Shown: positions 1-57,795 of the stretch, piece by piece
How positions within the stretch are numbered: the stretch's first letter is position 1
Layout: the number at the start of each line of letters is the position of its first letter
DNA from: Carpediemonas membranifera BICM
Taxonomy: Eukaryota; Protista; Fornicata
DNA length: 57,795 bases
Assembly (NCBI GenBank): GCA_019828565.1
Contig: JAHDYR010000054.1
Coordinates: 1 to 57,795 of the forward strand
Direction of reading: 5' to 3'
Program-made: the position numbers and the translations under genes
The notes under the pieces: model-generated
Seen by the model: only the letters and a program-made list of their open reading frames with translations
The model's database searches: none
What the model was told of the DNA's origin: nothing

Positions 1-757
1 ATTTACATTAAAGGTCGCGGGATTCTCCGGCCTGGTCGGCTTTCGGCACCACTCATTAACCTGGCATCATTATCGGCAAACGTCACCACGCGGCCAGGTG
101 CCGACCAGTCAATCCGGCAATTACCGCTGTAGGATGTCGAACCAATGGTCAGCTACGGCAGCGTGAATGCAGGTTAAAATTGCATAGGCTGGATCGCCTG
201 CAACCTCGCTCATCACAAAGCCGCCGGGCATCCGGATTCAGTGCTTTCCATGCGAACCTGGCAAAATGCGGGCACCACTGGCGGCAGTTCATCAATCGTG
301 CTCACGTGGCCGCCTTGGCGAGCGCAATACCAAGGAGGATTGCTGCATGTTGCAGAAAAGACGCTTCGCTGACGATTTGATCTTAGCCTTGCGGCGGGTG
401 CATTCAGAAGCAACAGCACAATCCGGACACGTGAAATTGGTAATGGCCTTCTTCCCATTGCTGAAGGATCACGCTCTACTGCCCTAGTAGTAGCGGTTGC
501 ATGATCCGCACTGGGCGAAAAGTCGGTTTCGTTCTCCGGATTGCCTCAGCAATCCGAGGAAGTCACAATGCGCGCAGCTAAAATGCTGAGATTGACATAC
601 AAACATATCGAAAGAAATCAAACGGACCTGTCTTCTCGCTGAAATGCTGACATCACTTTCAATCATCCTGTCATCAGCAGTAGGACGGCTACAGCTCTTG
701 CTGATGTGCGCATATCGAACTTTCGTTCACCAGCAACGTATTGGTGAAGATCCTGGA

Positions 758-1309
758 TCATTTGGTGTTGGACCGGAAAGGATTTGTCCAGAGAAAGTCA
801 CTGAGCGGGAGTCTTCGCATCTCTTTCAGTCTTAATGGATCCAAGAAGGCTGTTATCGGTGGCAGTGACTCAGATTTGATTGGAGACGCAGGAAAGCTGG
901 GTTCATCTCCCCTCAGCCTTTTGGTCTGCACGCTTTGCTTGTGATATCTTTGCCTGGCATCAAGAAGTAGAGCCTGTCGGAAGATGAACTTCATCTTCTT
1001 CAGGTTCTCGATGTCCATATCAGGGGCGTTGGCTAGTCTGAGGACATTCGCCATCTCCTTCATGAAAACTGACAGATCCTTGGCGCTAGGCTTCTCTTTC
1101 GGCGTCAACTGGTGGTAGATGATCGGCTTAGTCTTGGTGTAACCGAGCTTATAACCAAATCTCTCGCCCAGTCTAGCAACCCCTTCTCGTTGAAGTTCTT
1201 CTTCTTCAAAAGCAACAAAACCACCGTACACAGGGACAAGCAAGTTCGACGACGACAGTGTTATAGGCCGATAACACGGAGTCTTTGGGCATTCCCAGTG
1301 AGAGGCCAC
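758..1309 (-). CDS. Hypothetical protein (cargo, possibly one exon of a larger gene)
   Basis: 183-aa ORF with protein-like composition and no recognised motif. Confidence 0.4.
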   Translation of the reverse strand: MASHWECPKTPCYRPITLSSSNLLVPVYGGFVAFEEEELQREGVARLGERFGYKLGYTKTKPIIYHQLTPKEKPSAKDLSVFMKEMANVLRLANAPDMDIENLKKMKFIFRQALLLDARQRYHKQSVQTKRLRGDEPSFPASPIKSESLPPITAFLDPLRLKEMRRLPLSDFLWTNPFRSNTK

Positions 1310-2047
1310 TGTCTACGTCGATATCATCGACAATGACAAAAAGCATGTCAACATGGCCCGAAAAGTGATCTTTGAAAGATTTGTAGTAAGATCATGACCA
1401 GTGAACGCGCGATAGGTTCCAGGAGACTTCTTTTTTCGGCACTTGCTTCATTTCGTTCGATATGTTTTATAACGTAAATGAATTATGTAAAGGGTGTCAC
1501 TGAGAATGAAACCAATGAAACCACATCTAGAAACGCCTGAGGAGCTGCATCACAAGTGGTCAGCATTTCATCGGACATTATGCGCGGAATTGGCATTGTT
1601 GAAGAAAATTCAAAGCCGCTTTTGTTTTAGATAGTCGCTTGGAATCAATATGCAGATCAATAATGGCAGAAACAGGCAAAATAGAAGGCAATTGGTGCTG
1701 CTTATGTTTATGACTACAACAAAGACTCATTAAAAGCAGCACGAGTACATTTCATTTGGAGAAGTGCTCAGTTTGACGAATACCGTGTGGACATCTGTAA
1801 CTCATCTCAGACTGATCTTAGAGCTCCCCAAAGCGGAGACTGAGAACAGTTCTCGCCATACAATGTCAGGGATGACCTGATATCTCTATTTCGCGGTTGC
1901 TTGTTCCGCCCCTGTCGCCGTGCCCATTTACTTCAACTGCTCCACTAGCATGAACGCCCTTCCAGGGGAAACTCCAGCTTCTCTCCCTGTGTTACACGAG
2001 CTTTTGTCTTCTTCTCTCGAGAGTGCTGTGCGATGATAGCCTTCATC

Positions 2048-2918
2048 TCAGGCGTAAGACCGAGGTCTAGGGGGTGGGACCGTTATGAACTTCTGGCCCC
2101 CGTACCTCATCATGGTGCTATTGATCCGAGTCCACAAAGCTCCAGCCACATTGTTCCTCTGGAACAGTTCCATCAAGGCAGCGAGAGCAACGTAGCGGTC
2201 AAGCTCGATTGTTGCCTCCTCGGCGCGCCTGATAAGCTCCACCCAGTTGTCTTCGAGTTCATCGGCGAGTGCTTCAAGCCCAGCCTCACTCGCGCGTGCC
2301 AACTCTGCTTGAGTAAACTGATGGATCGCCTGATCCTCGCCCTTCTGCTGACCCTAACTCAGCTTCTAGTCTCTTCTGGGACTCCTCAGAATCTCTGTTA
2401 GCCTGTTCAAGCGCCTCCCTCGCCTCCCTCTCCTCAGCAAGCCGTTTTATCAAGGGCTCGTACTGCTCCAACAAGCGCACAGACTCGGGTACATCATCAA
2501 GGCCTGCAATGGTGTCGTCTAGCTGTGCTAAGCTGTGATTAAGCAGGGACACTGGCTCGCGGACGTCATGATCGGCCTCTGCATCAACATCGTAAACCGT
2601 CTGGAGACCAACGGTGTCTGTGTCGTCCACATCGGACTCTACTTCGACGTCTTGATCAGTCTGGGGCAAAGGAACGCCGTCACCCTGCATGGCGGCCGGT
2701 TCAGCGTGGCCATCGGACTCGTCCTCGTCAGTGTCGGAAAATTCCACGGCGTCGCTGGCGGGTGGTGTCACATATGCATGCCCTGTATCTTGCGCATAGG
2801 ATGCAGTAACGAGTTCAAGCGAGTGTATGGCTTCCTCGCGGTCATTCCTTGCCTGAATAGCTTCGGCGGCTGCCTTGGCAACATCTCGACGCAACCGCTC
2901 AAGCTGGGCTGATGTCAC
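2048..2918 (-). pseudogene. Acidic/coiled-coil protein, frameshifted and truncated paralog of the 51620-53508 gene
   Basis: ORFs 2286-2918 and 2048-2302 are nearly identical in DNA and protein to ~52310-52960, but lack the OTU-like C-terminus. Confidence 0.65.
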
Positions 2919-3562
2919 ATCGCTTCCCGGATCATTCTTGCAGCCAGAAAGAATGTCCTCGTAGAGGAATGCACGCGGCGGGCCTCGACAGTGCCCTCAG
3001 GGGCGACGAAGAGAGCGCGAAGGATCAGGTTGACTTGATCTGGAAGAAAGAGACGGCCTGTTCCTTCTAGATGAATAGAGCCACGATGTGACGGCATGAC
3101 AGCCTCGCGGTTATCCTCAAAGGTGATCGCTGATCCGGTGTAGTGGTCAAAAACTGCTTCCCGCACGATTTCAACCTGATCATCCTCCATAAACAAGCCT
3201 GCAGGAACCTTAGACAGCTCGGGCCGGGCAAGGTCGTCACTAATGGCCATGAGCTCGGGAAGGGAAGCCTTGTTGATGAGATCCATTAGTGAAACTCGGC
3301 CAGCGAGACCAAACACATCACGAATCTCGTCAATGACGATGTTATCGACCAGCGCGCATCTCAGGGCTGTCTTCGTTATCACTTTGTGCTCCTTGAGGTG
3401 CTCCAAGCGGCTCTTATTCGTCCGGAGTGCGAACCATCTCTCGAACATACTCTTATCTGCTCGAATAGCCTTACGCTCTTGACCAGGTGCAGCAGAAGCA
3501 ATCCTAACGGTCTTCTCATGATGCTCACGAATCCAGCTGCGTAGAATAGTGATATCTAGCAT
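2915..3562 (-). CDS. Hypothetical protein
   Basis: 215-aa ATG ORF after AT-rich upstream DNA, abutting the next ORF. Confidence 0.55.
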   Translation of the reverse strand: MLDITILRSWIREHHEKTVRIASAAPGQERKAIRADKSMFERWFALRTNKSRLEHLKEHKVITKTALRCALVDNIVIDEIRDVFGLAGRVSLMDLINKASLPELMAISDDLARPELSKVPAGLFMEDDQVEIVREAVFDHYTGSAITFEDNREAVMPSHRGSIHLEGTGRLFLPDQVNLILRALFVAPEGTVEARRVHSSTRTFFLAARMIREAM

Positions 3563-4110
3563 CTTTTTCCAAAAATTTCACAGCAATGCAGTGTTATTTT
3601 TCAGAGTGAATATTTTGTTCTTTCGAAATAAGATGCAGGAAGAGCTTTAGTATATAGCACGTACGACTGAAGGCATTTTTAAGCATGTTTATAGCATGTA
3701 TATGCAGGTAGTTGATTGTAGGTACTGTCAAAATTTTTCTGTTTACGCAAAAGCAATATAAATATGCCAATTCATCACGTAAAACTTCTGGAGCCGTGTT
3801 CAGACAGTCAGAGAACCCACCATACCGCTTTTTCAGCCAGAATAGACTCAACCCTAATTTTTTTGCTTTACGTATATCTCGGTAAATAGACTCGAACGAT
3901 ATGTAAAAATCTTGGATCCGTCCTAACATATCAAATACTACACATATACCAAGTTTCAGCCAAATCCAAGCCGAGAAGATCACCCCCGTCAAGCCCATGG
4001 ACAATGGTAGGTCAGCGTGGTTTTGGCGAAAATAACAGTGCATTGCTGTATTCCAAATGTATGACTTATAGTGCAATGCACTGTTATTTTCGCAGAACCG
4101 AACTTGGACG

Positions 4111-4437
4111 TGGCCAGAAACTGACATCGCTGAAAAGCTCAGAGACGTCGTTATATCATCTATAACGGCATCTCTGAGCTTTTAAGCACACAGTTCTCAT
4201 CCTGACGTGGAGATTGATGCTTGATAAATTGAAGAATCGACTAGGAGAGCTCTACGCTTGCATGCAGCCTTCTATTAGGTTGTTGATGTTGGTTATATGC
4301 TTCTTTTTTTCGTTCTCGATGCGTGTGGATGAGTATTCTGTTGCAAGATTCATTTTTGATGGACTGATGTTGGTTATAGAGGATAAAAGGCACCAGAATG
4401 GATCATATGCATGCTATAAACCGTTCTGTGCCGTTGG
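4111..4437 (+). repeat. Conserved ~325-bp non-coding block, copy 1, with a long hairpin at 4133-4183
   Basis: Near-identical to 54083-54407; inverted repeat AAAAGCTCAGAGA...TCTCTGAGCTTTT. Confidence 0.85.
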
Positions 4438-4842
4438 TCGGACGGCTTCAGAAGTCATTGTATAGAAGGAGATCGTTTAATGGTCATCACATACATCATG
4501 GTATTGCGGGGAATCATGGTAGTGAGGTGATTCGATTTCGAGACTCGGTGGTGAACTGCGGACAGGAGATGGAGGCGGACTTACAACAGGCGTGGCGGGG
4601 GCTGGCGTTGAAGGCGGAGTGGGGGGATGGAGACGGGCACGGGAGATGGATACGGCGAGCTGTACGGCATACACCTTACTGGAAGCGGCATCTCCGGCCA
4701 CTTGACGAACCTGCACCGCCGGGCAGTTAAATCTTCAGGCCTCTTCTTGTTCCGTTTTTAGTTTCGTCATCGCTCTGTGCAGAACAAGACGCAATTTTCG
4801 CACAACATTTACGTATTTACCCAGTTATGTGTCGGTATATGT

Positions 4843-5412
4843 TCAAACCACGGCCAGGCCCCACCGGGGGGTGAGTGTTGGGCATGCGCCGGTGTTCTTA
4901 GGACTCATGGTTTCGAGTTCAATGCTACGACCCTTTCGAATCGCATCTCTAAACTTTTTCCTCCAGGACCCCAGTTGGCAGCAGTCGATCATTCTCTTTC
5001 GCTGATCTACAGAGAGTAAGACCTGTTCAGTGTCATCTAACAGAAGCGGACTCGGCTTGGCGACGCATTCATGCACGCGCATGATGACCTTGAGCTTGTC
5101 AAGACATTCGGCAGCAGTGGGACGCTTCGTTGGGTCGAAGTGGAGCATCTGCATTGCCAGGTCGTACATTCCGAGGCAAGTGGGTGGCGTTGTGCCGCGA
5201 ATCGGTAGTGCAGAGTTCACGTTCACGAAGTTGAGACAATCTCTGAGCGGTTCGAGTGTCTTACGTGACAACTGCAACTGCCCACCATAGAAGTGGCACC
5301 AGTTCAGCAAGCTACCAAGCTTCAGCATCTTATTCTTCTTCTTGTTGTCGATCTGCGCCATGTCAGTCACCTTCGCGGCAAAGGGGGACTTGGGGAGACC
5401 GTAAAAGAGCAA
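4843..5412 (-). pseudogene. Protein kinase C-lobe fragment, paralog of 9814-10521
   Basis: YDLAMQMLHFDPTKRPTAAECL (subdomain XI) and RGTTPPT match the 9814-10521 ORF; catalytic N-terminal motifs not seen. Confidence 0.65.
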
Positions 5413-5764
5413 TGACTACACCGCACGAGTAAATGTCGGAGGCAGGTGTGACGACATGAAGAACAGGCGGGAAGAGCCGATGCAGTCATGCGCGTATGCT
5501 TGGAGGTCTCGTATGGCGCTCGTTGACGGCGGAATGACCGAACACGAACACACTTTGAACATTTCTGGGGGGTAAATACCCATGCGTGCCGCGATATTCG
5601 GATGCCGATTTCAGTTCTATGGCCCAGTTCTCGTCGCGACAAGCCGGCTTCGTCATAGCAGAACTTCTTCATCAACGAAGTCTGTGCAGGATATGATTGA
5701 AATGATTGAAAAGAAACAGCCTGACATAAGACCCACCCAACCTTACATGGGTCATTGAAGGGTT

Positions 5765-6580
5765 GTGTGCCACGCTCTTGGTGCTGTGTCATTGCTGCGT
5801 ATAAACTGCTGGTATAAACTGCGTAGAATGCAGCAAGAAAGTGGAACTGTCAACTTTTGCTGCGATTGCTTTCCGGAAGAGCTTGCGCGTCGTGTCTATG
5901 CAAATTGGGCGGACATGGGCGAAGCCGCGATGAAGATAGACGCCTTGCCTTTCGATGATGACCAAATTGTCGAGCTTGACGGCCAATCGCTCATTTCTCT
6001 GAAGTGCAGCACATGCATGGTGTCAAAGGGCGATGACATGATGTATGGTTTGGTCACGGCTGGCGATGTTGATGAGGGAGAAGTGCTCGGGATTGCCAAG
6101 GGTGTTCTTAGCGATCAGCCTTCTCGGATTCAGCTATCGTCACAGCTGCACCTCATGACTCCTGATGAAGCATGCGTCAACAAGCTTTGCCATCATTCGG
6201 CTGCTGGCAACTGCAGGTTTGCCCTATTCAAGGTGGATAAGAAGCCGATCTGCTTCTTGGTTGCCACCAGCAAGATCCCAAAGGACAAGGTCATCCTTGA
6301 AGGTGGCGGCACTGACGATAATGTCTTTGTCGTGGTTAAGCATGCGAGGAATCGTGATGTACCGAAGGACGTGAAGCACTCAATTTCTCGCGTGGTCCAG
6401 GAGGATGCAGAGAAGGCGAAGAAGTTAGATGTAATGAAGTCGAAGAAGAAGGCGAAGGCAAAAGAAAAAGGAAGCAGACATGACGGAGGAGGAGAAGTAC
6501 AGATTAGAGCAGAAGAAGCTAAGAAAAAGCATGCGCCAATGGGAGCTGGGAGCCTTCTAAGAAGAAGAAGACGACTGTGA
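5765..6580 (+). CDS. SET-domain-like protein (degenerate) with Lys-rich tail
   Basis: YGLVTAGDVDEGEVLG...KLCHHSAAGNC...LVATSKIPKD resembles SET GxG / NHSxxPN / AxxxI motifs; Cys-rich N-terminus. Confidence 0.55.
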   Translation: MCHALGAVSLLRINCWYKLRRMQQESGTVNFCCDCFPEELARRVYANWADMGEAAMKIDALPFDDDQIVELDGQSLISLKCSTCMVSKGDDMMYGLVTAGDVDEGEVLGIAKGVLSDQPSRIQLSSQLHLMTPDEACVNKLCHHSAAGNCRFALFKVDKKPICFLVATSKIPKDKVILEGGGTDDNVFVVVKHARNRDVPKDVKHSISRVVQEDAEKAKKLDVMKSKKKAKAKEKGSRHDGGGEVQIRAEEAKKKHAPMGAGSLLRRRRRL

Positions 6581-6765
6581 AGAGAAAGGAGTACCAAATC
6601 GAGGTTGACGAAGAAGGACAAGGTGGCCATGACGCACAATGCGAAGACGTTGGACGAGTTCCTTAAACTGTTTTAACCTTTATGTCTCTTCAGCCCGCAG
6701 AGACGCCTTCGAATAGTGGGGGTTTAGAGGCGCGCTGATCGAGTCAATGGTCAACAATTGCATCT

Positions 6766-7390
6766 TTACACTGTAGAGAACATACCGAGCTCTCTTAAAA
6801 ACTGGTAAATCTCAACCTCCATCTCTTGACGAGCAATCTGCCGTTCTTCAGTCATGGAAAGATGGTTGCGAAGCTTCTTTCTCTCATCAGACGGCATTGT
6901 CAGGCAAGCTTCGTCGTAGGTGGCATTGCTCGTGGACAGGATAAAGAAATCAGCATTGATCGCTTCAGGGGAGAAGCAGGAGACAATCTTGTTCCAAGGG
7001 AGGTTTGGAAACACCTTCGCCAGGTGTTCGCGCAAGGCAGCGCGAAGATTGGTCGAGAAAAAACTTCTCGTCACTGCGAGGAAGGCAGTACTTGGAGAAT
7101 TTCTTCGTATCCTTCAGCTTCAGGAACCGACGCTGTTCTTCAGGATCCAGGCGAGCATGTGGCACATCTGGCGTTGCGTCAAGAGCAACCGCTAAGGTGT
7201 CAAGCAGTGTCTTCATATCTTCTGTCGCAGCAGTCTCAGGGTCAACGCTGCGGAAGGCATGCAGCGCTGATTGGTAAGCAGCTTCTGCCCGCGCTGCCAC
7301 CTCGTCCTTCCTCGATGGGTTCATGTGGACAGACTCGGACTCAGTGTTGAATGCAAGTCGGAAACCAGCTCGTGTTGAATTCTTGACCAT
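6766..7390 (-). pseudogene. Hypothetical protein split over two overlapping frames
   Basis: ORFs 6965-7390 and 6766-7074 joined at an A homopolymer; weak resemblance to 54547-55245. Confidence 0.4.
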
Positions 7391-7586
7391 CTGCTTGAAG
7401 TTGTGCGCCTCCGTCTTCTTGATGCACGACAGAATAGTTTCTTGGATATCAGCATCAGCCTTTTTGCAGGACTGCCGTGCAATTCTCCAACGCGGCCTGA
7501 GACAACGGCTTGTAGGTGCGGTACGACGAAGTATTCGCTCTCCGCGCAGCTATCGCTGCTAACTGCTTGCGAGGCGCCTTTCCACC

Positions 7587-9192
7587 TTGCGTAGGCCGGC
7601 GAGCCGTTTGCTTTGTTCTAGCCATCGTCTTCTGAATGCAGAATTATATGCAATACATTTCTCACATAAAGCTGCTTTAAAGTGCGATGCCATTTTCTCA
7701 CCCTCAATTTGGCATTGGCGTCATGAACGACGATCAGACATTTTCAATGCAATGGGGTGGAGAAATCGATATCTGGATGGATCAAAGCTGTTTGAATGTG
7801 TCTGTGGGGACATCAGTAGCGAAACACGCAACGTCGGTTTTCCCTCGCCATCCCGACGTCACAAGTGCACCCGTACTGCACTGGCGCTGAAGAATACACG
7901 TGTCCTCATCGTGTTCGAGCCAACCTATGGGTTCGTTGCTGGAGATAGCAGGCAGTTTTCGATTGATGAATCTGTCTCCATTGGAGGGCACGCAGAACGC
8001 ATTCGTCAGATCTTTGCGGCAATGCATAGCGAGTATACGGTTATCGAGACGGCCCAGTTCGAGAACGAGGACGATTTTGAGGCGAAAATCAAGGAATTCG
8101 GCAAGCTGTATGGTGACTATGAGACTTTTTTTCATTATCACTGGTCACTCGGACTCTGATGGTCGGTTTGTGGTCGATGCCCGCACGATACCAGCCATCT
8201 GGACAACTGCCTTCGACTTCATCGAGGCAATTCTGAAGAATTATGAGAGTCATGTCTGCAAGTTCGCCCGAATCATGGGTGTGTATATTGCCGCCTGCCA
8301 GTCTTCCGCCCGTGACCCACGGCCGATCTTTCAGTTGTATTCTGGCAAGTTCAAGTTCACAATGCAACGGTGTGTGGTGCTTTTGACACCAGATGAGCTA
8401 CCCGCCGTCGAACTTGCCGCCCATGACGCCACGTGGCTCATCAGAATCATGACTCAGCCAGATCACCTCCATGAGATCGCGCAATTCTGGTTCTGGATGT
8501 CCAAGCTCTCGTACATGAAGCGAAGAGTCATTATCGCAAGACCTGACGGTTGTGCAAAAGCGAAGATCGTATCGGAGGAAGACGCAAGACTCCCGCCGCG
8601 TTGTTATCCTTTGCTTAACAAGGTTTACCGGCCTGCGTACCCGAACTTCGATTCCACTGCTAAGATCGTCGACTTTCGCTCTCTGCTCTTGATCAAGTCT
8701 GAACACGAGTCATCTGTGGCCATTGAGTCTCACATCAACAATATGATTGAGAAGAAAGAGATTCCAATCGGCACCAGCGGTCAGCCACAGTCCTTCGTTG
8801 AGGAAATTGTGAATGGGTTGAAGTCATGGAGGAAATACTCGACACACCGTGATGGCAGCTGTGTTGCGCACTGCTGTTGCATGATTAGGGACGGCCATTT
8901 CCGGGATATGACCACCCTGACCCACAGAACAGATCTTGAGGCAGCCATGGCTTTGCGTGCCGAGCTGGTGGAAAGCCGGGTGAAGCGGACGGCTCTGACG
9001 GAGGATTCCGCTAAGGCAGAACTGTTTTCCAAGATGGGCTGGCTTACCGATGATGCTGTGCGAGAGTTTTCCATGATCTACATGCGTAATGTCATCATGG
9101 TGTGCAACAACGGTAATAATTCTACAGTGATATTGTTCACACATGGTCACCAGTTTTTGGGGTTTGTACCCTTCTGGCGACTCAGCTGCTGA
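7587..9192 (+). CDS. Caspase/hemoglobinase-fold (clan CD-like) protease, frameshift at a T run near 8130
   Basis: FFIITGHS and GVYIAACQS strand-His / strand-Cys dyad motifs; ECVCG Zn-like motif; homologous to 49743-50669. Confidence 0.6.
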
Positions 9193-9636
9193 TCGTTGTG
9201 AGAATTTCCAGGTGTTCTGTTCCAGACATGGCATTACCCACTTTATTCTGCTCCAGGACGACCATGCGGAACTTGTCAGTCTCCCAGAGGGTATCAAAAG
9301 AAAAGCGCAAATACAGGAAGGCGCTCCGTCATCCACAAGTAGACAAAAAGATGATGAGAGTGATTAACAGTAAGTACAAGATAGAAGCAAAGAAAGTAGT
9401 GTAAAGATCATTCTGGAAGCGCCTTCCACATATTCCTCAGCGGCCGCCAGCTGCTTTTTGCCGGTAGAGTTCCAGGCCATATCGTCCGGTCGGGTCTTCT
9501 GCCTGGGTACTACAGGAACGAACACTGTATCACAGCCACCCCACTCCAGTTCGATTCGAGCGTCTACTGGACTGATTTTTCGGTTTTAGTGTAAACAACT
9601 GGGTATTGTCTATAAAGCCAGCGCAAGGCTGCAGCA

Positions 9637-9704
9637 CGGGAAACAAGCTCAGTCCGGGGTCAGAATCCAAGCACCATAAATTTCTTTCTTTCTTTCTTTC
9701 TTTT
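9637..9704 (+). mobile_element. 68-bp 5'-truncated non-LTR retroposon 3' end with (TTTC)n tail and 13-bp TSD
   Basis: Matches 44926-44986; CAAGGCTGCAGCA duplicated at 9624-9636 and 9705-9717. Confidence 0.9.
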
Positions 9705-9813
9705 CAAGGCTGCAGCATATCTCCTTTATATCTGGTCGAGTATGCGGCCTCATCTCTTCTTTGAAGGTGAATGCGATCATCCCATGGTAGTGAGGTGATT
9801 CGATACTGGGCGG

Positions 9814-11078
9814 TTACATATCAATAATCAATGATAGATCACGATGAACCCTCCAAACTCGTCCTCTTCTCTTTGTGTGGGGGTTCATGATGCTTCTGTA
9901 ATCTTGGTGGTGTGTCTTGCAAGTTATTGTTCGATTATCGTGAACCGGCATGCCACATGCAATGCATCGGCCAGCAAATCGGGTTTCTCGAAGTGCTTCA
10001 ACGGTGAGTTTGGCGGCAGCGAGCGTTTCCTGAGAGATTGTCACCTGGTCGTTGATCATCAGTGGTGTTGATGCGAACGTTGCTGCTAGGGCGGCGATAT
10101 CGTTGAGATGTTCAGCGCACATCAAAGCTGTTGGTCTATCCTCCGGATTATAGCTGAGCATCCCCATTGCAAGGTCATAAAGGCTCCTATACTGTGTCGG
10201 AGGGCTTCCTCTCGTGCAGAGAGTCGGATTGATCATCAAACCACGGGCTGCATTCTTCTTCTTGCTGTGTATCGTGATTTCGCGGCCGTAGAAGTACGCC
10301 ATGTTATATAGAGCGCCAATATGCTCGTCTGGGTTACTTGGCTTGCCACCATCCACTCTCACAGATCGAAATGGAGACTTATCCAGTCGCAATGCCATCA
10401 TGAGGACGATAACGCCGCAGGAAAAGATGTCGTATGCCGCATCAACTGTGTGCATGTTGGTGTTTCTGGTTGTGGTGTTCCTGGAAGCCTGGAAGGGGTT
10501 CAAATTCTGTGGTTCCCGCATAGCTACTTCGATTTCCGACTGAGTTCGTCGGCACGAAGCTCGGGGGGGATAAAACCAGGTGTCCCTCTCATGTCTTGTC
10601 CCATATACCTGTTAATCCCAGTAGGAGCCTCTATTTTGATGGCAGAGCCGAAGTCAATGAGTAATCCACCGTCTTCTCGGTTGAAAAGGTAGTTGTCGGG
10701 CTTGATGTCGCCGTGGATGAATCCATTCTCATGCACATGGCTGAGAGCTAACAGTAAGTGCCGCAAGTAGCGACATTGATCCGGTACTGGTAGTGCCAGA
10801 ACGTCTCGCCACGACATATGGTCAACAAAGCGAGTGGCAAACGCTTGATCGCTGTCAACAAAGCCCACATCGACGATTGTAACAATAAATGGGCTTTTCA
10901 TTGCCTGAAGTATCGTCTTTTCGTGTGTCAGGCGAAGTGTCATACAGTTATCGACCTTGACGACAGTTTTGACCCCGCTAATGTCGGCAATGTACGTATT
11001 ACTGTAGTTAGTCTTGTGTAGTTGCGTCAAATCGGCAGCGGAGAGCTTAAAGACCATTTCCACAGACGTCTGTTGCAA
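9814..11078 (-). CDS. Ser/Thr protein kinase, split at ~10522 by an intron or frameshift
   Basis: VVK, HGDIKPDN, DFGSA, GTPGFIPPE, DIFSCG, YNPEDRPTA motifs. Confidence 0.9.
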
Positions 11079-11560
11079 AAATGACTTTAAAGTGCGTTTT
11101 TGGCAGATTTTGCAACAGACGTCTGTTGAAATTGGTTTTGAGTACGAATTGTGAAATTTTGAGTCTATCTGCTGAATCAGGAGGCCATTTTGAGTAATCT
11201 AAGACTCACCTCGAACATGTGTCAAATCTGGCAAATCAGAAGTCAATAAAAAAAGGGCAGAGAGGAGGAAGCGACCCATAAGGCGTACTTATGGACCATT
11301 TCCTCCCCCCAGCCCGATTTTTGAGTCTGAACTCCCAAGGAATAATTGTCCCTATGTTACTCTTTTCTAGCAGGATTTAAAGCTCAAAACTACGCATGAG
11401 TAGTCCTCATGTGTAGGCATGTATTCAACCTCATTTATAGATTATGAATACAGCTCGTTGTTGATTTATTTTTTTTCTTACCGAGTCGAAATGCTAGGGA
11501 ATTTCCCCCGAGGAAATTCCCCTACCCAATAAGGGAAATTCCTGAACCCTGGACAGTATG

Positions 11561-12094
11561 CTTCTTCGTCAGAGCATGATGTTCACTTGTCGCAACGAGC
11601 GACACTGGCGACTTAAGCAGCGCGATGAACGCCCTGACGTTATCGTGCAATGGAACCGAGAAGGCCTGGGCCAAGCTCTCGACCAGCTCCAGGACCTTGG
11701 GCAGGGTGTCGGGCTCAAGCTCATTGTGAGCTGCGCGGTTCCGGTACTCAACGAGATCACGAATGATCTTGGCATGGGCTTTGTTGTACGCCGCTCGATT
11801 GGACATCTCACGAAGGATTCTTGATGAATCCACGTCCTGTTCGAGCTCTTTGCCGAGGAGGTCCTTCTCGGTGCTATTGGGCTTGCACCCGGGGTTAAAT
11901 TCAGGCGAGGCCAAGATCTTCCGCATCCAAGGGACCATCATGGCGAGCAGCTGAAGAACTCGCGCATTATCGCCAAGGATGCGGAGCTGCTCATCGTTCC
12001 ATGGTGAAATGAACAGGTGATGATCTTGTCGAGCGGATGATTGCCCTTTGAGAGGTGCTTGGCGATGCTTAGCGCGATATCGGTCCATCCACAA
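11561..12094 (-). CDS. Swt1-like HEPN domain protein, 3' end cut by the ACAGTATG terminus
   Basis: DSSRILREM...LVEYRNRAAHNE contains the HEPN RxxxxH motif. Confidence 0.55.
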
Positions 12095-12409
12095 CTGTGG
12101 ATGACGAGCAATTTAAGGTAGGTGCCGCATCAGTCAATAACCCCGTGCTATCGTGCAATAGAACACAGTTAACACTGCTTTCCATGCGCAGCAACACAGC
12201 CTGTGGCGGAGAGACGCCCGGTATGGACGACACCAGGTGATCCACAAACGTGGATTGGCCAATTACGTCGGCCCCTCCCATCCCGCATCCCTCAGGATAC
12301 GCAAGCACAAGCTCTCTCCCTGCAGCACCTCTCTGGCGCTCTCTAAAAATCGTCGTATAGCGTAAACAGAATGTGCCGCATCAGTCATTCGTTCATTTTA
12401 TTCCACTTA

Positions 12410-13597
12410 TCACTCTTGGTCATCCTCCTCATCACTCACCTCCTCGCGGATACTGACATCATCACGAGCCTCGTCATCCGCGAGTGTCAATGGCTCTGTA
12501 ATAGCGCGGGCAGCGTTGGTATACTCACCGTTGAACTGTCGCTGGCCTCTCTGAATGCGAGGAAAGCAATTCACGCACACCGGAACACGACGAGAAGGAC
12601 GCTTCAACATGTCAGTTCCAGTGTCAAAAACGGTGTCCGCGATATGATCCGGACAGAACCAGTTGGAACAAAAGTAGCAGAGCATGCTGGGTCCATCCTT
12701 AATACTTCTACCACAGTCCGCTGCTTGGGTGGTCTCGGTTGGAGGTGTACGATGAAAGCACTCGTCGTTACCATTGATTGCCTTACAGTCATCGCAGATG
12801 GATATCTTCTGCTTATCGGCCCTGTTAGATGCCGGGTATGCCATTCGCTCCTCCAAGTAGCCACTGACACAGCTATAATGGAAGTACCTCTCGCATTGTT
12901 GGCACTGCAGGGAGTTGTCGTCCTCAATCTTCAGCAGCAGATTCATCGGATCGTGACAGACCCCACAACACATGCGCAATGAGTTTCGTAGCTGCTGATA
13001 AGTGAAGTTGTCGAGTGCGTGGCGCCGGTTCATTCCTGTCTGGATAAGTGCCGTTGCCTGCGCCACACATGTGGAAAATTGGGAAGCGACTTGGTCGATG
13101 TGCGCTGCTTCCCGCTGTCTGTGTTCACTGGCCAGATTGTCACGAACAGTTACGACCGACTGAGGGGCGGGTTGAGACTGTTTCCGAGCCCTCTTGTCCT
13201 TCTTCTTCGAATAGGTCTGGAAGGGGATGCTGATGTAGCGCGAAACCGGAGGCTGCCATACCACAGTGCTAGTGGTACCTGATGCTGCCTGCAGGTTGTC
13301 CTGCAGCCTTGATAGGTTGATCTCGCCGAAGTCCTTGAGGAACACACCCTTGACCTTACCCTCGGTGTTGATCTGGTAAGACGAGGGGGCGAGTCCATCC
13401 AGAGCGTGGATAAGGGCATGACGAAGAGAACAAGCCATTGCTTGCTTCTTCTTGTAGAGAGCTCGGATATCATCTGGCAGAATAGCCCAGCACACCTCTG
13501 AAACCGCAACAGGCATGGCTTGAGCACAATCGCGTTGAAAGTAGAATACTTCTTTTGCAATTGCAATCAGGATTTCTCGTTTTTGGGTCTTTTCCAT
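12410..13597 (-). CDS. PHD-finger plus second Zn-finger protein with acidic tail
   Basis: CGVC...CQQCERYFHYSC...CDDC (C4HC3), then CYFCSNWFCPDH...CVNC; homologous to 48689-49546. Confidence 0.75.
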   Translation of the reverse strand: MEKTQKREILIAIAKEVFYFQRDCAQAMPVAVSEVCWAILPDDIRALYKKKQAMACSLRHALIHALDGLAPSSYQINTEGKVKGVFLKDFGEINLSRLQDNLQAASGTTSTVVWQPPVSRYISIPFQTYSKKKDKRARKQSQPAPQSVVTVRDNLASEHRQREAAHIDQVASQFSTCVAQATALIQTGMNRRHALDNFTYQQLRNSLRMCCGVCHDPMNLLLKIEDDNSLQCQQCERYFHYSCVSGYLEERMAYPASNRADKQKISICDDCKAINGNDECFHRTPPTETTQAADCGRSIKDGPSMLCYFCSNWFCPDHIADTVFDTGTDMLKRPSRRVPVCVNCFPRIQRGQRQFNGEYTNAARAITEPLTLADDEARDDVSIREEVSDEEDDQE

Positions 13598-14085
13598 GAT
13601 GCCTGTATGTGCACTTTAAGGTTGAAGATTGCTCACACAATTTGACTTTTCTTTATCGAATGGGATAAAGTTGAAGTAAATAAAGTACTATTCCGTTGCT
13701 AGGACAGCAAGGGGATGTTACAGTAGGAGTTTCAACACTTTTTGAGAGGATACCCCTCAGAGGTGACAGTGCAACACCCGAAATTTTGTCTATACACGTC
13801 ATATACAAGGTCTAATGCATCTTTGCCAACCACTTTTAGCGTTTGTATGTGTCAGATGATCGAGTTCTGAAGAGCGACTTTGGCCAAGTCATGCGACCTT
13901 ATCCTGCACTGACGATACGGAAAACGATCATAAATATTTTTTGTGACATCGACATGCGCTAATAATGTTTCCAGAGGTAGAACTAGGCTAGTAGAAGACT
14001 GTCACCCACTTTGGGGATGATCCGACGACATCGATCAAAATCAATCAAGGATTCCGGGACTTGATTCTGGGACTTTAAGTCCCGG

Positions 14086-14847
14086 TTAGAGTACCGGAAA
14101 ACGCAGCATGTCGGCGCGGAGGTAAGCGTAAACGTCGGGGAAATCAGCACGCTTTGGCCAGGCGGCCAGGTCGGGCTTCTCATCTATGGTGGGCTCCGGG
14201 ACCTTGTCAGAGAAATCTGGGAGTGTCATGTCGGTCCCGTCAGGCACGGGGACAGTCGGGGTTGCGGCGCTGAAGAGGTCGGACCATCTGTTGGCCGCGG
14301 GGTCCTTCATGTACGAGGTGATGAATGTCCTGGCCTTCTCAGTGGCCTCCGGGATTGCGCGTTGTATCTCTGCCGAGATTGACTCCTTTGTCAGGCTGGT
14401 GAGGGCCGGGTCCTTGAAGTTTGAAGAGACCCGCACACACTCTGCGTACTGCGCTCGCTTGCAGGCCGCCTCAAAGGCAGCAGCGAAACGCTTGGCGATT
14501 GCATCTGCGGTGGGATTGTGGGATATAGCTTGCGGAGCCTCGTCCGAACGGGCCTGAGCTCGGGCTTCGGCGTCAGACATAATGGAGGTCTGGAGGCTCT
14601 CAAGAGTGGGAAATTTCGCTGTCGGACGCCAATCACGCTTTAACTTCGCGACCGTGTCCGCTGTGAGCGTTTGGATGAAAGAAGTTGGGTTTCTCTCGTG
14701 GATAATTGCAGTGGTGTAATCCGCGAGCGCCTGGATTGCGCTTTCTGGATCATTAGTCGTGAATTGCTTCATTTCACCGGTAATATCGATATTGTGCCGT
14801 GTTACGAATGAGTTTTATGCAACCAACTCCCGCAGTTTAGGGTCACA
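14086..14847 (-). mobile_element. Truncated Ty3/gypsy-like family C: ~55-bp 5' LTR (14793-14847) and gag-like ORF 14086-14772
   Basis: TGTGACC...GGCACA termini; interrupts an RNase H exactly after FSKSHSAT; same LTR-palindrome-9 nt-ATG layout as the other Ty3s. The LTR is inferred from one copy only. Confidence 0.6.
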
Positions 14848-15069
14848 GGTGGCACTGTGGCTCTTAGAGAACAGTGAGACGAGTTCCCGGTTACCGGACT
14901 CGTCCTCCTGGACTAAAATACCCCCGAGCCCTTCGTTAGACGCGTCCGTCTCAAGGATCCATTTCTTAGAAAGGTCGGGGAAACTCAGGATCAAGTCGGA
15001 TGATAGCCGTTCCTTCATACTGGTTTTCACGTAGGAACGGTTCCACTTTAAAGGGGAACCGTTCCACAT
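14848..15069 (-). pseudogene. Ty3/gypsy RT-connection/RNase H fragment
   Basis: LSFPDLSKKWILETDASNEGLGGILVQ...FSKS. Confidence 0.85.
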
Positions 15070-16093
15070 GACCGGCCAAGATGATTAGATCAAATCAATA
15101 AATATTAACGTTCGAGTAAATCAAAGTATATACATGGAGTCAGTATGTATTGATCAATGCGCTTACTGACCCTTTGCGGTGTTTTTTTGCGTCTGCCGCT
15201 CATGCGGCCATCGACTGTTGAAGAGATTTGAAAGAAATCCACAATATCTCAAGATCGTGACAGTCCGGCATCGATATTATTGCGGCTTGCCCTTTGAATT
15301 AGACATAGCTGGGCTGAGACGCATTAATATCGATGCCGGACTGACAGGATCTTGCGATATAGCACAATTCATGATTGGTCAAAACGAGGTGCAGTTTAAG
15401 AATTTGGATGAAAGCAATATCTCGGAAATGCGGAGAGATTAGCAGATTTCGTTAGTCTAATTCTTGTGGTATTGGTAAATAACACACGTTACAGATATCC
15501 ATTGTGCCAGAGCTCACAATTGTCTGCCGGGTTGACTGCTGCAAAATTGAAGAGATCACTGAAATAAACGTGATGATGTTGTGTAGTACTTGTAGTTATA
15601 CCCTGCTGTGTGCTTTTTGTATCGGTTATCTTCTCCTATCGCTGGTAGTCGTTGCATTTCATTTTTTGCAACTCATTGTGCAGTTTTAGGACTCTTGTCA
15701 AAACAACAAGAAAGCATGGAGAAAGCGGCATCGCGGCTTCTTAACGTAGCTATGGAGATAGATGACCGCCTAGATGAAGTTATACGTCTTCAAGACAATT
15801 TCTATCTCAGTTCTACCTTGAAAGACGATGTTTCGCACGCTCGGATCAGTATAAGTCGTATTAAGGTTGGTGCAAGTATTATTGTCCAATCAAACGAATG
15901 AGCACAAGAGCCGGTCAGGTCGGGGCAAAGTCAACTTGTTTGTGGTTCATCCAAGTTCGTTTACCAAGCATCAGGGATGTCTCAACACACAAACGAAGCA
16001 TAAATAGGATCATTCATGCAATTTACCACAAATACAGACGGTCATGTCCTCCCCATCAGCTTCTCTTAGAGACAAAGTGAGATTCTCTCCTTC

Positions 16094-16203
16094 TGTGGTG
16101 TTGTACAACACTAACGGGAGGGGAGAGTGATTTATAGAGTCGACACAATGGGTGTCGACATGACTAAACGAGACCCAATATATAATGTATACGCGACACT
16201 ACA
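16094..16203 (-). repeat. 3' LTR of Ty3-like family D (110 bp), with 3' UTR remnant to ~16419
   Basis: Minus strand TGTAGTGT...ACACCACA, preceded by GGGGGCAG, like the polypurine tract GGGGCAG before the 31342 LTR. Confidence 0.6.
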
Positions 16204-16440
16204 CTGCCCCCATGATGTCAGTAGGCATCATCAAGCCCGGTAAGGGGACTTTTGTCCTCGAGGTCCTAAAGTGCACGACTTGAGCTGGAGTCGGGTGATG
16301 AACGAACGGAGGTAAGAGGAGGCGAAAAAAATAGAAGTGGCATCAGTGTGCATGCGGTTGTTAGGCGGACTCGGTGTGATGACCATTGGTCTCGAAGGTC
16401 GCTCACCGACGAGAATGAGTAAGGTAGGTAAGGTAAGGTA

Positions 16441-17400
16441 ATCTTGAATTTCCGCGTCTCAATCGACCTGTTGAGCTCCCGTAGGTCATGTATTAGCCGT
16501 ATAGAGACCCCGTCCTTCTTGATGACAGGGAAGATGGGGGATATGAGGGCGTCTTGCCTCTCACACGGCACGATTGCCTGAAGTCTTAGAAGCTCACTGA
16601 TCTCCTCGTCGAGATCGTCGAGCGGGCAGTAGGAGTTGGTATTCTCCGGGGTTTTCATGTTGTTAATCCCCACTCCGTGTACAGCGGCAAGAACTTCAGC
16701 AGAAGGCCCTGTCCGAAGCCAATTCTCTGCCATCCTTGTGATAGAGCCCACAACGGGCTGCTCATTCAACGATAAGGCTGTCTCCAACTAAGTCGTCAAG
16801 TCTCTTTCCATATCACACATGAAATGAAGGATAGTTGATGTCGGGCTGTGTAACCTAAAGGTGCACTCACGCTTTACTTGTAAGGTTGGCGCAAGTGCCG
16901 GGTTCTTTGCCCAGCATTTCTCCTCCGTGTGCAGGTGTAAAGATTTTGTCCTGGATAAGCTGGAATAGGTCCTGCATCCGAGAACCTGCCGGCATAGAAG
17001 TCATGTCGGCACGCAGCTCGAAGTGGAAGGACTTCCAGGCTTCGAACTCTTTCACAACTGAGTCCAGGCGAGAAGGCTTGCGCTCTTCAGACGCTTGTTC
17101 TTCCTCGATCTTCACGACCTTGGCAGCGAGGAGTCTATTCGTCTCCCGAAGCTGTAAGAACTCCTCCTTAAGCGCATTCAGCTGCTCTTCGGCCGCCATC
17201 GGCTTCTCTTCGCGTTCTGATCAAATGATCACTTGGGAGCATTTGACCTGCGAGGACCAAATGGGGCCACCGCGCAGCAGGATCCGTGAGACGAGCCAAG
17301 GCCTCGCCCTGACTCCTCCGACGAATCCCACGGGGTTGGGATGCGCGTGCCAGCCGCCGGATCACGCCTGTCCGAGTCGACCTGCCAGTAGTGGCATGCC
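16441..17400 (-). mobile_element. Truncated tyrosine-recombinase retroelement family D (gag-like 16867-17199, RT N-terminus 16441-16787)
   Basis: W...GPSAEVL...ISPIFPVIKKDGVSIRLIHDLRELN matches DIRS-type RT of the other families; cut by a TAAGG tract. Confidence 0.75.
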
Positions 17401-17482
17401 GTGCGTTTGGCCGAGCGGTCTAAGGCGCTAGCTTCAGGCGCTAGTCTCTTCGGGGGCGTGGGTTCGAATCCCACAGCGCACA
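17401..17482 (+). tRNA. tRNA-Leu(CAG)
   Basis: Acceptor stem GTGCGTT/AGCGCAC, D-loop TGGCCGAGCGGTCTAAGGC, anticodon arm CTAGC-TTCAGGC-GCTAG, long variable arm, GGTTCGAATCC; no CCA. Confidence 0.97.
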
Positions 17483-17973
17483 TATGTTTATTGACGAATC
17501 AGTCAGCGCTGCCCGACTCGCGGGCCACCTGACCCTCTACACTCTGTAGATCCAACGGGGGAAAGAATATTTACGCAAGAAACCCCTGTTTCGCCGCGTC
17601 AATATTCGAAGACTTACGCGCCTTCGGCTCCTAAGTAAGTCTTGGGTTTCCCTCGCGTACCGACGAGGGACGCTCTCCCGAGCGCGTTCTTACAGCCACC
17701 GGCTGCGAATCGTTCGTCATCTGGCCGCATAAACTGCGCCGACCAATCTTGACCAATGACGCGGGCATCCGGCGATTGCCGGCCTCGCCCACGTCCCGTC
17801 GCCCTTGCGACAATGAGCTGGGGTACTACCCGCCCGACTCGCGGGCCACCTGACCCTCTACACTCTGTAGATCCAACGGGGTTGTCCCGCCGGCCGAGGA
17901 GATATCATTAACTCCTAGCTGTCACCTCCCGTGAGGTCGCAACAGCCTGCACCATAAACATCCCATCGAATGT

Positions 17974-19477
17974 TTACAGTGGCTTGCCCAAAAGAGACCT
18001 GGCGATGTCTCTCTGGACCGCGGGGTGCTGGCGGATGCCATTGCCGGTGTACGCCAGCAGGCTCTTCGCGGAGCGCCAGTTCCCCAGTGCCATCAGCACG
18101 TGCTCAGGAGTGCCGGCGACGGCGAGCTCGGTCGCCGCGCCCTTTCTGAAGCTGTGCCAAGTGACGGAGTCGCCAAACACTGCTGCGATCCAGCGCCTCA
18201 TTGCGCCTTCTGACAGCCCCTCTGTCTTGATGATCGTGTCTCCGTTGACCTTCCTCCATAGTGAATCCGTGTCGCGCTTCGTGGCCAAGTTGACCCAAAG
18301 CTGGAGCGCCTTCGCGATGTTGAATGAGTCAAAGGTGGCGTTGACCACGAGCTTCTTCACCGCTGTGGTAGTCTTGGTGCGTGCCATGAACAGCGTCGCG
18401 TCGCCCTCTGGGCTGAACGTCACGTCTCCCCTCGTCAGAGTGAAGATTTCCTTGCCGCGGCTGACAGTTTGGAAGCAGAGTGCGGCGAACAAGACCGCCT
18501 GGAACGTCTTCGGATCTTGTTTCCAACGTCGGAAACCCGACCGGATTATGTCGCTCGTCACCGGTCGAGCCCCCGCCAGTCAGTCTGGTGGTGGATGCTA
18601 CGTTGCGGACTGATCGAATGATCTCGCTGCTGTCCTGCGGGGGGTCCAGTCGCAGATCAGTGGGGCCGCTTTGCAAATCCAGTGTCCCTTCTTGCCGATC
18701 GTGTCGGGCCCCGAGGTCTTGGCTTCGCTCATGAGGTGCTGCCTGAGCTGCGCCGCGTGTGATAGCGTGGTGTCTCTCGACGCGTTGAACTTGACGAGGT
18801 AGCCCGCGACTGCCCTGCGTGACGCCTCTAGGCTCAGATGTGAGAGCCTGTCGTGGTGGAGGAGGAACTCGAAGTCCTGATGATCATCGCGATGAGCCTT
18901 ATCCTGCCCCTCTCGGCCAGCCGCGACAGCTCGGAGTCCGACAGAAGATCTTGGTTCACTCTGAAGTACATCTTGGGAACTGATGAGAGGGCTAGCAAGC
19001 GGCGGAGTTCTGGTGACGGGATGTCCGGAGTCACTATTATCGCAGCTGACCTCCACGTCTGAGGGGATCCAGTCTGGGTCGGCGACCGAATCGTCCGAAT
19101 ATGCAGATATGTCGCTGGAATCATCGCTACTGGAGGAGCTGCGAAGACTCTCATCCCCGTCCAGTCCCGAGACAGGCCGTGTTCTGCGAGAGTCCATCCG
19201 TGCTGAGCGAATCCTGGGAGGGCCAGGCGGCGAGTGGGAGCGGCGGTCGCGTCGACCTGCACTGGTCCCCAGTTGCGCTGGATTCGCTCGAGGACTGAAC
19301 GCGGGGTCGACCACTCGAGCTTCATGAACCGGCTCAGCCTGTCCGGCTCCACGTTGAGGTGTCCTGCGATGTGAAGACATCGAGCCACGAGGTTTCTGCT
19401 GTCGAGGTGTTGTTGCAGCTCGTGGAGTAGGCTCATGACTGTCTGGTCTGCTCTTGTCGATCCGCCCTTGTTGACCC
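17974..19477 (-). CDS. Tyrosine recombinase of family A (frameshifted; 5' part overlaps RH/MT; start approximate)
   Basis: SRGKEI, RTKT, WHSFRKG, LGNW, LAY catalytic R-K-H-R-W-Y residues. Confidence 0.88.
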
Positions 19478-20737
19478 ACGAGACTACGGCCGAGTTGTCG
19501 CAGAAAAACTGTCAGGGTGCGCACCTGCGGCTGTGGAGAGATGAGTTCGATGCCCCGAACGACTGCGAAAAGCTCCTTTGTGCAGATGTGGGCGTTCACT
19601 ATGTGCGGGGGGAAGTGCCCATGCGCCGATCTGTTGTTCTCTCCGAGGTATACTCTGGCCCCCCAGCCGAAGCTGGATGCGTCGGACGCCACTGTCATCT
19701 CCAGGGAGCCTGTCATGTCCCAGAGGGCCCTGAGCTCGATAAATGACTTGGCTGGGCGCTGCTGCAGCAGTGAGACCCACTGGGCGAGCTCTTGCTTGAG
19801 GGCTGCATCCAAAGGTACTCTGCCTCTCGGCTGTCTTGCTTGCAACGGCCGCAGCTTGAGCTGTGCTGCATGCGCTGCGGAAGCGAAGAAGGAGAGACGC
19901 CCTAGGATCTTGGAGTAGTCGACGGCGCTGATGGAGTCGCTCTCCAACGCGGATATCAACGTCTGCTGATACTTGCGCGCCTTGTCGCTGGAAAGGCGCA
20001 CTGAAGTGTTCTCCGTATTGATGAGGAGGCCGAGGTACTCCAAGCAGCGTGTAGGCTGAAGAATACACTTGTCCAGCCCCGGAATGAGGCCGAGGGAGCG
20101 CATGAGCTCGAGGGCCTCGTGTGTTGCCCATGCCAGGTGCTCCTTGCGCGCAGACGATAGGAGGAAGTCGTCTAGATACACGCAAACGTGGATCTGGAGG
20201 CGCCTGGCGATGATCTTTGCGGCCTGGATGGTTATTGTCTGAAAGTAGAACGGAGCCGCGGTCCAACCGAAGGGGAGTCCAGTGTAGCAGAATGTCTCGC
20301 CCTCCGGAGTGACCACGCCCAGAAGTGTCCTGTCCTGCTCCCCTGACTGGGACTTGAGAGTACCCCGAGCGGAGGTCGATCTTCGTCATCCAGTCCCCGG
20401 CCGTGAGCGTCGCCAAAGCACGTTTGATGCCGAAGAGGCGGAAGACTCGGGTCTCCTCCGTCACGGTGTTGAGTTCTCGGAGGTCGTGTATTACTCGGAT
20501 GTCGTCCGAGCCTTTCGAAACAGGGAAGATCGGGGCCGAATGGCGGAGGGACTGCAGGGTCGTTCTGCGGAGAATGCCCTCGTTCAACAGCTGTTGGAGC
20601 TTGGCCCGAACACGTGGGTCCAGTCGCGTCTGTGGTGCGGCCGCCGACGGAGGCGCGGTCAGTGATATTGGAACGCCGTCTCTGAGAAGGCTGACGACGT
20701 GCTCTGAGGCGCCGAAGCGCTCCCAGAGTCGCCACAC
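18834..20737 (-). CDS. RT-RNase H-methyltransferase-like polyprotein, family A (frameshifts near 20340 and 19505)
   Basis: KIDLRSGY, LPFG, YLDD, SDAS, HIAGHLNVEPDRLSR, VDATA...FAAPP. Confidence 0.92.
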
Positions 20738-20772
20738 GTCGCCAGTTATCGATGGGAAGAGGTGGTTCTCGG

Positions 20773-21354
20773 TTAGTTTGACTGCCGGTTGCGACCGCGA
20801 GAGCTGCCGCCTCGGCCCCCGCCTCCCGGAGGCTGAAACTTGTCGCCCTTTCGCTTGGCTCCGTGAATCTTAGACTTGAGCTCGAAGGACTCGATCTGGG
20901 ACTCGTCGAGGGTTCCTTTGTCCGCGATGGCCTTCCATACCTGGTTCTGAAAGTAGGTGACTGTGACGTCGTTGTAATCTTCATCCTTCATCATCAGAGC
21001 TCTACGCCGGGCGGAGAGGAGGGGGGAAAGACGCTTGAGGAGTTTCGTGTCTGTAGAAGAGGTGAGGATCGTTTGAACCTTCCGAAGGAACTTCGCCTCC
21101 TCCAGAAGAGGGCGCTTCTTCGGCAGCTCGGTCATGGCCTCAATGTATGAAAGGGAAGCCATGATGGGGTCTTGTTCATCTTCTTCAAACGCCAGTTCCT
21201 CGTGGAAATCCGCTTCAGATTCGGCGCTTGCGGCGGCCATCCTCTCGAGGATCTTGGTGGATCTCTCCTGAGCTTTCTGCATCTCCTGCACCGTGGTACG
21301 CAGTTCTGCCACTTCCTCGGCCGTCGCAGCCACCGGCTGCGAATCGTTCGTCAT
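20773..21354 (-). CDS. Gag-like ORF1 of family A
   Basis: First ORF; coiled coil, ELPKKRPLLEEAKFL shared with families B and E, basic Gly-rich tail. Confidence 0.8.
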   Translation of the reverse strand: MTNDSQPVAATAEEVAELRTTVQEMQKAQERSTKILERMAAASAESEADFHEELAFEEDEQDPIMASLSYIEAMTELPKKRPLLEEAKFLRKVQTILTSSTDTKLLKRLSPLLSARRRALMMKDEDYNDVTVTYFQNQVWKAIADKGTLDESQIESFELKSKIHGAKRKGDKFQPPGGGGRGGSSRGRNRQSN

Positions 21355-21465
21355 CTGGCCGCATAAACTGCGCCGACCAATCTTGACCAATGACGCGGGC
21401 ATCCGGCGATTGCCGGCCTCGCCCACGTCCCGTCGCCCTTGCGACAATGAGCTGGGGTACTACCC

Positions 21466-21726
21466 GCTTGATAACCAAGCCTGAATATTTACAAAAACCC
21501 CCTGGTTTGCTATGTAAATATTCGGGACTTACCGCTACCTGGCATTCTCTGGGTAAGTCGAACTGGCTCGCCTTACCTGACGAGCAGGTACACTGGCCTT
21601 GACCAGCGTCGGTCCTGGCGCCGTCGCTGCTAGCGACAACTCTTCTGGCATTGTCCTTATCCTGCACATTGCGCCAAAACCCATCACCCGAGGTGATAAA
21701 TCTCAGACACCTGATGTGGTGCCAGC
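21466..21726 (-). mobile_element. Non-coding terminal remnant (spacer plus A-like repeat) of YR family C
   Basis: Hairpins homologous to the family A spacer; ends GATGT..GCCAGC like family B; joined at GC dinucleotides. Confidence 0.6.
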
Positions 21727-22422
21727 CAACTCCGTGGTGGCGCCCTTGCGGAATGAGTGCCACGAAAAGTCGGTGCCGTACGCCTGGTGGATCCAGTGGC
21801 GGAGGGTTGACGCCGGTAGCGGCTTCGATAGTGAAATACCCCCGGTTGAGGTGATCGCCCGCCAGATGACGTCGTCGTCGCGGCGCGTTGCCGTGGGGAC
21901 CCATGCCTTCAGGGCCCTTGCTGGTAAGGTAGGGTAAGGTAAGGTACCTTACCTTACCGCAAATCCAGTAGCCTTTCCTGTGTATCGACTGTGGGCCCGA
22001 CGTGGTACCCTCGGTCAGAAGGAACTCTTTGAGCTGTTGCGCGTGTGAGTGGCTCGCGTTGCGGGATTGGAGGAATTTGGCGACCCAGCCCGCTGCTGTG
22101 CGGCGCGACGATTCGTTTCTGAAATGTGATAGTCGGTCGTCAGCGAGGAGGGCTTGGAACGGGTCCTCAGGATAAGCGCCACGAAGCGGATCTTGCCCTT
22201 GTCTGTCGCTGTCCAGGCTAGCTCGGACTGCAGGAGGTGTTTCGCCTGGACTCTGAGGTACAACTTGAGGGGTGTCAAACGTTTGATGGCTCGGACCTCG
22301 GGCGAGTTGAGGTCCGGGCACAGGAATATCGCCGCTGATCTCCAGTGTCGAGGGTTCCCAGTCTGGGTCGAGGCGCGTATTGTCTGGAGGCGACGACACG
22401 TCACTCCAAGAAGGGCTATAGG
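21727..22422 (-). pseudogene. Internal fragment of YR family B (YR/MT region) with a 353-bp deletion
   Basis: Matches ~32697-32894 and 33248-33712. Confidence 0.9.
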
Positions 22423-23470
22423 TGTGGGTTCGTGTAAACAAAGCTTTTACAAAGAATAGAGCTCGACACCCTGTGGTCTCCAAAAGTCCATAGGGTATTT
22501 AAGCCCATATTTTATCTCTAAACCTTCCCCTTTCTTCTTCATCAACCACAGTACTAGTACTTTCAAACGTATGAAGAACCCCAAGAATGACACCCCGATG
22601 CTCAAGATAGCTACTTTCGACGCTTTCAGCGCGTTCTACACCGAACTGTTGGATTACCGCGCCCTCGGCGGGAAAACCAAACTGGTGAAGCTCTTATCCG
22701 CCGAGGTGCGCTCGTTTGTGTGCCAAATGCTGGCCATTCCCAAGATAGACGAACCGACGCTCGCTGAGGACGATCCTGTCCTTCAGGACTTATCTGAAAA
22801 GAAACACAAGTCCAAGCTGAGAAAGTATGGCGAGAACGCAGCCATCAGTCGGCTTGCCTCCGTCCTGCGCCCTAAGCGACAGGAGCAATGCCTCAATCTG
22901 CTTCGAATGAAGCTATCATCTTTCACCCCGATCGAGGTCTCAAGGCTCAATACCAAGTTCAATAATACGCTCGCCTGCTTGGCTCTCGAAGAAGACGACT
23001 CTGTCATCGAAACATACCTCCGAGCCTTCGCGTTCCGCGGGCAGGCTCTGTATTTCCGCATCAAGGAGCGTACCACCGGGAAGTCGCTGGCAGAGGTGCA
23101 GCATTATGCCATGACCACAGCACAGGACCTCGCCGAGAGCGCCGCCTATATGGCTCCTCTCGCTGACTTCATCGGCAAGCCAGGCCATGACGATAAGCGA
23201 GCTCATGACGGCGACAAGCGAGCCCATATCGACGGTAAGCGCCCCAACAAGCGCCACGGTTAGCGGCCTGACAGGCGCGACACGCCTTACCGGCGTGACG
23301 ACAAACGTACACGCGACCACGACCGCAACCGGGGCGATAAGTCCGGTATCTCGTGCTTTAACTGCGGGCGTAAGGGCCACTACTCGAGTGACTGTTCAAA
23401 GCCAAAGGCGCGCTGCGACAAGTGCAAGAGGGAAGGCCACCTGGCACAGTTCTGCGACAAGATAAAGTCA
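22423..23470 (+). mobile_element. 3'-truncated Ty3/gypsy family B: 128-bp LTR (22423-22550), gag 22571-~23470 with two CCHC knuckles after a frameshift
   Basis: TGTGG...CCACA; gag homologous to the 25544 gag (DYRALGGK); CFNCGRKGHYSSDC, CDKCKREGHLAQFC. Confidence 0.85.
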
Positions 23471-25037
23471 CTGCTAGCCACCTTCCTGTCGACCAGTCCA
23501 TGTCTATGAACCTGCTGTCGTCGACCGTCGACGGGCTGCGTTCTACTCGAGCTCCAAGCCACTCGGAGGGCCAGATCTCTTTCTGCATGGGACCCCACTC
23601 GGCTGTGATCCTGTCGATGATCCGACGAGGCGCTGAGAGCGTTTCGGACCTCGACAACGCGTCGGCTTGGACGTTCAAGTGACCAGAGACGTGAAGGAGC
23701 CTTATCCTGATGGCCCTTTCGCTCAGTGTGGGTAGCAGGTCCCGTATGACTGAGTCTACAAACTGCGGAGCCTTGGTTGAGCCTTGCTTGTTCCACCAGC
23801 TGACTGCTGCCACCGAGTCGGAGTAGATGGTGACCTCCGCGTCTGTCAACGGCTCTGCTAGGATCAGTCTCACTGCTTGTTCCACTGCTCGGAACTCGAG
23901 CAATGTGATGTGCTCGTCCACCGGGGCCGGCCTGGTGAAGGTGAAGGGTTGACGGCCCGGGATTGTGATCACTCCGCCGAGTCCTGAGTGAGAGGCGTCT
24001 GTCATCGCTGTGATGTGGAGCGTCGGAGACAGACCCCACAGGTGAAGCAGCTCTTGGAAGGACCTTATCGGAGATGGCCGTGATAAGCGGCGCTCCCATT
24101 GGATCAGTGTTTCTCTCGCTTCGCCGGATATGAGTGTGCGGTAGCGGTCCTTCAGTTGGGCTCTCTGGAGGGGTCTGATAGCGGCTCGGCCCTCCGGCCA
24201 AATGATGGCTGCAAAGCCGAGATTGCCCAACAACCGCTGCATGCTGTGTGTCGTGGCCCCCGATGCCAAGGCCTCCCTGACTCGTGAGAGGTACTTCTGC
24301 CGCTTGCTGTCCTGCAGAGCGATCCCCCGCCGGCCAGAGTCCATGACGAAGCCAAGGAAGTCGGTCTGCTGCGTTGGTGAGAGCTGCGATTTCTTCCTGT
24401 TGATGACCAGGCCGAGGTTCTCTAGGAGCTGTAGTATGCCCGGCATCGCAGCGGTCAGTGTCTTCTTGTCCCCGGACAGGAGCCAGTCGTCGAGATAGAT
24501 GGTCAAGTTGATGCCTGGGAACATCCGTGCTACGATCTGCGCTGCTGTCAGCATCACCCTTTGGAAGAAGAATGGTGCTGGGCCCCAGCCAAAGGGTAGG
24601 ACGTTGAAGGCATAGGGTCTCCCGTCGACCACGAAACCCAGCAGCGGGCTGTCCGAGGCCCTGACCCCTAACTGGTAGTAGCCCTTGACTAGGTCCAAGC
24701 GTGCCATGTAGTCTCCTTCGCGAAGCTGGGCCATCGCTTGCTTGACTCCCTTCAGCCGAAAGGTTCGATGTTCCGTTGACACTGCGTTCAGTGCCCTTAG
24801 GTCGTGGATCAGACGCGTCTCTGGTGGCGTCTTCGGCACAGTGAAGATAGGTGAGATCAAGCTGGGAGACCGGCATGGGCTTGCCGCGCCCAGGCTCAGG
24901 AGGGTTTTCAGGTGGTCGCGGAATGCCTTGCGGTCCTTGGCGCGAGTTGGTGGTAGGCGCGGATGACGAGGGTGCGCTCTTAGGGATATCGGGACGCCCT
25001 CGCGTAGCCACGTAACCACCTCTGATGGCGCGCCCAA
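23471..25037 (-). CDS. RT-RNase H of YR family E, truncated in the MT-like region
   Basis: RLDLVKGYYQ, LPFGWG, YLDD, TDAS, HVSGHLNVQADALSR. Confidence 0.9.
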
Positions 25038-25543
25038 GTGCCTCCATAGGCGCCACTGCCTGTTGATGCAGGGAAATGGTGGAACTGACGGGGGAGGAGG
25101 TGCTGTGGACGGGGGAGGAGGAGGCGTCGGTGACAGGGGAGGAGATTGAGGAGTAGTGGGATTTATGGTTGGATGAGGAGTTAGGACCTGTGGACCGGGG
25201 CGAGGATCCTTGATGGGTGGTTTCTTTTGGCTTAGTTTGAGTTCTTCGTGCCGGCGCGCTTCGGCTTCTTCCCGTGAAAACCCCGGTTGCCGCCGTCATG
25301 TCCGGTGCCGGGCTTGGTGTTCTTCTCGGTCAGGCGGGGGATCTCGGACAGGGTGCGGAGGACGAGAGTCTCGATCTCCGTCTCGTTCATCTCGTGGCGC
25401 TCGGCAAGGGCTGTGGTGGTCATAGACCACACTAATCATTTATACAGTTTAAGCCATTTATTGGCACAAGGGTTTTCTCTTCTTCTTTCCCTATAAAAGC
25501 ATTCTCCGCATTAGCGAGGCACATTAACGTTAATTCCCCTCAA

Positions 25544-28500
25544 ATGCTGAAGAAATCCGATCCCCCGTTGCTGAAGTCGCCAGATCTGAACGAACTGTTC
25601 ATCTTTGTGGACAAGTTCAACGATTACCGCGCCTTAGGGGGCAAGCGAGACATTGAGAAGCTAATCGACAGCGAGGTTCGGGAGATGGTGACAGCAATCC
25701 TACCAGCGGACGATCTTGACGACGCGGAGGAAGAGATCCCTCTCCTCCTTAATCAACATCATCGTGCCGCTCGCTCCAGAGCCCAGAAGGACCTCAAGAT
25801 CATCAAGCGCCTAGGACGCGCTCTCAGACCTACTCAAGAAGTCAACAAGCTCCGTCTCTTTAGAATCACCGCCAAGGACTTCTCCCCTATCGAAGTTGCT
25901 CGAGTCAACAAGAAGTTCCGTATTACCATGGCAGTCGTCCAACCCGAGTTCCCCCTCGAGACACTACGCGACATATACGTTCGTTGTTTCAAGTTCGGAT
26001 CCAACCAGACGATGTACCGCATCAAGGAGGTGATCCAGGACATGTCGCTAGAAGATGCCATGCCGCGCGTTCTAGCCCTATCCAGAACAGTCCAAGAGAG
26101 CACCGCGATCGCCAACGCGTTCCAGGACAAGCCGTCCAACGCCGAGCACCACCACACGAGCCGTAACTCCCACCGACGCAACGATCGCAAGCCTCAGTCA
26201 CGTCCCACCGAAGACCGTTCGCATGCTACCAGACCTGAACACGCGTCGACTAAGCCTATCGACAAGAAGGGCAGACGTGATCATTCACAGTTCACTTGCT
26301 ATAACTGTGGTGGTAAGGGTCACGCCGTCTACGAGTGTAAGAAGCCCAAGAACAAGTGTCAGAAGTGCGGGAAGAGCGGACACCTTGACAGGTTCTGTAA
26401 ATCCCCACAGTACTTGTCCTTGTTCTCGATGACTTCACACAAACGCAAAGATAGCCTACCTCTGTGCAAAGTTAAGGTCGAGGGTCGAGACGTCGTTGCC
26501 TTGATTGATTCGGGGAGCCAACTGCTCCACTATATCCCCCAAGCTGACCAAGGGTATGACGCGAATATCAGATGAAGAGCGAAGCGTGCGTACAGCCAAG
26601 GGAACTATACAGTCCCAAGGTTCCGTGCAAGGGAACATCAAACTCATGCCGTCAGCCTTTACACCTAAGGCAGTGTCCTTCAAGCCGGAGTTGATTGTGC
26701 TAGATACTGAGTTCGACGTCGTCCTGGGGTACCCCCACCTTGTCGAGCTGGGAATCCTCCCCGACGTGAACGTAGAGTCAGGGGAAGACTCGGACGAAGT
26801 CCAGGTCCCCGAAGCTTTCAAGCACAACGCTGCCATCTTTAGTCTATCCGACCAGTCGACCAAGAGTCAAGCCGAACTGATCAAGAGGTTCTCCGATCTA
26901 TTCCAAGACCGGGACGAACCTAGCAGGCTAGAGCCGTACGACCTCGTTCTGAAGGACGATCGGGTCGTGAACGCCAGACCTTACTATGTACCCCCAGCGA
27001 AGATACACGTCGTGAGAGAGCACATCGACACGCTGCTAGCCAAGAAATATATCGAGGCCTGTCAGTCACAATACGCTTCCCCAGCTATGACTGTGCCTAA
27101 GAAGGGAGGCAAGTCGCGTTTCGTAGTCGATTTCCGCCGTATTAACGAGCTTACTGAGCCGTTCGACTACCCCATCCCTCGTATCGACGAGGTGCTGTCA
27201 CAGCTCGCAGGACAGAAGATCTTCGCGACTCTAGACCTGTCGTCCGGGTACCACCAGATCCCTTTGACAGAACGATCAAGACCCCTGACTGCATTTACCA
27301 CCGTACTAGGGCAGTATCAATACCGACGGATGCCTTTCGGGCTGCGCAACGCAGGAGCTCACTTCCAGAAGGCCATGGAGCGCGCCTTCGCCGGGCTCGT
27401 GGGCAGCTCATGTTACATTTACATCGACGATATTATTGTCTTCGGCAGCGACGAGGCCGAATATCTCGCGAACCTCGAAAGAGTCCTGGACCGTGCGCGT
27501 AAGGTCAAGCTCCAGCTCAATCGCGAGAAATGCCAATTCGGCAGGCAGGAGGTCGAGTTCTTAGGTTGGGTTGTCAATGATGGGCAGGTGAGCATCGCAC
27601 CCAGCCGTGTAGACGACATCGCAAATCTCCAGATGCCGACATCCATCAAGGGCATGCAGGGCCTAGTAGGATTCCTCAACTATTTCCGGGATCACATCCC
27701 CCATTTTGCGGAAATCGGACACCCGTTAATCAAAGCTATGTCCGGTCACACAAGTCTCGGCCTGACCGCCCAGCAGGAGGCCCTCGATAAGCTCAAGCAG
27801 AGCCTTACCTCCGCTGACGCCCTAGCAATTTTCGACGCCACGAAGGAGCATTCTATAATGACCGACGCCTCGGGAGTGGGGTACGGCGCAGTCCTATTGC
27901 AAGAGGGCAAGCCTGTCTGTTACATGTCGAAGGCCTTCAACGCCACACAGTCTCGTTGGTCAACGATTGAGAAGGAGGCGTACGCCATTGTGGCGGCCTT
28001 GCAGCGCTGGCGCAAGTTCCTTGCCTGGGGACCTTTCTCCATACTCACTGACCACCGAAACCTTACCTTCATGTACCGTAGCATCAACCCGAAAGTCAGG
28101 AGGTGGGCCGATGCCATTTCCGACTTGGACTTTGAGATTAAGCACGTCGCCGGCCTGGACAATGGAGCCGCAGATGGTCTGTCCCGTGTGTTTACTATGT
28201 TCACTCGCAAAGCTACGACCGATGAGATTGAAGAAGCACACACCACCGCCGGCGCCCATCTATCTCGACGACTAACGACCGAGAAGCTTAGAGCCGAAGG
28301 GTTGTCGGTGTCGAGAGCCGCAGTCGACCAGGTGATTGCAGCTTGCCCGGTGTGCCAAGTCCTCGAGAGACCCCACGTCGATACACCGGATGGTCTGCAT
28401 ACCGCCGTTGATGAACCGTTTAAGCGAGTAGCCATCGACACCTTAGGTCCGTTCCCCAAGTCGCAGGGGTTCACGCACATCTCCGTCATCATAGATATGT

Positions 28501-29480
28501 GTAGTAGGTGGACCGAGTTGGTTCCAGTCACAGGTACGACTGCGCAAGCCGCAGTTACGGCGTTCGTTAATAACTGGGTCTTACGCTATGGCTGCCCCGA
28601 GGTCTTACAGACTGACGGCGGGCCCGAGTTTAACAATCAGCTCATGAAGTCCCTGGCCGACGAGATGGGTTTCCACACCCATGTTACGACTCCACATCAC
28701 CCGCAATCTAATGGCATCGTCGAACGGGCCAACAGTGGAGTTCTCAAAATCTTGAAGGCCAGAAAGTTCCATTTCCGGGACGCGGACTGGGTCAAGCACT
28801 TACCTGTCGCACAATTTATCGTCAATTCGACGCCCAGGATACCCACTCACCTCTCACCATCCGAGATCATACTAGGTGTCAACATCAGGATCCCGAACGA
28901 GATCATCATCTGCACCCACTCGACTAGCGCCAGAATACAGGACAGACGCGCGGCGGCTGGCCAAGCCATCCAGCTAGCGAAGGCTAGAATTCAGGCAATG
29001 AGAGAGGACGCTCTCGCAAACGCCGCATCGTCACGTCAGGAGTTACTGTGCCGGTTCGTGTTGGTCAAGTACCCAGCCAGACCTCCCAACAAGCTGATGC
29101 CAGGATGGCGAGGGCCCATGCGACGGGTCAGTGCGGTTAAGCAAGATGGCGTGACGGTCGCCTATGAAGTTCAGGACCTCAACCAGGGAAGCCAAGGCAA
29201 GATATTGAAGGTCGACGCCCCGCGCGTACGCAGATTTAACCCTGGCAATCTATCCGAGCGAGAGATCAAGGACTTGGCCGCCACGGCGAACGATGAGTGG
29301 GAAGTGGACCGTATTTCCAAATCGCGAGGGAACGGAACACGAACCAAACGCGAATACCGCGTTCACTGGTCTGGTTTCGAGGACGAGGAGGCGACATGGC
29401 AGGATTGGGACTCCGTCAAGGACCTGGAAGCATTAGATATATATTTGAAGTCTGACCAAGCCAAACTGGACGGTCTATAA
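25544..29480 (+). CDS. Gag-Pol polyprotein with one frame break at ~26515 inside the protease DSG motif
   Basis: Two CCHC knuckles; LIDSG; LDLSSGYHQ, MPFGL, YIDD; TDAS; HHCC, D..D35E integrase; GPM; WEVDRI...YRVHWSGF..ATW chromodomain. Confidence 0.95.
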
Positions 29481-29522
29481 ATCTTCACCACATCTAATCG
29501 CTCCAGCGTCAAGTCATCAGAT

Positions 29523-30603
29523 TTATTCGTCGTCCGACTCCTCGGTATCGGTCAGCTCGACCAACCAAGACGCGTCAGCGTGGCGCTCAAGATCGTGCTC
29601 AGCAAGATAGTCGCGCACACAACGGACGAGACAGAGATCGGCGTTCAGCCAGACGATGCTGAGGCCTGAGTAACCCTCATACTGGAGTATGAGAGCGAAG
29701 GTCCCAGGTCCACGAGTCGTTTTCAGGAACTCATGGCGGACAACACACGTCACCGTGTAGTAACGGTCCGGGTCAGAGACCTGGAGAGGCTCCCAATGGA
29801 TCTCGTCCCCGATGGCAGGCAGGTGACCATCGCGGCACAGCTCGTCGACCAGCATCGCCCAGAAAGCGATGGGTGCACCGATACCGCGGCTGATGCCAAA
29901 GAGCGCTACCCTGAAGTAGTCCGGCGAAAAGACGAGGATCATGAGCCGGTTGAGGTAACCACGAGCCGTGGTATCAGATCCGACATTAGCAGCAGCGCGC
30001 ACTGCGGCCACGAGCCCAGCTGAGTAACGCCCATTGCCAGTCAGGCTGATATCGCCACTCTGAAGGGCGGCCGACACGATGTCCCCGTCAGTGAGGGTCG
30101 GGCGCAGACGGATCTTAAGGTGAGACACCACGCCAGCGAGAGCGAACTGACAGAAAGCCACGAGGCCGAGTACCTGCCGACACTTCACTACATCCATGTA
30201 CACCGAAGCCTGATGAAGGTGTCCTTGCTCGATTGCGTCGAAGATGCGCTGAAGAGGCATCTCGACGGAGTTGGTGTAGCCGGCTAGGCGCCGAGTGACC
30301 TCCGCTCGTATGTCGCGAGGTAGCTGGTGGGATGCGGTTGTCGGGCGAGTGATCCGCTCCGCGGCCTGCACACGGTGTCTGAATGAGTATTCTGTTGATA
30401 TTGGTTACTTACAAGTTCCCGGTGGCCAAACGCTTGCGTTGCGTACGGGTCTGAGCACGAAGAGAACGACAGACGGCGGAATGAGCGGAAACAAGAGGCT
30501 TAGTGAGTTCCTCGTCACCAATTTCGGCGATTTTAGCGCGAATAGTATCCAGAATTGCTTCTACGGCGGCGTTGTCCGACATCAACTGAGTTGACGGCGA
30601 CAT
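29523..30603 (-). CDS. Antisense accessory gene of the Ty3: two exons (intron 30379-30412), 348 aa, C-terminal chromodomain-like fold
   Basis: Removing the 34-nt GTAAGT...TTCAG intron joins ORFs 30409-30624 and 29523-30371 in frame; YYTVTCVVRH...LILQYEGY...VW...VRDYL. Confidence 0.75.
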
Positions 30604-31900
30604 ATTCTGCACTTTTTGGAACAATCGGTTTCAGGACGAAACCTAGAGCAGTAATAGGACGCCAAATCAAGCTAATTCATCTATTTACTAAGCGCTGTAG
30701 CCTATTAGCTCCATCGGAAGCCGATTGATGTTGTTAATGAAGTACGAGCGCGCCAGGAAAAATGAAAGGCCCAAAACTCGCCAACGAAGGCCTTTTGGAG
30801 CCTCTTAATGCCTTTTTCGGCGTCTGCGTAAGTTTCAGCGCAAATGGTACAGTACTTCTTCTTATTCTTCTAGACGCCGAGATCAACCCTCGAATTACTT
30901 AGAAGCATGCGTAACACGTAATATTTTTCGAGACACGGCCATATGAGGCCGTGGAGGGGCAGGGATAAGCCTCTATGAATACGGGCGAACCCTAGCCGTC
31001 CGTTTGACTGTCATTGACGTTGGTAAGTTCGGACCCTATATGCGGTTCATGAGGGCGGTGAAGCCCTGGTAAGACTATCTTAACACGTAACATAGCAATT
31101 GCTTACACAGTGGATCCACGTTATCATACACAGCTGTCGGGTTTTATTCCCATGTCACCGTTGGTGATACCATAATTCCGTATCGGAAGACCGCGGGTCG
31201 GGCGTTGCCCACTCCACTGCCAATGGAGTAGACCGTTGCATAGCTTGGGTGGCACCAAACTATAACACGGATGACCCTAGGCCAACCTAACCCCCGTAAC
31301 TCGTTGAGTGTCATGCCTATTACCCAGGCATGGAGGGGCAGTGTGGTGGTCATAGACCACACTAATCATTTATACAGTTTAAGCCATTTATTGGCACAAG
31401 GGTTTTCTCTTCTTCTTTCCCTATAAAAGCATTCTCCGCATTAGCGAGGCACAGGGCGGCCATGCCCGCGGTGGAGACAGCAGAGGCGGCTAGGTAGCCG
31501 TAGCGGTCCTTCACCCATAGGACTCGGTGACGGAGGAAGATGCGAGCGAGTACGGCGAAGCCACTGATTCGATTGAACTTGAAGCTGCGGTAGATCTCCT
31601 CGAGGAACTCCGCCTCTTCGCGCATAGTGGATGAAGCAGGACGCTTCCAAGTCATGGTGGTCTCTTGCCGAAGCAGATCTACTGTCTCTCGGACGTTGCC
31701 GCCGGCAGTAAATGCGTCTTGAAGCTGTTGAACGGTGGCTTTGAGCTCTGCGATCTCTTGGGCGGCGTCTCCCATCTGTTTCAGTTCGCTCTTGAACAAC
31801 TGAACCGCCCTTATGAGACGCACGATCCCGTCTTTGAGATCGTATCGAATCATCCTCGACCTCTCGCGCCGAAGTTTTGGCTCCGCTGGCCTTGCCAACC

Positions 31901-31982
31901 GTGCGTTTGGCCGAGCGGTCTAAGGCGCTAGCTTCAGGCGCTAGTCTCTTCGGGGGCGTGGGTTCGAATCCCACAGCGCACA
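31901..31982 (+). tRNA. tRNA-Leu(CAG), identical second copy
   Basis: Identical to 17401-17482, plus 43 nt of identical downstream sequence. Confidence 0.97.
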
Positions 31983-32546
31983 TATGTTTATTGACGAATC
32001 AGTCAGCGCTGCCCGACTCGCGGGCTAGCTGTCCTAGCCTCTAGACATACTTGCTCTACCCAACGGGGGGGCGATCGTTTATTAAAGAAGAGAGCTAGTG
32101 TAAACGATCAGGGGACTCCGGCCAGCTTACCTACTGGGCGGATATACCGGTCTTGACCAGTATCGTGCCGTCGGATCTGGATGTTCCGAATTTTCTACCA
32201 TTCTGCCCGCATAAACTGCGCGGCTCGCCTGGTCGGCGCATCACCATGCCGGAGCGAGGCGATCTCATTGCCCTCCGCTCACGGCCCGTTACCCGAGGTA
32301 ACCTGTCAGCGCGATGTAACGCCAGCTAGCTGTCCTAGCCTCTAGACATACTTGCTCTACCCAACGGGGATATCCCACCGGCAACGAGCATAGTGGAATG
32401 GCTTGCAGGCACGCTTGCGAGCCCAAACCGACCGTCTCCTCGAGAGACCGCGTCAAAGAATGTCTGTTGTGGCTTACATCTGCCGTTGTAACGCGTGTCA
32501 GCCCCACCCTACCTAGCTCTCCCAGCCACTAGCTCCCGTCAGAGAT

Positions 32547-33851
32547 TTAAAGTGGTGGTTGGAGAAGGATGGAGGCCAGGTGTCCCTGGACCCCCGGGTG
32601 TGTGCGGACCCCGTTGCCCATATATCTCAGCATGCTTTTCGTGGAGGCCCACGTCCCCATGGACAGGAGGACTTCGGTACTCGTGTGGGCTACCGCCAAC
32701 TCCGTGGTGGCGCCCTTGCGGAATGAGTGCCACGAAATGTCGGTGCCGTACGCCTGGTGGATCCAGTGGCGGAGGGTTGACGCCGGTAGCGGCTTCGATA
32801 GTGAAATACCACCGGTTGAGGTGATCGCCCGCCAGATGAGGTCGTCGTCGCGGCGCGTTGCCGTGGGGACCCATGCCTTCAGGGCCCTTGCTGGGTTAAA
32901 GCGGGCCCACGATTGGTTTGGTACCAGCTTGCGGACGCCTGTGGCAGTCTTAGTTCTCGCGAACAGAAGGAGGGCATTGCCATCAGCGTCGAACTCGACG
33001 TCTCTTCGTCTGAGCCCAAAGATCTCTGCGCCTCTACTCACGGTGATAAAGCAGAGAGCAGAAAAGAGGGCGGCCTGGAAGGCTTGGGGTGACTTCCGAC
33101 GTCTGTCTATGACCCTGCGGACTCTCGCGGACGTGACAGGCTTCGCACCCCCGGTCAGGCCTTCTACAGAGGCGACGTTCCGGGCGGCGGCGATTATCTG
33201 CTTGGCAGCGATCGGGGGGCGCCAGTCAGACACGAGTGGGGCGGCCTCGCAAATCCAGTAGCCTTTCCTGTGTATCGACTGTGGGCCCGACGTGGTACCC
33301 TCGGTCAGAAGGAACTCTTTGAGCTGTTGCGCGTGTGAGTGGCTCGCGTTGCGGGATTGGAGGAATTTGGCGACCCAGCCCGCTGCTGTGCGGCGCGACG
33401 ATTCGTTTCTGAAATGTGATAGTCGGTCGTCAGCGAGGAGGGCTTGGAACGGGTTTTCAGGATAAGCGCCACGAAGCGGATCTTGCCCTTGTCTGTCGCT
33501 GTCCAGGCTAGCTCGGACTGCAGGAGGTGTTTCGCCTGGACTCTGAGGTACAACTTGAGGGGTGTCAAACGTTTGATGGCTCGGACCTCGGGCGAGTTGA
33601 GGTCCGGGCACAGGACTATCGCCGCTGATCTCCAGTGTCGAGGGTTCCCAGTCTGGGTCGAGGCGCGTATTGTCTGGAGGCGACGACACGTCACTCCAAG
33701 AAGGGCTATAGGAGGAGCTATATAAATCCTGACTCCCCTCCAGTCCATCTGGAAGCCGTTGTCGTGGATTGACCAGGCTATTTCTGCAAAGCCTGGTAAG
33801 GCCAGAACCTTGTCGGGGCGTGCTGTGACGTCGATCTCGACCGGCCCCCAC
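32547..33851 (-). CDS. Tyrosine recombinase of family B (intact ORF)
   Basis: SRGAEI, RTKT, WHSFRKG, MGTW, LRY. Confidence 0.92.
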   Translation of the reverse strand: MGAGRDRRHSTPRQGSGLTRLCRNSLVNPRQRLPDGLEGSQDLYSSSYSPSWSDVSSPPDNTRLDPDWEPSTLEISGDSPVPGPQLARGPSHQTFDTPQVVPQSPGETPPAVRASLDSDRQGQDPLRGAYPENPFQALLADDRLSHFRNESSRRTAAGWVAKFLQSRNASHSHAQQLKEFLLTEGTTSGPQSIHRKGYWICEAAPLVSDWRPPIAAKQIIAAARNVASVEGLTGGAKPVTSARVRRVIDRRRKSPQAFQAALFSALCFITVSRGAEIFGLRRRDVEFDADGNALLLFARTKTATGVRKLVPNQSWARFNPARALKAWVPTATRRDDDLIWRAITSTGGISLSKPLPASTLRHWIHQAYGTDISWHSFRKGATTELAVAHTSTEVLLSMGTWASTKSMLRYMGNGVRTHPGVQGHLASILLQPPL

Positions 33852-35322
33852 TTGCGCATGATGGTTTCCAAGACTTCTCGGGGTGACGACCAGTCGAGCT
33901 TGGCGAACCTGGAGAGCCTGTCCGCCTGGACATTCAGGTGTCCGGCAATATGGAAGCAGTGGACGTCGAGGCGCTTGGTTTCTGCCGTGTTGTAGATGTC
34001 CTGTAGGATCTGGTGTGCGGCTGGGGGAGGTTCGGCGATCCCCGTCTGTTTACCCAGCTGATGGCAGCTGAGTTGTCGGCAAAGACTGTGAGAGAGGAGC
34101 GTGACTCCTGCTGGGGCACGAGATTGATCGCCTGAGCGATCGCGAAGAGCTCCTTGACGCCAATGTGTTCCCCCTTGAGATGAGGGGGGAAGGCACCCTG
34201 TGATGCCGCTCCCTTCTCCCCATTGAACAGGCATGCTCCCCAGCCGGACGTTGATGCGTCTGAGGTGACAGAAATCTGGAGCGTATCGCGTATTTCCCAG
34301 TCCGCTCTTGCTTCGGCGAACCTCTTGGGTGGGCGATCGCGGAGGAGGACTTGCCACGCCGCCAGCTGCCTGCGGATTTGGCTGGAGAGGTGGACGGTCT
34401 CCGTCGTAGGGGTGGCCTGCAGTGGTCTGAGTGCGAGGCGGGCGAACTGTGTGGTCCCTGCGAAGAATGACAGACGGCCTAGGAGCTTCTGCCAGTCTGA
34501 AGCTGTGATGGACCCGACCCGGAGGGCCTTGGAGATCGTGGCCGTGTAGGCCTCGGCCTTGTCTTTTGAGATTCTTAGGGACTCGCTTGCGGTGTCTATG
34601 TGGACACCTAGGTAGTCTACCTGCTGGGTCGGCGTGAGGACGCACTTGTTGAGGCCCGGTATCGCCCCCAGCGATAGCATGAGGTCGATGATCTGCGGGG
34701 TGACCGAAGCTAGGTACGATGGGGAGGCATGGGACACTAAGAAGTCGTCGAGATAGACCGCGATGGTCACCCCGAACCTGTGTGCGATGATCTTTGCAAG
34801 CTGTATGGTCGTGCTCTGGAACACGTACGGCGCCGCTGTCCATCCGAAGCCGAGTGTGTTGTACCTGAATGCGCGGCCGTCCGGTAGGACCACGCCTAGG
34901 AGGGGGGAGTCTCGCGAGGCGACGCCAAGTTGGTGGTATCCCGATGCTAGGTCTATCTTGATCATGTAGTCGTTCTTGTGCAGATTGCGGACCGCCCGTC
35001 TGATGCCGAACAGACGAAACACCCTCAGCTCTGCTGTCAACTCGTTCAGGGCTCGGAGGTCGTGCACGGGGCGGACATCGTCTTTGCCCTTCGACACCGC
35101 GAACAGGGGTGCGCTGTGACGCAGTTCGTCTATCGGGCACGGGGAGAGGACGCCCTTGGCGACTAGCTCTTCGATCTTCGGGAGTAGGCGGGGGTCCACT
35201 CGCCTTTGCGGTTCTGGTGGAGGGGGCGCAGAGGTGAGGTGGATAGGGACGCCATCCCGCAGCCAGCTTACTACCTCGGGGGAGGCACCGAGTCTTGCCC
35301 ACACCGGCCACTTTTTGTTCAT
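33305..35322 (-). CDS. RT-RNase H-MT-like polyprotein of family B (frameshift near 34025)
   Basis: KIDLASGYHQ, YLDD, SDAS, HIAGHLNVQADRLSR, IDVTA...YIAPP; the copy at 46380 has the extra G that restores the frame. Confidence 0.92.
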
Positions 35323-35351
35323 TGACGGGAACTGAACATCTGTGGCAAGGG

Positions 35352-35879
35352 CTACTTCTTGTGCTTCTTGTGAAACCCCCCTTTGTTCTGGGGCTGGTCC
35401 TTTCTCTTACCCTTGGCTCTGGCTTTGGCTGCGCAGTAGGAGATGGCACGGGGGGTTTTGGTCTGGGACGTGTTGAACAAGTCGAGAAACAGTTCGCAGG
35501 TTGCGTCCGACCAGTTGTCGTCCTTGAGGTCCAGAAGGGTACGGCGTGCTTGGAGTTCCACCAGGAGTCTTGCTTTGAGCGGCTCGTCGTCGAGGGCGTT
35601 GACGATCACCATCACGCGGCGAAGCCACTTTGCTTCCGCCTTAAGTGGTCTCTTTGTCGGAAGCTCGCCGTATGCATCCATCTCTGCCAGTGTTTGGTCA
35701 ATATCCGCTTCATCTTGTTCAGGGAAGAAATCAATTTGAGATTCCTTCGGCGGCTCGGTCTCGGGCGGCGGAGGAGGCGGATTAAGCTTTGCAAGCTGTT
35801 GCGAGATGGTAGCGATTGAGGCTTCTAGGTTATTGAGCCTCGTTGCCGTCGGATCTGGATGTTCCGAATTTTCTACCAT
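35352..35879 (-). CDS. Gag-like ORF1 of family B
   Basis: ELPTKRPLKAEAKWL, basic tail, first ORF of the element. Confidence 0.8.
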   Translation of the reverse strand: MVENSEHPDPTATRLNNLEASIATISQQLAKLNPPPPPPETEPPKESQIDFFPEQDEADIDQTLAEMDAYGELPTKRPLKAEAKWLRRVMVIVNALDDEPLKARLLVELQARRTLLDLKDDNWSDATCELFLDLFNTSQTKTPRAISYCAAKARAKGKRKDQPQNKGGFHKKHKK

Positions 35880-36131
35880 TCTGCCCGCATAAACTGCGCG
35901 GCTCGCCTGGTCGGCGCATCACCATGCCGGAGCGAGGCGATCTCATTGCCCTCCGCTCACGGCCCGTTACCCGAGGTAACCTGTCAGCGCGATGTAACGC
36001 CAGCCACCTGACCCTCTACACTCTGTAGATCCAACGGGGTTGTCCCGCCGGCCGAGGAGATATCATTAACTCCTAGCTGTCACCTCCCGTGAGGTCGCAA
36101 CAGCCTGCACCATAAACATCCCATCGAATGT

Positions 36132-37636
36132 TTACAGTGGCTTGCCCAAAAGAGACCTGGCGATGTCTCTCTGGACCGCGGGGTGCTGGCGGATGCCATT
36201 GCCGGTGTACGCCAGCAGGCTCTTCGCGGAGCGCCAGTTCCCCAGTGCCATCAGCACGTGCTCAGGAGTGCCGGCGACGGCGAGCTCGGTCGCCGCGCCC
36301 TTTCTGAAGCTGTGCCAAGTGACGGAGTCGCCAAACACTGCTGCGATCCAGCGCCTCATTGCGCCTTCTGACAGCCCCTCTGTCTTGATGATCGTGTCTC
36401 CGTTGACCTTCCTCCATAGTGAATCCGTGTCGCGCTTCGTGGCCAAGTTGACCCAAAGCTGGAGCGCCTTCGCGATGTTGAATGAGTCAAAGGTGGCGTT
36501 GACCACGAGCTTCTTCACCGCTGTGGTAGTCTTGGTGCGTGCCATGAACAGCGTCGCGTCGCCCTCTGGGCTGAACGTCACGTCTCCCCTCGTCAGAGTG
36601 AAGATTTCCTTGCCGCGGCTGACAGTTTGGAAGCAGAGTGCGGCGAACAAGACCGCCTGGAACGTCTTCGGATCTTGTTTCCAACGTCGGAAACCCGACC
36701 GGATTATGTCGCTCGTCACCGGTCGAGCCCCGCCAGTCAGTCTGGTGGTGGATGCTACGTTGCGGACTGATCGAATGATCTCGCTGCTGTCCTGCGGGGG
36801 GTCCAGTCGCAGATCAGTGGGGCCGCTTTGCAAATCCAGTGTCCCTTCTTGCCGATCGTGTCGGGCCCCGAGGTCTTGGCTTCGCTCATGAGGTGCTGCC
36901 TGAGCTGCGCCGCGTGTGATAGCGTGGTGTCTCTCGACGCGTTGAACTTGACGAGGTAGCCCGCGACTGCCCTGCGTGACGCCTCTAGGCTCAGATGTGA
37001 GAGCCTGTCGTGGTGGAGGAGGAACTCGAAGTCCTGATGATCATCGCGATGAGCCTTATCCTGCCCCTCTCGGCCAGCCGCGACAGCTCGGAGTCCGACA
37101 GAAGATCTTGGTTCACTCTGAAGTACATCTTGGGAACTGATGAGAGGGCTAGCAAGCGGCGGAGTTCTGGTGACGGGATGTCCGGAGTCACTATTATCGC
37201 AGCTGACCTCCACGTCTGAGGGGATCCAGTCTGGGTCGGCGACCGAATCGTCCGAATATGCAGATATGTCGCTGGAATCATCGCTACTGGAGGAGCTGCG
37301 AAGACTCTCATCCCCGTCCAGTCCCGAGACAGGCCGTGTTCTGCGAGAGTCCATCCGTGCTGAGCGAATCCTGGGAGGGCCAGGCGGCGAGTGGGAGCGG
37401 CGGTCGCGTCGACCTGCACTGGTCCCCAGTTGCGCTGGATTCGCTCGAGGACTGAACGCGGGGTCGACCACTCGAGCTTCATGAACCGGCTCAGCCTGTC
37501 CGGCTCCACGTTGAGGTGTCCTGCGATGTGAAGACATCGAGCCACGAGGTTTCTGCTGTCGAGGTGTTGTTGCAGCTCGTGGAGTAGGCTCATGACTGTC
37601 TGGTCTGCTCTTGTCGATCCGCCCTTGTTGACCCAC
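36132..37636 (-). CDS. Tyrosine recombinase, family A copy 2 (frame break near 36800)
   Basis: ORFs 36755-37636 and 36132-36833; HSFRKG. Confidence 0.88.
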
Positions 37637-38892
37637 GAGACTACGGCCGAGTTGTCGCAGAAAACTGTCAGGGTGCGCACCTGCGGCTGTGGAGAGATGA
37701 GTTCGATGCCCCGAACGACTGCGAAAAGCTCCTTTGTGCAGATGTGGGCGTTCACTATGTGCGGGGGGAAGTGCCCATGCGCCGATCTGTTGTTCTCTCC
37801 GAGGTATACTCTGGCCCCCAGCCGAAGCTGGATGCGTCGGACGCCACTGTCATCTCCAGGGGAGCCTGTCATGTCCCAGAGGGCCCTGAGCTCGATAAAT
37901 GACTTGGCTGGGCGCTGCTGCAGCAGTGAGACCCACTGGGCGAGCTCTTGCTTGAGGGCTGCATCCAAAGGTACTCTGCCTCTCGGCTGTCTTGCTTGCA
38001 ACGGCCGCAGCTTGAGCTGTGCTGCATGCGCTGCGGAAGCGAAGAAGGAGAGACGCCCTAGGATCTTGGAGTAGTCGACGGCGCTGATGGAGTCGCTCTC
38101 CAACGCGGATATCAACGTCTGCTGATACTTGCGCGCCTTGTCGCTGGAAAGGCGCACTGAAGTGTTCTCCGTATTGATGAGGAGGCCGAGGTACTCCAAG
38201 CAGCGTGTAGGCTGAAGAATACACTTGTCCAGCCCCGGAATGAGGCCGAGGGAGCGCATGAGCTCGAGGGCCTCGTGTGTTGCCCATGCCAGGTGCTCCT
38301 TGCGCGCAGACGATAGGAGGAAGTCGTCTAGATACACGCAAACGTGGATCTGGAGGCGCCTGGCGATGATCTTTGCGGCCTGGATGGTTATTGTCTGAAA
38401 GTAGAACGGAGCCGCGGTCCAACCGAAGGGGAGTCCAGTGTAGCAGAATGTCTCGCCCTCCGGAGTGACCACGCCCAGAAGTGTCCTGTCCTGCTCCCTG
38501 ACTGGGACTTGAGAGTACCCCGAGCGGAGGTCGATCTTCGTCATCCAGTCCCCGGCCGTGAGCGTCGCCAAAGCACGTTTGATGCCGAAGAGGCGGAAGA
38601 CTCGGGTCTCCTCCGTCACGGTGTTGAGTTCTCGGAGGTCGTGTATTACTCGGATGTCGTCCGAGCCTTTCGAAACAGGGAAGATCGGGGCCGAATGGCG
38701 GAGGGACTGCAGGGTCGTTCTGCGGAGAATGCCCTCGTTCAACAGCTGTTGGAGCTTGGCCCGAACACGTGGGTCCAGTCGCGTCTGTGGTGCGGCCGCC
38801 GACGGAGGCGCGGTCAGTGATATTGGAACGCCGTCTCTGAGAAGGCTGACGACGTGCTCTGAGGCGCCGAAGCGCTCCCAGAGTCGCCACAC
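36991..38892 (-). CDS. RT-RNase H-MT-like polyprotein, family A copy 2
   Basis: 633-aa open frame with YLDD; compensating indels at ~37815-37862. Confidence 0.93.
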   Translation of the reverse strand: MWRLWERFGASEHVVSLLRDGVPISLTAPPSAAAPQTRLDPRVRAKLQQLLNEGILRRTTLQSLRHSAPIFPVSKGSDDIRVIHDLRELNTVTEETRVFRLFGIKRALATLTAGDWMTKIDLRSGYSQVPVREQDRTLLGVVTPEGETFCYTGLPFGWTAAPFYFQTITIQAAKIIARRLQIHVCVYLDDFLLSSARKEHLAWATHEALELMRSLGLIPGLDKCILQPTRCLEYLGLLINTENTSVRLSSDKARKYQQTLISALESDSISAVDYSKILGRLSFFASAAHAAQLKLRPLQARQPRGRVPLDAALKQELAQWVSLLQQRPAKSFIELRALWDMTGSPGDDSGVRRIQLRLGARVYLGENNRSAHGHFPPHIVNAHICTKELFAVVRGIELISPQPQVRTLTVFCDNSAVVSWVNKGGSTRADQTVMSLLHELQQHLDSRNLVARCLHIAGHLNVEPDRLSRFMKLEWSTPRSVLERIQRNWGPVQVDATAAPTRRLALPGFAQHGWTLAEHGLSRDWTGMRVFAAPPVAMIPATYLHIRTIRSPTQTGSPQTWRSAAIIVTPDIPSPELRRLLALSSVPKMYFRVNQDLLSDSELSRLAERGRIRLIAMIIRTSSSSSTTTGSHI

Positions 38893-38927
38893 GTCGCCAG
38901 TTATCGATGGGAAGAGGTGGTTCTCGG

Positions 38928-39509
38928 TTAGTTTGACTGCCGGTTGCGACCGCGAGAGCTGCCGCCTCGGCCCCCGCCTCCCGGAGGCTGAAACTTGTCG
39001 CCCTTTCGCTTGGCTCCGTGAATCTTAGACTTGAGCTCGAAGGACTCGATCTGGGACTCGTCGAGGGTTCCTTTGTCCGCGATGACCTTCCATACCTGGT
39101 TCTGAAAGTAGGTGACTGTGACGTCGTTGTAATCTTCATCCTTCATCATCAGAGCTCTACGCCGGGCGGAGAGGAGGGGGGAAAGACGCCTGAGGAGTTT
39201 CGTGTCTGTAGAAGAGGTGAGGATCGTTTGAACCTTCCGAAGGAACTTCGCCTCCTCCAGAAGAGGGCGCTTCTTCGGCAGCTCGGTCATGGCCTCAATG
39301 TATGAAAGGGAAGCCATGATGGGGTCTTGTTCTTCTTCTTCAAACGCCAGTTCCTCGTGGAAATCCGCTTCAGATTCGGCGCTTGCGGCGGCCATCCTCT
39401 CGAGGATCTTGGTGGATCTCTCCAGAGCTTTCTGCATCTCCTGCACCGTGGTACGCAGTTCTGCCACTTCCTCGGCCGTCGCAGCCACCGGCTGCGAATC
39501 GTTCGTCAT
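38928..39509 (-). CDS. Gag-like ORF1, family A copy 2
   Basis: Four amino-acid differences from copy 1. Confidence 0.8.
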   Translation of the reverse strand: MTNDSQPVAATAEEVAELRTTVQEMQKALERSTKILERMAAASAESEADFHEELAFEEEEQDPIMASLSYIEAMTELPKKRPLLEEAKFLRKVQTILTSSTDTKLLRRLSPLLSARRRALMMKDEDYNDVTVTYFQNQVWKVIADKGTLDESQIESFELKSKIHGAKRKGDKFQPPGGGGRGGSSRGRNRQSN

Positions 39510-39622
39510 CTGGCCGCATAAACTGCGCCGACCAATCTTGACCAATGACGCGGGCATCCGGCGATTGCCGGCCTCGCCCACGTCCCGTCGCCCTTGCGAC
39601 AATGAGCTGGGGTACTACCCGC

Positions 39623-40393
39623 CTCGCAAATCCAGTAGCCTTTCCTGTGTATCGACTGTGGGCCCGACGTGGTACCCTCGGTCAGAAGGAACTCTTTGAG
39701 CTGTTGCGCGTGTGAGTGGCTCGCGTTGCGGGATTGGAGGAATTTGGCGACCCAGCCCGCTGCTATACGGCGCGACGATTCGTTTCTGAAATGTGATAGT
39801 CGGTCGTCAGCGAGGAGGGCTTGGAACGGGTCCTCAGGATAAGCGCCACGAAGCGGATCTTGCCCTTGTCTGTCGCTGTCCAGGCTAGCTCGGACTGCAG
39901 GAGGTGTTTCGCCTGGACTCTGAGGTACAACTTGAGGGGTGTCAAACGTTTGATGGCTCGGACCTCGGGCGAGTTGAGGTCCGGGCACAGGAATATCGCC
40001 GCTGATCTCCAGTGTCGAGGGTTCCCAGTCTGGGTCGAGGCGCGTATTGTCTGGAGGCGACGACACGTCACTCCAAGAAGGGCTATAGGTGTGGGTTCGT
40101 GTAAACAAAGCTTTTACAAAGAATAGAGCTCGACACCCTGTGGTCTCCAAAAGTCCATAGGGTATTTAAGCCCATATTTTATCTCTAAACCTTCCCCTTT
40201 CTTCTTCATCAACCACAGTACTAGTACTTTCAAACGTATGAAGAACCCCAAGAATGACACCCCGATGCTCAAGATAGCTACTTTCGACGCTTTCAGCGCG
40301 TTCTACACCGAACTGTTGGATTACCGCGCCCTCGGCGGGAAAACCAAACTGGTGAAGCTCTTATCCGCCGAGGTGCGCTCGTTTGTGTGCCAA
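39623..40393. repeat. Duplicate of the family B fragment plus Ty3-B LTR (40090-40217) and gag start
   Basis: Near-identical to 21958-22726, including the LTR insertion junction. Confidence 0.92.
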
Positions 40394-41621
40394 GGAGCTT
40401 GACCGCGTCTCTCTTAATGACTGGATTGCCATGGATGGTGAGGGAGGGGGTGTCGTCCTCTGAGACATAGGTGGTCTTATCGTTGGGCTCCAAGGATAGC
40501 GCTAGCATGCATGTCCATGCCGCCGTAAGTGCTGCCTCCAACCACTTAAGGGAGGGAGCTACTATTGTAATGTCATCAACGAACAGGACTGTGACAATCC
40601 AGGGAACGCACGGCCTTGCTGCCACTCGTCTCAGGGTCTCTATGTCGGGAGGAAGCTTCTCAATTGCTTCCTTCCCTAGAGCGGTTAAGCTTGCAATGAT
40701 GTGAGGGACTTCCGCAAGGTATCTTGTGAAGATGAAGGGAGCAGTGGTGCATCCTTGCCGTACTCCTGTGTTGGTAGCGGCGCTAGTGCTGCTACCTCGC
40801 ATAGAGATCCTTGTGTGCAAATGCATCTCCTTCAACATCTCAATGGCCCTTCTGTTCCCCCTCAACGAGTCCAATGCATCTCTCCTCGGGACACGGTCAA
40901 AGGCCTTAGCCACGTCCAGAGTCCCAATGTGGGTCGCTTTGAACCCACGTCTCGCGTGCTCAATAGCCCATAGTGCATCAACCGATGAAACACCCGGCCT
41001 TGCACCGTATTGTTCAGGGGGAAGAGGGTTGTCTCGGTCAATCGTGCGGATCATCATTGTGCCGAGCACCTTGTGGGCTGTGGAAAGTAGGGAGATAGGT
41101 CTGAACGCCACAGGAGCATCGCTAGTAGAGCCGGGCTTTTTCAATGGAATTACCACGGCGGTATGCCACTCTGCTGGGGTCTTGAGTTGGTCAATGCACT
41201 TCTGTAGCAGAGTCTTGAGCGCCTCCTTGAGGACTGGGCTATATTTGAAAATTGCCGGGGTTAGTCCATCACTGCCTGGGGCTGATCTATTCTTGGCAGA
41301 TTTGAGAGCCCCTTCCAGGAGAGTGTCCGTGATTTCGAGCTCTATATCGGGGCGAGAGATGGATGGTTCTACTGCTCCTGCCACATATGATACTGACGCA
41401 TACCACTCCTCGAAGGCCTTGGCTACTTCTTCTCGGTTGGTGATCACTCTGCCTCCTACTGTGGTGGTAGCAGGAAGGCCGGGTCCTCTGAGTAAGCCTT
41501 CCAGGTCTCTGCGAAGACCAGACACTCTGGCCTGCCCCTTCAAAAAGCTTCCAATGGACGTATCTAAAGAATTCAGGGGACATGACATCCATGCTCTCAG
41601 AGACTCGCTTGGCTCGGGCAT
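40394..41621 (-). CDS. LINE reverse transcriptase (truncated)
   Basis: SAPGSDG, FRPISLL, QYGARPG, LDVAKAFDRV, GVRQG, FVDD. Confidence 0.93.
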
Positions 41622-42948
41622 GGTAGGCTTTGAGTGTTGAGTGGGCGTGGCTCTCCGAGGATGCTAACGCTACTGATAGCATTGCTGATGATAGCTCAGA
41701 GCACACGAGAGCTTTGGGGCCTCTGCTCGTCCTCTCCTTGAGCTGATGTTGGTGGCGATGATCCTCAATGATGAGCTCATAGAGCCGTTCAGGGGAAATA
41801 CCGATCTGCTCTCCGGCGACAAACCAGTGGTCGTAGTCTTCTGCTCTCTCGACTTCTCTCACTTCATGTGAGGCCGCAGTGTCCACCAACGCCCATCGGT
41901 TGATAGTCGACGTCAGGCTTTGAAAGGCTTGGTCGACATCAAGGTGGCTGATGTTCCTCAGGAGAGTCCTCGCCTTTCGATGATCCTTGCTGCATTCAAG
42001 TACGTTAGCCACATGTCTTTCGTTGAGGACTGCTGTTGCCTTGCTCCTCGTGCGAAAGTAACCCGTTATGCCTGATCTTGCTACAACCGCTCTGTGTCCT
42101 TTGGGTTCAAGGGATACTGTGAGCGGCTTCTCGATGAGATCAGCCAGCTTAGGTGTTGCTGCGATGCCATCAATTACTCTGTCCATGAAGGTCGGGCCGT
42201 CGGGCACTACCAGTCTCAAGCCACACTCCTTTAGGGTGGTAGCCCACAGCGTCGATGGATCTAGTAGGTTCGTGTTGAAGTCTCCCATGACAAGAACTTG
42301 GAGCCCTTGCTCAATAGCTTTCTTCACCTCGGAGGACAGTAGAGTGTGGAACTCTTTCTTGGCTTGTGCTCCCGTGCATGGACTATAGATGGACATGACA
42401 CGGACCTTCAGTTTGCCAGCTGTTACAAACACGCAGCCTAGGTCAGCTTGAATCAACCTTGGAGAGTGGGGTTGGTTCTCGACGTATGTGCAGAGCTCAG
42501 CTAATTCCTTCCTCAGCATGATGCCTACGCCTAGATGCTTTGTCTCGGACTCTGACTTGATCACTCCGTGGTATAGCAGGACCTTGTCATTCGTTGTGGG
42601 CAGCTCCGGGGACTGGGCCCACCACCATAGCTCCTGAATGGCCATGATGTCCACGTCTTGTACTAGAGCAAGAGTCATCTTGGTGATGTTGAGTGATGTG
42701 CAATTCCACGAGTAGAGGTGACCATTTACTGGTCGTCTACCTGCTTGACTTCGCCCTCTCTGATTCCTGAAGGTCGCAGGCGAGACTCGCGTGGCTAAGC
42801 TTGGAGCTGGCGTGGAAGAAGCCGGTGGCTCAACCTCACTCCAGTTACCGTCGTGAGCTCGGGCACTCTGGAGAGCTTTGAACACCGGAGAAAGGTCCCA
42901 CGCTTCGCTGACCCATGCTGTTTCTGCCTTCTGTATGAGGGCATCCAT
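41622..42948 (-). CDS. LINE apurinic-like (APE) endonuclease
   Basis: SWNC, AIQE, GVGIML, IYSP, MGDFN, IDGI, GHRAV. Confidence 0.88.
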
Positions 42949-44332
42949 GTCTCCCTCGAGTCATGGGCCCTCTCAGTCTGACTTTGCGGAGCCCTCGCAC
43001 TGGCTTGTTGGGGATTCTCGGGACTAGAAACCAATGATCCGGCGCTCTGTAGGACCTCTTGACTACTCCTTTGGAGTTGTCTGCCGAGGGAGGAACGTTG
43101 AGAGCCAGAAGCTCTGCAGCAGATTGCGGTAGGTCTCGGTGAGGAGGGCACTCCCAGTAAACTTGCTGAGCCGTCAACTGATTGCTGAAGGAGCTGTCGT
43201 TATTCACCGTCGCTATCCTGATGAATGGCTGTTCTAGGCTGTTTGGAGGGACTATGCCTGCCGCATCCGCCACCGCTATCATCTTGGCAAGAGGATCAAA
43301 CCATTCCCACCCTCGCCGAGCTGGGCTCCGCACTGCAATAAATTGACGGCGCGTCATAGCCTGTCTGGCCCTATCACCTGTGGGGAAGGAGCAGCCACCC
43401 TTAGGTGCTATTACGTACTCCTTGAGGATGTGGTGCAGCTCCTCAAGCGTTGGCAGGTGGAGGTCTTGGAGTAGTAGCACGGCCAGGTCGGGCAGGAGAG
43501 AGGACCAGTTGCCGATGAGGACATCCAAGTCTTTCCTCCATGCATCAGTGATTTTTTTCTTTTCAGAGTACGTGGATGTGATAGCTCCCCTAGATGTTCG
43601 GTCGAGACATGAGACTGTGTGCAGTACCGCCGCGAAAGCTACAGTGTCACTGAGAGCACAATGGTAGCCTGGATCTGTTCCAATGTGGTACGGGCAGGGG
43701 CACTTCACCATTGTGAGACATTGGGCTATCGACATCGCCTCAGAGAACTCGGGTGAACGGCAGTAGTCATGGATATGCCCAAAGGATCTTTTGTCTATGG
43801 ACTCTAGATCACTTATGTCATAGACCTTGTCAAGGAAGGGGGCATCGCTTTCCGAGACCCATGACTCTAGGACGGAGTTCTCAAGTCTCGGGTCTTTGGC
43901 GACCATGATGCAGTTCGGGAGGGAGCTCACTATGACCGTGAGGTGGTGAAGCCAGTCGGTCGGGCTGGGGAATGAGATCCCGGGGTGGTCGGGGTGTACT
44001 CTGAAGCTCATGGGAGGACACCCATGAACAACTGCCGCTTGGTATAAAGCTGTCTGCATTAACTGCGCTGGGATATCAACTTCTAAGCCGCCCCAGTGGA
44101 CCCCTGCGACGTCCCACATCATTATCCCCGTTTCAGGATCCTTGACGCGGGCTAGGAGTGTGGCGCCGGCCTCTACGGGATATGAGACGCGACTCTGTTT
44201 GGTGGCTCTGCGGTCTACGGCAGTTCCTAGTCCTTCAAAGTCGACCACTAGGATATGAGAAACAGGACCCTCTCTCTTGCCAGACAAGCCTATGAGAGCG
44301 CCATGGACGCCATCACGGTTGTTGCGGGCCAC
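42845..44332 (-). CDS. DEDDh 3'-5' exonuclease-like domain protein
   Basis: VVDFEG...PVE, CPYH...HCALSD. Confidence 0.6.
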   Translation of the reverse strand: MARNNRDGVHGALIGLSGKREGPVSHILVVDFEGLGTAVDRRATKQSRVSYPVEAGATLLARVKDPETGIMMWDVAGVHWGGLEVDIPAQLMQTALYQAAVVHGCPPMSFRVHPDHPGISFPSPTDWLHHLTVIVSSLPNCIMVAKDPRLENSVLESWVSESDAPFLDKVYDISDLESIDKRSFGHIHDYCRSPEFSEAMSIAQCLTMVKCPCPYHIGTDPGYHCALSDTVAFAAVLHTVSCLDRTSRGAITSTYSEKKKITDAWRKDLDVLIGNWSSLLPDLAVLLLQDLHLPTLEELHHILKEYVIAPKGGCSFPTGDRARQAMTRRQFIAVRSPARRGWEWFDPLAKMIAVADAAGIVPPNSLEQPFIRIATVNNDSSFSNQLTAQQVYWECPPHRDLPQSAAELLALNVPPSADNSKGVVKRSYRAPDHWFLVPRIPNKPVRGLRKVRLRGPMTRGRHGCPHTEGRNSMGQRSVGPFSGVQSSPECPSSRR

Positions 44333-44478
44333 ACTAGAGGGGGCGCTATCGAGGCCTCCAGCGGCGATGTTGTTGCGAGCCTTACCTTACCAATGTCGCT
44401 AGCGGTGGTGTGTATGGTTAAAGTGCGCACCGTGGATCTCCACGAGGAGTTAAGATCCACTGTACCATTCTGGATGGC

Positions 44479-44986
44479 CTAGTGCCTGGGGGTACACCAC
44501 CCATGCCCTGACCCACGCCACCTAACCGGGGTAGACAGCATGGACTTAGTCACTTTCCCCGCCTTCGGGTAGGCTTCTTAACAGAGTCGAGGGGGCATGG
44601 AATTGGGGAACCGGACAGACGAGAGGGTGCCGTGGCTGAACGGCTCTACAAGGACTGCAGGGAAGCAAGGAGTGTCATAGTCAAGGTTCTGCAGGACGAT
44701 CCTGCCTGTCAATGCCCCGAGGACAGACCCCCAGGCTCCCCGGATAGTTGCCGGACTTTCAGGGAGACAGGAAAGCATATTTGCACGGAGATGGCCGCAG
44801 GGCCTCTGGGGCGATTGGAATCGGCTTTCCGCGGAGACAGTAGCACCGAAAGCCCAAGGCAAACGCTGCTGACCAGTTTGCCACGGGAAATAGGCAGTAC
44901 CCCGGGGCACTCAGTTCCAAGACAACGGGAAACAAGCTCAGTCCGGGGTCAGAATCCAAGCACCATAAATTTCTTTCTTTTCTTTC
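44479..44986 (+). mobile_element. 5'-truncated LINE 3' end (~0.5 kb) with (TTTC)n tail and 18-19-bp TSD, inserted antisense in the larger LINE
   Basis: TGTACCATTCTGGATGGC at 44461-44478 and 44987-45004; encodes a C..ETGKHIC Zn-knuckle-like motif. Confidence 0.88.
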
Positions 44987-45004
44987 TGTACCATTCTGGA
45001 TGGC

Positions 45005-46186
45005 GGAGGCAAGTTTCGACACGGCTTCTCGTCTCGTCAGGCCCGTCATACCCAGAGAGACAGCAAGTGAGTGAAGGCCACAGTTGCCGTCGGCGTGAAC
45101 TGGGATGCTCATGAGAGGGCCCCAACGGGCGTTAGGCTCCTCAGCTACGATCGGGGATGATGGATAAATGCTGTTCTCTTCGCAAGACGATATTTCTTTC
45201 CGAACCTGCCGCGCAACCTCTTCCACGCTAACAGGGATCGGGCTTGCGAGCTCAACATCAGAGTTTGAACAGGAACTTATGGATATAGTAGAGTCATCGA
45301 CTGGATAGGCCTTCCGGCGAATGGGAGAGATAAGGCTGTCTGATAAGGTATTCGATAAGGAAGACTGAAGGTCGGCCGCTGTGGCTCCACCCCATTCGGC
45401 ATAAAGCTCAGTCATCGCATGTCCTCCCAACACGGGAGAGGCGCCATACAGTAAGTGGATTACCTCGAGGCCCATGAACGGCGTGAGGTTGAGACCATCC
45501 GGAGATACAATGGGGCCGGGCCGGCCGGAGTGAGCGATGCGGGGACCAAGAGGCTCTCTTTGACCGACTGCCTGCCATGTCAGGCTCGGAGAGTTCGGGA
45601 CAGTGGATATGGTTGGAGGCCAAGGATCGTTCCGTTGGTCTAACACTGTAGGGCATCTGGCGGAGATGAAATCTGCGAACTTGCTCCAGTCCATGCTGCT
45701 AGCTGGGGGGAGTCCCGTGAACCTGCAGTGGATTAGGGCAGCCTTAAGCGTTCCAACCGTGTGGACAAGATCATAGGCAATGAGGGGAAAGAGTTTGAGG
45801 ATACCTTCCCGGATGGAGAGCCCAAATGCAGCTGCAAGGTGCTCAGCATCTTGGAGTAGGTCATTACAGGCATCCTTAGCCCGCTTATAGCGGGCGTTGT
45901 CCCGTTTTAGGTTTGGGATTGCCACCGAGACGAAATTGCCCGTCGATGAGTGTGTTGCAAGCTCAGTTTTGAAGGGATGGATGATTACGGGGTCCCCAAT
46001 AAAGGCAATGCCTGCTAGTAGTTGTCTTTTGAGGACAGGAGGGGCGGATGAAACATATTTGAGGTGCTTCCTCGTCAGGAAGCGTTGGTCGGCGATACTG
46101 CTTTGAGCAGCAGTGGTACTTTGTGGTTGCGGACCAGTGTCTTTCGCTAAGATTGGGCCTCTGTAGCCAGAACTACTTTTGCCCAT
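45005..46186 (-). CDS. LINE N-terminal ORF with an OTU-like cysteine protease motif, interrupted
   Basis: MGKSSSG... start; IPVHADGNCGLHSL. Confidence 0.6.
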
Positions 46187-46206
46187 GGTGCGGAAAATTT
46201 TTTTGC

Positions 46207-47798
46207 CTTGCGCATGATGGTTTCCAAGACTTCTCGGGGTGACGACCAGTCGAGCTTGGCGAACCTGGAGAGCCTGTCCGCCTGGACGTTCAGGTGTCCG
46301 GCAATATGGAAGCAGTGGACGTCGAGGCGCTTGGTTTCTGCCGTGTTGTAGATGTCCTGTAGGATCTGGTGTGCGGCTGGGGGGAGGTTCGGCGATCCCC
46401 GTCTGTTTACCCAGCTGATGGCAGCTGAGTTGTCGGCAAAGACTGTGAGAGAGGAGCGTGACTCCTGCTGGGGCACGAGATTGATCGCCTGAGCGATCGC
46501 GAAGAGCTCCTTGACGCCAATGTGTTCCCCCTTGAGATGAGGGGGGAAGGCACCCTGTGATGCCGCTCCCTTCTCCCCATTGAACAGGCATGCTCCCCAG
46601 CCGGACGTTGATGCGTCTGAGGTGACAGAAATCTGGAGCGTATCGCGTATTTCCCAGTCCGCTCTTGCTTCGGCGAACCTCTTGGATGGGCGATCGCGGA
46701 GGAGGACTTGCCACGCCGCCAGCTGCCTGCGGATTTGGCTGGAGAGGTGGACGGTCTCCGTTGTAGGGGTGGCCTGCAGTGGTCTGAGTGCGAGGCGGGC
46801 GAACTGTGTGGTCCCTGCGAAGAATGACAGACGGCCTAGGAGCTTCTGCCAGTCTGAAGCTGTGATGGACCCGACCCGGAGGGCCTTGGAGATCGTGGCC
46901 GTGTAGGCCTCGGCCTTGTCTTTTGAGATTCTTAGGGACTCGCTTGCGGTGTCTATGTGGACACCTAGGTAGTCTACCTGCTGGGTCGGCGTGAGGACGC
47001 ACTTGTTGAGGCCCGGTATCGCCCCCAGCGATAGCATGAGGTCGATGATCTGCGGGGTGACCGAAGCTAGGTACGATGGGGAGGCATGGGACACTAAGAA
47101 GTCGTCGAGATAGACCGCGATGGTCACCCCGAACCTGTGTGCGATGATCTTTGCAAGCTGTATGGTCGTGCTCTGGAACACGTACGGCGCCGCTGTCCAT
47201 CCGAAGCCGAGTGTGTTGTACCTGAATGCGCGGCCGTCCGGTAGGACCACGCCTAGGAGGGGGGACATACTGTGAAAGTCGGCAGATAATCTACGATTTT
47301 TTCTAGATAATCTAGGGTTTTTAGGCCCTAGATTATCTAGAAAAAATCGTAGATTATCTGCCGACTTTCACAGTATGAGTCTCGCGAGGCGACGCCAAGT
47401 TGGTGGTATCCCGATGCTAGGTCTATCTTGATCATGTAGTCGTTCTTGTGCAGATTGCGGACCGCCCGTCTGATGCCGAACAGACGAAACACCCTCAGCT
47501 CTGCTGTCAACTCGTTCAGGGCTCGGAGGTCGTGCACGGGGCGGACATCGTCTTTGCCCTTCGACACCGCGAACAGGGGTGCGCTGTGACGCAGTTCGTC
47601 TATCGGGCACGGGGAGAGGACGCCCTTGGCGACTAGCTCTTCGATCTTCGGGAGTAGGCGGGGGTCCACTCGCCTTTGCGGTTCTGGTGGAGGGGGCGCA
47701 GAGGTGAGGTGGATAGGGACGCCATCCCGCAGCCAGCTTACTACCTCGGGGGAGGCACCGAGTCTTGCCCACACCGGCCACTTTTTGTTCATTGACGG
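46207..47798 (-). pseudogene. Internal RT/RH fragment of YR family B
   Basis: Near-identical to ~33852-35328; split by the MITE. Confidence 0.92.
47266..47377. mobile_element. 112-bp MITE: perfect 52-bp TIRs, 8-nt loop, apparent 1-bp TSD
   Basis: CATACTGTGAAAG...CTTTCACAGTATG; empty site at 34901-34910 shows only one A duplicated. Confidence 0.93.
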
Positions 47799-48320
47799 CA
47801 TACTGTTAGAATGGCCAGTTAATCCGGGGATATACGGAGGATAAACACCCTTTTGCACAAGAAACTGCAAGAAAAAATGAGATTCACCCGTATCTTTTTC
47901 ACTATTTCACACGTTTCACCAACGTTTGTGAAACGTAGAGAAACGTGCGGAAGGTACGGGTAAGTCTCATTTTTGCTTGCATACGACGTGCTAGGGGCAT
48001 TCTTGTGATTCGTAGGTAGGTGCTGATGTTGCATAACCATTCATTGCTTATTCAAAGTGATAATAACGTGCTAGTGGTCTTTAAGTTGCGGTATTACATC
48101 TATAAACATATCTCCTATCTCTTCCAGAACGTGTTGTGTGTCATTCAGCCTCTCATTCACCAACCCCTCGCAATTCAGCCCAGTGATGTGATTTCGTATT
48201 TCTCGAACAGAATCTTGTATCTTGCCGACTTCATGGATGCAACTGGTCATATGATTAAGCCTTTCGTTCGTGGATAACCGTAACATTGTCGTCAACACCT
48301 GCGCAGTTTAAGATGAGAAT

Positions 48321-49546
48321 ATGACGACCAGTGAAACTGCGAAGAAAGCTGAGATTTCGCAGGGCACGTCTTGCGGATCGGATAAGAGAACAGAGTACCG
48401 CCGGCTGTTCGTGACTAGCTTCCTGGAATGCTTTTTCGACGTCGCGGACATCCCAACTATCGGTCTGACGACCTCTGACGTTCATCGCGCTCTCCTTGGC
48501 ATGCAGGATGTGATATCGGGCCTCTGCAACGGCTTTCGCAAGATTGCTATTGCAAACTCCGTCAGGCGCACGACTACTGAGCCCATTCAGGCATTTGTGG
48601 CAAGTAGAAAGGGTGGCACAGAGCTCATTGGCACAAAGAAAAAATACCCTACCTGGTTGTCAGAGACAGAGCAAATGCAGCTGAACACTTGCAGGAGTTT
48701 AGAAACAGGATGTCTGTGCTGTTTCGGGGACTTGGACTCCACGATGTCTCCAGTCTGATCACTTGCACCGGCATTCAATGGCCTCCAGCCGTTGTAATCA
48801 GGATCAAGCATCGCAAGCTCCAGCCTGAGCCACGTACCCCAGCAGAAACACCCGCAGAGACACCCACAAAGACTCCAGTGACAACATTGGTACCAAAGCT
48901 CAGAAAAAGAGCTGACTTGGCTACCATCAAGCCTGATTCCCCCGTCAAGAAGCTTAATTTTGATGCGCAGATGCATGAGCCTGCTCAGAAGCGATCGAGG
49001 CTCGAAGAGGCTGACTTGAAGGAGGTTGCCGCGATGGTGACGGCTTCACTCTCCACAACTGTCACTGATCTCCTCAAGCAGTCACCCAAGGCCGTTGAAA
49101 TGAACGATAAGGTCCCCGCCCTCAAGCAAGCGACGTTTCTGAAGCTATATCAGCGTAAGTTACTGTTCGCATGCGCTGTTTGTGCCTCACCTGAATGGTA
49201 CTTCAACCCAAACATGAAAAGAAACGAGTATGAAACGTGCTATCTCTGCCATCAGTTCATGCATCTTCAGTGTGTCAGAGAGAAGAGGATTGATGGTAAG
49301 AACAGAAAGGTTTGCGCAGCTTGCAGTCTGGCAGGAAGGTCTAACAGATGTCACGCGTGTATCAAGGACGGAGACAAGTCGACAAAGGACACTGGCGTCT
49401 GCCGGGCGTGCCTAAACTGGTTCTGCGAAGAGAAACACTTCAGCTATGCTGAGTTCCATCTCGACGGCCAGGACTATCGTGTCAGGTTCTGCGACCAGTG
49501 TATGACTGTCTACCAGAAGGTGGCGGATATGAAGCCAATTGAGTAA
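48321..49546 (+). CDS. PHD plus Zn-finger protein, probably spliced (intron ~48655-48694)
   Basis: CAVC...CYLCHQFMHLQC...CAAC and CRACLNWFCEEKH...CDQC. Confidence 0.7.
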
Positions 49547-49570
49547 GTTAAATAGGGAGATTTTTGAACT

Positions 49571-50669
49571 TTAAGTGTCTTCCAGTGCCGCTCTGTGCGC
49601 AACTGTCATCTCAGTAATGTAGCGCGAGGCCATAACATCCGCCGGAGATCTCTGCAGTGGTCTATATGCAAGTACCTCAGAAACAAGGTCGACCATCTCG
49701 GGAAGAGGGATTGGCGTGCGGAACTGAGTGGCTGTGAGGATCTCAATCGCGCCCGGGGTTATGGACATTGATCCATTCGCGATAACCCGTCTCCCCTGCT
49801 GTGCCAGGTGCGAGCCCATAGCCGGAGAAGTAACGCGAGACGAAGTGGAGCGGGTTGTCCATGCATGTAGTGCGGTAGAGCCAAAAGCAGTCCTGCAGGA
49901 CGAGTTCGTTGGCAAGCATTTTCTCCGGAGTGAGAATGATGCACGTATGCTCGTATGCCTGGGTCGAAATGGACTGCTTAAGCAGAGAGAACTCGCTATT
50001 GTCCGCTCCGGTACAGGTGGCGAAGTAGATGAGCCGAACCCGGCTGGTGGTGACGAGGGATGGCTCACGGAAAGCGAAGAGGATCATCTGTACGATATCG
50101 TGAAGGTACAGGAACTCGTTAGCGCTCGCATTAACGATCATTCTCGACGTTGTGGTCTCGCTGTGGCCAGAAACAACCCAGAATGTCTCGAAATTGGCGA
50201 ATTCTGCAGCCAACTGTTGCAGTATGGAGCCGAGGTGGGTCGTCGAGACGAAACTGACGGCAACCGTGGTGAGCCACTCGTCGCTGACGAGATCGAGGAT
50301 GGCCTTCATGCGCTTGTGGTACCCCTCGGAGCCAGCAAGCCCGGTGACAGTGAAGACCGGGTTCGCACAAGTAGGTGCTTCGAAGCCATGGACTGGCTCG
50401 AGCAGGATAACGATGCGGCGGTTCACAAGCTTGCTCAGGGTGAAGGGGCAGTCATGCGTGTACCTGATTCCGTCATATTCCTTCAGGCCCTGGTTGCGAA
50501 GGTCAGAACGCGGCCTAGTGATTCCACAGACGCATTCATACGTGAGAGGATGGTCGCTGATGCGTCTGGTACCGAATTTGCCAAATTTCCTCTCCATTTG
50601 GCAACTACCACTTTTTTTCCAACACTGGTAGTTGGCCGAACCAGCTATAGGGAAGGATATGGACCACAA
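49571..50669 (-). CDS. Caspase/hemoglobinase-fold-like protease
   Basis: ECVCG, ILLEP, FWVVSGHS, LIYFATC; paralog of 7587-9192; C-terminus shifts into the 49571 frame. Confidence 0.6.
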
Positions 50670-50780
50670 TAAGCAAGAATTCTGGTGTTACAGATAAGAT
50701 ATTGTATGTGTGTCCTTTACGGTGTGAGACGGCCCCATCAATCCCGAGAAATACCGCGTGTCCGTTTGCAAAAAAAATCA

Positions 50781-51593
50781 GATGGCGAGAAGAAAGGCGC
50801 TCCCACCAAAGCCGCAGCCTGGGGGTATCAGAATACCCATTACGTCCACTGCGGGCAAGATGCCGCCGTCTGCGCCTTCAAATGATTCTCAGGAGGATTC
50901 CTCAAGCGAAGATTCCATCATTGAATCCGTTGTGCATACTCAGGCACTGCATCCGGATCTGGTCGCCGCGATCTACCCAAACACTCCCGAGGAGTCGATC
51001 AGGGAGCTTAAAGAGGCCGAGAAGGACCTTCCTCCCCTCGAACCCCCCGAGTTGGTTATCCACCCGGCTGACCCACCCCTCCATTGCCGTTGAGGTGCAG
51101 CCTTGTCTGGCTCCCCGACCACACGGACGTGGGTAGAGGCCTCATTGCAACTGCCGCAATTGAGCCCGGAAAGCTCCTCGGCATTTACGCCGGTAGGATT
51201 GTGTCCGACGAGGACTACCACGCGAATAACAGCAACATGGTGTTTGTTCATTGTTCATTATGCCTTTACACAGCATTTCATTCGACGCTAGCAACATTCA
51301 CGTCGACGCCGGCGAAGGTGAAGGCATTGGTGTACACCTCATCAACCACAGTGAGAGTGACACCAACTGCCAGTTCACCAACCGTTTGCTCAAGGACCTT
51401 CCAGTCCTTGCGGTTGAGTCGACGAACGTCATTCAGGCCGAAGAGTTTCTTCGTATCAGTTACGGCGAGATCTTCTTTTGATGCGGGTGAGGTCTTAACC
51501 ATTGCTAGGTTCCCGAGTCTGCCCATTTCTCATCCAAACTATCTCACAAGGTTCCTGGAGCAGTATCCGGCACTCAAGAAGCGGAAGAAATGA
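50781..51593 (+). CDS. SET-domain protein with short introns and a frame break
   Basis: VGRGLIATAAIEPGKLLGIYAG; 32-nt GT..CAG intron at ~51242-51273; LINHSESDTNC; EEFLRISYGEIFF. Confidence 0.75.
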
Positions 51594-51619
51594 ATTAAAA
51601 TGTCAAAACATCTCTTTTT

Positions 51620-53508
51620 TTACTCGGGAACTCCACGCTTAACGTCCTCGGCATCAACAACTCTCTTTTCGCGATCCTTATCGACTGCCTTGCGCTTGAT
51701 ATAAGTCGTATGAGCCTTTCTCTTACCACCCTTTGAACGTTTGCGGACAAATAGCGTCGCATGCTCATCCTTGACGACCACAATAGCTTGCGCCGCAGCC
51801 ACATCTTCATCAGATCCACGCCGGACCATGCCGGACTCATAAACTTCCGTCAAATGCATCCGCACAATATACTTGTCATGGTACGTCAACATCTTGACCC
51901 AGATAACGACTACAGTCTTGCTCTTCAGAGCTGACCAGGCCATGACACCAAAGTTGCTGTACCAATCAGTGGCATCGTCGAACATCAGGGTGGGCACGAA
52001 CACGTTAGACGTCTCAAGCCTCAGCCTCTCGCCAGCATCGGAGAATCCCCAGGCGCGCACCTCCTCCCTCACTGCTGCCACTTCCTCTGCCGCAAACTTC
52101 TTGTCGAACTCGCCATTCTCAACCTTCTGCAGGCAGTAGCCGATGCACAATCCATCCGGGTTGACTGCAATCTTCCGCCAACTCTTACGATCTTTGAGAA
52201 CTCGCTCGCCTACCTTGTCGTACTCCACGTCGATGTACTTCTGCCTATCAACGTCGCTCCGTAAGTATATCTGCATAGGGGGAACATTGGCAGGCGTCGG
52301 AGAGTGCTGTTTGATGATAGCCTTCATCTCTGGCGACAGACCGAGGTCGAGAGGTGGGACCGTTATGAACTTCTGGCCCCCGTACCTCATCATGGTGCTA
52401 TTGATCCGAGTCCATAAGGCTCCAGTCACATTGTTCCTCTGGAACAGTACCATCAAGGCAGCGAGAGGAACGTAGCGGTCAAGCTCCACTGTTGCCTCCT
52501 CGGCGCGCCTGACAAGCTCAGCCCAGTTGTCCTCGAGTTCATCGGCGAGCGCTTCAAGCCCAGCCTCACTCGCGCGTGCCAACTCTGCTTGAGTAAACTG
52601 ATGGATCGCCTGATCCTCGGCCTTCTGCTGACCTAACTCAGCTTCAAGTCTCTTCTGGGACTCCTCAGACTCTCTGTTAGCCTGTTCAAGCGCCTCCCTC
52701 GCCTCCCTCTCCTCAGCAAGCCGTTTTATCAAGGGGCTCGTACTGCTCCAACAAGCGCACAGACTCAGGGACATCATCAAGGCCTGCAATGGTGTCGTCT
52801 AGCTGCTGAAGGAGAGAACCAACGGTGTCTGTGTCGTCCACATCAGACTCTACGTCGATGTCTTGATCAGTCTGGGGCAAAGGAACGCCGTCACCCCTGC
52901 ATGGCGGCCGGTTCAGAGTGGTCATCAGACTCGGACTCGTCAGTGTCGGAAAATTCATCGTGTGTCGTGGACTCTGCGTCGACAACCGGAAGCGGCTGAG
53001 GGGCAGCAACGACGGCAGAAGGCTTGGTGGCTGCTGCTGAGTGGTCCTGGGCCCGGACTAACTCCTCTTGGACCTTCATCAGAGCAGCAGTCGATGAGGC
53101 GAGCTCCTTCTCAAGACGAGCGATCTTCCTCTTCAGAGGAGCTGACGGATCGAGCGAACCGATCTTAGCCAACTCCTCGGCCAGCTTCTCTGAGCCAGCG
53201 AAGGACAGCTTCTTGCTGAGCTGGGCGTGGGCGATAAACTGGCCAAATTGGCCTGCCGGAACACGAGAATCGAGTTTCTTCGAGTCCTTGTGGCGCAACA
53301 CAAGGTGGAATGCGCGGTAAATCTCAACCTGCTTCTCAACAGGGAGCGAGTCGACGCCGACTAGAGCCTTATGAACAGATTTGGCGGTGAAGTGGTCACA
53401 AAAACTTCCGTCGGAATGCCTCAATTGTGTCGGGAGAGTCAAAGTCGACCTCGCAGAGGTAGTTGCGGTTAGTTGCGTCACATATCGCGCGTAGTTTGGC
53501 AACTCCAT
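51620..53508 (-). CDS. Coiled-coil/acidic protein with C-terminal OTU-like protease (frameshifted)
   Basis: IAVNPDGLCIGYCL...VVVKDEHATLF (D-x-x-C...H). Confidence 0.55.
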
Positions 53509-54082
53509 AGTCGTGAACGTGCTGGCTTAAAGTGCGCTTCAACGGGAACCCGAAAACAACGTTGATCGTACGAATGCTGATCAGACGGACGCAAACGAAG
53601 AACAGAGGGTCATCAGAGACGATGCCGTGATCTTGCAGCCAGGTTATACGGCTCTTTGTGGACGAAAGGGCGTCGTATGCACGGAATGAATCATCTGTGT
53701 AAATAGGACCGTGAAAAATGAAAGTGACATACCAGAATCGTCAGGAGCAAGCATTGTCTCCTTCAGTTTGCCGAGAGAGATGATGTCTTCGTTAACCATT
53801 GTCAATTTGGTCCTCAGAAGACTTTCTCGAAAAATGAAATACGTTTTTATCTCAATAAATATTGCCAGCTGTCATGTAAATACCTCCGATCAGCCATAAA
53901 GACCCAAGAGCTACCCCTTGGCCGATTTTTCAGCTCATTCTGCACCTGCGCTGTTTTGGCCGTTTTTCGATGGGCATCTCATCGCTCCATTTTCGATTTT
54001 GTCAATTTGGTCCTCAGAGGACACAGATTAAATTTTTCAGTGTCCTCTGAGGACAACATTGACAGGATTTGTAGCTTATCCA

Positions 54083-54407
54083 TGGCCAGAAACTGAAATC
54101 GCTGAAAAGCTCAGAGACGTCGTTATATCATCTATAACGGCATCTCTGAGCTTTTTGGGCGCACGGTTTCATCGTGACGTGGAGATCGATGGTGGTGAAA
54201 ATGAAGAATTGACTAGGAGAGCTCTACGCTTGCATGCAGCCTTCTATTAGCTTGTTGATGTTGGTTATATGCTTCTTTTTCGTTCTCGATGCGTGTGGAT
54301 GAGTATTCTGTTGCAAGATTCATTTTGATGGACTGATGTTGGTTATAGAGGATAAAAGGCACCAGAATGGATCATATGCATGCTATAAACCCGTTCTGTG
54401 CCGTTGG
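54083..54407 (+). repeat. Conserved non-coding block, copy 2
   Basis: Near-identical to 4111-4437. Confidence 0.85.
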
Positions 54408-54546
54408 AATACCATAGCTGCGCAGCAATGTCGAGAGTCACAGTTCATTTCACATTTTCACACGCATTTTAAGGAAACAGCGATGGCAAGAAGTAAACAA
54501 GGCAATATACAGGCCACTGAAGCTCAAAAGGAGAGGAGAATGGCTC

Positions 54547-55245
54547 TTGGCAAGAAAGCGCAGCAAAAAGAGCCAGAGCAAGTCCAACAAGTCCACGAAA
54601 ACAGCCCGAAAAGCTCACAAGACGCCCATCGAGATCGTTCAGACCTTTATCAGCAATTTCCTCCTTAATAATGACGATATTACCCGCGCAAACGGATGGG
54701 TTGTCGACTTCAGCCAGAAGTTTGCCGCCGAGGTCCCTAAAATGAAAGTAGCCTCCTTGAAGAAGGACAAGCTCTACGGCAATCTCCAGTCGGTCGAAGA
54801 GATCAGCCGCAAGTGGCAGGGAGGCGGTGATGAGGACAAGCGTCACCGCTTCAAGGCTCTCCTCAGTCTTGACGCCCAGACAGATGAGCTGGACACGGAC
54901 GACCCACTCATCGCGACTGTCCGCGAGATGGATGATGCCTTTCACCGCATTCCCATCGCCTACCGGGCTAAGGTCCATGCCTTCGCTGCTTCATCGTGCG
55001 GTGTGACGGTCGATGATGTCAAGCTCGTCCTGAGCAAGCCTTGCCGTGACCGCGACGCGGATCTCATCTTCGCCAGACCCACCAGAGTTCTGAAGAAGGA
55101 GGCTAAGACACTCAGTCAGCTCACTTCTGTCATTGCCAAGCGGAATGCGGAACGTGCTGAGGCAGAATCGCGTGATGTGCTGCGTCGCAAGGTATACCAA
55201 GCCATCATGAATTACTACTTAGAGTGTTCGGCACAGGAGCTATAA
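54547..55245 (+). CDS. Hypothetical basic-N-terminal helical protein
   Basis: 232-aa ORF with strong codon bias; true ATG probably at 54483 before a frameshift. Confidence 0.55.
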   Translation: MARKRSKKSQSKSNKSTKTARKAHKTPIEIVQTFISNFLLNNDDITRANGWVVDFSQKFAAEVPKMKVASLKKDKLYGNLQSVEEISRKWQGGGDEDKRHRFKALLSLDAQTDELDTDDPLIATVREMDDAFHRIPIAYRAKVHAFAASSCGVTVDDVKLVLSKPCRDRDADLIFARPTRVLKKEAKTLSQLTSVIAKRNAERAEAESRDVLRRKVYQAIMNYYLECSAQEL

Positions 55246-56399
55246 ATTCTTGTTTTATTTTCATTTCATTTACACTTCTTCGTCATCCTCAACGGAAATA
55301 TTCCATTCACTGTCCCAGAAGTTGGCTTTTCTTCTCCTTACGCATCTCGGTCCTCGTTTCCTTGATCTCTTTGACCAGCGTGAAAGAACGAAGGTTGTAA
55401 TGGCGGATAATCATCAACTTCTGCCTGATGCGGGTGACGTTAGGCCGTTTTTGCCGCACGTTCACGGCGCACGGACACACGGGTGCGTTCCCACGAACGA
55501 GTCAACACTCCTCTTGTCGGAAGCAGGCATCCCATGAGCGTGCTGATCAAGTCTATTACCATGGTTGGTCACGCGGATCAACGTAGAGCCTTGCATTATC
55601 ATCCCACAGCACTCTGTCAGGCTCTTGCCGAGGTTGGTCCACTTGTTGGGGCCCATCGTGCCCTCCATCGTGACAATGGCAAGTGGGTTGCCCCCGTGTC
55701 CACCAGCTGCTCGACCTGCGACGGGTCCGATGACTCCTTGAGGCCAAAGGACGCATACATGTCCTGGAGTCGCTTGTCGCACTGCAGTCGGACGAGTTCT
55801 TCGGCAGATGCTATGCTAAGAAGCACCCTCGCGAACCCAAGACCTCTGCAGGAGACGGCTGTCCGTAAGCCGATGACAAACCGCTCCTGGTGCAGTTGTC
55901 CGCTCAGGGTCTGCCCCTCCCTGTACGACTCGCGGAAGAGAAGGCATGCAGCCTTGATGTTGTCCATCTCAACCCCACGAATTGCGATGAGACTGTGTTA
56001 ACAAGAAGTGTAGTGGGTCTGACATACATGACGAATGAATAGTTCAGACAGTCGAGGTTCGAAGTCGCCAGATCTCTGTTGAAGAAGGCCCTGACAGACG
56101 GCAAGAGCTCAGACTTGTCTGAAAGCTTGACATATTGAATATAGGCCTTGTGTTGCGATAAATTCATCGTCAGCCATGTCGGAAGTGGCGTTTCCATTGT
56201 TTTTCACCAAACAAGTGACGTAATGTGAAAAATTGTGAAACTACCAATGTTGGTAAAAAAAAAATTTGGTAGTTGGGGAAACACACCAAAATGGGATGTA
56301 CTGACCAATAAAACTCCTTTTACTCACTACTCAGCGCGTGCATGACCGCAAATGCAGCAAACAAGCTCCCTCACCCATGTCTGCCAACTCGCAAAACCA

Positions 56400-57795
56400 T
56401 CACCCCAGACTCTTCGTCCCATGCCAAAGCCGTATAATCGTTGACGTACTGCCACATCTCGTCAACGAGCTCCTGGAAGAGGCGCACCACCGCCGCCGTG
56501 GCATGGAATTGGTGCCTTGCCTCCATGTGGCTGCGAATGGCGAACCATGAGCGAGCTTGTCTGCAGCATTGGTGGACTCGGACACGACGAAGCCTGTTCA
56601 GCGGGGACTGAGTAGTCCTGGCGACCGAACGAGCGAATACCCGTTAAGAACGTGCAGATGAGGGTGGTCTGCTCGGTCAAACACAGCTTCTCGATCATGG
56701 CCGACCTGTGCAACTCGGCTCGGACCTCCTGGTTCTTGATGAACTCTCTCTCAAAGAACTCCTCGAGGAGGTAAAAAGAGGAATTCGGAGATGATCGTGA
56801 AGAAGAGGCTGGGCAGTGAGCCTGCTGTTGACATAGAGTGTCTGGGCACATGGCTTCTCCGCCTTGTCTGCTTGCCCAGGAGGGAGCAACGCCAGCTTTG
56901 TCTGCGTGCCTGCAGACTGAGCATGACGTGGAACAGGTGGCACATGGACGCGGCCAAGAAGTGGAATGCGACTTTGCTGTCGGTGACAGGCCTCGGTTGA
57001 GTAGTAAAGAGCCTGGAGATAGCCAATGAGTCGCACAATATCTGGACGGACTCAGGAAGAGCCTCGTAATCCTCGTTCGTGGTGTTCGCCATGCGAACTC
57101 TGGCAGCAGACTGCTCGCTGCACCCGACAGTGCGGTCAATACTGCGGTTGGATGACATGCGCTGGAGCTTGCGCTTGTCTACGGCAGTTGCGTTCCGATC
57201 AGCGGGGAAGCTGGCGCATAGCCGTGCCACTTGCTCGAGCAGGCGGTGCGAGTTGTGCATGATCGGAGGACAAAAAGACAACTCGCTCCGTGTGGATGAC
57301 TCGGGGCTCTGGCCGGTTCTCGAAGATGGCCCTCTTGTCGGAGAAGTTGCCATACTCCTCTTTCGGGTCCTGCACACGGTCGGGGTCGGCTCCTGCACGG
57401 CGTGGAACGCTGCCTTCTGCTCGAGCAAATCATGCAAGGTGACCCGAGAGGGCGCCGGAATGGGGTGCAGCGCCTTGTGGTCTCGACGGATGCTGTTGAA
57501 GGGCTGGGGATAGTGCCCTCCATTACCCTCGATGCCGGATGACAGCTTCCTTGATGGCCGCGTGATCGCCCATGACGATGACTTGGTCGAAGGTGGTGAC
57601 CTGGCCGCTCCTCTGATCGGTGGTATGAGGGGCTTGATAGATCCGCTCGACTTCTTCCTCAACGAGTTGAAGGTTTCCTCTCCTCCGTCAGCTCCTTCTC
57701 ACCGGCAAGACACTCCAACGAGTCTTGGAAGGGGGGGAGTGATGCGGTTAGGGAACGTGAAGCCTGACGGGTCGTAGATGCGGATCTTGAACGTT
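56400..57795 (-). pseudogene. Candidate Transib/CMC-like DDE transposase, heavily frameshifted, N-terminus outside window
   Basis: Across frames, in order: VIVMGDHAA (~57570), CPPIMHNSHRL (~57260), TLYVNS...P...LLEEFFEREF (~56840-56745). Confidence 0.35.

Follow-up and report, generated by a model that had tools for sequence, protein, structure and literature searches.

On the minus strand of the window (the whole 57,795-nucleotide stretch of Carpediemonas membranifera DNA that was analysed) we identified a damaged copy of a LINE with an APE endonuclease and a reverse transcriptase (RT), whose family has kept an extra DEDDh-fold domain. We predict that this domain binds zinc and is an active 3'-5' exoribonuclease. 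With it the element would break down the small or double-stranded RNAs that the host directs against the element's transcript for silencing. The nuclease is likely active, and its substrate is probably RNA. That its job is anti-silencing is a tentative proposal, to which we give somewhat less than even weight; the explanation as a whole falls just short of an even chance.

The exonuclease domain and its predicted functional residues are located as follows.

43607..44266, minus strand: predicted DEDDh-fold 3'-5' exonuclease domain (fold model, alignments)
D 44242, E 44236, E 43882, H 43663 and D 43648, minus strand (first base of each codon): predicted catalytic residues
E 44173, C 43696, H 43687 and C 43660, minus strand (first base of each codon): predicted zinc ligands

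The four motifs named in the preliminary description, VVDFEG (44248-44231), YPVE (44182-44171), CPYH (43696-43685) and HCALSD (43663-43646), were all found on the minus strand, and the APE (PF03372) and RT (PF00078) come after them on the same strand, as had been claimed. We aligned seven exonuclease sequences (23-54% identity), the relatives coming from two assemblies and the window's own. Invariant columns (24 of 220) cover all eight D/E/C/H residues of the four motifs and a ninth acidic residue, and the motifs therefore exceed chance. The catalytic D-E-E-H-D and zinc-type E-C-H-C residues are invariant in 7/7 sequences. All seven likewise have the D-x-E of Exo I in strand 1 and the H-x4-D of Exo III; the model places D17 and E19 within strand 12-25 and D215 in the last helix. 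Exo II is an invariant E after strand 127-131, assigned by position and not by geometry, which makes the domain a DEED variant. The ECHC ligands can be followed at the sequence level in 7/7, with E40 in strand 34-50 and then C199, H202 and C211. Across three sister LINEs, compared in three pairs, the dN/dS of the exonuclease was 0.11-0.15, as against 0.12-0.18 for the APE and 0.09-0.11 for the RT; these sequence-based ratios show purifying selection on the exonuclease in the sister families.

None of five exonuclease domain sequences matched Pfam at E up to 10, PF13017 and PF17290 included. The domain had no match in a PDB sequence search, and the exonuclease LINE sequences had none in PHROGs. 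Relatives were not found in viral contigs (0/26 stretches), in prokaryote genomes (0/17) or in a word-index search near the length of the domain (0/1514 candidates). Two candidates were left out of the relatives: P0003, a frog phosphatase and the false match among five hits, and P0013, a fragment without the exonuclease domain.

A single-sequence fold prediction reached a pLDDT of only 33. The AF2 model was built from the alignment of seven sequences (pLDDT 68.9, pTM 0.71); its zinc loop is poorly modelled, with pLDDT under 50 at 193-198 and 206-209. Among the Foldseek matches listed, 33/33 are DEDD-fold proteins, and the highest query TM is that of Drosophila MAEL (0.47). The best 50 VIA rows include RNase T (Z 9.7, rmsd 4.2, 164 aligned), MAEL (Z 8.8, rmsd 4.1, 164 aligned) and Lassa NP (Z 7.3, rmsd 3.9, 132 aligned), the 20% identity of Lassa NP being the highest among them. 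DnaQ epsilon subunits matched the fold at Z 8.9. The top structure matches are thus only of DnaQ/DEDD type. An RNase H-like DEDD fold, which the preliminary description had expected, is indeed predicted, and the model shows a domain of the DnaQ/DEDDh-type fold class.

The same comparisons bear on the proposed likeness to arenavirus NP and Maelstrom. With the homologous C. membranifera protein P0001 as query, Atlas scored exonuclease clusters at 0.92-0.93 and arenavirus NP at 0.91; giant-virus exonucleases came first and arenavirus NP ninth, and MAEL was absent among the matches listed. The Atlas structure search gave TM 0.55-0.63, with 9/10 listed rows in PF00929-carrying clusters. No recognisable arenavirus protein appeared among the best 50 rows of BFVD. 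The scores of MAEL and arenavirus NP tie with or fall below those of RNase T, DinG and 3'hExo, and the lead of RNase T over MAEL, less than one Z unit, is a tie by the rule of the tool. A DEDDh exonuclease with zinc-type residues was upheld. Fold scores, Pfam and Atlas do not settle whether arenavirus NP or Maelstrom is nearer to it than the remaining DEDDh enzymes; for membership of either subfamily they are no more than suggestive.

The remaining parts of the element and its insertion are given below.

40394..46206, minus strand: APE-type non-LTR retrotransposon copy, 3'-truncated (junctions, self-alignment, Pfam domains)
46184..46186, minus strand: probable start codon 20 nt in from the 5' junction, with CACCATGG as its context and its use suggested by the sequence
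45121..46186, minus strand: N-terminal region of ~355 aa, without Pfam or PHROG match
44987..45120, minus strand: OTU-like N-terminal half, disrupted (HADGNC at 45097-45080 and two predicted helices)
44479..44985, plus strand: retro-insert of 507 bp in antisense orientation to the LINE, with ATAAA and (TTTC)n at its end
42971..43606, minus strand: conserved stretch of ~210 aa after the exonuclease, in unbroken alignment to P0001
42958..42970, minus strand: break in frame where the linker passes into the APE, next to runs of GGG and CCC
42052..42957, minus strand: APE endonuclease and leader (PF03372, E 9.5e-8; 39% identity to P0001)
41589..41616, minus strand: probable break where the APE frame passes into that of the RT (frames overlap; short GA/TC repeat; exact place inferred)
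40394..41534, minus strand: non-LTR reverse transcriptase (PF00078, E 1e-20; FVDD at 40583-40572), truncated past its final core motif

The range first proposed, 42845..46186, does belong to a LINE, but its start was misplaced: the element begins at 46206 and extends to 40394. The long ORF upstream of 46186 is part of a DIRS-like element, and the 5' end of the LINE adjoins a DIRS-like RT-RNase H ORF. In a self-alignment of the window, the flank of the 5' end (46207-47265) matches 33851-34908 and that of the 3' cut (39625-40393) matches 21958-22726. Fragments of DIRS-like and gypsy-like elements and of retro-inserts are nested throughout this region. The LINE is cut at about 40394, directly after the last RT motif, and its 3' tail and target duplication are therefore lost; the copy is unable to transpose because its 3' end is missing and an insertion is present. 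The sister elements L001 and L002 terminate in (TTC)n, not poly(A).

The APE motifs SWNC, QE, YSP, GDFN, IDG and GHR are all found in the window copy, and the order of an APE followed by a non-LTR RT is that of an APE-type non-LTR retrotransposon. The window RT shares 28% identity with ORF2 of L001 and L002. Its best outside matches reach at most 35% identity, in a comparison made without curated clade references (L1, RTE, I, Jockey, CR1). None of 66 RT relatives has an exonuclease in its Pfam column, Pfam being blind to this domain. In a quick tree of 70 rows a branch with SH-aLRT 83 had the four exonuclease-linked RTs together on one side, and a tree of 30 of these rows supported the same branch at 93/82, unstarred and with a long-branch warning. 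One origin of the four RT sequences is neither shown nor rejected by these trees.

The exonuclease is linked to APE-RT in other copies, as the preliminary description implied. In P0001 a single frame holds both exonuclease and APE. In 5/5 loci of another assembly the exonuclease lies in a coiled-coil ORF1 followed by an APE ORF2, three of them reaching the RT. This linkage is a family trait, and it takes two layouts: the exonuclease sits inside a coiled-coil ORF1 or is fused in frame ahead of the APE. The window matches P0001 at 46% identity over 469 columns, exonuclease included, and is colinear with it across about 760 codons. Residues 140-578 and 584-879 of P0001 align on either side of the break at 42958..42970, in different frames. 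Small indels account for both frame breaks that separate exonuclease from RT, and their rate equals that of homopolymer differences between near-identical repeats here. For the single polyprotein first proposed, the exonuclease-APE frame is confirmed by P0001, which ends shortly after the APE, whereas exonuclease and RT in one frame were not found in any sequence compared. We consider it quite likely that the window family makes one long protein, consisting of the N-terminal region, a protease-like remnant, the exonuclease, the APE and the RT.

It could be argued that these ORFs are unrelated pieces joined by nested insertions, since the surrounding region is rich in DIRS-like, gypsy-like and retro-insert fragments. 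The single-frame exonuclease-APE of P0001, colinear over ~760 codons, and the linkage retained in 5/5 other loci refute this for exonuclease and APE, and as an account of the whole it is very improbable. It is conceivable only for the N-terminal and OTU-like part, whose resemblance to P0001 is not significant. The N-terminal region matched neither the exonuclease profile nor the N-termini of ORF1, and with the post-exonuclease region it reached an hhalign probability under 1% against ORF1-type families. It was also considered as a second, decayed exonuclease and rejected (weak tblastn, E about 0.3; absent from profile hits at E up to 10). Rfam gave no match in the five loci.

An OTU-like protease had also been proposed. 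OTU deubiquitinases have their catalytic Cys in a D-G-N-C loop followed by a helix. Among 115,586 six-frame positions of the window a single one has HADGNC, which we take to be this motif, and the Cys loop and following helix pattern at 45097-45053 fits OTU. A complete OTU with a catalytic His in frame is absent: the domain is split by the 507-bp insert (44479-44985), which also separates HADGNC from the exonuclease, although the motifs had been described as contiguous with APE and RT. A His-Phe strand lies ~10 codons past the insert in another frame, whereas the stretch of P0001 presumed to correspond is about 85 residues long. With half-domains as queries, no OTU match was obtained in Pfam, PDB sequences or Atlas. 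The resemblance of the OTU half to P0001 is not significant for residues 1-40 (162/5000 shuffles as good) or 1-135 (1147/5000), and ORF1-type relatives lack the domain. What stands is the minus-strand motif, not an intact domain, profile or fold; the OTU would be a disrupted remnant, a weak assignment made from a lone motif.

The insert is flanked by a 19-bp target duplication (44460-44478 and 44986-45004), and a 3' piece of its repeat recurs at 9636-9704 with its own 13-bp duplication. It was rejected as a coding LINE 3' end: blastx gave no match, and only the terminal ATAAA plus repeat resembles L001 and L002. Run X1, the sole sequencing run listed (share 0.06), overlaps the window at no other parts than the insert and the DIRS flank, and carries the insert repeat with another flank. 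The run search with the window returned no RNA holder among the runs listed.

The two layouts and the fold matches also bear on function. Correction of reverse transcriptase cDNA by the exonuclease would agree with the fold of DnaQ epsilon subunits (Z 8.9) and with the fused layout, which would place the domain on the RT polypeptide. This proofreading role is disfavoured because in 5/5 loci with visible context the exonuclease is on ORF1, apart from the RT. The exonuclease-bearing elements are 6-9 kb long, and other LINEs reach 6-9 kb with no proofreading known; we regard the role as quite improbable. The position beside a coiled coil in ORF1 (five loci) would suit a domain that mainly binds RNA or helps to build the LINE particle in the manner of a capsid, as in animal Maelstrom or arenavirus NP, with catalysis secondary, and animal MAEL binds ssRNA according to passages of PMC4408791. 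However, the five predicted catalytic residues are all invariant, while animal MAEL lost theirs, and such a mainly binding or structural role is improbable.

It is also conceivable that the exonuclease acts in cis, trimming the 3' end of the LINE RNA to its simple-repeat tail, or target 3' DNA overhangs, like RNase T/TREX-type enzymes. RNase T is the top fold match, though its difference from MAEL, under one Z unit, is a tie. The (TTC)n tails of L001 and L002 in place of poly(A) are in keeping with such trimming, as is the layout that joins exonuclease to APE. We know of no such domain in other LINE clades with repeat tails, and to our knowledge RNase T is without the E-C-H-C tetrad; both count against it. 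3'-end processing has been suggested for DEDDy ORFs of bdelloid retroelements (PMC6431247, in part). Taken together, we consider cis processing unlikely. The anti-silencing reading is consistent with what is known of proteins that have both DEDD and ECHC residues. They act as ribonucleases, Entamoeba MAEL breaking down ssRNA and Lassa NP being an exoribonuclease of 3'-5' direction (passages of PMC4408791), and the arenavirus exonuclease is tied to immune suppression, not proofreading (PMC7968707, in part). Many LINEs do without an exonuclease domain, which was counted against this reading.

Our literature searches, covering top results outside Repbase Reports and most subscription journals, found no DEDDh or Maelstrom-type domain in a LINE, and the main text of PMC8516963 has no passage on retrotransposons or RNAi. 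The widest claim would be that a lineage of protist LINEs brings along an RNAi suppressor in the form of an active exoribonuclease of the Maelstrom/arenavirus type. The domain would have changed places between ORF1 and a single deubiquitinase-APE-RT polyprotein, and its mobile copies may form a reservoir that links cellular Maelstrom with arenavirus and giant-virus exonucleases; we hold this whole reading to be doubtful. If true, a fold that serves silencing in the host is used by a LINE against that host. Enzymatic counter-defence proteins are frequent in viruses and scarcely known in LINEs. The conserved, apparently active DEDDh/ECHC nuclease, as its sequence suggests, offers a small expressible domain to probe silencing-RNA destruction versus own-end processing. 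With it, a mobile branch enters the question of how Maelstrom and the arenavirus exonuclease arose, and the fused layout means that it was kept even outside ORF1.

Several known systems resemble parts of this element. Protease-like domains ahead of the APE occur in Dualen/RandI (Josephin), Symbiodinium ORF2p (OTU) and Helentron (OTU and APE), according to parts of PMC13405545 and PMC6431247; an OTU on a LINE is thus already known and not new, and the window copy differs in having a putative, disrupted remnant without profile or fold match. TbRIF4 (PMC3359990, in part) and Neurospora QIP are DnaQ-type 3'-5' exonucleases acting on siRNA duplexes, and the QIP structure matches the LINE domain model at Z 8.9. 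Unlike the LINE domain, both are host factors that promote silencing, and RIF4 is likened by description only. Protist MAEL (Entamoeba EhMael; PF13017) shares the DnaQ fold, catalytic acidic residues and E-C-H-C tetrad, its nuclease being defined here from passages of PMC4408791 and PMC2628886, and MAEL structures match the model at Z 8.2-9.2 with 8-16% identity in structural alignments. However, MAEL is a host gene, whereas the LINE domain is retrotransposon-encoded, has E instead of D at Exo II and does not match PF13017. The C-terminal exonuclease of arenavirus NP (PF17290) likewise combines DEDDh and ECHC in a selfish RNA replicator (Lassa 3r3l, Z 7.3, 20% identity; LCMV 4o6h, Z 7.1, 17% identity; Atlas 0.91), but its Z lies below those of cellular DEDDh enzymes, there is no HMM match, and the LINE lacks the NP core domain and is set in a retroelement context. 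The bdelloid elements Juno and Vesta (LTR) and Athena/Terminon also captured a 3'-5' exonuclease, a DEED variant, and some of their DEDDy ORFs have a Cys-His-Cys motif (passages of PMC5408684). Theirs is an RNase D-like DEDDy enzyme that LTR and Penelope-like elements encode further downstream in an ORF of its own, whereas the window LINE family carries a DEDDh domain in ORF1 or fused to the APE of a non-LTR element.

The LINE of Carpediemonas membranifera encodes a predicted domain whose class, DEDDh exonuclease, is established by its invariant residues together with the structural matches of its model and the Atlas matches. All motifs quoted in the preliminary description were found on one strand:

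45097-45080, minus strand, HADGNC motif, inside an ORF whose first post-junction ATG is at 46186
Between 44248 and 43646, minus strand, VVDFEG, YPVE, CPYH and HCALSD motifs, from the sequence

Pfam places APE (PF03372, E 9.5e-8) and RT (PF00078, E 1e-20) downstream of the exonuclease motifs, in two other frames. A HMMER scan over 1.84 billion representatives gave five matches, four true and one false, and a follow-up profile search added two exonuclease-domain sequences. Across the seven exonuclease sequences, 24 of 220 alignment columns are invariant; the eight motif D/E/C/H residues, chosen from one sequence, are conserved in 7/7, as is an extra E at the Exo II place. A role of the domain in RNA binding is improbable in our estimate. 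No Pfam match for the exonuclease domain was found in any of five domain sequences. The model built on the seven-row alignment (pLDDT 68.9, pTM 0.71) matches DEDD-type folds; the Foldseek matches listed were RNase T, MAEL, DinG, TREX, ERI and oligoribonucleases, and a second structural comparison agrees with the results of the exhaustive aligner:

Matches of the exonuclease model in the exhaustive structure aligner
RNase T: Z 9.7, rmsd 4.2, 164 aligned
DinG exonuclease: Z 9.7
3'hExo: Z 9.6
Drosophila MAEL: Z 8.8, rmsd 4.1, 164 aligned
Lassa NP: Z 7.3, rmsd 3.9, 132 aligned, 20% identity
LCMV NP: Z 7.1

When the closest relative, P0001, a protein whose source labels it C. membranifera, was the Atlas query, giant-virus exonucleases ranked first among the matches listed (score 0.93), and arenavirus NP was ninth (0.91), with 137 of 256 features in common, under the tool's same-family mark. 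The domain had been called arenavirus-NP/Maelstrom-like; the DEDDh class and the E-C-H-C tetrad stand, and closer kinship to NP or Maelstrom is suggested. The proposed link rests on the tetrad, which defines Maelstrom/arenavirus proteins in the available text of PMC4408791, PMC2628886 and PMC7968707, and not on a nearest-neighbour result.

P0001 is a single uninterrupted frame terminating after APE; its residues 140-578 match the window exonuclease frame at 46% and residues 584-879 the APE frame at 39%. A scan of metagenome contigs reduced 74 candidate stretches to five loci, all from one assembly. In all five, a long ORF1 whose C-terminal part is coiled-coil-like carries the exonuclease, and an ORF2 with APE comes next; RT is reached in three, and contig ends cut the other two. 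P0001 and all five loci keep the exonuclease with APE, and the linkage to APE-RT is a family trait. Among three of these loci (L001-L003), dN/dS is 0.11-0.15 for the exonuclease, similar to APE (0.12-0.18) and RT (0.09-0.11), although in two of the three pairs synonymous sites are almost saturated. The same loci are the three best matches of the window RT among 69 others (108 bits vs 101), and RT trees place the window RT together with these three, but the grouping is weakly supported and carries a long-branch warning. Proofreading by the exonuclease is the least probable of the roles weighed here. Two 849-aa C. membranifera proteins of one cluster (P0012, P0014), on different contigs, also carry the domain and are probably ORF1-type copies. 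L001 and L002 share a 3' UTR block (L001:9195-9538, L002:11545-11894; 77% over 355 nt vs 70% in the ORF2 region), whose conservation suggests a structured RNA element; Rfam gave no match for it. Immediately upstream of the L002 LINE is a protein-primed-type DNA polymerase B ORF (L002:739-2199, PF03175), and this LINE is possibly inserted in a Polinton-like element.

Self-alignment shows a DIRS-like RT-RNase H region from 46207 upward (repeat copy at 33851-34908) and a block from 40393 downward (copy at 21958-22726); therefore, the LINE extends from 46206 to about 40394. Its 5' end lies 20 nt ahead of an ATG with the context CACCATGG; it is truncated right after the last RT motif, and the tail and target duplication are gone. 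Alignment of the near-identical DIRS-like copies (17845-21467 vs 36003-39622; 33851-34908 vs 46207-47265) over 5,874 columns shows 6 single-base indels, every one in a homopolymer run, which suggests long-read errors across the window. At this rate about 2.7 homopolymer indels are expected in the LINE, and three breaks are seen, including one upstream of the exonuclease. From exonuclease to RT there are two frame changes, both coinciding with short runs or dinucleotide repeats, and no stops in about 1,140 codons alignable to relatives. Read errors or recent damage may account for the breaks. In ORF2, APE and RT are as a rule fused. Of the single long polyprotein proposed earlier, the exonuclease-APE fusion is shown by the P0001 reading frame, whereas we only infer the join of the N-terminal part to exonuclease-APE-RT. 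Elsewhere, a MITE-like perfect inverted repeat of 52 nt (47266-47377; spacer of 8 nt) lies within the DIRS-like RT and is missing from the other copy, and a Gypsy-like element (25436-29480, plus strand) combines a gag-like ORF with an uninterrupted pol of 991 aa that carries RT, RNase H, integrase and chromodomain.

The exonuclease motifs are contiguous with APE and RT, but HADGNC is cut off from them by a 507-bp insert (44479-44985) beginning 31 codons past it. This insert is flanked by a 19-bp direct repeat and has a plus-strand end of ATAAA + (TTTC)n; a 3' piece of the inserted sequence recurs at 9636-9704 with its own 13-bp duplication, and a contig of sequencing run X1 is identical to 44476-44766 before running on into different sequence. 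These features mark it as a retro-insert separate from the LINE. DGNC has a single match among 115,586 six-frame positions, and its surroundings fit the OTU consensus. However, Pfam, PDB sequence and Atlas searches gave no OTU support, and the presumed domain is split and lacks its middle in the window copy. Its similarity to the P0001 N-terminus was not significant, and HADGNC/OTU occurs in none of the ORF1-type relatives. Genuine OTU ancestry is slightly favoured; OTU function in the window copy is practically discounted. Deubiquitinase domains ahead of LINE ORF2 are already described in the available part of PMC13405545. Two ORFs (7891-9189, plus strand; 51623-52798, minus strand) have C-terminal domains that by eye resemble OTU, with DGxC followed further on by a His, but lack an OTU Pfam match. 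Their ends are mutually related (0/5000 shuffles equally good), and they sit among kinase, PHD and SET-like ORFs in regions sharing stretches at 94-95% identity. These domains are a possible donor of the protease-like part of the LINE, on a weak shuffle result (23/5000).

From the predicted domain, the LINE would encode its own RNase, which may blunt RNA silencing. We tentatively favour this reading because both characterised DEDD + ECHC proteins are exoribonucleases (PMC4408791), the arenavirus exonuclease is tied to immune evasion (PMC7968707) and trypanosome RNAi includes a DnaQ-type enzyme that acts on siRNA duplexes (PMC3359990), as stated in the available portions of these sources. The main rival, in which the exonuclease processes either target ends or the RNA of the element itself, is rather unlikely, though ahead of RNA binding and proofreading.

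Among the top listings of the literature searches, which covered papers other than Repbase Reports and supplements, no LINE with a DEDDh or Maelstrom-type domain was described. The window contributes the fused exonuclease-APE layout, supported by P0001, and caution on the OTU reading. Exonucleases in bdelloid LTR and Penelope-like elements are, in the available text of PMC5408684, DEDDy ORFs, whereas the domain of the window LINE is of the DEDDh type.
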